From assembly GCA_010405405.1 (NCBI GenBank), contig MU004231.1, positions 3,280,401 through 3,344,400 on the forward strand: 64,000 nucleotides of DNA, written 5' to 3'. Under the pieces are notes generated by a model that searched no databases, had not been told where the DNA came from, and saw nothing but the letters and a program-made list of their open reading frames with translations. The translations under genes were made by a program, and so were the position numbers. Positions 1 through 64,000 of the stretch are shown here, one piece after another (the first letter of the stretch is position 1; every line of letters starts with the position of its first letter). The stretch comes from Microthyrium microscopicum. Its lineage: Eukaryota.

Positions 1-411
1 ATTTATAATGCGCAGCTTTTTGCGGCGGTTAAGAAGGAGACAGACTTGGATGAATAGGCACAGGACTGGGTTGAAAAGCAGCTTTGAGAATTTCCAAGTA
101 GCGGCGTTTGGTTTGGTCTGGTCATAACATTAGCTGGGAGCACAATGATACTAGAAGATTGACTAAATGTCTAGGACTTGATTCCTGGTATTCATTAAGA
201 GCTCAGCTTTGTTGCTCCCGGCCTCGAGACCCGTCTAACGATACGACTTTCGCGGGACGCCTTGCTATGTTATGATACAATTCTCTGCCACTGATCCTTT
301 TTGGCAGATGATTTAGAAGTTCGTGGATCTAAAGTGATAGCGTTGATGAGAAAGTCAAAAAGGTTGACTTGATTATTACAATCGAATATATGTGAGGTAA
401 ACGATAGCTCG

Positions 412-2045
412 TTACCGGTAATACAATGATTCTGCTAAGTAGATGACGCCAAATACCAAAAATGCTATTGCACCTCCGAGGGTGACTGAAAAGGTTAGTA
501 TAATGTTTTGGTGGAGATGAAGAATCGACTTTACCTATGCGCATGCTGACTTTTCCAGCCAGAGCTCTTCCTCCTATCACAGCAACAGCGGAGCACATCG
601 CATGCCCGACTACCGCACCAGCAGTGATCCACCAATAATCCTGTCCTGCAGCCATTGCAATGGTAGCAATTTGGCTTCGATCTCCCCACTCGCCAAGGAA
701 CGTCATGGCGAAAGTTTGTACCCAAGCTGGTGATAGTAAAAGTGAGCACAGATTATTAAATCCTGAAAGAATAGACGATAAAGAAGAGCTGGCACCAGGC
801 GTTGGTGGCGGCGATGGTGATGTTGATGGACTGCGAAGGGGCGCTGGTAGGGTAGATGATGAGGAGCGTAGACGGCCTAAGCGACCTGATTCCATGAGAT
901 AAGGCGAGACACTAGACCGTCGCTTAGACCGTCGCATTTCTTGTTCTTTTTCTTCCAATTCCATTTCAACTTCTCTCATTTCTTCTCCAACACCCTCCTC
1001 GGCGTCCATTGCTAGACCCTCTCTTAACAGTTTTATTCCGAATACAAAGAAGAGCAATGCAGCTGCATATCCAGTGAGCTTCTTGGGAAGTAATGTTGGA
1101 ACAGCATGGCCAAGGACAGCAGATAGGACAGTCATAACGAACAGCGCAGATACTGCGGCCGAAAATACAACCATTCTGTCATGTCTCATGGCCATGAGTG
1201 CCGCAACGAGAAAAGTCTTGTCACCAATTTCGGAGAATATGATCATTGTCCAGGAGATAAAAAATGAGTGAAATGGATGTAGTAGAGAATCGTCGATTGG
1301 TTCCGCGGATCCAGGTAATTTCGTTTTTGGGTCGGAATCGTGAAGAGTTGGAGGATTAGGATGAGGAATATCGTGTGGCTTTTCTGGTAGATCGGCCGGT
1401 TTCTAAAGGCATCATTAGAAAGTTGTCAAGTTTCGCGTGATTCCCATAACTTACTTCAAGACCTGCTGCACCTTTCTTCTTTTCCTTCTCGTCGTCACCG
1501 TCTTTCGAACTTGGCGTCGATTTCGACTTGCCATTGTCCACTCGAGGTGGAGCCTCCTTGGGTTGTTCGGGCTTCTTCTTCTCGGCTTCACCCTTCTCCT
1601 TTCTTTCTCGGTCTTTCTGGCTCACGCCTCCTTCTGTTCCTGTTGGACCAGTAACTTTCTTATGACTGGTTAAATCTGCCATAACACCATCGTCTTCTGG
1701 ACGGTCGAATGTCTCTGCCAGCACCTTCTCCTTCTCTTTTCCACTCGCTGGTTTGGTGGAAGAACCAAGATCCTCTATCTGCTGTGACTGCTTTTTCCTT
1801 GTGCTCTCCACGTAAGGTCCAGCATGTGGTTTTCCATCTAAGCCATCAACTGGAGCATCCTTAGTCCCGGCTCCTTTCGAAGCTGGCGGTCCGGATACCG
1901 CGATAGCCGAGTCTATTGCGGTAGAGTCTTTCGATTGATCGGCTTGTAGCTTTGTGCTTGATTTTTCAACGGCGAGGGCTGCGACTATAGAAGGAAGTAG
2001 GAGCAGGAGTAGCGGCGCAACAGGCGTCCTCGAATTTAACCTCAT
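412..2045 (-). CDS. GDT1: GDT1/TMEM165 (UPF0016) family Ca2+/Mn2+ transporter with N-terminal signal peptide and lumenal extension; 3 exons (2045-1455, 1402-535, 485-412)
   Basis: Both family motifs are present: SEIGDKT and GEWGDRSQ. N-terminus is hydrophobic (PLLLLLLPSIVAA). GT-AG introns at 1454-1403 and 534-486 join the ORF-track pieces in frame and give the C-terminus VTLGGAIAFLVFGVIYLAESLYYR*. Confidence 0.92.
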
Positions 2046-2689
2046 TGTGACGATTGTGAGGAGGTTGTTGGAGGTGAGCGAGCGGAGGATATGCAAGTGG
2101 GCGATGAATTACGGGGAAATTGGTGATGTGGTCTCTCGTTGGTAGTTAAGGGGTAAGACGTGTAAGCGATGGACGCGGATGACGGGATATTGTGGCTCGA
2201 GACTGCAGCGTGTAGACAGAGGGAATTGGAGGTTGCGGTTGGTAGATTGGAAAAAGAAGAAGTAAACAGATTACAAGATGATAGAGTAAAGCGCGCAAAA
2301 GAGGTGAGAGGTGAGAGGTGAGAGAAAATTGGGGCGAATGTATGGACGGTTTAGAGACTCGTTACTGTTCGCGTCTCGACCACCAAAAACTAGCCAGCGG
2401 TGCCAGCGGCGAAGTTGAACACTGGGAGTCTGGGAGTCTGGGACTGGGGAAGTTTGTGTCTAATCCATATCTGGCATAGTCTGCTTGTCTAGTCTATTCT
2501 TGGTCAAGACCATACGAGCGGCTGCATTTTACTCATATGCATTTTAACCTGATCCCTCCAAGTCTTATATTTGGGTCAAGTTGGATCTATTTATGGATCT
2601 CTTGTTCAAATGCACAACGCTTCAAAGTTATTGTTTATGCAGGCAACGACATCAAATTGTTGTAAGGCCAAAAGAAAGAAACATTATTC

Positions 2690-2778
2690 CAGCCCAAGTA
2701 AACTAGCAACCAGCACCTAGAGTTTCGAGATATAACCAACGCTAACATAAAGAAATCTAGCCTTGGCTGCTCTTGCTG
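2690..2778. promoter_or_regulatory. Candidate Ace1/Cup2-type metal-response elements upstream of the metallothionein
   Basis: Two matches to HTHNNGCTG: CTCTTGCTG on + (2770-2778) and CTTGGGCTG on - (2698-2690), plus extra GCTG cores, 270-360 bp upstream of the metallothionein ATG. The motif is short and could occur by chance. Confidence 0.4.
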
Positions 2779-3049
2779 TTAACCAATCGCTCTGCGAAGT
2801 TACCAATACATCTTTCCTGATTGGCTAAATGCAATCATTCGCCTCTGCTCAATTCACGAATGATCCTGCTTTCTTTCTATCAGTCACCTCCCCGTAGGCC
2901 AAGCCGTATCAACATAAAAGGCTCAGTATCTGCCCCCTCTTCGTCTGCTTCTTTCACACAACAACTTCTCACATTCTCAAAGAACTTCCAAACCCACATA
3001 CAAACAATCATCCCTTCAGTACCAAACCAATCAACTTCCATCAATCATC

Positions 3050-3442
3050 ATGTCTCCCAAGTGCTGCGGTCGTGACGGATCAGGCTGTGTCTGTGCCGCC
3101 GAAGGTAATAATCACCATGTGTCTACATCATCAATCCCAAGTGGGTTGTTGAGTGTTTACAAATATAGCCATTCAGATGATGAGTTAACTAACATGTCTT
3201 AGCCACCTGCTCTTGCGGCAAAAAGGCTGCTCAAGCGTGTGACTGCGACAAGTCTGCTACCGAGAACACTGTTTCTGGCAATACTTGCTCCTGCGGTATG
3301 GTCTCTGAAGCCATTCATCCATCATAGATTGCTGACTTCAGTAGGAAAACGTGCTGCTGGAGCCTGCACTTGCTCTCGTTCTGCCGCTGAAAACACCGGA
3401 GGAGCTACGGCGGAGGAGACTGACTTTACCACCAAGGCCTAA
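3050..3442 (+). CDS. Metallothionein (Crd2/CrdA-like), 81 aa, 3 exons (3050-3104, 3203-3295, 3345-3442)
   Basis: Manual splicing gives MSPKCCGRDGSGCVCAAEATCSCGKKAAQACDCDKSATENTVSGNTCSCGKRAAGACTCSRSAAENTGGATAEETDFTTKA, with 12 Cys in CC/CxC motifs and an ETDFTT end. Both introns are GT-AG with CTAAC/CTGAC branch points. Confidence 0.9.
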
Positions 3443-3682
3443 AGTCGTTATGAGTATCGTTCTGTTCGCTTAGCATGAGTAATGATAGAGCATCATCATG
3501 AATGAAATGTCTTGATCCATGACAATTTTGAATTTTTGTATCAACTTGGCGTGCCATTGTCCTAGCCTAGTACCCAAACACCTGAAATGATTTATACAAC
3601 CTTGACCCTGAAGTAACAGTCTGTATCTATACAGCCCCAGTGAACGCCTGTAAGTGATTCAAGGACGGCCAACTCTTGTCTT

Positions 3683-6092
3683 CTAGTCAGAGCGACCTGC
3701 TCCACCCATTCTCTCAATGTTGCTCAAGATCTTGCTCTTGCCGGCAGTTGGTTTCGCAAGTCCACTTGGAGCACCGATTCGAGGATTACCGAATCCAAAC
3801 CCTGGGCGGGCCAGCCCAGTCGGTCGAGGAGGAGCAATGCCCATCCCTACGCTCTTCTTGAGAATATCTTCCATGGCTGACGATTGAGCAGGCTCAGAAC
3901 CAACGTTGAGGACGCTCATATCAGCCTGAAGCGTAAGCATCTCGTCAACAGCAGCAACAAGTTCGCCCTTCTCAATCCGCTCCTTCTCAAGCTCTGCCAT
4001 AACCGTATCAAATTCGCTTCGTTGCGTCTTGAGTTCTTCCTCACGACCAGCAAGCTCAGCTTTTTGACGCTCAATGACAGCCTTCTGCTCTTCCATCTTC
4101 TTCAGCTCCGCCTCCCGCTCCTCAGCATCCAAGCCAGACCCACCGAGAACAGCAGGAATAACACCACTCAGAGTCCCATCCAGCTTGGCCTGCAACTCCT
4201 CACACAGCCGTTCCAACTCCTCCACCTTGACCACCAACTCCGCACACTTCTCCTTCGTCTTGGCCTCAAAGCCCTTCTTCAACCCGGCCACCTTGGTGAC
4301 ATGCTTCTTCTTGTAGATCGCATGCAATTCCTGACTCAGCGACGTCACCCGCTCGTCGATTCGTCGCTGACATTCCACCAACGTCACCATCTCCACGCCC
4401 TCCTTCACTTCAGAGGGTGACACAAACACACTCGCATCCACACGCTCTCTCTCCGCGCGTGCCGCACGCTCATCCGCTTCAGCGACTTTGCGCTCAAGAT
4501 CATGGACGCGCTCCTCAGCCTCTTCTGCGCGCTTCAGTACGTTTTCACGCTCTGTTTCGCCCTCCAGTACTTCTTTCTTGACACGCTTGAGCACCTCTTC
4601 GAATTCTCTTCCTCGTCGCACCCACTCATCTTTCTCTCTTCCTAGATTCTCGCGCCGTTGACGCTCTTCGCGAACTTCTTCGACAGCTTCGCCTACTCGA
4701 CGCTCTGCATCGCCAACAGCGCGCTTGAGGGCGCCAACTTCAGCTTCGCGACCGGCGAGCGTTGCAGTGAGTGCAGATATTTGGCTCGCAAATCCACTCT
4801 TCATCTGCTCCATTTCTCTAATAGTAATGCTCGGTAAACTGCGTGGTGTTGGAGCTGGTGGGAGCTCAAAGTCCAGCAAGGACATGAGATTTTGTTTACT
4901 TGAAGGTGTGGCAGGGTTCTTGCGAGGTGAGCGCTGGGAATGTAGATATGAGAGGAGTTGAGGTTCTTGAGATCCGGATTTTATCGGGGACATGGACTGT
5001 CGGGAGGCAGTGCGAAGGCGATGTGTGAAGTTGCTGATTGCTTGAAATTGTTCTGTAAAATCTAGGAGGAGATTTGTGGTGTCGTTTTCTCCGCCAGATT
5101 GGGTATTGGCGCGGGGAGTCGACGTTGTGGTTATGGCTGTTCTTGCGGTCGATGGTGTGGCGCGCGCGGATTGGAAGTTTGGGCGCGGAGTCTGTGAATG
5201 GTTAGGATGCTGTCGCAGTCTGATAGGGGACGAGAGAAGACCTTACTTGATTGAATGAGTTCATGGTTTTGGTGGGGCTTCTATTGCCTAGTTGAGCAAA
5301 ATTGGTCATATCCATATTCGGGACTTCGGAGAAAGTGCTGAAGCAGGTGTCATCAACATCTCCCTCCCGATCTTGTTCTGGTGCGGCAGTCATGAACGTC
5401 ATGTCGGTCTGGTCGATTAATAGATCTTCTTCCGCTTCCGTCTCATGTGTGGTCTGTAACGTTTGCGTCTTGTGTATGGTTTCGGCATGGAGTGATTCAT
5501 GAGACTGCGTTGAATGAATGGTGGAGTTTCGCGACGATCGAGAAGAGCGTATGCTGGATCTGGAGCGCGAAGACCGATGACTGCTCATACTGCTAGATTG
5601 AGCTACAGCAATTTCGCAATCGGCGACCAGCTGCTTGGTAGGACTCGACATCTTTGTTGGGCTGCACATGCCTTTGACTGGTGAAAGAGCCCGGCTCTTG
5701 ATCACAGATGGGGGCGCTGGCATGCTTGCAGTGTCATCTTCGAATATATCTACAGAGAGAGTAGATTTCGAGTCTTTGGAAGTCTTGCGAGGAGAAGGAG
5801 ATGAAGGGATATCCAATTCAAGGTCTATGTCCATTTTGGCCGGCGAAGACATCTGATACAGTGGAGAGGAGTTGTTCTGTTCGTGAAGAGCAAGTTCCGT
5901 GACAAATGGGGAGCTAGTATCTTCGTCGTCCCAGTGAATAGCGTCTTCTTCCGCAGTTGTAGATTCGGTATTTATTCTACCAGGCGTCATTTTACGAGGC
6001 GATAGATCGAATATGGATTCGTCAACGTCGGCTGGAGAAAAAGGACTGGGCGACTTGGAGTTGAGCGCTCCTGGTGATAATGGAGAAAGCAT
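3683..6092 (-). CDS. Slk19/Alp7 (fungal TACC-like) central kinetochore/spindle coiled-coil protein; intron 5246-5192
   Basis: S/P-rich N-terminus, DTTNLLLDFTEQF segment and long coiled coil, plus the family-like motif LSQELHAIYKKKHVTKVAGLKKGFE. A GTAAG...CTAAC...CAG intron joins ORFs 5202-6209 and 3683-4993 in frame. Confidence 0.75.
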
Positions 6093-8232
6093 TGTGAACG
6101 ATGCTCGTGCGGAGAGATATAAAAGCCTTCTGTTATCGTTGTTGACGCAAGGATTCTTTGGTTGCTGGGAAGAAAATCCAGGTTTGGTGGTGCAAAAGTT
6201 CAGGATCAAGGTTCGATGTTCTTGAATCTTGAGTCGTCAAGTCCATTGTTTGCAAAACGTGGTTAAGCCCACGTTGTCAGGGGCAACACCCGCCACTCCT
6301 TCCAAACTCAACACCACATGGCCCATGCGCAAGGCTGTATAAAAGGAAGCAACGACACTCCATTCGACCCACCGCTCCTACTCTTTCCATTCTCCCACGA
6401 GGCCCACTTGCCCGTCAGGAAGCCACGAGCTGCCTCTGATTTTTGCCTTGCACTATATATTCAATTCGCAGCAATTTCCCTCTCATACCCAGTTTCATGG
6501 CCGAGGTTTTAAATTACATCCTGTTCTCAGCTTATCCCTTTATGGGTTGTTGTAATTTATTTCGAGTCCACTAGTGAACCAACAACGGTGAACAGCCTTT
6601 CGGGGTGTTGCGTAGCTTTAGTTGGTGTTCATAGGTTGACTACTAATGACTTGCTTCTGGCGGTCAGATATGTTCGACATGAAAGAGCATCAGCTTCTTT
6701 ACGACAAGATCTCTGTTTCGGCAGATTGATCGCGTACGAGGGTTGTTGATACGCTGGGTAAACCTTATTTTTTGGTCGTTCTTTTTTTGGCAATAGTCTA
6801 ACATCGCTGGTGTTGAAAGCCTTTGTCTTGTAGACGGTATGTAGCAATGAATGGCCTTCTAATGCTGTAATGATGACCTGGTGATGTCCGTATTCTTCAA
6901 AGTTATGGTGTTGAGTACGAGTACCTAAGCTACCAATCCACAAGACACCGGTTCAACTCCCAGCTGGTTCTGTACCCAATATCGAGCCCACTACAATAGT
7001 TAAATTACGAAAACCTTGATACATTCGCCTAGAACGTGCAAGTAAATTTCACTCCCTGAATGAACACTATCATGATATGACAGGTTGCGCTCGAGTCCCA
7101 ACATATTCCATTGCTCATCTGACTTTGCATTCGAAACTTCAACCGTCTCCTCAGTCCCCGCATCTACCAGGCTATCAAAATCTTCCTCTGCTATCAAGTC
7201 GCACGGCATATCACCGCTTGATGAATTAAGTAGCTTGGTAGATGACAAGAAAATTCATGTTTGGCAGTATTTGAGAACCATAAGGTTTCAATGTTTGTTG
7301 CTACACGTACCTCGGAAAGATCATTGATGTAGAACAATACATAAGTCGAAGATAAACCTTGGAACCATTCATAACATATCCTCTTTGTCGAACGATCTGT
7401 CTACCTACCTGTAGTTCAGAGCTATGGCCAAAGTCGTGCAAGCTCCATTGCTGCCACTGGTCCTGAGGGCTCATGGTGCGTGAGTGACTCAGTTGACGAA
7501 TCCGCTGACCTGAAAATTGGATGCCTGGCAGAATAAGTCCTGTCATATGTGTTCATATTTTTTAAGGCAAGATGTGGTTAGATTTAGATTTGCGGCTGTA
7601 TTGACCTTTAGAAAAAGATCAACAGAACTTGCAGTTACCGGCAACTACACTTCCGACGACTTGTGATTGTCTTGACTGCCTTTTCCATGTGTGCTAGAAT
7701 CTCGGGATAAAATTCAAGCCTTCTACAACGGAATGGAAATAGGAAGAAGGAATGAAAAAGTGGGCTTGTAGAGGTATCAGATGGGACCTTACCGCTTTAG
7801 ATTCTTTAGAGTTCCAGATCATGAGTAATCTATGAACTTGACATTAGCATACCAGTTGACAGCGAGTTTGGTACTGCTGCCTAGGAGATTTGTGAGATTA
7901 AATCTCTTTAAGAGAAGATTCATTTCATATCCAAGACTTATTATAGAGAGTAGGTTCAAGTATTTTAATACTTATTCACACACCTTTAATTCCCACATCA
8001 ATACCAACAGGTCTTGGACAGCAATACAAGACTCCTAGTAAGACTTCCCTCGCACAATGTTTCGTCAAGCTTTTACGACAATGTCACTTTTTGATCAATG
8101 GCATTACTTTGAGGCTATAGCTCATAACAGAGTTCTCAGCGTATTAATCTGTCAGTATCATGATCGAAGCAATCTCATATTAGTATAATCAAATGTAACA
8201 GCCTACAGTCTTACCACGAAAATCATCTCAAC

Positions 8233-9031
8233 ATGCTAGCCACTTGCGTTTTGCAAAGTGCGCTCCAAGGGGCCTTACATAGCAGCGCTTTCCAAGGCGC
8301 AATTTTACTGGGAGGTGCTCGTTGTGCCCATCCAAGGCAATACAACGTGGATCATGGACCACGCTCAGGACTACCTTTGCCCAAGAATGATGTTACAGAC
8401 CCTCGGATCAGGGGAGACTTGGATCCAAAGCCTTTCACAATTGACGCCAAATTCCACGAGCTTCAAGCAAGTTTGAAAAGTCTAAGAAACGAAATGCAGG
8501 ACAAGAGAACTTCCAGTGACTACAAAATGATGAGCATCGAGGATCAATTGAGTTCTAGGCCTGATTCTCGATTCATCAAACTATTGCAGGAACAGAACGA
8601 GATTCTTAGAATGGACAAGGACAGATACTGGACTGCACTCCAAGAACGAGGTACTCTGTCTAAGCGCTTGACAGATGATTTCAATAACGACGGCGAGAAG
8701 TCTGAGAAGTCAGCGAAGCAAATCCACAAGACCATGGCAAATACTAACTATATTTCTTCTAATAGTCCCCGTTTACAAGGTCAAAAGTCGCAAAGACAAA
8801 GACGAGAACAAAGAAGCGAGGAAGAAGACATGGAGGAAGATTTTCCATACTGTTCGTTCGGCGACCTGGTGAGTGCCCATTTGCAAGGTTTGCTTTCGTA
8901 TCGAAACTCTGGCTGACGAAACCTAGATGGTAGTGGGACTCCTAGGGGGCAGCATGTCACTGCTACTCCACGAAATAATTTGTTGGACCTTGCATCGCAA
9001 CAGCCTGCGGGAAGAAGATTGGGAAAGGTAA
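8233..9031 (+). CDS. Hypothetical protein (about 246 aa) with coiled coil and C-terminal hydrophobic segment; intron 8869-8926
   Basis: A 212-codon exon is followed by a GTGAGT...CTGAC...TAG intron, then MVVGLLGGSMSLLLHEIICWTLHRNSLREEDWER* in frame. No family recognised. Confidence 0.5.
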
Positions 9032-9451
9032 CGGGCGTGCGACTGCTGACAGCCTTCCTTTCGCGTACCTCTGTATATTGAACAGTACTTTGTTACACGG
9101 GCAGTTATGAGCTGTTAGCCGACCCGTCTCTGCTTTCAACTTTCGCAAATCATGCAACTATGGCATGTAGTATACAGAAGTCTCCGCTCACCAAGAAAGC
9201 TTCTATGGTCTCAAATCAGACAGCTCTCCTCCTCCTCCAAAAGTTAAGCCTTAAGCAGCTTCTCTGCCAACAGTGCGTTGTGCTTGACCACACTCTTAAA
9301 GAATATTATCAATGGTTGAGAAGATGAATATCTATGTGATGTGACAGCTGAGTTGTACTTGGCGATCACGATATACCATTATTAGATCTCAATCAAACTA
9401 GAACGCTGCATAAGATTCGTGATAGCGTAATTCTTTCTCCCAATGCAGTGA

Positions 9452-10354
9452 CTAGCCAGCATCAGAAGTAATCAGCACAAGTGCGGCCAGTATATACGCC
9501 CGGTCTTTGTCCCTGTATGCTTTTGTATCCTCTTCCCACATCGTCTTGTCCCAAAAGTGATCCTGGCTGTATCTCCGCATGGTCACGAGTTTACCCTCCT
9601 CTTCTTGTATTCTGTGTCCCAAATCTTCTGCTTCCTCGGCAAGGTTGTCTTTTCCTGCTGAGATTATCAGCACATTTGGGGGAAACAACCGTGGATCGGC
9701 CTTGGAAATGGATATTGCTGGATTGGACGGATCTTCAGATCCAATGTAGCATTCGTTGAAAGTTCTGGCCACAAACGCCGGTATCGTGCCTGCGGAACCA
9801 TCTGGCGCCTTCTTACGCTCCGGTGGAATAGAAAGATCACAAGGTGGATAGAAGGCCAGGACTGACTTGATCACTCCGTTACGAGCCTTTCCAGCTGGAT
9901 CAGATGCAACGGCCAGGGCTAGATTCGCGCCAGCACTAAACCCCGAAAGTGCAATGTTGTTCACGTCGTATTCGTCTGGTCGATTGAGAACGTATAAAAT
10001 TAGATCTTCTGCATCTTCCAATGCTGCAGGAAATGGATACTCGGGCGCTAAGGCATAGCTAGCATCCAGAACCGTGAAATCGGTTTCCTGAGCCATACGT
10101 CGGCAGAATTCGTGATCGGAACCATGCATGTCTATCACAAAACCAGAGGAGGACCAGTTCAAGAGGACAGGACTGGGATGCCGCTCTGTTGATGATTTGT
10201 AGATGTGGACGTTAATTTTCCTCTTCCCATTCCTTGAGGGTATTTGTATTTTTTCATCTGCGTCTGCTTTCACATCCAGAGACCAAGTAGCAAAGAACCG
10301 TATGACTGAAGCAATAACTTTGAGCCGCAAATATTGAAGAGTTGTATGAACCAT
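9452..10354 (-). CDS. Alpha/beta hydrolase of the hormone-sensitive lipase (Abhydrolase_3) family
   Basis: Nucleophile elbow GFSAG, YALAPEYPFPAALED, and C-terminal Asp (GKDNL) and His (HFWD). Probable ATG at 10354 within ORF 9452-10477. Confidence 0.88.
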   Translation of the reverse strand: MVHTTLQYLRLKVIASVIRFFATWSLDVKADADEKIQIPSRNGKRKINVHIYKSSTERHPSPVLLNWSSSGFVIDMHGSDHEFCRRMAQETDFTVLDASYALAPEYPFPAALEDAEDLILYVLNRPDEYDVNNIALSGFSAGANLALAVASDPAGKARNGVIKSVLAFYPPCDLSIPPERKKAPDGSAGTIPAFVARTFNECYIGSEDPSNPAISISKADPRLFPPNVLIISAGKDNLAEEAEDLGHRIQEEEGKLVTMRRYSQDHFWDKTMWEEDTKAYRDKDRAYILAALVLITSDAG

Positions 10355-11871
10355 AGTGACTTTACTACGGGGATAGCTTGCTGGATTTGCCTCACGAAAT
10401 GCTCTTGCCTTCGCTTGCTGGAATGGCAGACTGTGCGCCCAGAATTGTGGTGGAAATGGACTATCGGCACCACTCACCCGTGCGAGTTGTGGTCGTCAAG
10501 CGTTGAGGTTGTGAGATGACGCCCGGTTGATGAGCCCTCCTCTACCAAAATGATATTCAGTTGACTTGTGGCACCGATTGGGTAGATTGGTCCTCGAATT
10601 AATTAACCTGGCTTTGACATGCCCCTCACCAATCGATAAACAGATTATCGAGTTCTTAAATGCCTCGTTACCATATACTGAAGTGTTAAAGATCTCAGTA
10701 TCTCGAGATTTGATCAACCCATGCAGTTGGATGTGTCTCACATCTGACGTCTCACTGCGATGCCACGTTTCACGAACAAGAAATCCATCTCAGTGGCTGA
10801 GCGGCAGAATCCCTGCTGAATATGCGATATTTTGATTAAAACCACGATATGGTCTGATAACTGACGATAGAAGATGAATTGAGAAAATGACCATTTCGTG
10901 AATGTCAGAATGATGAACCAAAAGAGTGGCTAAAAGCGTCGGCAGCAGTTGCCCAATTCGGCTGAGCCAAAGTCATGCCAACACAACAGTTGACCATACT
11001 TTATGTCAATCATTCTCAGGAATCTACTTTTTCAACCTGTCTTTCTTGTGGACCAATATACAGTAGTCTTGGTCCGAAACGGTCTTCTGCGCGTAAAGTA
11101 GTGGTCGATAGCTGGTATCTGGCAGCGACCACCAAGCGCGTCTATGCTCTTCGTCAGTCGTCATGTACGAGCCGTGATTGATAGCAGCAGCAGCCTTCGA
11201 TCTAAGGGTCAGCATCAGGCGCAACAACAACAAGGTCAAAGAGCTCGCGCAGCAAATAGCAGAGTCGCAAGAAGTTCCGCAGTATTTCTTAGGAGGAACC
11301 GTTGAAGCTCTCGTTGCAGACTTGTTCTTCATTTGCACCAAATTCCAGCTACTCTGATCGAGATCTTCAACAACTACAGCTACAAGGCCATGGCAGTCCT
11401 CCGACTTTGATCTGTATGTCAGGAAAACGGAAACTGAGCTAATTGAAGATAGAATGGAATGGAAAGAAGCGGACCCGTTCTGTCTATTGGCAATGCAAAG
11501 GAAAGACATCGATACAATTGTAGTCTCATGTCAATGAATCCTTAGAAAACCCGCCCATGGCATGTGTAAAGATCACTTCGTTTTTGCTACAACTTGAAGA
11601 ATCTTCCTTGCTTTGCAAGCAAACTTCTGCTATATCCTAATAATTTGTTTCTAGAGTCTTTCTTATCGACACTTGTGACTATGCTTGGTGGAGCCTTTAT
11701 TCATAACTCTAGTCAAGTGGCAAAAGCTTGGTTCAAGACGTAGGTAAATATCGAGGACTTTCTGCCTGAACCGGAACTGAACAGATCAGCTCCATGGTTA
11801 AACTATATAGTCCGGGTAAGTATTGCTGTTCTCCTATAGCTTCTCATCGTGAGGAGACCTTCAAACATGCT

Positions 11872-13176
11872 CTAGCGCCACAGCCCATACGGGCCGTTTG
11901 TGAATTTCCAAAGCTTTACGGTACCATCTTCACTACCAGTTGCATATAGTTTTCCATCGGGAGAGAAAGTACATGCCCATATTGGGCCGTGGTGACCTTT
12001 CCCCATTTCTGCCATCACTCGTTAGTAGCTTTTCGAGCCCATTGAAGCCATGTCACTGTCATACCTTTTTCTTTCCCCTCATCAAAGTCCCATACGCGCA
12101 CCCACGTATCACCAACCGTACCAGTCACAAACTTGCGTGATGCACCATGTAGAGCTACACTCGCAACCTCATAATCAGTCTTGATCTGCTTGATGAGTGT
12201 CGCAGGTCGTCCAGCGTCAAAGAAGTATACACTTTTGCCAGCTGCCACGCTCAAAGAACCCTGAGCGCTCTCTGTGAGCGGACTCGGGTCAATCTCGCAA
12301 GATCCCACTGTGCCATCTAGTTTATACTCGCCTACTGGCGCACGCGTCCGTAGATCCCACCATCGAAGCATCTGATCCTCGCTTGCTGTCACCAGTACGT
12401 TGCTATCGGGTGTCCAGACAACATTACGGATGGTGCCTTGGTGAACACCTGGGCCGATCTCGAAACTGGGTGCAGTAGTTGAGCCGTTACTTGGCACGAC
12501 AGTGCCACCATTAGCAGCAGGGGGTGTAGAGGTACCAGTAGCTGGGCTAGAATCTGATCGCGAGAGGTCGAAGATGCGGAGTTTCTTCTCCGCACCTCCT
12601 GTGGCGAGTATTTGAGGGCGGGCTTGGGGAGGAAATGCGATGCTACGGACGATATGCGAGTGTTGTAATGTATGAAGAGTTTCGCCAGTGTGAGTGTCCC
12701 AAACTTTGCTGTCAAAGGTCAGTTCGGTGCTCCAGCGACGTAGAGAGAGAAATACGCAGTGAAGTCGGCAGAACCGGTGGCGGCTAATGTAGCATCTTGA
12801 GAAAGTCGTGCTTGCCAAACAGCGCCTTTATGACCTATAAATGTGCCTATCCTACTACAAGTCAGATGGAGCTTATGGTATCAAGGCATGGGGCTTATAC
12901 CAATCTCCTGTCATCCCATCCCGCAACATAGGATTGTTGTCTGTTGCAAATTTGAGCTCCATGTTGTGACCATAGTGTATGAGAACCTACCTTTACATGC
13001 TGAAATCAGGTAGTATTGATCATCGTCAACGACCGCAGAGAAGTGTATGTGGGTAACAGGTCGCGAATGTCCATGGCAGGTCAAGGGCACAACTTTTGTA
13101 GTCTCTGTAGCAGGTTTAGATTCTTGGAAATATAAAATACCCATGATGATCAGTACTCACCAGCTGGAGCAGCCAT
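11872..13176 (-). CDS. STRAP/UNRIP-like WD40-repeat protein (multi-exon)
   Basis: N-terminal [21 protein letters not shown], multiple WD repeats and the C-terminus GHHGPIW...[19 protein letters not shown]. The first coding exon (16 nt, 13176-13161) is followed by a GTGAGT intron. Confidence 0.9.
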
Positions 13177-13620
13177 ACGAAGGAGCGTTCAAGTAGGGGC
13201 AGGGCGGGAGTGGTTCAGCTGGCAATGCTCATGGCCTCTGGGCGAGGCGGGGTAGATAATGTGACGGAACCAGCCAAGTAACAATGGCAGATATTATCCG
13301 GTCTTTGAGTCGTCGATGGTCGTGATCGTTTGTCTGTAGAGAAAATTATGCGCCAAAACGGTATTGTTGGGACCATAAACCAGAGGTGGAGGGGAGAATC
13401 GGTGGGAGTAGGTATGGTCAAGGAAAAGCAAAACAAATGCGGCAAGGGGCCAAGGTCCCTCCCCTAGTCGTATGCAAGGCTGAGAAAACGCCTATAAGGC
13501 TGACAGGGGGCAACGTGGATAGCCAGGCTGAACACAAGGATATTGCATCTATCATAGATTTGCTTTTGTTAACGTTTCTTATTTTCATGATTATATATCT
13601 TCTTAGTGCTACTACCAGTT

Positions 13621-15248
13621 CTAGTCCATTGGCGGATCCTCACTCAGCTCTGACGCAGGTAAATGACCAGTTCTGCTAATCTCATCCACGATCTTTTGAC
13701 CTTCTTCGTTAGTCGCGTCAATCACTCCTTCCTCGACGCTGAGAATTCCCCCTTCACTGAGTTGTCCTACAATTTCTTCAGCTTCGTCTACGCTCATCTT
13801 CCCGAGCACCTTGTTAATCTCATCCAGACTTCCTGTCTCTAATGCGCGCTGAAGACCTGGGGGAAAGCTATCGAAAATTCGACGGCCCACAATTTCATCT
13901 TCTGTTGGAGGTGGGTTTGTTGACGTAGCTGTTAGATCTGTGGGAATTGGGGGTGGAACGCGAATGTTGATGGTCGTATTAGGATCCACAGCATGTAGCT
14001 GAATCTGTTCCACGCCTCCTTCTCCTTCCTCCTCGCGTTGCTTTTGTAGCTCTTTGGCGCGAACTCTTATCTTCTGGTATGTGCCTTGAACGTCTTCAAT
14101 AAAAAGTTTGGAAGCATTATGATCCTTCGTGGTAATCCGTTTGAAGAACAACCCGACGCCATCTTTACCCAGTTGTCGACAGTACTGGATCAAAAGTGCT
14201 TGATGGACGCATTGTCTCGCGTAAACATCCTTGCCGTCTAGCTGCGCATTGAATGCCTCGACTAAGAGGCCATCACTATCTTTTTCGGTCAAGATGGATG
14301 GATTTTGTTGAACGAACTGTAAAGATGCCCGATAGTCTCCGTATGCAATTTTAGCGAAATGCTTTGCTGCTGGACTTGCAACAATGCTATCAGGGTCATC
14401 TGTTTTGGTGTCTTCCACATCAGCTTCCGCACCAGACGAGATGTCACCTGCAGCTGATTTTGGATTGAGCAACTCGACTTCTGTCGACTTTCCGCCAGCG
14501 GGCGATGTGTCTGCTTGATGCTTGGAAACCTGTCAAACCATTAGCATTCGTGGTAAAGTCGAAGGGAAAGGAACTCTACATGTGATGCGCTAAAACCCTC
14601 CTTCAAATCGTCACTTGTAATGTGCTTTGCTTGCTCCTTTTCAAGTTCTTGTAGTTTCGCGTTCAGCTCTTTTTGCAAGCCATCAACCTTGTCCTTATGC
14701 TCTGTAATGCCAGTAATGAAGCTTTCCAGCCTGTTTTCTCCTTTCTTCTCATCCACTTCATGCTTGACCTGATCCACTAGCGACGCCATCATTTTGGAAT
14801 ACCGCGGCTGTTCCTCTGTTTGCGAATGGACACCGGCCGGAGGTGCTGGTGGTTGGTCATCGGAAGGATCGCCGGCGGATTCGATTAATGACTGTAGGAC
14901 TAACTCATCTGCACGAGCAGCGGCATCTGGCTTGTGACTCTTCAAGGCTGTGAGGAGACGATTGATGCGCAGCAACAGGCCATCGTTGATTATGCGCTCG
15001 TATTTGAGTGTTTCGATGTGATGTTTTCGTTGGGCTCGGTCTTGATGTATCTGGGCCTGTTTGGCTCGGATGAAGGAACGCTTGTCAACGTTGGGATGAA
15101 CTTCGATATCCGAGTCGTCAGACAACTCTAGGTTATCCTGAGTGAAATCAGTATATTGTTTACAATATGATGAGCCCGCAAGCGCCTTGGTGAGTAGGGC
15201 CTTGATTAGAATTGATCAACATACCCACTTGCTGTAATCTACTGGCAT
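13621..15248 (-). CDS. CDC37: Hsp90 kinase co-chaperone Cdc37; introns 15224-15138 and about 14579-14530
   Basis: Diagnostic N-terminus MPVDYSKW-DNLELSDDSDIEVHPNVDKRSFIRAKQ, middle HQALLIQYCRQLG, and C-terminal FDSFPPGLQRALETGSLDEINKVLG. Confidence 0.96.
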
Positions 15249-15338
15249 TGTGACTCGTACAGGATATAAGCGACAGAGTAGGGAAGGAAAGGGTTATAAC
15301 GCAGGACATGTATAGCTACAGTATGGCAGGTCGAAAGC

Positions 15339-15358
15339 AGAACATTCTTTGAGCTTCC
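15339..15358. promoter_or_regulatory. Candidate gap-type heat-shock element in the CDC37/MDL1 divergent promoter
   Basis: GAA(15340)-CA-TTC-N7-TTC(15357) matches nGAAnnTTCn(N5)nTTCn. It lies about 90 bp upstream of the CDC37 ATG, next to a TTATAA at 15294-15299. Confidence 0.5.
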
Positions 15359-15638
15359 AAAGGTTTGGATCAATTTGGCGGGGAGCTTAAACGTCAACAT
15401 CAGGTTGCCGACCAATCCCTGTCGTTCGGACCGAAGACAAAACTGACCTTAGCTTTACTGACTAAGCCAAGATCGTCGAAAGACGCCATCATGAAGTTGC
15501 TTGTAGATGCCAATGTCCATCCTCGTCTTGTAACGCATCAAACCCCTATTCTTGGTCGGTCGTAATGATAAACTCCAAATCGATAACGTCCAAATCCCCT
15601 CTCCGGTAGCCTGCCGTCACTCTTCAACCTCTTTAGGC

Positions 15639-18037
15639 ATGCGGGCACTAAACCTTCTCAAATCCGCGACCACGAGCGGCGCCTTGTCGACGCGAATTAC
15701 CCCAGGAATACCACGTGGATCCAGGGCACGCGTTCCGATATCTGGTCCGAAGGAACAATTGGGTTTGAAGACCTCGTTGAAGTCTTTCCATCCCATCCGC
15801 GAATATGGAAGCTCATTACAGATGTCTCGAGGAGCACGGAAACAGTCTCATCAATCCCTACAAATCACATCTATAATACAACGGCGCTTTGAATCATCGA
15901 CTCCCCGTCCGACTGCTACTCAAGCCCCCGCGCGAAAGCTTACACTCGAGGAACAAGAGGAGTCTAGACCGAAGCGAACTGAGGAGGAACATGACGAGGA
16001 TGACGGACTTGAAGAGTTTGGAAGGTCGGACCGCGCAAATGCTGCTTCACAACTTAATTTGACCGCAAAGCTGAGCAAAGAGAGCGCAAAGACACAACGG
16101 CCGGCTTTCAGAGAAGTGTGGAGATTGTTAAAGATTGCTGGACCGGAAAAGTCCACACTTGGCATAGCATTTTCTCTGCTGCTGGTCTCATCAGCAATTT
16201 CTCTATCGATTCCCTGGGCGATTGGAAAGATTATGGATATTGCAAGCAAAGGAGAAGGTGGTCAGATTACCCTGTTTGGTATTGAACCTGCCATATTCTA
16301 CACGTCTTTCGGTGCTCTACTTTTGCTTGGTGCTTCTGCCAATTTTGGCAGAGTTATTCTCTTGCGAATAGTGGGAGAGAGAATCGTTGCCAGACTTAGG
16401 TCGAAGCTTTTTAAGAAAACCATGGTCCAGAACGCAGAATTCTTCGATGCCAATCGTGTTGGTGATCTGATCTCGAGACTGGGAGCCGATACTACAATCG
16501 TTGGCAAGAGTATTACACAGAACTTGTCGGATGGTCTCAGAGCGCTCGTCAGTGGAAGTGCTGGTCTTGCTATGATGACTTGGACGAGTCCTCATTTGAC
16601 TAGCGTTCTATTCTTCATGCTACCACCATTTGCTGGATGCGCTTTCTTCTTTGGTCGTGCCATTCGAAATCTAAGCCGACAAATTCAAAAGAACTTGGGA
16701 ACCTTGACCAAAATTGCAGAGGAGAGACTTGGCAATGTCAAAACATCTCAAGCGTTTGTTGGAGAAGGACCTGAAGTTGGAAGATATAACAAGCAGGTTC
16801 GAAAAATCTTTACACTTGGAAAGAAAGACGCATGGCTGAACGCTACCTTCTTTGGAACTTCTGGGCTCTTGGGCAACTTGACCATTCTAGCCTTGCTCTA
16901 CGTCGGTGGCGGCATGGTCCAGTCAGGTGCAATAACAGTCGGACAATTGTCTTCCTTCCTTCTATATGCTGGCTTTGCTGGATCCAGTATGTTCGGCTTA
17001 TCAGGCTTCTACTCTGAACTCATGAAAGGTAGCGGCGCTGCCAGTCGATTGTTTGAACTTCAAGATCGGCAACCTAGCTCCTATCCCACTGTTGGACAAC
17101 CGGTCAAATCTGCCAGAGGTCCAATTGAGTTTACAGGTGTCGAATTCAGTTACCCAACACGACCGGCGGTGAAGATTTTCCATGACTTAACTTTCCGAAT
17201 AGCAGAAGGCAGCAATGTGGCTATTGTTGCGCCCAGTGGAGCAGGAAAATCTACAGTTGCTCAGCTATTGTTGCGATTCTATGTTCCCACTAAAGGAACA
17301 ATTACCATCAACGGGAAAGACATAGCCGGCATGAATGCCAAACAACTTCGCCGGAAAATTGGATACGTCGGACAAGAGCCTGTGCTGTTCTCTGGTTCAG
17401 TGGCAGATAACATTGCCTACGGACGGCCAAGTGCTTCAAGGGCCGACATTATCATTGCTGCCAGAAAAGCAAATTGTCACTTCATAAGTGATTTCGTAAG
17501 TACATATCACTACCTGCTTACCAACTCGCTAACTATATTTAGCCCGAGGGACTTGATACCCAGGTAGGCGCTCGTGGAACTCAATTATCTGGCGGCCAAA
17601 AGCAGCGTATTGCTATTGCGCGCGCACTACTGAAAAATCCCGACATCCTTATCCTCGATGAAGCAACAAGTGCCTTGGATGCGGAGTCAGAAAGCCTGGT
17701 TAATCAAGCTCTAGCTGTGTTGCTCAAGGGGAACAACACCACCATCAGTATTGCGCATCGACTTAGCACAATTAAACGTAGTGACAGGGTCATTGTCATT
17801 GGCAACGATGGTACTATTGCTGAAGAAGGTACATACAAAGACCTGAGTACTCGCGAAAACGGCGCCTTTAGCCAGCTTATGCAGTGGCAACTTACCGGTG
17901 AAGACACCGAGCCAAAGGCGCCAAAGCCAAGTGAGAAGGAAGAAATACAGTACAACTTGGAACATGAAGAGGAAGTCGAAGAGCATGAAGCAGAAACCGT
18001 AGAGCAGGAAAGGAAGGACACGAGTTCCAAGTCGTAG
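15639..18037 (+). CDS. MDL1: Mitochondrial ABCB half-transporter (Mdl1/ABCB10-like); intron 17496-17542
   Basis: Arg/Ser-rich presequence-like N-terminus and ABC transmembrane domain ([14 protein letters not shown]). Walker [11 protein letters not shown]-loop VGQEPVLF, signature LSGGQKQR, Walker [11 protein letters not shown] and the IAHRLST motif. Confidence 0.92.
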
Positions 18038-18523
18038 CATGCCACCACTCCGATAGTCTAGCTACAATAATCGAACGCATCAACGACCCATGGCGGAGCA
18101 GCATCGAGCATAACACGGCGTTTCCTGGAACAGCTAAATTCCCCTAACATTTGCCTTGGATTGGAAACACCTCACTCTGGACGGGATTTGTTTTAGTCTA
18201 TGTAGGCAGCATGTAGACTATCACCTGAGATGCGCGCTGCGATCTCATGTACATATGTAATTTTTCTTCTCCACGTTCTCAACCGCCTATTCTGTTCTGC
18301 ATTCCGTGTGGCTATTCATGAAAGAATGCTTCAACTTCATTCCGCCCCTGTCTCCCTTATTCTGTCAGCAGAACCACCAACGAACCAACTTCAACATCCT
18401 AAACTGCCATTAGGAAATATTAGGTTCTAACTGCGTCGTAAGTTAAGCATACTTTTATCAGCAACAATAATCTGAAAACGAATAGGTCCATTGTTCTTCT
18501 GTTCACTAGCACTGGCTCTCGCC

Positions 18524-18802
18524 ATGGCTACGACTTCATCAATACCCTTTCTCGTGCAGGAAGAAAATACGAATACTCAAACAACGCACGGCTGGACCAT
18601 TGCCGTCGCAGTCTTTGCAATTCTCGGATTTCTGGGACTGATCACCATGTGTATGACCTATCGACCACGAGGACCACGCCCAACAATTGGTCAAGATCCA
18701 CATAACAAGACGATTTCTGATGAGTACTCTCGGCGACAAATGGAGCATGATATAATTCATCAGAGAGCTGCCGCTGGGTATGACGCATATCGTGGCAATT
18801 GA
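18524..18802 (+). CDS. Small single-pass membrane protein (92 aa), hypothetical
   Basis: ATG in GCCATGG context, one strong TM helix (WTIAVAVFAILGFLGLITMCM) followed by basic residues. No family recognised. Confidence 0.5.
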   Translation: MATTSSIPFLVQEENTNTQTTHGWTIAVAVFAILGFLGLITMCMTYRPRGPRPTIGQDPHNKTISDEYSRRQMEHDIIHQRAAAGYDAYRGN

Positions 18803-19399
18803 ATGGATCGGTCTTGTAGCTGGCATTCTAGCAGTAGTACCAGGTTACGATTCCGGCATCAGTTTCAATTCAATCTGATACGCAAAGTCCTAGTCGTAGA
18901 ATAACTGTTTCAATTAATCAATTTGGTCAATTCATCAACTCTAATTCTCTAGCCGAGAAAACGAGTATATCATACCAGACAATTATGCTCCTAACGATTT
19001 GGACTGATAACATATCTAAGATATTGACATCCATTATTTTTAGTCATCATGATAGCAAAAGTAGACGCCCCTTTGGGTATCTGCTAATGATTGCCGCCCG
19101 GAGCAGCGCAGTCGCTTCCAGAGAGATGGCGCAGAAAGTCATTTTCTCCTTTTGAAGAGAAGTGATATGGTTCGCGCCGCCAGTAATATCGCCAGGAGTT
19201 TGTACTACCGAGCTGTAGGTTGCCGGTGTCCTATATGTAACCAAAATGATGTTTCAAGCAATTAATGAGTCAATTTTGTGCTGCATATCATTCAGTCACT
19301 ACTAGAGCCTTGTCCTAGATACTTGTATAGCGAACCTCAGTATTTGCTGAGGACTCTAAAAATGCAGCAATCGACTACAAAACACCAACCTTGCTCATC

Positions 19400-20345
19400 C
19401 GCGTATAATCGATACTGAGAGTCTGCAAAGAACTATTGAATGTTAGAGGTCCATTAGCCTGTCCACGAAGACACCGGCTACTGCTTGTCTGAACCCTCTT
19501 GAACAACTCGAATTTCCCAGGTTCGGGTGGACTCAGTCATTCCAACCCGGATATTGTAAATCTAAGCCTTCTTTTCTTCGAGAGCAATTTGTTGATCCTT
19601 TCCAATATGATTTTTTTTGGTTCTAGAGTAGACAGTATCTCCCGGTGAACACGATACGCAGCTGGATCAAATTCTTGAACCCTGGAATTCTATCAAGCTC
19701 AAGTGAAAGCTGTCTCCAGCAGCTCTACGTATCCCTTTCGCATGAAGGTGTCCATGCTGCTGAACTGATGAACAAGGAATCAATGTTTAGACAAAGTTTC
19801 GTGATACGGTGACTCTAAAAATGCTTGATGAACCAGGTATCCGCAAAGACCTCGTAATTACTTCCAGAACTGAAGAATGTGTTTTCTCTATACATGACTG
19901 CTTTTGCTAGCCTCCTTATGTGTCTGTTTGTGCGAAGAAGCGATGAGCATTATCCGCATCTACAGGTGCTCGAATATGTCAGACTTGGTCGTTTACAGGA
20001 ACAGGAGCCAAAGTCTTGGGGAAATGCATGCTCTGTATCCGTACAGTATCTACAACAATCTGCTTTGACTTACTTGCTGCGTTCACTGAGCGGAATACCG
20101 GGCCTTGAATCTGCGACCAAGTCAGTATGATGCAGTACCATCTCCTGAAACTCTATTGCAGTCGCAGAAAATGGAACGGGCTGCCATTGGACTGTGAACG
20201 GTGCCGAGATGTGCTGAACATGAATCTATGGACTTCCAGTATTCTGATATTTCTCGTTCTTGCCATATATTTTTCTACGCCGTTGAAGGACTACGTGAGT
20301 TGGCAACCTTCCAAGCAGGCAAATGTGAACTATGGTAAAGGTAGC
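19400..20345 (+). pseudogene. Possible decayed NACHT/ankyrin (NLR-like) gene fragment
   Basis: Broken frames contain LRVCKELLNV (cf. RCKGLLEV), YDFF..*SRQYL (cf. VDFLHRTVRDYL) and LVLAIY...QANVNYG (ankyrin-like). Many stops, and the resemblance is weak. Confidence 0.25.
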
Positions 20346-23300
20346 AGAATGGTCCTACAACTGATATCGTACCAGTAAGATAAATCGTTGATCCTGGTAA
20401 TAGTAGAATACTTCCTCATATCAGGACTTCTGTGTATAGTCTTACCCTGTACTCAATCAATCTTTTCATTCAATTAGTAGGAGCGCTCTACTAAACCACC
20501 TCATATCATGCCGACACAGCGGTCAAAATGTCACGATCTCCATAATACATACATCGACCACCCTTGGTTCAGCGCATTAGCAGAACTAGGCGTCATCAAA
20601 GGTACTGAATTACGCCCCATGAGCATAAGCATCCCAGTCGTTTCGCCCACGTGCCATATCAACGCTTTTCGTAACTATTAGTGCCCACATATGCACACGG
20701 AGTCTTCTCCGGTCCGCTTTCAGACATGAGCTCAAAGTGGTTGACGAGCCTCACGGAGTCGTCTCCGGCTGTGAAACAGACGTCATTGTGATATCGTCAT
20801 CATGTTCCCGGATGGCTGTCTGCCGATCAGCGTAGCTTCCTGTCGTGTCATACAGATGATGTCTTTCCCCCCTAGCTCATTCCTGACGAAGCTGACAGCA
20901 GGGTACTATAGGGTGTGCCATGGGTTCACTGCCATGTCATCGTGATGGTTTACGGGTGATAGTTCTGGTGTAGATGTTCCAGTGATTCGGGAAGGAGGCG
21001 AGAGATTGGAGGCGTTGGTCGATGTATGGCGTGTGGTGAGATGTAAAGGTTTGTAGGAGGCAACTTCAGATAATAAGTAGCGCAGATGATGGTCCTGTTT
21101 GAGCACTGATGAGCAGAGCTTGAGTGTGGTGTGGTGGATATTTTATTGTCTTGAAGTGAGTTGATCTATCGCGATCTGTGGGATATTATCACTCCCGCTT
21201 GTAAATTTCATGCACTCGTGTAATCCTCATCAATGATTAAAGATAGCATAAGCTCCTTTATGCTCAAACACCAATTTTCTCAGCTGTGACGAACCCATAC
21301 ACTTAGCAAGGTAGAATATACAATCAGCATCTGATCGCTCCACAACCAGATCAATTTGCGATATGCATCAATTGGACCAAACCATGGTGTCCCCTCAAAG
21401 AATTACGTAGCGTCCAGGATATTTTATGTTCCGAAGAATAGGTCTGAAATATTGAGACACGGGATGAATCCAGGGACGAAGAGCATCATCGTGACGCAGA
21501 AGGCGGCAAGGCTGAAGCAGACCCTTAAAGGGCACGCCACCAATGACAAGCTGATCGACGGGTGGTTGGACTCTGAGCATCGCGCAAACGACCTGGAGTC
21601 AAAAAAAGTCGTGGCGTTTCCCGCTTTGTGACATCACTTTAAGCAAGGACCATGGTCCAGGCCGTACGATCTTCTTTGCCATTAATGGGAAAGATGTACT
21701 TGTACTCTATGTTAAGGAAATACAAGTAAACAACATTTAGAGACAGAGATAAGTGTTAAAAAGTTAAGAACATCACGCAGGAGGCGGATCGTGGAGGTTA
21801 AAAGTTCGATTAGCAAACTGTCATTAGCGTGATGAAATAGATTATTTATATCGTTCTATCCACGCACTACTCACGGCATTTGCCAGTAATGTTTGGCGGA
21901 GCCGCGATGCTTTGTTAGTTCCACCATTACTCTAATTACAGGTGCTGAATATGGTTCCGAAAAACTATGGAGTGACGTAATCCGCCAAGCCACCACAACA
22001 GCATATGATTTACAATTTCCAGTGTCGAATTCCCAGCCTTTCGTGCATTGATCTAGAAAGGCATTGTTGCAGAGTCTTTCTGAGTTTTGATGGAGTGGTA
22101 ATTACAGCATGGGATATAGCATTTTATGTGCAAACTGGCACCAGCATGCTCTGGCAGTTCTAGTATAATTCAGGACATGAACTAACGATGGTACATTAAT
22201 GTCTGTAATAATCACGTTCTAGCAATTAGCCAACCAGGTCGTGGAACTTATCTTTCTGGGGTTTACTGTCGGGCATCACCATACTATATACACAATAGAT
22301 GATAATCCCTTCTAAAGGTAGACTAGTTTTGTGTCTCTAAGTCCATGAATGGTGTACACGCAGATGCAGCAACAGGGTACCTGGTAGGATAGGACCACAG
22401 ATGGAGAGAGATGCATTATCCAGTTGCATAACATGCGGGGAGGGTATTTAACCGGCCAAATAATGCAAGACGGCACGCTGCAAGACCCTGCAAGACCCTG
22501 CAAGCCTCATGTTCGAATAAAGTTCATTCGATGAATGTATTTGGACTCTTGGTGATGTGCACATGGATGCATTACACCGGTATACACACAATCGTCATTG
22601 GTTGTAGTTGCTATCGTGATATATACCGGAACCGACAAACTTTGACAGCATTCTTAAGTTTCCGCCACCTACCAATATCTATCACAGCGTGCACAGATAT
22701 AACCTCACAGCTTTAGCTTTTTCTAGACGTCTTCTGGCAGACTGGCACTGATCAGCGCGCTTGGACATTTGTACCAACTCATGCAGGGTCTTCAATGTTG
22801 TTGACTTTCCGACTATTGAGCCAGTCAGAAGCCACCGATTGAAAGGGCCTGGTTAGCACTGTAGCAGCGATTATCACTTACCACTTTTAGGATGGGCAAC
22901 AGGCCACAAAGGAGTGAAAGGGTCTTGTCTTGGCTTGTTTTAGTTTCCATTTAAAAGTTTACAGGTATCTTAGAACGCTCTTTCCCTTGGCACTAGATCG
23001 TCATGATGATATCTTACCACTAACCGGACCATCACTACGTTAGTACGTGCTAGGTAGCCTCTACTACTACTCTAGGTATGCATGATGCTGGGGTACAAAC
23101 CGCGTCATATTTGAGGCCGGCCTTTGAACCTTCGCCTGATACAGCCATTATCTACCTCCCTGTCTCCCTACCTTTTTGATAAAGCCGCTCCATATCACCC
23201 ACACTCTCATAATTCCCATATCACTTCAAATCCTCACAATTCCATACCACAAACAATCCCATTCATACCAAATTCGTACCATCAAAACCATCACGCAAAC

Positions 23301-23397
23301 ACCAACAAGCCAATCCCAACAAACGTCTACCAGCAATCACTCAGAACTCCCAATCATACCAAAACCACATTCGCCACCTTCCTCACCCACAAATTCC

Positions 23398-23664
23398 ATG
23401 TCTTCTTCCATCATGGGTTCTCAACCACATCCATCCGCCGCCCCATCAGGCTTTGACGACCAAGGACAATACGAAAACACCGTCGCTGCCCAAGAAGACT
23501 TTGCAACCCACTGCAACAATCTCCAACATCCAGACGCTGCCATGTCAGAGTACGCCAAGTACATGCTCGCTCACACCAAGCGACAAATGGACCAAGCAGT
23601 CAATGTTGCTCGCTCGCGATCGTCGAGTACCGACCTTACAAGCGTCAGCTCAACTTCATCATGA
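23398..23664 (+). CDS. Small fungal protein (88 aa), unknown function
   Basis: C/A-rich leader, coding-like codon usage and the helical motif AMSEYAKYMLAHTKRQM, which resembles a recurrent filamentous-ascomycete small-protein motif (from memory, not searched). Confidence 0.7.
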   Translation: MSSSIMGSQPHPSAAPSGFDDQGQYENTVAAQEDFATHCNNLQHPDAAMSEYAKYMLAHTKRQMDQAVNVARSRSSSTDLTSVSSTSS

Positions 23665-24715
23665 GCTAGATTGTTTTGAAGCATTGCATACCAAATTCAT
23701 CATGCTATCATGTCATCTACCTGGAAAAGAACAGGTTCATCATCCATCTCTCTACAGTATGTGGATGGAATTAGTCCACTTCATTACCTCATAGCGTCTT
23801 GTCACGATATTTGACATTCGGCGTATACGAGTTGCTGTTTTTCCGTTGTTCATTTGAATGAACTATCATTTTGGACGGAGTAGAGCTTTCGGTCAGATGT
23901 GCCTTGTGGGGATGTTGGGCATAGTTTTAAGACGTTATGAATGTTTGATCATAACGAGCTATCTGTATTTATAGAGCGAGAATGATAGAAGCATCTACTG
24001 AAAGTCCAATCTTTGTCGTCTAAACTTGTATTCGTGACTTCTTCGCTTCATCTCCAACGTGGCTTTAGAACTGGTTAAGTGCGATACGCATATGTCGATA
24101 GATTGGGTACCGTGGGACGACGTCGATATTCTCACTACTACATGCTCTTCCATCGTTTTTTACTCTCTTCACAAATTGAAGGTTTACCTCTACACAATCA
24201 TACATTAATCTATAGTGCGATCGCTCATTCCAACCTCGTTCGGACCTATCTAGCAATCAATTCTTCAGAATGTCTACCGCCATAGGTACACGCATGCGAT
24301 GAACAGAGCATAATTCATAGCCTTTGCCAGTAAGCAATGTTCAATCACCCAACTTCTTCTGCTCCATATAGCCTCAAAAGCCCGTATCTACGTCCGTCTC
24401 GACGATCTGTATCCTATTGGTTACAGAATCAAGAACTTCAGTTCCAGTACATTTTAAATTACTCGTTCAAAATCTATCGGTCCACCTTCGTGGTAGTTTC
24501 TTCACCTTCCTCAAGAGTTGAAGCCTTTAATAGTGATTTCAATTCACAGCCCAAAAATATAAGCTCATCACAATATATGCATACATGCGTGCTTAGAAAG
24601 AAAAACAATGACCATCAATCAAAAGAAGAGAATGATGAATTCGCTAACAAAAACATGGGTATTTCCCAACCAACTCAACTTTCAATAATCACACACTACC
24701 CCAAATGCATGCTAT

Positions 24716-27700
24716 CTACAACACAACCTGCTTAACCTCGTCTTTCGCAGCCAACGTAGCTTCGCCCGCCTGTACTGCATGCGTTTCCTGAATCGCCTGC
24801 GAACCGCTACTCTCTGCCTCAGCCGGAACTACTTTCTGCTCCTTATCTCTCTCCTTGTCCACAACAACACCCCTTCGTTCCCCAAAGTTATGCAACCGTT
24901 CACCAATCAAATACACCTCATCTCTTATACGTCCGCGCCATCTACCAACCGCGCGGCCAAGCACGTAAACTAGCCAGAGGTTTAACGCACCTGCCAACGC
25001 TGCTGGATATGCCATACGCAGGACTTTCTTCTGCTCCTCGTCTAGGTCCCACCCTCCTGTTGTCTTCATCATAAGCGCCAACGAAGCTGCCGGCACTAGT
25101 GGAAGCGCACCTAGCAGTGAAAAAGCGAGGATGGCTGGTAATATGATAGCGCGGGTGGCTAGACGGGCATCAGGCGCCAGAATGCCATTACGCATAAGGG
25201 CAACGAGAAGGCGGTGTGGCGCGGAGTTTGGTGGCGCGGCGAGGATGAAATGTGATACTATGCGGAGGTAGAGTAGGCCAAGGGTCCAGTCTTGAATAAG
25301 GTTGATAAAGTGTGGTGATGCGGTAGGTACGAGGGTAGAGTGTAAAGGTGCGAGGATGTAGAGTTCAAGGAGAATGGCGAGAAGGATGGGAAGACCAATG
25401 GCTATCGTGGTGTAGACGTACAGAGTGGAGAGTACGCGGGCGGAAAAGCGCAAGATGATGTAGAGCGTGGAGAGATGGATAGAAGCACGGGCGAGTGTGC
25501 TGCGAGCGAAAGATGTGATCTTTGGGAGATGAATGGCGGTATATATTATGCCGCCCATAAAGTAAATGCCGAGGGAGAAGGCGTAGATGTCGTTGGGTTT
25601 CGTGGGGGCTGGCATCCAGATGGAGAAGAGGAAGCGGCCCAAGAGGAGAGGGAGAATGGTAATAGATATGCCAGTGACGGCGGCGAATATCCAGATTGCT
25701 AGGACAAAGATGCCGATGCGAGTCTTGAACCATGGCGGGATGTAGACGAGAGTGACTAGTGGAGAGTTTTTGTTGTGGAGACCCTCGTCGGCTTCTCCGT
25801 CTAGGCGATTGTTGTCCTTGTCAACTTCCAAGAATACTGGAGCTCCCTTAGGTATCCTAATCTGATCCGAAGCTGGTACTCTCGCATATCGACCGTCCGG
25901 TATCCAATCAGAGGTGGAATCAGTTAAATCAGCTGCAACGCTGGAAGCACTTGATGGCCGACCAGTAGATGCTTCGACTGCTTCATTACTGGGCTCGACT
26001 GCTTCTTTGCTGGGTTCGACTACGTCGCTACCGGTTTCGACTGTTACGCTGCTAGCTTCGACTGCCTCATCACTCGTCTCTTCATCCAAAGGTTGGGGGG
26101 TGACCTTCCTGTCAGTCCCGCGAATCCATTCCAGCCAAGTCAGATCAGGGTAATATCCTTCTTCATCCTCGTGGCGTTCATTGAACAGAAAATTGGAGAG
26201 CCTCAGAGCTCTTGCACACCGTCTAAACCACCACTGGTACATGGCATGCAATCCATCAGTAGGTTTTGTGTACCGTACAACGAAAGGAGTAAGAAAGTTG
26301 AAGAACAGTATATCCAGCGGAAACTCTCTCTCGGATTCGCTCGACGACCAGTGAATTGGTAGGACGTTACTTGAGCCTGCGCCAAGGCTCCATACCACAC
26401 CGCCCAGACAGACAACAATCAACGTGCCATATACGACTGCACTAAAGGCGATCTTTCGGAGTTGAACGGTGACTGGGCGTTCCAACACATCTCTAACTGG
26501 ATGGAAAGTCGGATCGTCTGGATCGCGGATGAAGTAGAGAACGCCATTACGCATTATCTTACGACACATGGATACGAATAGTGCAAAGTGGAACATATAA
26601 CATGTACCCACGAACCAATGCACAAATCCAGATATCCAAGGAGAATTGTAAGTAAAGGATAACCGGCTGCTGATGCTGGAGTTTTCGAATAGTGGAAGTA
26701 GAGCCAGGTCTAGAAGGAAGCCACAGAACAGAGGGAATGCAATCATTTCAATGCTAATGATGAAAATGACTTTGCAAACACCGCCTGCTTGTTTGATGAC
26801 TTCCACAAGAGCAAGTTCGAAGCGTTTTGACTTGGTGGAAGTTGTGATGGGAGCGAGATATGCCACGTAAAATGCTGCAGCCAAAGCAACAACTGCATAT
26901 CCTACCAGTATTGTAATAGCTCGGTCTTTGGCACTCCAGTATGCTAAAGTCTTGTCTGCGATCGGAATAGGTTCTCCCAGTGAGAATGATATGGTTCCAG
27001 TCTTGAAAATGCTTTCTAGACCGGTAAGTATGGTTTGAAGGTATTGTTTTGCGGCATTCCATAGCCATACTGGTGTCGTAGTCAAAAGATTGATGGTTTC
27101 TGTCATCTGGATATCGCTAATGGAAAGCCTGTTGAGTGAACGAAGTTGTGAGGCAATAAATCGGAAGACCCAAAAGAACCAATCTTTGAAATTGACAAGA
27201 GTAGCATGGGAAGACAAGGACATTTCCAGAGTTGCTGAAGAATCCACAACGGCGACTCCAAAAGATTTGACCGAGCCCAAGAGTCTGTCACCCGCCCGAA
27301 GTGCTACGCCTTTCAGTGGCTCCTGACTACCATCCCTCAGAAAGAGTAACAGTTTAGATGCGTAGTATGAGATCAGGCCTCCGTTGAACAGAAGAAAATC
27401 TCCAAGAAAATCCGCTACCGAGGAAACGAATTGAAGTGGTACAAACCAGATGAGCATGGGATTGCCCAGGAAGAACAACTCTAATTTTCCTAGCATGTAC
27501 GGAGCTTGTACGATGCCCATGATGGTTGCTGTTATCAACAAAGCGCTGAAAATGGCGTTTTGGAACAGACCGATGAGAGGACCTTGCATACCGATCAGTT
27601 CGAGAATACCTTCCAGATCTTCTGCATCATCAGCTGCATCGGCGTCATTGGCTTCGTCTTCTAAGGCATCCATGATAGCATCATTGCCCACGGGAGGCGG

Positions 27701-29476
27701 TAAATTTTGAGCTGGAAGGACGGGTTGGGCGTCAGCAAATGGCACAAATGGTTCCTCGTCAGCCAAATCGCGAACAACATGTTCATCGTTTCGATCGGAC
27801 TCATCATCAGTGTCTGGAGGAGGTGTAATGTCACCCCAGAACCAATGCAACCAAGCTCCAAGCCGGCCACGTTCTGCTTCTAATCTTGCATTCTGCTGAT
27901 TTAATTCATCCGGAGTAGGCAATGCCGGACCAAAGATTGGGCCTTGATCTAGATCATCAACACCCAGATCTGTCGTTTGAGGTTCCGTTGCATTCACGAC
28001 ATGTAATGGGGCGTCTTCCATCGCAGCTATGGGTTCCTCTTCCGCTTGGACTTGAGGCTCTGAGCCAATTGCGGTAGGTAATGCCTCGGATTCTGAAAGT
28101 GACTCATGTGGAACGTTCTGAGAGGCAACAGGCGCAGTATCCGAGCTTGGATGTTCGTCTTCTGGGCCAGCATGGGCCGGCTCCTTCCCCTTTGCTGACA
28201 CTGCGGAGTCATCAGCATGTATGTACGGATTCTGATGCAATGGAGAGTCGGGACTATCTGGTCGCCAGATCATTCGTTGAGTTCCGGGCCACTCAGGAGC
28301 GGGAACCGCCGCTGGAACAAGTGCGGCGTCAGATTCGTTGGTTTCCTGCTCTTGCGAAAAAACACCTGTTGGTTCTGGATCTTGAATATCATCCAACGAT
28401 GGTAAGCCACCAGCGTCTGATGTATTCGGAGCTTCGGAGCCGTCAGATGGCTGACTAGGCGGCGTGGGAACTGGAATCTCGTCGTCACTACTGGTATCAT
28501 CAAGATCGTCTTCCAGCTGCGGGCCACTATCGTCACTCTCCCAATCCAAGTCGACATGATCCAGTTCGTTATTTATTCGTTGAAGTGCATCAAAAGCAGG
28601 AGGCATTCCATTATTGGCATCCGCGTCCATTCCAAGCATAGGTTGTTGCTGTATTACCCACTCTCTGATGAGGAAGACCAGAATAAAGGCAATCACGACA
28701 CAGAGAGTGATCATTAAACCTTCCAAGATGTCCATAACTGATCGATTGAATGCGGCGGATGAGGTGAGCTCTCTGAAAAAGCGAACGTCAGAGAGAACCG
28801 AGCTGTATTTCTGGCGTATCAATTGATGAGCAGTATTGTTGGAAGTCGAATTGGTATTCATTGCAATATAAAGCTCACGCTCGGAGGAGACAGTGGCTCC
28901 TATGACGAGAGATTTGAAGATGCGATAGAAAAGGGGCGCTGCCGTGGTGTCGGTATTGTTACTACGCGAGGATCTAAAGGTTGGTAGAGTCCATGCCGAG
29001 GAGTTGGCTACGGTAGCTGGTGGTAATGAGGATGACCATGTTGATTCGATTTCAAAGGTACGAGCCCATCCAGAGTCGGCCATCCAGAACAGAAAGCGCC
29101 AGCTACTGCGCATAGCCCAAGGAAGGAAGACCAGCCATACGGAGAAGACTAAGACTGCTCTGAAATATAAGGCTATCTGGGAGAGGAAATGCATGGCAGC
29201 GCGACGAAAGAATACACCGGTAGGTAGGCTGCGGGGCATATGAGGATGGTAGAGTTTGGTGAAGCGAAATGGTGTTTTGCAGAGTTCGCAGTATTTCTTT
29301 TGGGAGTGTGATAGCCATTCCATCAAGCAGTCTTGGTGGACGTACTTGATGCTTCCGCTACATTTGCATGGATAGAATAGAGGTTCTTCCTTGGAGCCCT
29401 CGCCGCGACATATTCGACATGTATCCGGGTCGACCGAGTCGGGGAGGACAGCGGATTGGGCGTCTACGGAAGACAT
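24716..29476 (-). CDS. DOA10: ERAD E3 ubiquitin ligase Doa10/Ssm4 (MARCH6), 1586 aa, single exon
   Basis: N-terminal RING-CH CRICRGEG...PLFYPCKCSGSIKYVHQDCLMEWL...CELC, TD-domain FIRDPDDPTFHPVRDVLER, many TM helices and C-terminal IRDEVYLIGERLHN. Confidence 0.97.
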   Translation of the reverse strand: MSSVDAQSAVLPDSVDPDTCRICRGEGSKEEPLFYPCKCSGSIKYVHQDCLMEWLSHSQKKYCELCKTPFRFTKLYHPHMPRSLPTGVFFRRAAMHFLSQIALYFRAVLVFSVWLVFLPWAMRSSWRFLFWMADSGWARTFEIESTWSSSLPPATVANSSAWTLPTFRSSRSNNTDTTAAPLFYRIFKSLVIGATVSSERELYIAMNTNSTSNNTAHQLIRQKYSSVLSDVRFFRELTSSAAFNRSVMDILEGLMITLCVVIAFILVFLIREWVIQQQPMLGMDADANNGMPPAFDALQRINNELDHVDLDWESDDSGPQLEDDLDDTSSDDEIPVPTPPSQPSDGSEAPNTSDAGGLPSLDDIQDPEPTGVFSQEQETNESDAALVPAAVPAPEWPGTQRMIWRPDSPDSPLHQNPYIHADDSAVSAKGKEPAHAGPEDEHPSSDTAPVASQNVPHESLSESEALPTAIGSEPQVQAEEEPIAAMEDAPLHVVNATEPQTTDLGVDDLDQGPIFGPALPTPDELNQQNARLEAERGRLGAWLHWFWGDITPPPDTDDESDRNDEHVVRDLADEEPFVPFADAQPVLPAQNLPPPVGNDAIMDALEDEANDADAADDAEDLEGILELIGMQGPLIGLFQNAIFSALLITATIMGIVQAPYMLGKLELFFLGNPMLIWFVPLQFVSSVADFLGDFLLFNGGLISYYASKLLLFLRDGSQEPLKGVALRAGDRLLGSVKSFGVAVVDSSATLEMSLSSHATLVNFKDWFFWVFRFIASQLRSLNRLSISDIQMTETINLLTTTPVWLWNAAKQYLQTILTGLESIFKTGTISFSLGEPIPIADKTLAYWSAKDRAITILVGYAVVALAAAFYVAYLAPITTSTKSKRFELALVEVIKQAGGVCKVIFIISIEMIAFPLFCGFLLDLALLPLFENSSISSRLSFTYNSPWISGFVHWFVGTCYMFHFALFVSMCRKIMRNGVLYFIRDPDDPTFHPVRDVLERPVTVQLRKIAFSAVVYGTLIVVCLGGVVWSLGAGSSNVLPIHWSSSESEREFPLDILFFNFLTPFVVRYTKPTDGLHAMYQWWFRRCARALRLSNFLFNERHEDEEGYYPDLTWLEWIRGTDRKVTPQPLDEETSDEAVEASSVTVETGSDVVEPSKEAVEPSNEAVEASTGRPSSASSVAADLTDSTSDWIPDGRYARVPASDQIRIPKGAPVFLEVDKDNNRLDGEADEGLHNKNSPLVTLVYIPPWFKTRIGIFVLAIWIFAAVTGISITILPLLLGRFLFSIWMPAPTKPNDIYAFSLGIYFMGGIIYTAIHLPKITSFARSTLARASIHLSTLYIILRFSARVLSTLYVYTTIAIGLPILLAILLELYILAPLHSTLVPTASPHFINLIQDWTLGLLYLRIVSHFILAAPPNSAPHRLLVALMRNGILAPDARLATRAIILPAILAFSLLGALPLVPAASLALMMKTTGGWDLDEEQKKVLRMAYPAALAGALNLWLVYVLGRAVGRWRGRIRDEVYLIGERLHNFGERRGVVVDKERDKEQKVVPAEAESSGSQAIQETHAVQAGEATLAAKDEVKQVVL

Positions 29477-30302
29477 TGTGAGGATGGAAAGGAGGAATGT
29501 GTTACATGAGCGAGATGGAGGAAAAGTTGCGGACTAGTGGGCCATTGATGGTTGTATTTGAAGAGATCAAGTGTTGGTCGGCTGGCTATGGTAGTGGGAA
29601 TAGCATGGCAGGCGTTTGCGGGAGCCAAGCGTGTTGGGCGCAAAGAAGCACGGGGAATGAAAGGATATGCGCAAGTGGTGGAGTGGAGGCTTTGAGGAGA
29701 TATTGTTCAAGAAGTGAAGATGTTGATATAGAAGTTGGAGATAGGCTAGAAGTGGTATGTGGTGATGCCCGTGGGTATGAAAACGCCACATGCATGTACC
29801 GGAGGTAGTTGCGACCGACAGCTTAAAATGTAGACAAGGCAAGAGCAAGGCAACGACTGGCAAGTGCAATGGACAAAAGGTGCAGGTACAATGCAGATAA
29901 AGGTAGGAACGATCTATCGATGAGCAGGCGCGTCCCAGTGTGTCCAGTTGAACCTTCCCTGCTTATAATTTAGAGGTAGTGATTGGCTTCTGACGCGATG
30001 GACAATTTTGGTACGCGAATCTGGACCAGTCGTTCTTTCCCCAGCCGTGCCAACCTCTTGCTCCAGTTAAAAAAAAAACCAGCGAGTATCAAAGGCCAAG
30101 GCGCGTAAATCTTTTCATCTTTTTATTCCATCTATTCTATTCTTTATTTACGCGTCAATGTTTATACTTGTCGTCCTTACTACCAAGACCTGCTCTACAC
30201 CTTGACAGTTGACAATTACTAGTTCGACAGGCCTTTCTCTTGGCTTGCATGTGCCTTCCTTGTACACGCCAGTAGCCAGTAGCCAGTAGCCTGATCTTTT
30301 CT

Positions 30303-30310
30303 TGACGTCA
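30303..30310. promoter_or_regulatory. Perfect CRE/ATF palindrome TGACGTCA in the DOA10 / KDEL-protein divergent promoter
   Basis: Exact bZIP consensus site about 350 bp upstream of the ATG at 30657. Function is untested. Confidence 0.35.
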
Positions 30311-30656
30311 GTCATCCTAACCTCTCCAACCAAGACTCTCCGTCCCTGCAGTCCCAGTTCACTGCACCAAGCAAGACTCTGGCAACACTCAACACCAACA
30401 ACTTCCCCAACTTCCTCTCTCCAACACCATCACCACTATCCATCTCTCCCCCTCTCCTGCTTCTCCCCGCCAGCTCCACACATGCTGTCCTTGGTCTCGA
30501 ATCCACTCCCATCTGTGTCAAAACCCCTACAACACAATCAACAACCTTAAACCCCACTTCGTCCTACCCTATCTCTCGCTATCGCCAACAAACAGAGCGT
30601 CAACACTCTACCTTTTTCCTCAACCTGCACACCCGTTTTCCGACAGCACCATATCC

Positions 30657-33600
30657 ATGGACGCCGATACGGCTCCTGCTGTCCATGCTAATGGCAGTGC
30701 CCTTGACAAGCCTGCCCAAAACGGCCATGTCGTACCTTCCAAGAAATCTCTTTTAAGAAAGAAGAAAAAGTCAAGCTTCATATCTAGACTTTCCTCAAAC
30801 TCTCTAAGGTGAGTTCACCGGCTTGTATATCTGTTTGATACTAACAGGTCAATTAGAATTATCCTTTGGTCAACAATCCTTTACGTTGTATTCCGATGTC
30901 CTAGCGATTCAAACGATCAATCTTCATTGGTCTGCAAGCAGTATTCCGATCTTCGATCACGCCTCACTCCTCATATCGAGCCCCATTATAATTCATATGT
31001 CAAGCCATATGTCGACAAGGCCGAACCACATATCCAGCGATTCCAACAACAAGTTTACACTCCAACATCAGACTATGTCCTGAAGAATTATAACACCTAT
31101 GCCGCACCCAAAGTCATTCAAGTCCAGCAATACACTTCTTCGGAATGGGAGGGCACTGTTCAACCAAAATTATTGGCAGGGCAAAAGTGGGCGTACACTC
31201 AGTACGATCAAAATCTTGCTCCACATGTTTCCAAAGTCACTCATTTATCGGCACCCTATGTCACCAAGATCCAGGACGAACTTTCCGAGGTTTATGATCG
31301 TACTTTGATCCCATGGTATCAAAAGGCACAGCCATATGCTCAGCGTGTGTACACTGATACCCACTATGTTGCAACAGAGCTGGTTCTGCCTCATGTTCAA
31401 CGAGCTAGTACAACCACAACGTCTGTCTTCTATCGCAAGATTTGGCCGACCCTGGTCATTCTTTATGGTGAAAATGTCGAACCTCAGATCACTAGAATCA
31501 TTGAGAGACTTGGTCGCTACAAAGACTCTAGAAAACTGCAGGCTGCAGTTGAAATTGACGATCTTTCTGCCTCCATTACCTCTGTGGTAGCAAGCGCTTC
31601 GTCTGCTGCTTCATCATCCTCTGTCTCTTTGAGCTCGCCAGATTCGGCTGTCACATCTACCCCAAATGACTCAACCCGCGCTGAGAACGAAGCTTCTGTT
31701 CGTGAACAAATCGAGTCCGATCTTAAGCGATGGCAGGAAAAATTTGCCAAAGCAGCTGACAAGGGAGCTGAGGATCTCAAGGAGCGCGTTTCTGAAATTA
31801 CAGCTCGTCAAATCAACTCTCAAGCACATGGCGTGGGCAAAGCACTTGTAGTACAGCTCGACAACACAGTAAACACGTCATTCCGAGACCTTAAGACTTC
31901 CATCAACAACTCTATTGCCAAGCTACCAACTGATGCTCCCGAAGATGAAGAGAAAGAGGTTCGAACATCACTCGAAGATCGCATTCGATCCACTGGTGAC
32001 CAGATTCGTACCAAAGCTGTTGCAGTGCGCTCATGGAAACAAAATTACGACAACGAGACGCAACAGCTAATAGGTTCTGCTCTCGATTCGACCCTTGACG
32101 TAATCGACAATATTCGCGAACTTGGACTTCAGGAAATTGGCCTTCGTTGGGCTTCCCTCGAAGGCGTCACATACAAGGACTGGTCCAAGTATCGGGACCT
32201 TAAGCAGAGTTTCGACGAATGGCGTCAAGGTGTCGAGGCAGTTGCTCTGAAACATGATGGCATCCGAGCAGCTCAAGACGAGGGCAATGCAGTTCAAGAG
32301 CAAGCAATGGAACTCGTGGGTAATGCTGCCAAAGAACTCAAGCGCTTGAAAGGTGTTGTTGAATGGAAGATTGCCGCCCACGACTCCTCAGACGACTTTA
32401 GTACTCGAGTGGTTCCTCCAAAGGCAGCCAAGGTCGTCAAGGAGGCTTATTCTACTGCAAAAGAAAGCTTGAAGAGCGTGGTAGGACAAGAAACCTCCGA
32501 ATCTGGTGTGCTTGATAGTGCTACTTCAAAAGCACATGACGTTGTCGGTAGCATCAAAGCCGCCCCGTCATCCGTGTCAAGCGCCTTTTCAGATGACTCG
32601 AAATCTATACAGTCAAAGGTCGACGAAGCTATCTCAGTTGCCAGCTCGAGTTCAATCCCGCCAAAGGTTTGGGGAGGAGCTGCCGCAGCTTTCGTTGAGG
32701 CTCGAGAGGTTGTCTTGGATGACGATATAGAATATGAATGGTCGGATCAGATCCACAGTATTCTCGACGCTGCCGCCGATAAAGGCTCTGACCTCCGAAA
32801 CGCCTTGTCCAGCGCCATTTTCAGACCTACTCCTACTCAAGGAGCCGTGGAATCTCTCAGATCAGTGGGTAATGAACAGTATGCTCGTGGTCTATCTGCT
32901 GCTTCCAGTGTTTTGTATGGAACTCCTCAAGCGGCAACTGCGAGTTTGTCCAGTGTAGCAGCCGACAAGCTAGCGGCAGCTGTCACAGCGTAAGTCGGTT
33001 CGCATCGAATTCTGAGATTTCAACTAACAACCTTTAGTGCCTCTTATGCTATCTACGGAACCCCCGCGCCAATACATGAATCGATTGCATCTCAAGCTGT
33101 CTCTGGATACAGTACTGCAGCAACTCAAGCTCAGAATGCTCTTTCCTCCGTTTCAGCAGCTGCCTCCAGTCGACTGGCGGAAAGCCTTAGCGGGGTGTCC
33201 GAGCAATATACCAAGGCTAGACTTGCTGTTGGTTTACAACCTCCACCTCTACACAAACAGTATCTTACAGCTGCCGAACTCAAGTACTATGAGGGCATTG
33301 GACGAGCACATGAGCAGTACAGTCGCTTTGTTGATGCGGCATCCACGGCTGTTTATGGAACACCAACACCATACTATCAGCAAAAGGCAAGTGAGGTCTC
33401 AGCCAACATCCTTGGGACACCCTCCCCAGCTTACCAGAGTATGCTCTCCGTTGCTACAAACCAATACAGCGACGCGGTATCTACCGCAAAGGCCAAGTTG
33501 GCCGATATTCAGGCTTCTGCAAGCTCCATGATGGGCATGAGCAGCGATTCTCCTGGCAAGAAAATGCTCGCTTCAGCTTCTTCTGAATATGATGCTGCCT

Positions 33601-34538
33601 TTACAGTTGCTTCCAACGGACTAGCGAGCGCAGCATCAGTTGCACGTGAAAAGATATATGGCACCGAGCCTGGAGTCGCCAAATCGCTTGCTTCAGCTGC
33701 CAGTGAACAAGTTTGGGGTACAGAACCTGCATGGAACGAAGCTTTAGCTGCCAAGGCATCGTCAAACTTCAACGATCTCATTGCTAAAGCTAGCTCGCAA
33801 ATATATGGCACTCCCACACCTGTGGCCCAATCTGTGTGGAGCCAGGCCAACGATTATGCTGCGCAAGCAACTGAAGCTGCCGCATCTCACTATGACGCCG
33901 TGCGCGCCATTGTCTCCGAGCTTGTCGTCGGAAAGGAGCCCGACTTTACAGAAAGTGTCATGGCCCGATTCAGCGATGCTTACTATACCGGTTTTGGCGC
34001 TGCGGCTGCTTCAGCCTCCAGCATTGCAAGCGAGGGTGCTGCTTCGGCATCTAGCTTTGCTGGGGAGGCATATGGCTCGGCGTCTAGTGTGGCCAGCGTG
34101 GCATATGATTCGGCATCGTCTGTGGCTGCCGCCATCTTCACACCACCTGCCGCCCTCGAAGGAATATTTGACACTGCCAATTCTCAGTTCCAAGCAGTTG
34201 CGGATGCTGCAAGCATCAAAATCTACGGAACTGAGCCATCGTATCTCGAGGCTGCCCAAAGCAGTGTTTCAGCCGCAGCCTCAAGTGCCCAAAACGCTGC
34301 GAGCGTGGCTATCTTCGGCACACCGACTGGGGTAGCAGAAGCAGCGGCGAGCTCGGTGGCAAGCGTCGCTAGTGCTGCATCTGTGGCAGCATGGGGTCCT
34401 GAGCAGAGCTCTTGGGAAAGCGTTTCCAGCAGAATCGCCGTCGCAGCGGCCAGTGCCAGTGCAAGTCTGGTTAGTGCGGTGGATGCAGCCCGCGAAACGG
34501 TACAGAGTGCTGTTGGAGGTGCCAAGGATGAATTGTAA
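30657..34538 (+). CDS. Large ER membrane protein with N-terminal TM, coiled coils, Ala/Ser-rich YGTP repeats and C-terminal KDEL (She10/Osw7-related Pezizomycotina family); introns 30809-30856 and 32990-33037
   Basis: Splicing gives a basic patch, then TM IILWSTILYVVFRCP...LVCK, then ELGLQEIGLRWASLEGVTYKDWSKY, then the repeat region, ending GGAKDEL*. Family assignment is from motif memory. Confidence 0.8.
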
Positions 34539-35154
34539 TTTCATCAACAACGTTGAAGGAATAGACTTGATTGAATATTGAAAGTCTATGGCATCAAAAA
34601 GTAGAAGCAAAGACTGAACAAAAAGACACACATACGACCACGTTAGGGCGATCTTTACAGACACGATCACTCCCATATACTACTTACTTTTCATGAAACA
34701 TTCTACACGACATACACGACGACGTGCTCAGGCGAAAAATTGTACAGTCAAGAAGGAGGGACATGTTCCAACTATGGCTTACAGACATCTCACGATGGGC
34801 CTTTTTTCTTCTTTTGCTTTTTTTTTTTACCAAACTCATGCGATACCCACTTCCGTTCGTTCAGTGCCTGCCTTTTTATTGTTCTGTTGTCGCGCTTGTT
34901 TTGACCGCTTGTTCTGTCTATGATCTTTAGGTTTGAGGCTGCGATGGGCAAAGACTGTGTATGTGCATTATTCCCCCTTTTTCTTGTGTTTATTCGGATC
35001 TTGGACCTGTGATTATGATGGGCGTTGTACGAATAATTGTTTATAGTGTGGAATTGAAAGATTGATCCGAGTTAATACACTGTGCTTCTGTGACTGATTG
35101 TGATATTACTTGGTTCTTCGGGGACAATATAAGTGAACCGTTTCGACGACTATT

Positions 35155-35287
35155 CCTGTCGATGCCGATGGCTGCCGTAAGATTTCTTAAAGGGTGACTG
35201 CTTTAACTACCATCGTCTTCGATGATCTGCTGGGAAGTAAAGCAGTCGCTCTTTAAGAAGTGCTATGGCAGCCATCGTATCGATAGG
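35155..35287 (+). ncRNA. Candidate structured hairpin RNA (long imperfect inverted repeat, milRNA-precursor-like)
   Basis: Arms 35155-35205 and 35238-35287 form 48 pairs (42 Watson-Crick + 6 G.U) with one 2x2 internal loop and one bulge. The inverted repeat is certain; the RNA function is inferred. Confidence 0.5.
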
Positions 35288-35392
35288 GTCTCCTTCTAAA
35301 CTGCTCACTTATTTTGTTTGCAGAGAGGGGCACGTTTGTGGGTTCGTAGGCTTCGTGAGCTTCGTGGGGATTGGGAATGGCAGGTTATGATT

Positions 35393-35456
35393 GTCGATTG
35401 GCATGGATGACGATTGATATGGATGTCGATTGGTATGGATGTCGGTTGGTATGGAT
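35393..35456. repeat. Tandem repeat, 4 x 16 bp (consensus GTCGATTGGTATGGAT)
   Basis: Units read directly: gtcgattggcatggat, gacgattgatatggat, gtcgattggtatggat, gtcggttggtatggat. Confidence 0.9.
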
Positions 35457-38400
35457 GGGCTTGTAGGATGAACTTGTGCTCGAGTAGATTGTGAGTCTGC
35501 ATACATTGAATCTGTGATTATGTGGTTGAGTGCTCCCAAGCTTTCTTCGCTGTCATGAACGATGTTGGTCTTAGAGACTGAAGTCTTGAGCGGCTGGTGG
35601 CCTATACGGTTTCAAGGCCTCTTGCCTCTCCATGAACTCAATCCTAAATGGTGACTGCCACAAATCTCATCGATCTTTGTTTTTGCTTCTAACCCGAACC
35701 TAGAGGCTTGCTATCACGGGGTCTTTCAGTGATGGCTCGACCTCACAGCAACGGCTAGGCAACGTTTGATAGTGCCAATGGAAGACATAGAGTACCGGCT
35801 CGACTGCCGTGCCGTAACTTTACGAGCCCAATAAATCATCTGGTATGTGTGTCTAAATTGTACATTGTACACATAGTTCGGTTGCGCCGAATGAATGACA
35901 GTGTTCGGACTTCGGTAAGCAGTTGCTCGCCGCAATCGATCGAAGATTAGGAAGGAGGTTCGATGGAAAGACCGAGTTATATTGTTCGGAAATTGATCCA
36001 GCGTACTTCATTACTTCATACCGAGCCTATTAGCGGTGAGATGACTGGGCATTCGCATTGGTTTCCTCAAAGCCTCGACATCTTTCGCTATAGAACCAGC
36101 GATTGTCTGGAAAAGGAAGCTCGATAGAAGCGGACATGGAAGCAAACGTCTATAGAGATGATCGATCGAAGGTTCTTGTCGTGACTGGGGCCGTTACTAG
36201 GAATTAGATGACCACTGAACCAAGAAAACCATTTCGTCCATGATCTATTGTGCCGCTCAGGTTTGAAAACCTTACGCATGGGATTCCGCGACAGGAAGTT
36301 GGATTCGCATTCAAATGAATTAGAAAAAGATCAGGAGAAATCTTCCATTTATGATATACTAGAACCGACCTTTTTAACACTAAACCATCTACCAGGCGAA
36401 GGTAATTCATCTACTTACAACCACTACGCTCATCATCGACCCTCGAGGGAATGAATGGCGCTATTCCACGGTCTCCCTCAAGGGCCTTCGAAACACCACC
36501 ACGATCCTAATCTTAATGGCTCACGATCCCGAGCAAACACTCAAGTCTTCCTCGAGGGTTGAATAGCTACCCTCCAGGCTCTGTCTACCCTCCAGGCTCC
36601 CTCGTAGACCCCTATCGAAACTCCCTCGCCCATTCAATATCGATATATCGCCTCCATGGCAAAGTCCAAGAGCCCCCTATTCAAGCGAGCTCACCGGCTG
36701 GCACAGCCAAACCGCTAATCTGAAAAGTCTGAGCACATTAGACAACTGTCTCACTTCGACACTGCCTCCCACGGGAGCGAACTCGCCAGACTCTGATCGT
36801 AATCGAAAGATTAGAGGCAACAAGCACATGTCAAGCGGCAAAGGTAAATTTGCGCGAAAAGGCCCAGCGAGGCGAAGTTGTGCCGCCTAGCTGCAAACAA
36901 CAGGCCAGTGATCATGACCCCTAGCTGATACACAAGTGCATCGATCCCTCCAGGGAGCTCGAGAATGTCAAAATCTTCCGAAGTGAAGAAAATAACAGGG
37001 GGTGATGCCAGGTTCCCAGCCTCCTTTTTTTGCATCTTCATGGGGTCCCGGCCAACCAAAAACAATGAAATCGTCCGTCAGCAGGGCTTTGGTAGATAAA
37101 TTCAATTCAACAGTGTTCCTTGTTCTTAACGGTATAACGTGTACATACAAGCATGCTCGTGGTTTCTTTGGTGGCCCGCTCATGCCGCTGTAAGTACCCC
37201 TGACGCGCAACATCACCCACGAGGTTGACGTGACCAGGACGAGGATTCTTGCAGAGGCCTGTGGATGTTATTCTTCTCATCATTGTGCTCGGGGTTGTCA
37301 CTTCTTTGGGACAGAAGAACTGTCTAGTGTTGTGTATCATCAGGCCATCGGTGGACGGATCGAGCGCTCCGGATCATGGGTTGCGCAGACTGCCCTGGAA
37401 CGCAGCTAAGAATGGGCTTCGTCTCGAGAATCTTGCTTATCGAGACTCAGCTGGGTATCTGTTTGCGGTCGAGGATGGGGCGATTCGTGATCTAGAGGGT
37501 GCGATTCGCGGAAATGGGAATATGCTCATGAGGTAAAGGATTGGCCGGTGAAACGACAACGCAAAGCTATGAGCCAGAGTAATGGGATTCTCATGCTGTG
37601 ATGCAATGATTCTATAGCCTCGATGATCTATGGAGTTAGTTCTTACTCGCTACGAATGCTCATCTGTTCTGACCTTCTATCACAGTTTGGATACTCGGGA
37701 AGACGCCCCAGATGCCGACCCCATCACCACTTTCAAACTCTCCTCAGCAATATCGCGATGGACCAGCTTGCTCCCTCACAGCCTGGTCGTCGCGAATCTT
37801 GCTACAAACCTCCTTATTTCCAAGGGACCCTAATCACCTCTCATAGTTGTTGCGCACCCTGACCCATATCAGATTCCAAACAGGCCCAGCATCGACGGCC
37901 CTCGTCGCCAAAACCCATGAGCTCCAGGCTCCCTTAACAATGACAAGGAGTTTAATCAGCCCTCCCCGTCTGCTTCGCCGCAATTCCCGGTTCGCCCTAT
38001 AACGCCCGTCCGATGCTCTGTCCTACATTGGCTACAATCCGTCCAAGGCGAAACAGAACCGCGAGAAGCATCGCACGGCTTGCCGCGAGATAAAGGAGGG
38101 AAGAAAACGCTGGGTGTGGCACAAAGAGAGCAGCTGGTCCAGGCTCTGTTTACGAAGGGAATATGCATCGCGATGGTCGAGATCAGACGACAGCGGTTTG
38201 TTCAAACGAGCTAAGGTAATGCTGGAGGGTCGGTGGCGGCTCACATCCCAAGTAATTCTCCGAAAAAGGTCTCACTGGCATGAGGAGATGGAGAAGTCTG
38301 CCTATGTCGAATTACCATTGACCATTTAGGAGATTGAGGCATTCATGGCCCGATGGATGCGATGCGGGCATCACATGATTCGTGTTCGTGCGACGGCAAT

Positions 38401-41400
38401 GTGATTACCAACAATTGGAGAGTGGAGTTATCGTCATCCTCTGGCTAACTTTACGCTGTGTGATGGGCATAGTGAACAGTGATTGAAGTAGCTATTCCAG
38501 AAATCTGGAAGCGAGGAGAACATGGTTCGTATCCCATGCTCTGTCGTAGAACCTGGCTATTTTCCGAGTTGCGGATTCCGGAAACTTGGAGTTTGTCAAT
38601 GCCATTGTATTTACCGATTATCAGTAATCTCCTTTTTCTTTGGTTTCCGCATAGGACAAGTCTCAGTACGATGTTACACAGTCAACGTTCTCCAGAAGTG
38701 TGTTTGGCTCACAGGGGTGATACAACAGATCATAGAACGCCAAAGACGATAACCTGATGACTCGTACTCCAAACAAGCGGAATGTTTATGGACACATTTT
38801 GACGCGTATATTGCACATAGTCAGCGCTACCAAATAAGCTAAATAATGTAAGTTTAGGTCAAGATATGATATCAAAATACCTTTTTCTAAGCCCCTGTAG
38901 TGAACGTACCACTGTTGGCTACCAAGAAGACAATATTGTAGTTTCACAGTTTCCGATATCCCCGGAGCTTTCTTAGTGACTTGGGACGTAATCTCACCTC
39001 AATCAGTACGCGCCATAGGATCGGTTGTTTAGTGTATACGGATGAACTGTCGCAATACGTTATCTTCAACACTTCGCCGCAAACGTCGTCAGCTGATGGT
39101 GCTTTTTGTCGAAACCATCTTCAACCAGACTTCCGCGGGAAGCGGACATGGACTGTTCCGGAACTCTTGATAGTCCTTGGCCAGATAGGGCCACTGGCAT
39201 GCTGGGCATCAATATAGACATATTAAGAAGCGGTATTATAGCCCAAAATTGCATGGGCCGAGGAGCCATGCTGCATAATGATTACCCTATTGGACAGGCG
39301 TCGCGGCGATCAGGTTCAAATGGTGCGTGAATTTCGGTACAAATGAGTCGGGCTCTTCAAACGAGATTGTGGAGCGGTTTTGCCATTGCCTGACTGCGGC
39401 TTTCTGGCAACTTTGAGTGCCGATATTGTTTCTTGTATGATTTGTGTTCAAAGCGAGAGAGAATTGAATGGGAGATTGAATGTCGTTTGGACAAGATTTG
39501 ATCCCCTGGTACTTTGTGAACGCCAGATGGCAAGGGGCTGCCCCGGCTTGCAGTTACCCCTTCGCCATGCTTCTCTTCACATCCTCGAGCGGCATCGGCT
39601 GCTGCCGGTTGAGATTGAAAGCTCATGGTCATTCAAAATAGCTGTAGCATTGCAAGCCCAATGCCAGGACCCTTGTTAACATTAAGGCTGGTATATCCAT
39701 TGGGCGTTTCCCAGCCTCACTTAGGCCAGAGGAGGCCTAACAGAAGGCATAAGCCGTGCTGAAGAACTTTCTCTAGTTTACATCAAGGCTTAGCTGAAAT
39801 GATAACGTCGCATGAGATTGCGGAGCGCGAAAGGCTTTGAATCAGTCCAACGGACTGGTCGAGTGTCGAATTGCGTAGTATATGCATGCCGAGTTGCTGT
39901 CATCACGAATAATCTGATCATCATCGGATTTGCAGGTGCCTAGAAGGGCCTAGAGATGATATGATGAGTAGATTTGCGTTTCTTCTTACTATTTCTGGTA
40001 GTGAGCTGTCAGCTGCGTGTCAAACACGTTGAAATAGGTATAGAAGCATGGTTGCCCTTGTCAATTACAAAACCGGCCGCCACTTTGGGCAAATCAGACA
40101 TGTTATTTTCGATTGATTGTTCCTTCTGACACGGTGGATTGGGTCCAAAAGCTATCTCGGTTAGAATATGCTCATATGCGGTGAGAGTTTGAGAAAACTT
40201 GGGGCAATAATACCTTATGGCCAAGGCGACCTCGGATTATCCACTCACGTTTCGTGTACTCGTTCCTAGTAGCTGTACTTGTCAATCACGTGAAGTTTGT
40301 GGAGGAGCTTCTGGGATTATTTATCGAGATCTGGCTTCTACGATGTAAACAGGCATATCATCCAAGAACCGAGATTTCGTCCTGGTTTGCGGACGCCAGC
40401 ATCGTAACCCTCAAGGAATGAAGCCGGGAGACATGGTGGGCACAGAGGCAGACCAAGGGCGTTGTGAGACACCCAGCTTTCCAGAACTTGGGCTCCTTGG
40501 GGCAGCAGAATGCTGTTTCTCATCGCCTTTGGGATCACAAACATGGGACGCCCAACGTCTTCGTTCGCGCTTCGCCTAAACGAAAACTGGGTTGACAGAA
40601 AAATTGAACAAGATGCCAAGAGATTCGGTCCTTTAGACGCGTCTCGTACAAACTTGGAGATAGTTTGCGGCGTTTGCAGAACCTGTGCAAAGTATAGAAC
40701 GCCTAACATCAACCCCATTCACAAATCACAGGGGTTTAAACGCTCGGTGATCACAAAGCCGTGTGAATTGGCGTTGAAGGCTGCACATGCGAGAGAGAAG
40801 AGCTGAAGATGCGGTAAGGATTGTCCTATGGAAGCTTAGATTTTGGTTTCTAGAAGACGCCACGTCCTGTTATAGCAGCCACTGCAATCTCGACTATTTC
40901 TACATTTCAACTTCAGACGTAAATTATCAAACAGATGGCGGGCTCTAACAAGTCGAAAGTCGCGCCTTTGGAACTACATTTTTGTGATCAACCACAAATC
41001 TCCGACAAGATAATACATGGCGTTGTTAAGATGTTGATTGATTTGCAGAGCCTGTTTTGCGCTGGGTAGGCGTCCTGTGGTTCAGAAAATGATGAGACGA
41101 AGTTGGGTTGGCCACGCGAGAGCGAGAGCGAGGGGGATCAAGCCGCCATCCTAGATCGCGTTCAACAATCTGTCAAAATCAATAAAATTCCACGTGCATG
41201 CTATCTCTGGTTGGATATTCTGGTCTATCAAGCAGTTTTAGGATCAGTAATGTGAGATGCAACTTCAAGTATCCCCAACGGCGTAACTTGCACAGGAAAA
41301 GCCGATCCATTCGCCAGCCAATCTTACGCTCCGAACGCCAGCCTCGTGCCCTCATTAAACCTCCCCTATCCCTGCTCTTAACACGCTCTGTTATCCTTGA

Positions 41401-44400
41401 GCGCACGAGGCGGGCGTTACTACTGCACGTTCCAACTCGCCAGCACACAGACCAATCATCCCCTCATTTACCTTTGGACCCGAAGAGGAAAGGTCTCCGT
41501 GGGGAATTGAACGGAGTGGCTTACGCTTACGCACCGCTAGCACACAAAAGGATACTTATCCGGCGCCTTGCCATGCGGCTCTCTTGAAGCGGAAATGCTT
41601 GGCAGCCTTGCTGCAGCGCTGCTGCAATGCACTTGGTGATGTGAATCCTACCGTTGGCTCGCGAAGGAATATTATCTGCGGGCGGGGCGGAGGCGAATGC
41701 TGGCTCAGCCTCGTCGTTGTTTGAGATATAGAACCGTTTGACGTACAAATGCTACATACTACTGAGGAAATGACCTGATTGAGGAGGTTACACGGGAGGT
41801 TGGTGCATAGATATCGCCATTGAACGATACTATTGGCTTGCTAATGTGAGGACTGTGGTAATGAATGTACATACGGCAGAGTATTTTATGTGTGCTTAGA
41901 TGCTACAACAATCAATACTCTAAAATACTGCATCATCTGATTCGCGTAAAAATTTCAAGGTGGCAGATACTAGCCTGAGTGCGAAAAGGTGACCATATAA
42001 TCTTACAACTTGGGCCAATTATTGAGCCGCAAGAAATGAATTTCTCAAACTAGTTGGAGATTTATCTTTTTGATGTCACATTTTAAGCATGTCTCGGAAG
42101 AAATTATGCCTAGAGAAATGAGATGAACGATTCAAACCTGATCACGTCTGTATTGGTTCGCCTACCAATTGCCATCCTTGACCCTGACTTTTACGATCGT
42201 GGTCGCTTTGCATGAAAAGTTGAGATCGAGACGGCAGAGCAAAATTACAGGCACTGAGCGGTATCGCTCCAACAGACGAGAAACATAGGCCGTCAATTGC
42301 AAGCTGAGATTGATGAGATCGACCTCTCGTCACATCACAGGAGACAAATCGAGAGGTCGAGAACAACCAACAAGATCTAATTGCATAGCACTGACTGGCC
42401 ATGCTTTTTTGATATGCTTGACTTTGCATTCAACTATAGCGACTCTATCCACAACAAGGTTAAGGATAAAGAAATAGAGTAGAAATCATATGTTTCCATT
42501 GAAAGTGGCGCGGGACGTTGATTTTGACTCTTGCTTTATGTGACAGGGAAAGCATGTACCTTCTTTTTTTCCGAAAAGGGCTGGATATAATTGGCTACAC
42601 GCAAGAATGACAGGCACATGGCAAGGAATGACAGCTCTTCATGGGGTCTGACACGCCAACCAATCTTATGAGGCAAACCGTAGTTTGATTGACAGTGCTG
42701 GTTCTTGCGTTCAGGAGGCCAAAGTTGGCCTGTCGGGTCCATTCCAGATCTTGCTGACTCTGATTTGACAAGTTTTACTTGCACCGAAGAAGAGCTTTTC
42801 GGGCTGTGCTGGCAAAATGATCTCATGCAGGATTGCCCGTTCTTATGCACAAAGGCGCAGATGAAAAACCTGACCTATCAAATCGCCAAAAGGTTCTCAA
42901 ACTGCCCCACTGTTTTAGTGAGAGGGTGTGCTGGTGGGTCATCTACTACAATCCAAGCCAGTTGATTCATTAATTGTAGATGATAGAGGATAAGAAGATA
43001 TTCGTTCTTTCATAAAACAGAAAAGTAGGTGTTGCGCCGACCCAATGATGTGGATCACTAAGTTCATGATTCAGCTATTTTTCGCCCTGATTTAATGGTG
43101 GTTCGAGAAAAGGCAGCATAATAAGTGCTCATTGGGCCGGGTGTTTCGAAACTTGTTTCAGAGCTATTTTGATGTTTTATTGGATATGTTAAGAAGATGG
43201 TATGTTTGCGCCCCAACATACGAAGGCGCGTGTATGTTGGTGGTCGACAACCACCATCAATAGGGCCGTACTTGTGGACTTATGGAGCGAGTGGCTACTC
43301 TCTGAAACACAGCGATAAGTTTATGGTCCGAGCAAATCGAATGCAGTAAAATATTTACGCGAAGAGACCTTGGCAAAGTGCTGCGGCAATTGTGTGGCAC
43401 GATTATTTGGTAGCGACTTACGCGTGAAGTTGTTAAACAGTTGCGGGATGAACCAATACTGTATACCGGATTGAACGATATACTGTTCTTTCTTTTGTTT
43501 GATATTGGAAAGTGTGGAAGAAAAATGGCAAAGCACTAACTGTGGCAACCGTTATAGAAAATAGCGCCGAACGATGTGTAATTGTATTTTTGAACATATC
43601 GCCACTCCAATCATAGAGCAGTTATGCTCGAGAGTCACGACGTGATCGCTGGCTTTATTACGATCCAATTTAAGACCCGGCATCTCGACAAGATAGGTAG
43701 GTTGGTAATGCACAGATACTTCTGACCTGTTGTGAAAGAATCTAAAGATTGGATCTGGATGGTGTCACCACGCCACAGTCATGAAAAGCTTCATTTTGAT
43801 AGATTCATCAAGTGTACTGGCCAGTTATGACTCTGATATCTGGGAGAAATCAAGACATGGAATTTGGTACGGTAGCTTGCAAAGCCAAGTGCGATGCTGG
43901 CACTGCTCGGCTTCGCTCCGTGAATCCCTGCTAGGCGTGCTTTGGTCTGTACTTTTTGCAAGACTTGCAAGGTGCTCACACGCGGCGACCTTGTCCAAAG
44001 CAGTTGATCCATGGACCAGGCCACCAACGGGAGCCAACCATCCTGTCAACAACCCCGGCTATTGGCAGTTGAGATGCTGTCACTCATCGCGCTCGCTGTG
44101 CAGATTGGCACTCACAGCCGTTGCGCACCCGCAGCAGCAAACAGCCGCGGCAAGGGGTGATATCATGCCAAAAAGAAAGAGCACTTTTGAAGGAGAACAG
44201 GAGCAGCAGGAAAATCAAAACGAGTCGTCACTACGGTTTTGGTAGGAAACAAGCTCCGATGGCTGTTGCACACAGTTGCTCGTACCAAGTTTTCGAGCAC
44301 ATTTTTGTACGGTGCGAAAGCGGGGCTTCGGTTAGGCGAGTTGGGTGGGCGAAGCCGCCGAATGGATATCATACGGATAGCGGCAGTTTGTCGCATGCAT

Positions 44401-45779
44401 TGGCGTAGACAAACTACAACGCGAGAGTGAGATAATCAGAGTAAAATATGGACAGCAAGACTGAATTGTACGGCTTTACCCTCGGTAATATTTCATGTCG
44501 TAAAACTACTTTCAGGAAGGATGATTTATTTCGTTGAATTATTGATTGATTAGCAATTGGGAAAGAGAAACGGATGTCCAGGCTCAGCGTGACTACGCTC
44601 CGCCAGGCCCGAGCTCTTGACGCGACGCACGGGCCGCTGAAAGGTCCATGAATGGTCGTCGCTCTTGCCAAAGTTAGCTCAACGGTCACGGCAGCAGCGA
44701 TCACAGCATTTGAGTCTTGAGAAGCTTCGAAGCAGCAGTCGCAACGAAGAAAACGGAAGCGACGATTCATCAGCTACTGCCTAAAATAAAAGAGGGGCAT
44801 AGAGCTTGACTTCTACACCTTCAATTTCAACCATTCAAAACAGAATCACGTAAATAGTTTAATGCGTACCTTGAAAATTCATTGTGCTTCGTCATTTTCG
44901 AGTAGTCGCGCGGTCGCAATCGTCATCCTAGGATTATTCCGCCGCACCTTTTAGTTTCCAAATCCGCGCCCATCAAAATCCTGCTCCTCCTACCCCAGTA
45001 AAATACCATCCCCAAATTCATCTCAACTCCCATCAATTAACCTTTGGTCCCATCTCCTTCCCAGACTTGAAAGTCGACCTCCGCCGTGATCGCTTTCAGG
45101 CCGCCGGCTCGCCCGTGGTCATTCAAAACGCGCGCGCGCACAGAGACTTGTGCTCGGACCCGGTGGATGCATCAACAAGGCAATCAGGAAATTTGCGTCC
45201 TTGGTACAGACACGCCTCTCTGCTCGTCTCGTCTCGCCTCAGCACTGCTGCAGTCAAGCTCCGCCCAAGTGTCCGTCAATAATTGGCATATTGCAAGCTC
45301 GGACGGTATTTTATTACTGCGAAGGAGCTGTAGCATTTTACGGGTTCTCGCGTTCCCAGTGTTTCTCCTCCCACCCATCTTTCTCACTGGCAGGATCAAT
45401 CCCAGACTTGTCTTCTTCTCAACTTTTCCATTGCCATTATTGAATCACAAAGGCCGGCTGCGCGGTTGAATTAGATTGAACCCTTGCCTGTCAAGACTGT
45501 CAGAATACTCGTCCTTCCAATCTCTCGAACCTCGAGTGGTTGTGCCTCTGCCCTATCGCCGGCGCGTTGAACAGGTTGCGCTCTCACAGGCTGGCATCGC
45601 CGCAACCCTGTCCTTGACACGACGTGGAATTTTGGAAACGACGTCTTGACCCTGCAACGGCCACGGGCCTGGTCGCGACTTCCTTGCACTCCACACAGCA
45701 CCTAGCACGACTTGCACACGTTAAGTTTTTTGTTAGTCGTCGACGTCTGCCTGGCCTGTTACTTCTCTTCTTTGGAGAG

Positions 45780-45818
45780 CTCAAAACCTCAAAGCTCAAA
45801 GCTCAAAGCTCAAAGCTC
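45780..45818. repeat. Heptamer tandem repeat (CTCAAAG) x about 5
   Basis: ctcaaaa-c-ctcaaag-ctcaaag-ctcaaag-ctcaaag-ctc, upstream of a TATA-like TATTAAAA at about 46039. Confidence 0.85.
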
Positions 45819-46295
45819 CTTCTGCCTGGCACCTGCCTAGGGTGTCGGTCGAACCTGTCTACTTCAACGCCCTGGCCCCTGCCCCGTTAAGCCTGTTCAT
45901 AACAGCGACCGTTATTCCATCGTCCTTTGATCCTGCCTGTCCTGTCTCCGATCAATCATCTGCTCCTGCTATTTCTGCTCAGTGCTTGCTGCCAGTCTGA
46001 GTCTGAGTCTGAGCCTGCCCAGTACGTATTGCCAAAGGTATTAAAAGCCAATCCCAGGCCCCTGCGACCTGTCATCCTGGCCGTTCCCTGCCCTGCCACT
46101 ACTTGACTACTGCCCCTCATCATCACCTTGTCACCTCTTTACACTACAACACTGAACCTTGCGTACTGGATTAAAACACACCTTGACCTTGAACCTGGAC
46201 CATCATCACCAAAATCCCCCCGGCTCACGACACTCAATTTCGCTGCGCGCGCTCATTGCACTGACCTGCTCAGCGGTCCCTCGACCATATCCATC

Positions 46296-49200
46296 ATGTC
46301 GCCTAAGAGCAGAGAAGAAGGGGTCAAGAAGCCTGGGTATAAGGAAGAGCCGGCTGCTGTGGCGGACAACAACCGTGTAAGTTCAAGTCCCTGCCTTGTT
46401 CCATCTCTCTGCATTGCACACATTTGGCAACACCCTACATTCTCTTTTTCTTCAATATCATCCTCTGCTACACTCTCTTCCATACCCTACCAGACTCCGT
46501 GTTCGAGAGAAACAATCCTCTACATCTCTGTCAAAGGTGCCTTTTTTCCCTTTCGCTTCTTCTACACCCCCGCCACCTCTATCTCTTGATCGTCCCATTC
46601 CGGCATCCAGTCGCATTCAGTATACGCTTTGCTGAGCATCTGCAAAACGCCTCTTTTGCTGCTCCTGCTTCTCGCGTGCTGAAAGACTGCTGCGAATCTT
46701 CGCTGCATCTGCACCTCGTTGCGCTGGCGGCCTATTACTACTGCCCTCCTCCACTGCGCATGCATTCGCCCGCTGCTTTACTTGCACAAGTCTCCTGTGC
46801 TTAATCGCCCCAATCTTGGGCTATCCTCGCCACCCAGTTCATTCTGTGCTTCTGGCTACATGGTATGCCCTCTCCTCCTGTCACTCAAGCTGGCCTCTGT
46901 CCAAATCTGCACTATGGTCCCTGTCCCTCTACCTTACCTACCACACCACTCCCCATCTGGTCTTCGCCAGCCTCCCTCTACGTCTCCCTGCCCCCGTCCT
47001 GCTCCCGCACTACGATCCCATGCCCCAAGACCATGCCCAAAGTTGTTGTGAAGACACAACAATCGCTTGGGCTTGCTGGTATTATATGAGGCCTGTATTG
47101 AACAGTTACCCTCAACTCCAAGTACCATATCGTCAAGGTTGTTGTTCATAACAGCACATCTTATCGTTCCATGACTTGGGTCTCTGCAACTTCATGTCTT
47201 GCTATTTTCTTTCCCGATGCGGAACTTTGTCAACTTCCGGTTTCTCCCTCTACTCTCCCCGCACCTGCACCTGACCTCCACATTTCCGCTCCGAGGCTAG
47301 GCACTTGGAAGACCAGCAGCGTGGCAAGTCTTCTTTTGCCTTCGGCAATGTTAAGCACAACATTTTAACACACCATCCCCAATTCCTACCGTCTTCCCGG
47401 TCCCGTTTGATCTTTTTTCCCGCTACTTTACCGTTGCCTTTGCTTCCCTCCAATCGCAGCCTTATCACACTTCATTCCCCAATATAAACTATCGCATCCA
47501 TCAAAATCAAAAGCTTGCAGGGCTGTGCTCATCACTTTGGGCCGTCTTACAAATCTTGCCCTAACATTGCTGGCATGTTTTGACTCGATATCACCGAGGT
47601 ATATTAATATAACCCGAACGCGCAAGGATATTGAAGTACCCCGGCCATCTTTCGAGAAACAAAACAAAACGTCGACAACGTTTAAAGTTGTCCTTTGTCG
47701 AACATCTACTAACATCATTTTTGAATTTCCAGCATCATCCCCATCCATCTCAGCAAGGCTTACCACCGCCTCAGCAACAGCACTTACAGCAGCACCCTCG
47801 ATCAGGTGTTATATCCCACCATCCGGACTCTCCTCATCAATCTCAAACATCTCAACAGCCAGTGACTGGCCCGTACGCTTCACCCCAAGTACCAAGTCAT
47901 AGTCTACCGCAGCAACATCCCTCTCATTACGTTCCCGGGCCATCCGTGGCTCCTCCTTCAGAGGTGCCTTATTACACCCATCCTTCGGGTCCCATCAGCG
48001 GCGGAAACCCCAGTTACTCTCAAGGTGGTAAGTAACCCCATTCTTACCTTGCTCTGCAGTTTTCAATTTTCTGGGATTCTGCACCTTGAAATTGCAGGCT
48101 TATGATCAAAACCCATGAACCGACCCAAAACTAACCTGGCATAGAAAACATTGATCCAGCAGGAATGGCTACTGCAACCATGAATCATCGCGGGTACCCG
48201 CCAATGTATTCAACTCCACAATCTGCTTCTCCAGCGTCGGTTCAGTCGCCGCATCAAGATCAACATCATAGACCGATGTATTCTCAGGCGCCTATGTATG
48301 CCAACTATTCGCCGTACGCTCTTCCTCAATCTTCTCCGTATGGCCAACATCCAGTCCAGCCTGCGGGCCCTATGCAAGGCAATTTCATGGCCCATCAAGC
48401 TCCGGGTCAGCCTCTCCCTCAGCAGACCTCGCACCCAGTCACTCCTCATCTTACTGGAAGTCCAGGGCAGAAGTTGCCGCAAGCCCAGATTCAAAGACAA
48501 GGCACTGGCATGAGCCCGCCATCACAAACTCCACCCGGGCCCCCGGGTAGTGCGCAAGGCATGCACCATGGCCACCAACCAGGCTCCAGTGTCAATCCAA
48601 ATGCAGCCCCTGGTCCAATTCCAGCGACTACACCCCTCGTTGTGCGACAAGACCAGAATGGTGTGCAGTGGATTGCGTTTGAGTACTCTCGCGATCGCGT
48701 CAAGATGGAGTACACTATCCGCTGTGACGTTGAATCGGTAGACGTCAACAGCTTGACTGCAGAGTTCAAGACCGAGAACTGCGTTTATCCACGCGCATGC
48801 TGCCCTAAAGATCAATACAAGGGCAACCGTTTACACTATGAAAGCGAGTGCAACACTGTCGGATGGGCGCTTGCTCAGCTAAACCCATGCCTTCGCGGTA
48901 AGCGTGGACTTATTCAGCGAGCAGTGGATAGCTGGCGAAACAGCAATCAAGACCCGCGCCTCAGAAGTAGACGTGTCCGGCGTATGGCGAAGATCAACAA
49001 CAGGAAGCAGAGTCAGGTGCCACACGGAGGTCATATGGCTGCTCCAGGCGCTCCTCCACCAGGAGTTCCTGCTGCGGGATTGTCGGCTCCAGGACCTAGA
49101 CAACCAGGAATGAGTTTGGGTGGCCAGTTGATTCACCATCATCATGAACAACCAGGTGGTCCTCCTGGCGGTGCGGACGATGTTAGCGGTATGTTTCATC

Positions 49201-50337
49201 ACCAACAGATGTGAATGTGTTTCTATGACTCGTTATGGATTAAATTGAGGTTGCTAGTCTCTTTGAGAATTCTGGCGTTCTTGTACATTATTTCGTGAGG
49301 ATAATTTTTGGGCCCCATTCTTGTTAACGGCAGGAGATATCCACATTGTATTTGTTTGTTTTTATTGGTAAAAGTAACGACGTGCAAGCTAATTTCTTTT
49401 TTCTCTTGTTTAGCCGGAGCAGAATACAGTGCAGAGTCACAAACTCATCATCACCAAGCGCCAAATGGAAGCAACGGATCACCAAACGATGTTCGACAAG
49501 CTCAAAATTTCTACCCAAATTATCCCGCATCCTCCAACGGTATGGTAAGCTCAGTCGTACCGCCTACGGACGGTATAAGCCATCACGTAGCCGATTACAA
49601 GAACCATGTCATGACTTCATCGTCTTCATCGAAACACCAACAGGATGACGAGGAGACTACTACCAACAATGTGGCCCTTTTCGGTGATCTCCCCGAAGCA
49701 AAGCGACGCAAGTTCATTCTGGTCGACGATGCCCAGCGCGGTACACGAGTACGTGTTCGAGTTATGCTCGACCAGGTCCGCATGGCAGAAATGCCGGATT
49801 CATATCGCAAGAATAACTCTGTTTACCCACGCTCCTGGTTCGCAACAGAAATGCAGACTCCTCCTTCTTCTCCACGCCGAGGACGCTGGCCCGATGATGT
49901 GGAGGAAGTTGACATGGCGCCGGAGACAGCAGCGACTCGTACGCTCGTTCCAGTGCCGATGATGGATGGTTCGGAGACCAAGCTACCAGTACCGCGCATG
50001 ACGCGGACTAAACGTAGCAAGGAGGTGACGCTCAACGATCTTGGATATCGCATGAGCTGGAGCCAGAGTCGAGTCTTCTCAGGCCGTACTTTGTTCTTAC
50101 AGCGCTCTCGTAAGTTTTACTCGTGCTTCTCTAACAGAGAGTATAATGGGTTCTATATTCGAGTGAGTGAGAAGCTAACAATATCTGATAGTGGATGCCT
50201 ATCGCAACAAAATGCGTAGCACTATGGTGGCAGCTGGCCAAGACGTGGCATCTGTTGCACCACACTTTGAGACTCGTGTGGGCAAACGTAAGTGGATGGA
50301 GCGAGCAAAGAAGGCCAAGCGAGATCAATCTCCTTGA
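46296..50337 (+). CDS. Conserved fungal putative nuclear regulator with P/Q/H-rich N-terminus and two homologous domains; exons 47733-48027, 48145-49188, 49414-50109, 50192-50337 plus an uncertain first exon (46296-46376 or ATG-only 46860-46862)
   Basis: Conserved-looking block QDQNGVQWIAFEYSRDRVKMEYTIRCDVESV...NCVYPRA...LIQRAVDSWRN and a second copy NSVYPRS...FLQRSLDAYRN. Basic NLS-like ends (RSRRVRR, GKRKW...KKAKR). All listed introns are GT-AG with in-frame junctions. Confidence 0.85.
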
Positions 50338-50937
50338 GCCTAGTAGCTTCACTCTGTGCAGCAATATTCTTGGCGGTAAAGAGCGAGAGAAGAAAAAGCG
50401 GGCAAAGAGGGGGTGGAGGACCATATATATAGAGAAGTGACGAGGACTTCTCAAGGTCGACAAGGATATCGAGATCCTAGAAAAAGCAACATGATTCAGC
50501 CGGAAAGCTGGCCCATGGTGGGGCCCCCAGAAATTTTGTTAGTTTCACATTCTGCCCTTGCAGAAATCCCGCGTTCAATAACGACGGATTGTGCTAGGGA
50601 GGCATGGCTTGTGGACCAGGGAAAGACCGTGGTCAAGTGTGGCATCACGGACTACTTGGCCGCAATGATTGCAGTACTACAATTTCTGGTGCAGGGAAGC
50701 AGTCTATACCAATGCGGACATGGTTCTCTTGCTTGACACTTTTATTGGGCATCGGTCAACAACCAAAAAAATAGCATGGTTTCTGGGCATATTCGGATGG
50801 GAATGGGACGGAAAGGTCATGGGCATTATCAACGGTATCATCATCATCATCATCGAATTGCTAGGGCCAACAGTTCTTGTCTTCTTATTTTCTTTTCTCA
50901 CTATCAGGCCTCGGGCCAGTTCGTGTTCGGTCTTGCG

Positions 50938-50961
50938 TCTTCTTCTTCTTCTTCTTCTTCT
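50938..50961. repeat. (TCT)8 microsatellite in the 3' region of the upstream gene
   Basis: tcttcttcttcttcttcttcttct read directly; (CAT)n and (TAG)n runs lie nearby. Confidence 0.85.
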
Positions 50962-51699
50962 CAGCAGGGATACCTATTTCAGAGCAAGCTTGTTACGTCT
51001 AGTAGTGTATTCTGTGTATGTACGGTAGTATTCAGAAAGAAGGAGCAGTAGTACTAGTAGTAGTCGTATTCTGGGGCTTGCGGTCCAGCTGCAGGCAGTT
51101 GAACTGCTTACTAGTCCCAATTCAGACCTGTCAAAAATGTCATCCTCGTGGCTTTAACCTCAGACTTGACCGTTGCAAGTGTTTCTCCAGTTTCCAGTCT
51201 TTTGGTTGTTTCGTACTCTTCCACTTCCCACTGAAGTTCTCGGCCTAAACTCTTCAATTCCCAGCACTGGTGACGGGATAAACTGTCAGACCTCAAGCCA
51301 TCCACTGTGCTCTCTTTGTGCCGCGGACCAGAGCCTTCAGCCAAATACATGGTTCTGAATCCTTCGACCGTTGCTAGAAACCAGGATTATGCAAGGGTGT
51401 GAGCCGTTGACATACAGGGATATGCCCTCGCTTCACTCCCTCGGCTGAGACATTGTTTTATGACTATCTTATTCCTTTTTCCATCCAGGGCTGGCTGGCT
51501 GTTATATACGCCACAGGTTGAGCCGCTTCATGCTTTGTTCTGCCCTCCCGTCTTCCCAGTGTTCTAGGTCTTCAATTCGAGTTATCAGGTTGAACATCAA
51601 CTTCGATCTGTACGAAACAACTACCTATCGTACCATTATCCAATGGTCCAAATACTCCACGTATACACTCTTTAACGACAATTTACTAATCCCAGAAAA

Positions 51700-52870
51700 G
51701 TCCCAATTGCCGAGCGACTGGCGCCAGATAACGTCCTTGGTCAGACAGTCCGCGTTGTCTTTTCTCCCTGCAACGTTGATCCATTCTCTCGGTATCAGTA
51801 ATACAGAAATCAATCCCACCTGCTTCTCACGGACTTTTGCGCCGCTGAAAAACGGTACATGATACTATCAAGTTCAATTTCCTCATATTTGGCCGTGCCG
51901 TACAAGCACAAATCATGCCACGATTTCCACAGACATTGTCTTTCAACATGGCCAAACCACTAGTGCGATGTTGTTAGTTATCTACCGTGGTGTATACCCA
52001 ATTTCCCCCGCATACAGTAGAGAAAACCTGTTCTTCCCAGCAGCATGGATGCCTGGGACTCCCCGGGTTGTCAAAATCGTCTTCCTGGCTTATAGACTGG
52101 GATGCCCCACTTATGACCATCAGCAAAGTTGGCCAGGTTTGTTTCGAAGAAAACGTCTTCTTGCGCCGTTGCGGCGAGAGCAGAATCTTGCAACTCTGCC
52201 GTTGGTTTGCCGGTTGCAAAGAACTAGTGTAGCCCTGAAGGCTTGCTCAGAGCTGAACTTTCAAAACATGCATGAAGGCATTGCCAGGTTTAAACCTGTA
52301 AAAAGTACACTGTAAATGCATATTCGTAATCACATTTCGCAATTTTCGGGCAATTGCGCCTCGGCCCTCACGGCCGGTAAGTACCTCATTCCGCAATCAG
52401 GCCTTTCGTACAAAAGATTGAGGCACAGTGCGCTATACTGGCTTTTGGATCAGACAATCAGATAATTATGCCTGGGAGAGATATATGCAGAGCATCAAAA
52501 AGAGCTCGTAGACGACTCAAAGTGGTAAGCGAGCTTGTTTATCGTGATAGATGGGATGGTCAGCTGGTATGGGCCGTGAGCTCTATTGGGACGATGCTGT
52601 GGGTGGCCGCACACTGTCATATTCTGCGGCCAGTGCTTTCCTAGCCGCACTGGAATCCTCGACAGCTTTGCTGGGGTTGGCTAGATAGAGATGGAAGTGG
52701 GCTTGGGATCGCGCAATTGGCTGGGGAGCGGTAAGAGATGGTTGTTGCGCACGGCAGTTCAACAAGGGAATCACCTTCTGTTATCTTTCCGCCGCTATTC
52801 TGAATATCATTCGCCGTGTTGGAGATACAATGTGCGGGGCCTAGCTGTTGTAGCTTACTGGTGGTAGGAA
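51700..52870 (+). pseudogene. Decayed HET-6-like (heterokaryon incompatibility domain protein) C-terminal fragments
   Basis: Collinear broken fragments: HATISTDIVF (cf. ATDPRDKVF), ISPAYSRE (cf. IxPDYSKS), SSWLIDWD (cf. LPSWVPDW), QQGNHLLL..IIRRVGD..YNVRGLAVV (cf. QxGDxIxIL..ILR...YxLVGxCYV). Frameshifts and stops are present. Confidence 0.4.
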
Positions 52871-54893
52871 TTCAGAGTCGGCTCTTCCAATTGATGGAGC
52901 GCTCGAGTTTTGTGTGATACGACGAACGTTGTTGCTGCAGCCCGAACGCATCGATTGACAGGTCTGAGGCAGGGCATGATGCGGACCTGTCAAACATGGT
53001 TGTTGCATTAGTCCTTGCTGGGGCTCCCAGCTGGCGGAGCAGATATTCCAGGGATTGAGAGCGAGCCTTCGACGTACGAGTGAGTGCTAAATTAATGAGA
53101 AGGCTGTAATCGCCTTAGTGGCCGATGATTGCGTAGGTAGGTAGATAGTTACACTAGAAGATATGGACAAATGTTCCCGGTCGAATAATACAGCTTTACA
53201 ATATGTCATGGCAGAAATGGATTGTGCCGTATTGTAGTCGTGCATGTCGAGTTTACCGCCGAGTCAAGAGTGAATTGTATCGGATTGGTTGGGATCCCTT
53301 TGCTAAATAGACTGTTTCCTGAGACTGACACTTGGCTTGCCGTCGATTTCTGACACATTTTTGAGATGTGCGCTTGGATATTCGAGTTTTCAAATATACG
53401 TGGATAAACCAAGTCAATCTGACGGCTGATTCGGATTCAAGTTCTAAACACTACTTGGATAAACCAAGTTAATCCTACTAATTATTGTCACAAGAAGTTA
53501 CGGACTGGACGAAAATTTGCCTTGTTGCTGCTTGAATTGCCCCTGAATCAATTACTGACGAAACAATAATGCAATAACTTGTCAAGTTGCGTACATAATT
53601 CAGATTAAACGGAGCATCTCATGTTCGGGAATGGGTAATCCTTGATCATTCAAAGACTTCGGGGTCAGATGATGAATACCTTAGGTAGTCAAAGGGCGAT
53701 ATCACAACCGAAATATCAGATAGAAAGCAGTACAGCTCAAACGAGAGATCTTGCAGCAATAGCGTAGCTTGAGAGATCTAGCTAGTAGGCTGAGGTGGTT
53801 TTTCAAGTGTGGTAGATGATATCTGAGCCAATTATAGTATGGGAAGTATTGTAAAATGTGTTTTCTATATTTAAGATATATGCATAGTACAAAGATAGCC
53901 AGCTCAATATTGGCTTCGGAGAGATACAGCAATGAAAAAAGATGACATTTAAGGCTTCTTTCTCCCATCATAAAATCACCCATGGAGTTAGATCAGAACA
54001 ATGAGAGCTAGACTCGATCGACCTGAAGTTGCCACTAGCCGACTAAAGGGAGAAGACGAACCCGTGAAGGTACACTGATGGTCTAGATGCATAACAACAT
54101 GTAATAAGTTACAAAATCACTTACAATAGCCTCTGAGGACTCTCAATGGCGAAGGCTATTGGCTTGTAACTTAGAAGTATCCTTGGCTGTCCGTTGTAGA
54201 ATAGCGTAAAAATTTGCGACCTTGGAGACCGAGTAGGCTAAATAAGGGTACGGAATCGCAATCGGAATAATAGGCAGCTTTTAAAATTATTTCAATAAGG
54301 ACTGTTTTAGCAAGTTCGTCTTCATTTCTCGCCACTATCTCGCCGGCATAGGATCAGCTCCAACACCGCGGACAGCATGGAATTGAACCTGAACCCTCTA
54401 GTGAGCAACAAAGATTTCACAGGAGCATGTATGGCATAAATAGATCACAAATTGGTTCAAAAATGCCATGCAAGTAAATCTCGTAGTACTGCGCGGCTAA
54501 TGCAGCCAATTGAAATCGGGTTTAAAAGCTCTTTCTATGCATTCTCAACAGCTTGATCGGGCCATTTTCAACCATTTGCAACTTGCCTCCCAAAGCAAAA
54601 TAAAATGATGTCGCCTTTCCTAGCTATGACTTGGAAAGAAGTTAAAATTAGAAATAGAAAAACTCAGCCACTTTTCGACTTTGCTGTGGATGAGTCGATT
54701 CTAGATAGTGGAATGACTGCATCATGACTCTTTCTAGCGCGCGCTTCGGTGTTGCTTATGCAAGCTACAGCGCTAAATTCAGTGGCCAACCTCATCCTCT
54801 ATTTCCCTTTCATATTGTTTTGCCCCATCCGTTTTGAATAGATAATTTTTACCTTTACAAAGTGTATGGCTCATATATGACAGAGATAGTAGG

Positions 54894-56752
54894 ATGGCCA
54901 AAGGGAAAGGCCAAAAGAACAAGCGCAAGCTGCGTATCACGCCACGACCATCGACAACCAAACCCAACGGACAAGCCACTCAGGTATGCTCTTCTCGCTT
55001 ACTGATTTTGATTTTCCACTGGAGACGGGGGTGAAACTCCTACAGCACATGTCTGCCTGGAATCATGTTCTGGAGTTCATGATTGCGATGAAAAATTAAT
55101 TGACAGGTTCCAGCTTTCCGTAAACCAGCGTCTGGAGCAATTACGAAGAGAGGCATCCCAGAATGCATCTTCGAGTCAAATAGAAGAAGTTTTCCAGGCA
55201 GTTTCTACCCGTTCAGTGCCTAGAAATCTCCGAGAGCTCCTACAAATTCCAGAGACTGGTCCGATCCTTCCTCGAACTCGCCGGGGTGGAAGAAGAATCG
55301 ACAGCAGACGAGGCATACCAGGTAAACTGACCCATATGCACTTCTTCATCAGTAATGGGCTTACATATGCTAGGGCCGCCACCTCCTCCAAGCTGGCTGA
55401 ACACCAGAAGCTGGGATCCACTGAAGCCAACGTGGCCAGAATCTTCTCTTCTCAATGAACCATTACAGCAAACACCCAAATTCAGCAAATTGTCATCACT
55501 GAATCTTCCCGGTCGTGCTCTTCCGAAAGAACACACCTTATTAGACTACTGTTTCAAGTCGATTGCTCGGAGTTGGGACACAATACCTCGATTTGTGAAG
55601 GACGAAACCTCTATCACCACGACTCAACTTCGCGAAGCCCTGTTAGCATATATCTCCACGTTTGGGCCTCGATATGCCTTCAAAATTGAACACCTTCGAG
55701 CCTTTTTCGAACTAGAAGACGCATTAGATCTTGTATGGCTCGATCTTACTGGGCTTATCAGCGCTAATTTGACCCTACAAAATCTGTCAAACTTCTTATC
55801 AGAACCTGACGACGCCATTTATCAAATCGATGACTCTGAAGATCCCGAATCAGTTGAACAAGACTACCAAATAGAGGACTCGGACAATTTATCTTGGGAA
55901 GAACAAGCTGACCGAGAAGAATGGTATCCTCTACAAAATGGCCTCGAAACAGTGGCATTTGTACACCTTACACATTTATCTCTCGCAGACGCTGGAAAGT
56001 TCGCATCTTGGAAAGATCTCTTGAACCTAGCTCCGAAGCTATTCAAAATCACGCATTTGTCTTTGGCTCATTGGCCTACCCCATCTATGACACCAAATTC
56101 TACGAAACAATTTATTGAGACCAGTCATGGTATCATACCTGCCGGTGGAACCGATAACTACTCAGTGACGCGAGGGGACTGGGCAGAAGCGGCCAATATA
56201 TTGCGACGCTTCTCAGAGATGACAAGAAGTCTCGAATGGCTAGATCTACAAGGCTGCGAGAGATGGGTACCTGCTCTGATCTTCAGAGAGGACCAAGATT
56301 ATGATGAAGCATGGAACGGCCAGGATTATTACATACAATCCGGCCCAAACTGGAACGGGGGTTGGAGTCGAGTAACATATCTCAATCTCTCTCAAGATTG
56401 GATACCATCCACGTTGGACGACGTAAAGAGTATTACACCTGGTGCTATACAAGACGAGCTGATGGTTTATGTGAAAAGGCTTAAAGAGCAGAGAAAAGAA
56501 AGTGAAACGGAGGAGAGGAAGTTGGATGATCAGGGAAATCCAGTTGAGGATTTAACTGCTCCACACAACGTCGACTACCAATTCTGGCCACTAGCAGAGC
56601 ATGAATGCCGAAAGGTGGAAGAGGCAATTCGCACTTGTCGAAAAGGAATGGGTCCCTGGTGCAATGTGGATCATGGATGGCATGGTTCTATCTACAGCAA
56701 ACGACATTCCGAGAAACCGGACGTGGACCTTACATCGAACTGGCTCACTTGA
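54894..56752 (+). CDS. Conserved fungal hypothetical protein with LRR/RNI-like C-terminal region; introns 54984-55113 and 55322-55373
   Basis: Spliced N-terminus MAKGKGQKNKRK...SVNQRLEQLRRE...SVPRNLRELLQIPET...GPPPPPSW. LRR-like segments WLDLTG, LTHLSLA, ITHLSLAHWPTP and LEWLDLQGC. Confidence 0.8.
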
Positions 56753-57885
56753 TCCAGCTCTCCTAGTCCCCTATTTCACACATACGTGATGGGTTCAGAA
56801 CCTCCTCATTGATCAATCCAATGGCTGGAGACGTCTATACGCAGCTAGAGCAACGTAGAGCGGATTGAAGCGGCGCGAATTCTTCTCTCAACGACGAACT
56901 CGGCCAGAGCACTCGTCGTTACGCTACGCAGGCAAATTGCAGCTTCGATATCAGGCCACTTCTGAAGAGTAGATACAAGAGCAGTGCGGCAAAATATCGC
57001 GGCAGCTAGTTGAGCAAGGAAGCTCCTAGCTAGAAAGCTTAGCTAGCACCTTAGTTGCCCTAGCAGATAAGAATTATCAGTTTCCCCATTTATTTGGGCT
57101 CCTTGGGCGGCGGGGAGAAGTTGGAGATTCGAGACAAAATGTACAGGAGTGAGAAAAAAGGGCACGTCCTCTGATCCACGTGCCCTTACGGGTCGTCCCG
57201 CAGATCTGGCCAATTGAACGTGATATATGACGCCGCTGACGTCGCGTTGCTGCATTGCTTCAACTCCTCTTCATCAGGCCGATGGCTTCGATATACAGCA
57301 AATTTTCCGATCATGGCAGCCTAGTATGGACTTTATTCAAGGTTTTTGAAATCTTCGCACTTCGATGCCTGCACTGTTAGCGATGGTTGAGCTGATCCCA
57401 GGTTTCCTATATCTTGCTGATAATTGTTATGGGCAGTAACATTCACACATTGGTTCTCGTAATGCACAGATTTGAAGCTTCGGTGCGCTTCAAAATGAAG
57501 ATGAAACTATTGGATAGTGATTCCAACATGAATGCTCTATGGTCTTATGGAATTATTTTCCAGTGAATCAATGTCCTTCATAAAAGTATGCATTTCCTCA
57601 AGCCCTGCATGCAGAAAAAAAAGGCCATGATAAAGTTGGTCCCAGTATGCCGGTTCCCAGATAACGCCTAAACTACCGGCCGCTAACAAAGCTACTAATA
57701 CAAGTGGAGAAAAATGAATATATGTGTAGTTCATGAGGATGATCGTCTCAGACGGTCAGTGAATCGTAATGCCATGTCGATCGTCCATTTGGTGACGGGA
57801 GAGCCGTAGCGACGACTCGCATCGGGAGCATCAATGCATGGTGATGTAGTCGCTCGAGATATATCGTGTGCAAATGAAACTGCTG

Positions 57886-58110
57886 TCATGAGCTTGCAGT
57901 GCTGTCTGGAGATCCGCTCTTTGAGTGTAGGTTGGAAAGTGATGCAAATGCGCTGCTCATAGCTGAGTAGTTTGACGATTGTGATTGTTGTGAGGATGTG
58001 GATGATGATCTTGGGGTAGCGAGATGTAGAGTAATGCAATCGCTGCAAGCTCCTTTTGATGTGTTGGTTCGTCCCCGGCAGCCTCGTTCATAGTTGTTGC
58101 AAGAGAACAT
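57886..58110 (-). CDS. 74-aa microprotein with N-terminal C-x6-C-x10-C-x2-C motif and Ser-rich tail
   Basis: MFSCNNYERGCRGRTNTSKGACSDC...; strong start context CAAAACCAACATG after a C/A-rich leader. Confidence 0.72.
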   Translation of the reverse strand: MFSCNNYERGCRGRTNTSKGACSDCITLHLATPRSSSTSSQQSQSSNYSAMSSAFASLSNLHSKSGSPDSTASS

Positions 58111-59195
58111 GTTGGTTTTGAGAAGGAGGAAATTGGAGTTTTTGTGCGGAAGAGGTTGATGTTTGTTAAAGTTCAGGTGTGGTGTAGGATCAAAGTTTTA
58201 GACTTGAAGGGATGGAGGTTGGGATAAATATGTTTGTTTCTGTAGCAGGCAGTCACGAACGATGATCTCGGGACTCTGCGAATCATTAAATAGTTGTGAC
58301 GGAGACTACCGCTTTCGGGCGACACGACGACGTAGCGCAAACATATGGGAAACAGGGTCTTGCGGCGATGATGTAGTGTGTGTTGTTGAGGGTCAAGAGG
58401 GTCTTCAGGGGTCGTACCAGGTATGCGGTTGTTTTTATTGGATGAGAGGTTGTATACCATGTCAAAGAATAAGAAAAATGCATCCTAAATTCTGCATCAC
58501 GCCCGTCCATTATTGAATAGAGTACAAAAGGTCCAATCGTGCCTCGTGCCAACTAGTAATTACTAGTAGCCGCATTAAACTATGCAGGACGGCTCAATTG
58601 CATCGTAGCCTCGCTTGGATGAATTGTACCTTCAGATACAGTTCTTTCTGGCGTATAAATCATCTCATATGAACCATTGAGGCTGCGGCTAACTTATGAG
58701 GTGCCTCCAATGATAAAAACACGCCTGCAGCTTTCTGCATTAGTTTGGTTCATCATGCTGGCAAACCTCAGTCCGGCGTCTGAGAACCAGTAATATGAGG
58801 GTGAACGGCAGAGCATCTTGCGAACTCATGATCATTTCCATTGGTATTTTAACGTATGACTTTTCGAAGGGACCACAAATTCTAGCATAAAAGAATTGAA
58901 GCTTTAACTCTGTTCAGAAGGAAGAATAGAGTTTATGCAAGATGAAACTGTGGGAAGGACTGGAGGCACAGATCAAATTTTCTTTCAACCCAATGCTTGA
59001 GCCCAACATTTAATCCTTACTATTTTTCTGTCTTTTTTCAGTTATCATGTCATTATCAATTGGCGCTCTGTTACCGAGTCAGTTTCTCGGTTATGGATCA
59101 TAGGCCAGGATGGCTTGAAAATTTCTTCTACAACATAATGGGCTATTGAAGCTTCCAGGACATTGAATATTGAGCTGTATTTGCTACCAAGCCTG

Positions 59196-61195
59196 TCATA
59201 GTTTGCTACGAGGATCAGAGAAAGAAAACAAGCCTCTTCCCTCAGTGGTAGGATCTTTAGACATCCATCCAGATCTACCGATAAGCTCGACCTTGGAGCT
59301 AGCCAGTTCTCTTAGAGTCTCCCCGTCTGCTTCGTTAGCCAAAACTCGGTCGTCATTGGCTTTGAGTCTGCAAACTATGTATGCCATAGAAGGCGCACCT
59401 GATCTGTCGTACTCAATTGTGTAAGTCTGTTGAACCAGTTAGCTGAAGATCGCTCGAGTCCTAAGGGAACATACTTCGATCGTCACCTCTCCAACTGCGT
59501 CCCTGGTCACACGAGGCTTTGGAAGATGTTCTAGATTCTCAGGGAGCATGTCTTGCTCTGGATATCCAGAACCATCAGCGCGCGGGCTCGATGAGATGCA
59601 GATGACATGCTGGTAGGTTAATGTTCCTCCGTTTGCGAGTATCAAGCCGTTCTTTTCTCTCCCGTTTCGAAGTCTGCGAACCATCTCAATGATGGCATGC
59701 ATCGAGTAGTTGTTACCGGCTCCTCCAAAGGAGGTCAGGCCACCAAGTAGAGTAATTGGTTTACTCCCTCCAATAATAGGTAGACCCAAATGTTGGCAAG
59801 CCAGCTTGGGAACAATAGGAAAGCAGCTAATAGTCAAAAGCTTAGCGAAATCCCCAAGCAGATACAAGAAAACTTACGAATAGAAGTCAAATAGATCAAT
59901 ATCGTTAACCGATATGTTGGAAGTCTTTAAAGCGGCGTCTAAGGACTGCGAAATGGAAGGACTGGAATAGAAGTTCGGCCGCTCCCAGACTATCTTCGTA
60001 AGTATCAACTCGCACGTACGGGGAAATTGCTTACACCCATAGGCATCTCTCGTTCCGGCTCCACCTAATGGATATATCCATCTGTCTTTTGAAATTTCAA
60101 GTTGTTCCGCTGTTTCTGTCGAGGTGATGATACATGCCCCAGCCAAGTTCACGTTGTTGAATGCGTTCATCAGCAGAGGATCTTATCCTGTTAATTAGGG
60201 GTGAATTTTTGTGGCTGGATACCACTTACACGGGAAGCATATATTCCTATTCTTTTTCGAGACAGTTCCAATTTCGATTTTAGTCGAGGGCGGCTTCCCA
60301 TAGCTCCAAGCCATTGGATTTTGCGATGCTACCTCCGCAAAATCGGCGTAAAGCTGAGCAGATTCATCGTTATTTTCTTGAATAGACTGGTTCCTTGCTG
60401 CTCGAAACGCGTTTTCATACAGAGGATAGACCTGAATTGGCGCTCCGATCGAATGGATCCCGCCGAGATCTATCGCCTCTGGTCAGTGATAATCAGGAGC
60501 CAAGAGTTCATTGCTCACCGCCTCCTAGTTCTCGAGTTGTGGGAGAAAATACCGAGTCCACGTTTTTATCGACTGGAGTCCATCCCGGTGGTGGAAGCTT
60601 TCCTTTTGCAGCGCAACTAGTGACTATGCAGAGTTAGAAGCGTCAAGATCATACACAACTGGAAGCATACGTGATGCTAAAGCTTCCCCTCCTGCGATGA
60701 CTGCTACTCTACATTTCCGTTGCGAAACTCGTCGAGCGGCTTCATCGAACAATCTTGCTGGCTGGTTCCCACCATGCGGACTGGTTTCGCAGTGTGTAGG
60801 TTTTAAATCCAGACTTTGGGCAACAAGACCAGGAAGATTTGAGTATGCTAAGTGCCTGTCAGTACTTTCTTAAAGTTAAATATACGGTAGTACTTGTATT
60901 AGAATATCTTGAGCTCTGCTCCGCCTTAATTCGGCAGCGCAGTTAGTCGGCGTATGAAACAGGGAGGATTGTGCAAGATGTAAATTGACAACTCACGCCA
61001 GGTCCAAGGTAATACTATGTCTACGCTATCAATAGACAGCTGTAGCTTTCTCTGGGCAGCGTCACTTGCCCCACTGTCCCTGATGGCATTTTGAACCGCT
61101 TTGATAATCAGCTGTAAAGGCTCTATGGCATCCTCAACCTTGGAGGATCGATTGATTATATCTCCTACTCCAATCACTACGGGAGTTGCCGACAT
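59196..61195 (-). CDS. Thiolase-like protein (acetyl-CoA acetyltransferase-like, TLP type with extra C-terminal domain); 7 introns
   Basis: MSATPVVIGVGD, HGGNQPA, VIAGGEALAS, VYPLYEN, FPYPLLMNAFNNVNLAGACI, DFYSCFP, LGGLTSFGGAGNNYSMHA, LANGG and ETYTIEY. All seven introns could be spliced in frame by hand. Confidence 0.88.
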
Positions 61196-61495
61196 AGCTT
61201 CGTGCTGTGTTTAGTGACGTATCGAATGGACTGCGAGGCGATCAAGCTATCATGATATGATCTTCAAGGTAAGCTGTATCCGCTCGGTGACATTGATCAA
61301 TCACTGTGGTGATACTCAATATACTGTATCGTGGCTAGGTGGTGCTTTTGGAATTGCCAAAGTTCCATTTTCATCAATGTCAGTTACAATGACTCGTCGC
61401 TCAGTGTAATGTCATTGGTTGCGACTGAACGAACTGGAGACGTGACATCCCTGCCCGCCAAATGGGGGCTGTTCAGGATAGCGGTGCCTGGAGTA

Positions 61496-61648
61496 CTACC
61501 GTTTTTACCCTTTCAGTTGGGACATGCTAGCGCGGGTTTTTAGGCGAGGTTTGTCCGTGAGCGATAGCGAGTCACTCCCTAAACTTAGAGCGCCACCAGC
61601 AAAATAAAGCGCGCTAGCATGTCCCAACTGAAAGGGTAAAAACGGTAG
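61496..61648. mobile_element. MITE, 153 bp, perfect 39-bp TIRs, TA target-site duplication (Tc1/mariner-type)
   Basis: ctaccgtttttaccctttcagttgggacatgctagcgcg (61496-61534) is the exact reverse complement of 61610-61648. TA flanks at 61494-61495 and 61649-61650. Confidence 0.88.
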
Positions 61649-61650
61649 TA

Positions 61651-62234
61651 TGACGGCTCATAACGGCCACCCTAGCCACTTTACTAAAATCCAAAATCTA
61701 AAAATCTATATGTTTACAAATTAATTATTTATACTATAAAGAGCCTAAATTTAAGGATTCTAAAGAAGCTAATTAGTAAGTTGAATTTTTCTGTATTTTT
61801 TTAATATCTTAAAATATTATATCTATATGTTTTGATAAGAGTAGTTAAACTTCAAAATTATTAATGTTTTTTGCTTTTTAATAAAAAGGGGAGCTTAATA
61901 GAGATACCTTTTTGCCTACTAAGTTAGTGAGATAGACCTTCCCTAAATTAGTGGTAGACCTTACTAAATTAGTAGCTCTTCTTTCTACCTTATGTAATCC
62001 TAAAATACTAAAAACAAGTCGCATATTTCTTAAATTAAAGATTTAACTTTAATAACTATAATTAAATAGACCTTTCTAGTTCTTAAAAATTAAGCAAAAA
62101 TCAACTTGCTATTTAGCTTCTTCAGAATATCTAAATATGTGCTAGTTTTGGTGTAATAATTGCCTTTACATTTCTATGTTTGTTGTACTTTTTGGTTTTG
62201 TTGAAGTGGCCAGGGTGGCCGTTATGAGCCGTCA
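61651..62234. mobile_element. Non-autonomous TIR DNA element, 584 bp, 31-bp TIRs (30/31 match), TA flanks, AT-rich RIP-like interior
   Basis: tgacggctcataacggccaccctagccactt (61651-61681) versus 62204-62234 reverse-complemented (…cctggcc…). TA at 61649-61650 and 62235-62236. The interior is abruptly AT/TpA-rich with no ORF. Confidence 0.85.
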
Positions 62235-62443
62235 TAACTAGTCTGTGGCTTGGATTCAGCCACAAGCCTACATTTGCTGATCCTGTCCTGGCTTTGAACT
62301 TTCGCGTCGTTCTACAAACACTCTCTCCAAAGCTGAAGAGCTTTACGTTGTACTGTTTCTTGAATGGCATGCATTGTACTGCCAATTACTGTCGCTGACG
62401 AATAGCAATGGTGCTTTAGAATGCTCTCTGTCAATGATTCAAT

Positions 62444-64000
62444 ATGTTTCGCCATCGGCCACTTCACTCGCTTTCCACGTGCATACGCAAAGACATCCTT
62501 AGCGAGCAAGGCTCACAATTGAGGCCGTTCTCCCACTCTACAGGCGCTATGAAGAGTCATGGTAAGGCTCTATCTCCAGCCTCTGTTTGCCTCCCTGACA
62601 GTTGAGATTGGAACTACCAAGATGAACTCTTTCAGTTTACCCGCGGCCGGTTTCTCTACAACGAGAGAAAGCAGTTTCTGCAACGAGAAGTGCGATTTGA
62701 TATGAACAAGCTTGCTCAAATCGCCGTTGAACTTCTCGGGGCTCAACGATGCGAACAAATCCAAAAGTTCCCGGACGGTCTGTTCAATAAGGCATATCTC
62801 TTCACCATGGACGACGGACAGGAGATTGTTGGCAAAGTTCCCAACCCAAACGCTGGAATTGCGCACTATACTACTGCAAGCGAAGTAGCAACACTGGACT
62901 TTGTAAGTCAATGCTGGTCCAGAATTGCTTACGTGCTAACTAGTCTCGAGGTACGAAACACGCTGAATATTCCAGCCCCCAGAGTTCTAGGATGGAGTTC
63001 CCATTCTGCGAACAATCCCGTCGGAGTGGAGTACATTCTGATGGAGAAGGTAGCTGGAGTGCCATTGGAGCCGTTCTGGAGAGTATTGAAGCCCGTGAAG
63101 AAGTTGGAGGTGTTCATGAAGATATTTGAATACCAAAAGCGACTTTCGGGTGTTGTATTTCCTCGAATCGGCAGTCTTTATTACGCAAGTGACCTAAGTA
63201 CTTTCGACCAGGCACCGCCACTTGTCGTCAAAGTCAACGGAGAACCGCTCGAGCTGTCAAACTTCTCGATTGGTCCGACCGTCGGTCAGGGGTGGTTCTC
63301 TGACGGTCGAGAGACATTGGGCTTCCAAGAGGGGCCATGTACGTTCAGATAACCTTTTTGTTGGTCTAAAATACTCACAAGTGGGTAGGGGCTGATGTGC
63401 TGGAGTACAGAAGAGCAATCGCATCACGAGAACTGCACTGCATTCGTGAACTACACGCACGCAAGCCGATGCAGATGATCTGCGGCCCAAAATTATATCA
63501 ACCAACGTCAGCAAGGAAGGTCAAGGCGTTGGAACTCTTTCAGGCGTGGCTTCCGAAACTCATTCCTGCATCTCAACCAGAACTGCTGGAGGCTTATCTG
63601 TGGCACAATGATCTGCATGCAGAGAACATCTTGGTAAACCCCGAAAAGCCGACGGAAATTATGGGTATCATTGACTGGCAATCGACCGAAATCGCACCTC
63701 TGTTTGAGCTTCGAACAGCTCCAAGCTTCCTTGGCTATGAAGGGCCGGCCATAGACGACAAACTGGAGGCCCCTGTTCTCGATAAAGAGAGCGTGAACTC
63801 GGCTGAAGAAAATGCTCGAGTGATTAAACAGCACAATGACTCGGCGATCATGACTGCATGGTTAAGACTCTTGAAAAAGAAGGATCCCAAGCAGTATCAA
63901 GCGTATCGCTTCCAACAAACAATGCCAGGAACAATTCTTCACATATCTCAGAATATCTTTGAGATGGGAGAGGCACACCTGCTGAGTTTTCTCCTTCAAC
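62444..64000 (+). CDS. Aminoglycoside-phosphotransferase (APH)/AIM9-like kinase-fold protein, truncated by the window end; introns 62562-62606, 62903-62950, 63339-63388
   Basis: LFQFTRGRFLYNE, KFPDGLFNKAYLFTMDDG, TTASEVATLDF, NPVGVEYILMEKVAGV and catalytic LWHNDLHAENILV...GIIDWQ. Start is uncertain (62444 or 62549). Confidence 0.88.

Follow-up and report, generated by a model that had tools for sequence, protein, structure and literature searches.

Young MIR genes of plants and hpRNAs of Drosophila are born by inverted duplication. Fungal systems of interest for comparison include the Pol III milRNA genes milR-1 to milR-4 of Neurospora crassa, of which milR-1 combines TATA-like elements and a T tract with a precursor of ~170 nt (PMC3547838). 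According to Johnson et al. 2022 (PMC9757828), read evidence is required for a fungal milRNA, and the top-tier fungal hairpins are short and have small loops. Here we describe a hairpin within a 64-kb window, that is, a stretch of 64,000 nucleotides from the leaf-litter fungus Microthyrium microscopicum, and compare it with these systems. A Cdc37 exon encoded in the window matches the protein recorded for M. microscopicum at 100% identity, the nearest named relative reaching 64%.

Like milR-1 to milR-4 (PMC3547838), the locus is an intergenic stem-loop; its TATA-to-T-tract unit measures ~160 nt, close to the ~170 nt of pri-milR-1, and it combines a TATA-like element lacking a B box with fully paired arm windows that start with U. 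In contrast to milR-1, the T tract comprises just four T and is found 25 nt beyond the stem, and the likeness is one of layout. As for the three structural minimums set by Johnson et al. (PMC9757828), sequence alone reveals a duplex free of secondary (side) stems and large loops, which is the stem-loop test for fungal milRNAs, no Rfam structural RNA, and a distance of more than 100 nt from the coding sequence of the neighbouring gene, whose product ends in KDEL. On the other hand, a core of 48 bp, a loop of 32 nt and a basal arm set it apart from the top-tier hairpins of that set. M. microscopicum is absent from the parts of the PMC9757828 supplement that were searched, and one 10-nt motif of the arm is absent from its table S5. 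The core is 22 nt away from an ORF found in a protein database. The fold-back is long, G.U-rich in its core and looser at its base, as in young plant MIR genes and Drosophila hpRNAs, which differ in that for the present hairpin no source or target gene was found in the 64-kb window. Overall, it is reasonable to regard the hairpin as a candidate small-RNA locus of a known kind.

The core hairpin is part of a longer palindrome

The preliminary description placed a hairpin at 35155..35287 with 48 of 50 columns paired, and both the coordinates and the count (42 Watson-Crick and 6 G.U pairs) proved correct; the stem additionally carries a 1-nt bulge at C35166. When both strands are folded, the minimum free energy (MFE) of this segment is -84.2 kcal/mol on the + strand and -63.2 on the - strand, corresponding to z -13.9 and z -10.5, and none of 200 shuffles is as stable on either strand. 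Among 1825 windows of 140 nt the hairpin ranks first in stability on the + strand and second on the - strand, and unbroken helices within it reach 24 bp on the former and 11 on the latter. The 5-bp stem CATCG-TCTT-CGATG that had been assigned to the loop exists in the sequence but does not form in the + strand MFE fold. Within the apical region, the weak symmetry down to 35212/35231 comprises 4 Watson-Crick columns, 2 transversions and 1 A.C. The 133 nt of 35155-35287 contain 7 CGAT/ATCG tetramers where 1.1 would be expected, an excess for which the symmetry is partly responsible. A direct repeat shared by the loop and the end of the right arm was considered and found not significant (402/5000 shuffles).

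The limits of the hairpin as originally drawn are, however, too narrow, because the inverted repeat runs further out and measures ~200 nt as a whole (Table 1). Folding in context reveals an outer stem in which 20 of the 25 columns are Watson-Crick and whose register is shifted by one base relative to the core. Its five mismatches are four transversions and one A.C, with no G.U. At 6162 control positions the best in-register match is 18/25, and the alignment score of the outer arm is not reached by any of 2000 shuffles, although a looser control allowing any offset reaches it in 15 of 1244 cases. Taken over 87 columns, with two single-base indels excluded, the palindrome has 67 Watson-Crick pairs, 7 G.U, 4 A.C and 9 transversions, so that its arms are ~77% identical. 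The palindrome is real and was previously unreported, and it may have originated as an old inverted duplication.

Table 1. Features of the palindrome and its neighbourhood (positions within the 64-kb window)
Feature	Position	Strand	Remarks
KDEL-ending gene, two long ORFs	30813..34538	+	3' end may reach the hairpin
Faint distal continuation	35114..35123 with 35318-35327	+	4 Watson-Crick, 4 G.U, 1 A.C, 1 transversion; boundary uncertain
Outer left arm	35124..35148	+	TATA-like TATAA at 35128
5' arm of core stem	35155..35205	+	11 bp, 1-nt bulge, 13 bp, 2x2 loop, 24-bp unbroken helix
Apical region, 32 nt	35206..35237	+	Weak symmetry on to 35212/35231; small internal stem 35211-35224
3' arm of core stem	35238..35287	+	Fully paired 22-nt windows starting with U at 35238, 35264, 35266
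Outer right arm	35293..35317	+	T4 at 35312-35315; hexamer 35303-35308
65-aa orphan ORF P0123	35309..35506	-	C-rich, G-poor tract; possible 5' exon; coding status doubtful

Genomic context

The gene upstream of the hairpin belongs to an Atlas cluster that is automatically named 'Transcription factor hoxa13 family protein' (score 0.96), presumably a misannotation of an ER protein. In the region 24716-34538 this KDEL gene (many YGTP-like repeats, last exon) stands head-to-head with a gene for a RINGv/MARCHF6 (Doa10-like) ligase. The hairpin opens a stretch of ~11 kb without a Pfam-supported ORF (34539-46295), and a Pfam scan of 16 ORFs between 35300 and 46000 gave no match. Downstream of the stretch, a multi-intron gene at ~46296-50300 encodes two domains flanked by low-complexity sequence and has no Pfam hit; the stretch has the look of a long control region such as might serve a developmental regulator. 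A palindrome of 8-10 bp occurs twice in it, at 36436-36600; the sequence downstream is common to the two copies, a short direct repeat is present as well, and the shuffle z of this segment is -3.8 on the minus strand. Elsewhere in the window, a strong C-rich leader (skew 0.84) at 23081-23660 precedes a short + strand ORF without a Pfam match.

The window harbours a MITE-like element at 61494-61650, which has perfect terminal inverted repeats of 41 bp, TA at both ends and a strand-symmetric fold. It is abutted by a fold-back element at 61649-62236, the TA being common to both; the arms of the latter are complementary at ~70% over some 230 bp, and its 28% GC and RIP-like indices suggest that RIP has acted in this genome. 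For the hairpin itself, inspection by eye gave no features matching a Helitron end, and Rfam gave none matching a riboswitch.

Mismatch spectrum and strand asymmetry

The six non-Watson-Crick pairs listed in the preliminary description are exactly those present in the paired columns of the core, and all are G.U on the + strand. The broader statement that every transition mismatch is a G.U does not hold, since the 2x2 internal loop, read in register, consists of A35180.C35263 and G35181.G35262, the first of which is a seventh transition and an A.C on the + strand. Because this pair makes the count 6/7, the probability of 1/32 once attached to the transitions falling on one strand becomes a two-sided P of 0.125. 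Moreover, the flanks are G+T-rich on the + strand (0.61 upstream and 0.67-0.70 downstream, with the 0.70 of 35288-35467 in the top 0.13% of windows), and under such local skew a heuristic product model gives P(>=6/7) of 0.13-0.71 by the flank chosen. The ratio of G.U to A.C across the whole element is 7:4 (P 0.55), or 11:5 (P 0.21) with the 10 distal columns; the full palindrome is without significant strand asymmetry.

The core nevertheless differs from the rest of the palindrome in the kind of mismatch that it tolerates. G.U accounts for 6/8 mismatches in the inner 50 columns and for 1/12 elsewhere, transversions for 1/8 and 8/12, respectively, whereas Watson-Crick identity is similar (84% in the core, 80% in the outer arm). 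Fisher's test for the G.U contrast gives P 0.004, or 0.038 when the 10 distal columns are counted, and a permutation that allows choice of the best 50-column window yields a scan-corrected P of 0.004-0.037; the contrast is post hoc, because the core is delimited by its own pairing. In neutral simulations with the observed transition share of 0.55, P is 0.021, 0.039 and 0.084 at no, moderate and strong skew, respectively; it rises to 0.06-0.25 at a transition share of 0.7 and to 0.15-0.53 at 0.85, and is 0.26-0.63, at its widest 0.04 to 0.95, if all transitions fall on one strand. The settings that we regard as plausible span P 0.02-0.25. The fold-back element at 61649-62236 has G.U at 11/36 and 15/67 mismatches, a lower share than in the core (Fisher P 0.04 and 0.005), and also leans to G.T on the + strand (11:4 and 15:10, neither significant), although it is an imperfect control because it is AT-rich and RIP-like. 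Collectively, the clustering of G.U pairs in the core speaks modestly, and not decisively, for selection on a + strand duplex. Of the selection on a + strand RNA duplex initially proposed, the strand-count argument fails (P 0.125; 7:4), while the clustering of G.U in the core leaves room for such selection to have acted.

A candidate small-RNA precursor

Our tentative preference is that the ~200-nt inverted duplication serves as a Dicer substrate of the milRNA/hpRNA type, with the core kept paired as + strand RNA. According to this model, the inner 48 bp of an old, locally single-copy inverted duplication of ~200 nt would be held paired as + strand RNA. A transcript over the hairpin, whether it stems from the KDEL gene as read-through or as a long 3' UTR or is short and independent, would fold into a 24-bp plus 24-bp duplex, from which Dicer would release RNAs of ~21-24 nt; taken up by Argonaute, these would repress mRNAs of other genomic loci. 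The palindrome, its fold and its mismatch spectrum are observed, whereas its origin by inverted duplication, the selection on the core and the use of the + strand are what we infer, and the hairpin could work like a milRNA locus. Each of the 177 windows of 21-23 nt along the arms leaves no more than 5 bases unpaired, the MFEI is 1.32, and fully paired 22-nt windows starting with U are found at 35183 and 35184 in addition to those in the 3' arm (Table 1).

Searches for related sequences and targets were negative within their scope. Rfam returned no match at the gathering score, and its best sub-threshold hit, to a generic miRNA model (32 bits vs 72), is uninformative because any long hairpin evokes such models; the hairpin region contains no tRNA. 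No putative target in the 64-kb window beats shuffled sequences (best 5.0; null median 5.5, range 3.5-6.5, 40 shuffles). GTDB genomes searched via the KDEL protein gave 38 pattern hits, none confirmed, and phage and plasmid collections contained no related DNA, all of these being non-fungal collections that are silent on fungal conservation. Among the literature matches listed for M. microscopicum, none is a small-RNA paper by its title.

With respect to transcription of the + strand, the TATA-like TATAA lies 27 nt before the core, and the T4 lies 25 nt after it. The joint pattern, sought post hoc, occurs at 0.12% of intergenic positions, and its two parts are not independent because both derive from one A/T-rich arm pair; the single mismatch T35128.T35313 yields both TATAA and T4 on the + strand. 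No Pol III B box is present on the + strand within 2 mismatches. The A-box pattern is too lax to inform, and a scan for bacterial promoters and terminators, which is not apt for a fungus, stayed at chance level. A far more specific scheme, which we regard as very unlikely, is that the milRNA gene is made wholly of one inverted duplication: selection would act on the duplex of the inner arms, and the outer arms would supply a TATA-type Pol III promoter (left) and the terminator (right). Such a gene would be antisense to a Pol II transcript with the hairpin in its intron, so that the palindrome would be read both ways. Outer arms acting as promoter and terminator would explain why pairing is kept only in the core.

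Alternative explanations

The milRNA reading is close in likelihood to a neutral one, a distinct possibility in which the palindrome has simply decayed. It might be a MITE or fold-back remnant lacking its ends or the product of template switching, with the G.T lean due to strand-biased mutation of the type seen in the flanks or to light deamination of one strand, and any small RNAs being incidental siRNA. Arms that differ by 9 transversions and 2 indels, a G.U:A.C ratio of only 7:4, the strong skew at 35288-35467 and the similar lean of the fold-back element are all in keeping with decay, yet it accounts poorly for the transversions, which are scarce in the core and dominant outside it. That template switching can create or homogenise inverted repeats is stated in 10.1101/2023.04.19.537475 and PMC13100816. 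A transposon origin gains from the window itself, where two of the three long inverted repeats are TA-flanked transposon-like elements, and the palindrome shares long inverted arms and a similar size with MITE and fold-back DNA transposons (61494-61650 and 61649-62236). Unlike the palindrome, however, these elements display TA target duplications, near-perfect termini, strand-symmetric energies (-91.5/-91.3) and RIP-like indices, and the palindrome is best matched in its middle, not at its ends. Furthermore, no second copy of it exists in the 64-kb window, and it has no clean terminus and, as the preliminary description had noted, no credible target site duplication (TSD), there being just chance repeats of 2-3 nt at the symmetric boundaries, although an old element could have lost one. 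As to deamination, the contexts of the putative C>T sites are mixed, as had been claimed (2 CpA, 2 CpG, 1 CpT and 1 CpC); four of the six are CpA/CpG, which would suit this explanation but is no enrichment (P 0.38). The RIP indices are ordinary and carry no RIP signature (TpA/ApT 0.9 vs 1.41 in the fold-back element; (CA+TG)/(AC+GT) 1.36 vs 0.8). For RIP confined to one strand, no usable paper was found. The main text of Haridas et al. (PMC7082219), in the passages covered, is without RIP or transcript data for M. microscopicum.

The remaining alternatives concern which transcript, if any, contains the hairpin. Minus-strand transcription, which we consider unlikely, would start from a Pol II site near 35530, and the first exon, C-rich and containing the 65-aa ORF, would end at a donor at 35308. 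The hairpin, with A.C mismatches, would then lie in an intron or 3' UTR of a transcript that overlaps the KDEL gene's 3' end in antisense, and would be a source of hairpin or natural-antisense siRNA. On the minus strand, 35324-35506 has C 0.38 and G 0.11 and thus resembles four of the five 5' regions that were sampled from the window, which have C 0.36-0.41 and G 0.09-0.14, unlike the eight sense 3' flanks (G 0.17-0.25 vs 0.38 here on the + strand). An excess of C over G marks fungal 5' ends (PMC555766), but fungal 3' ends are also G-biased on the coding strand (PMC3315797), so the base bias permits both strand readings. The ORF is present in a protein collection, and we infer that it is an annotated gene model, because no unspliced Cdc37 exon of this genome surfaced there; however, it has no homologue (the one hit among 2 candidates is itself), a pLDDT of 0.21, an ambiguous codon score and a 16-bp tandem repeat (35392-35457, 4.1 copies) that is out of triplet phase. 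The donor can be joined with a relaxed branch point and an acceptor at 34647, but the implied intron of ~690 nt is long, and the donor mirrors a + strand motif: the hexamer 35303-35308 reads as a branch point on the + strand and as a splice donor on the - strand, and one of the two readings is a mirror effect because the six bases are identical. The minus-strand fold is still stable (z -10.5), whereas the G.U-rich core is left unexplained by this reading. The C-rich, leader-like tract and the 65-aa ORF hint at minus-strand transcription, against the use of the + strand. Less probable again is that the structure acts in cis where the KDEL mRNA ends (as a 3' UTR element or a modulator of a poly(A) site or 3' UTR intron) and is no small-RNA precursor. 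The hairpin does lie 617 nt past the KDEL stop, in agreement with the ~600 nt first estimated, and on the strand of the better fold; an A-rich signal-like motif occurs at 35126-35132, and the + strand offers two donors (34959, 35177) as well as a branch point plus CAG (35303-35323). Under a stricter pattern the latter is the sole such site in 34540-35700 (background 0.2-0.7 per kb), but a relaxed pattern gives a second one, the branch point would sit hidden within the outer stem, and no Rfam cis-element matches. Finally, the size of ~190 nt, internal symmetry, G.U pairs and missing TSD recall introner-like elements and the Hypoxylaceae sister (stw)introns, as described in PMC8469720. A decayed symmetric element or sister intron of this kind, with a dead donor in the left-arm hexamer at 35133 and an acceptor at 35323, is largely refuted and highly improbable: the hexamer has no G at +5 and is a poor donor, the symmetry extends past it into the would-be exon, and the palindrome lies outside any known gene. 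Moreover, copies are absent from the window, and two surveys record zero introner families for M. microscopicum, and hence no multi-copy family, in the portions of their supplements covered (PMC9860276, and PMC12130899 except its files 13 and 14).

Implications

If the palindrome is neutral, it illustrates that, where the flanks are strand-skewed, a bias of G.U pairs to one strand makes a weak test in a selected part of a palindrome. If, instead, the tentatively preferred milRNA reading is true, a hairpin small-RNA locus would exist in the saprobic Microthyriales, a lineage missing from the curated fungal milRNA set, as far as the searched parts of PMC9757828 extend. Moreover, with the scar of the inverted duplication still visible, the locus would represent a direct example of the birth of a fungal milRNA gene.
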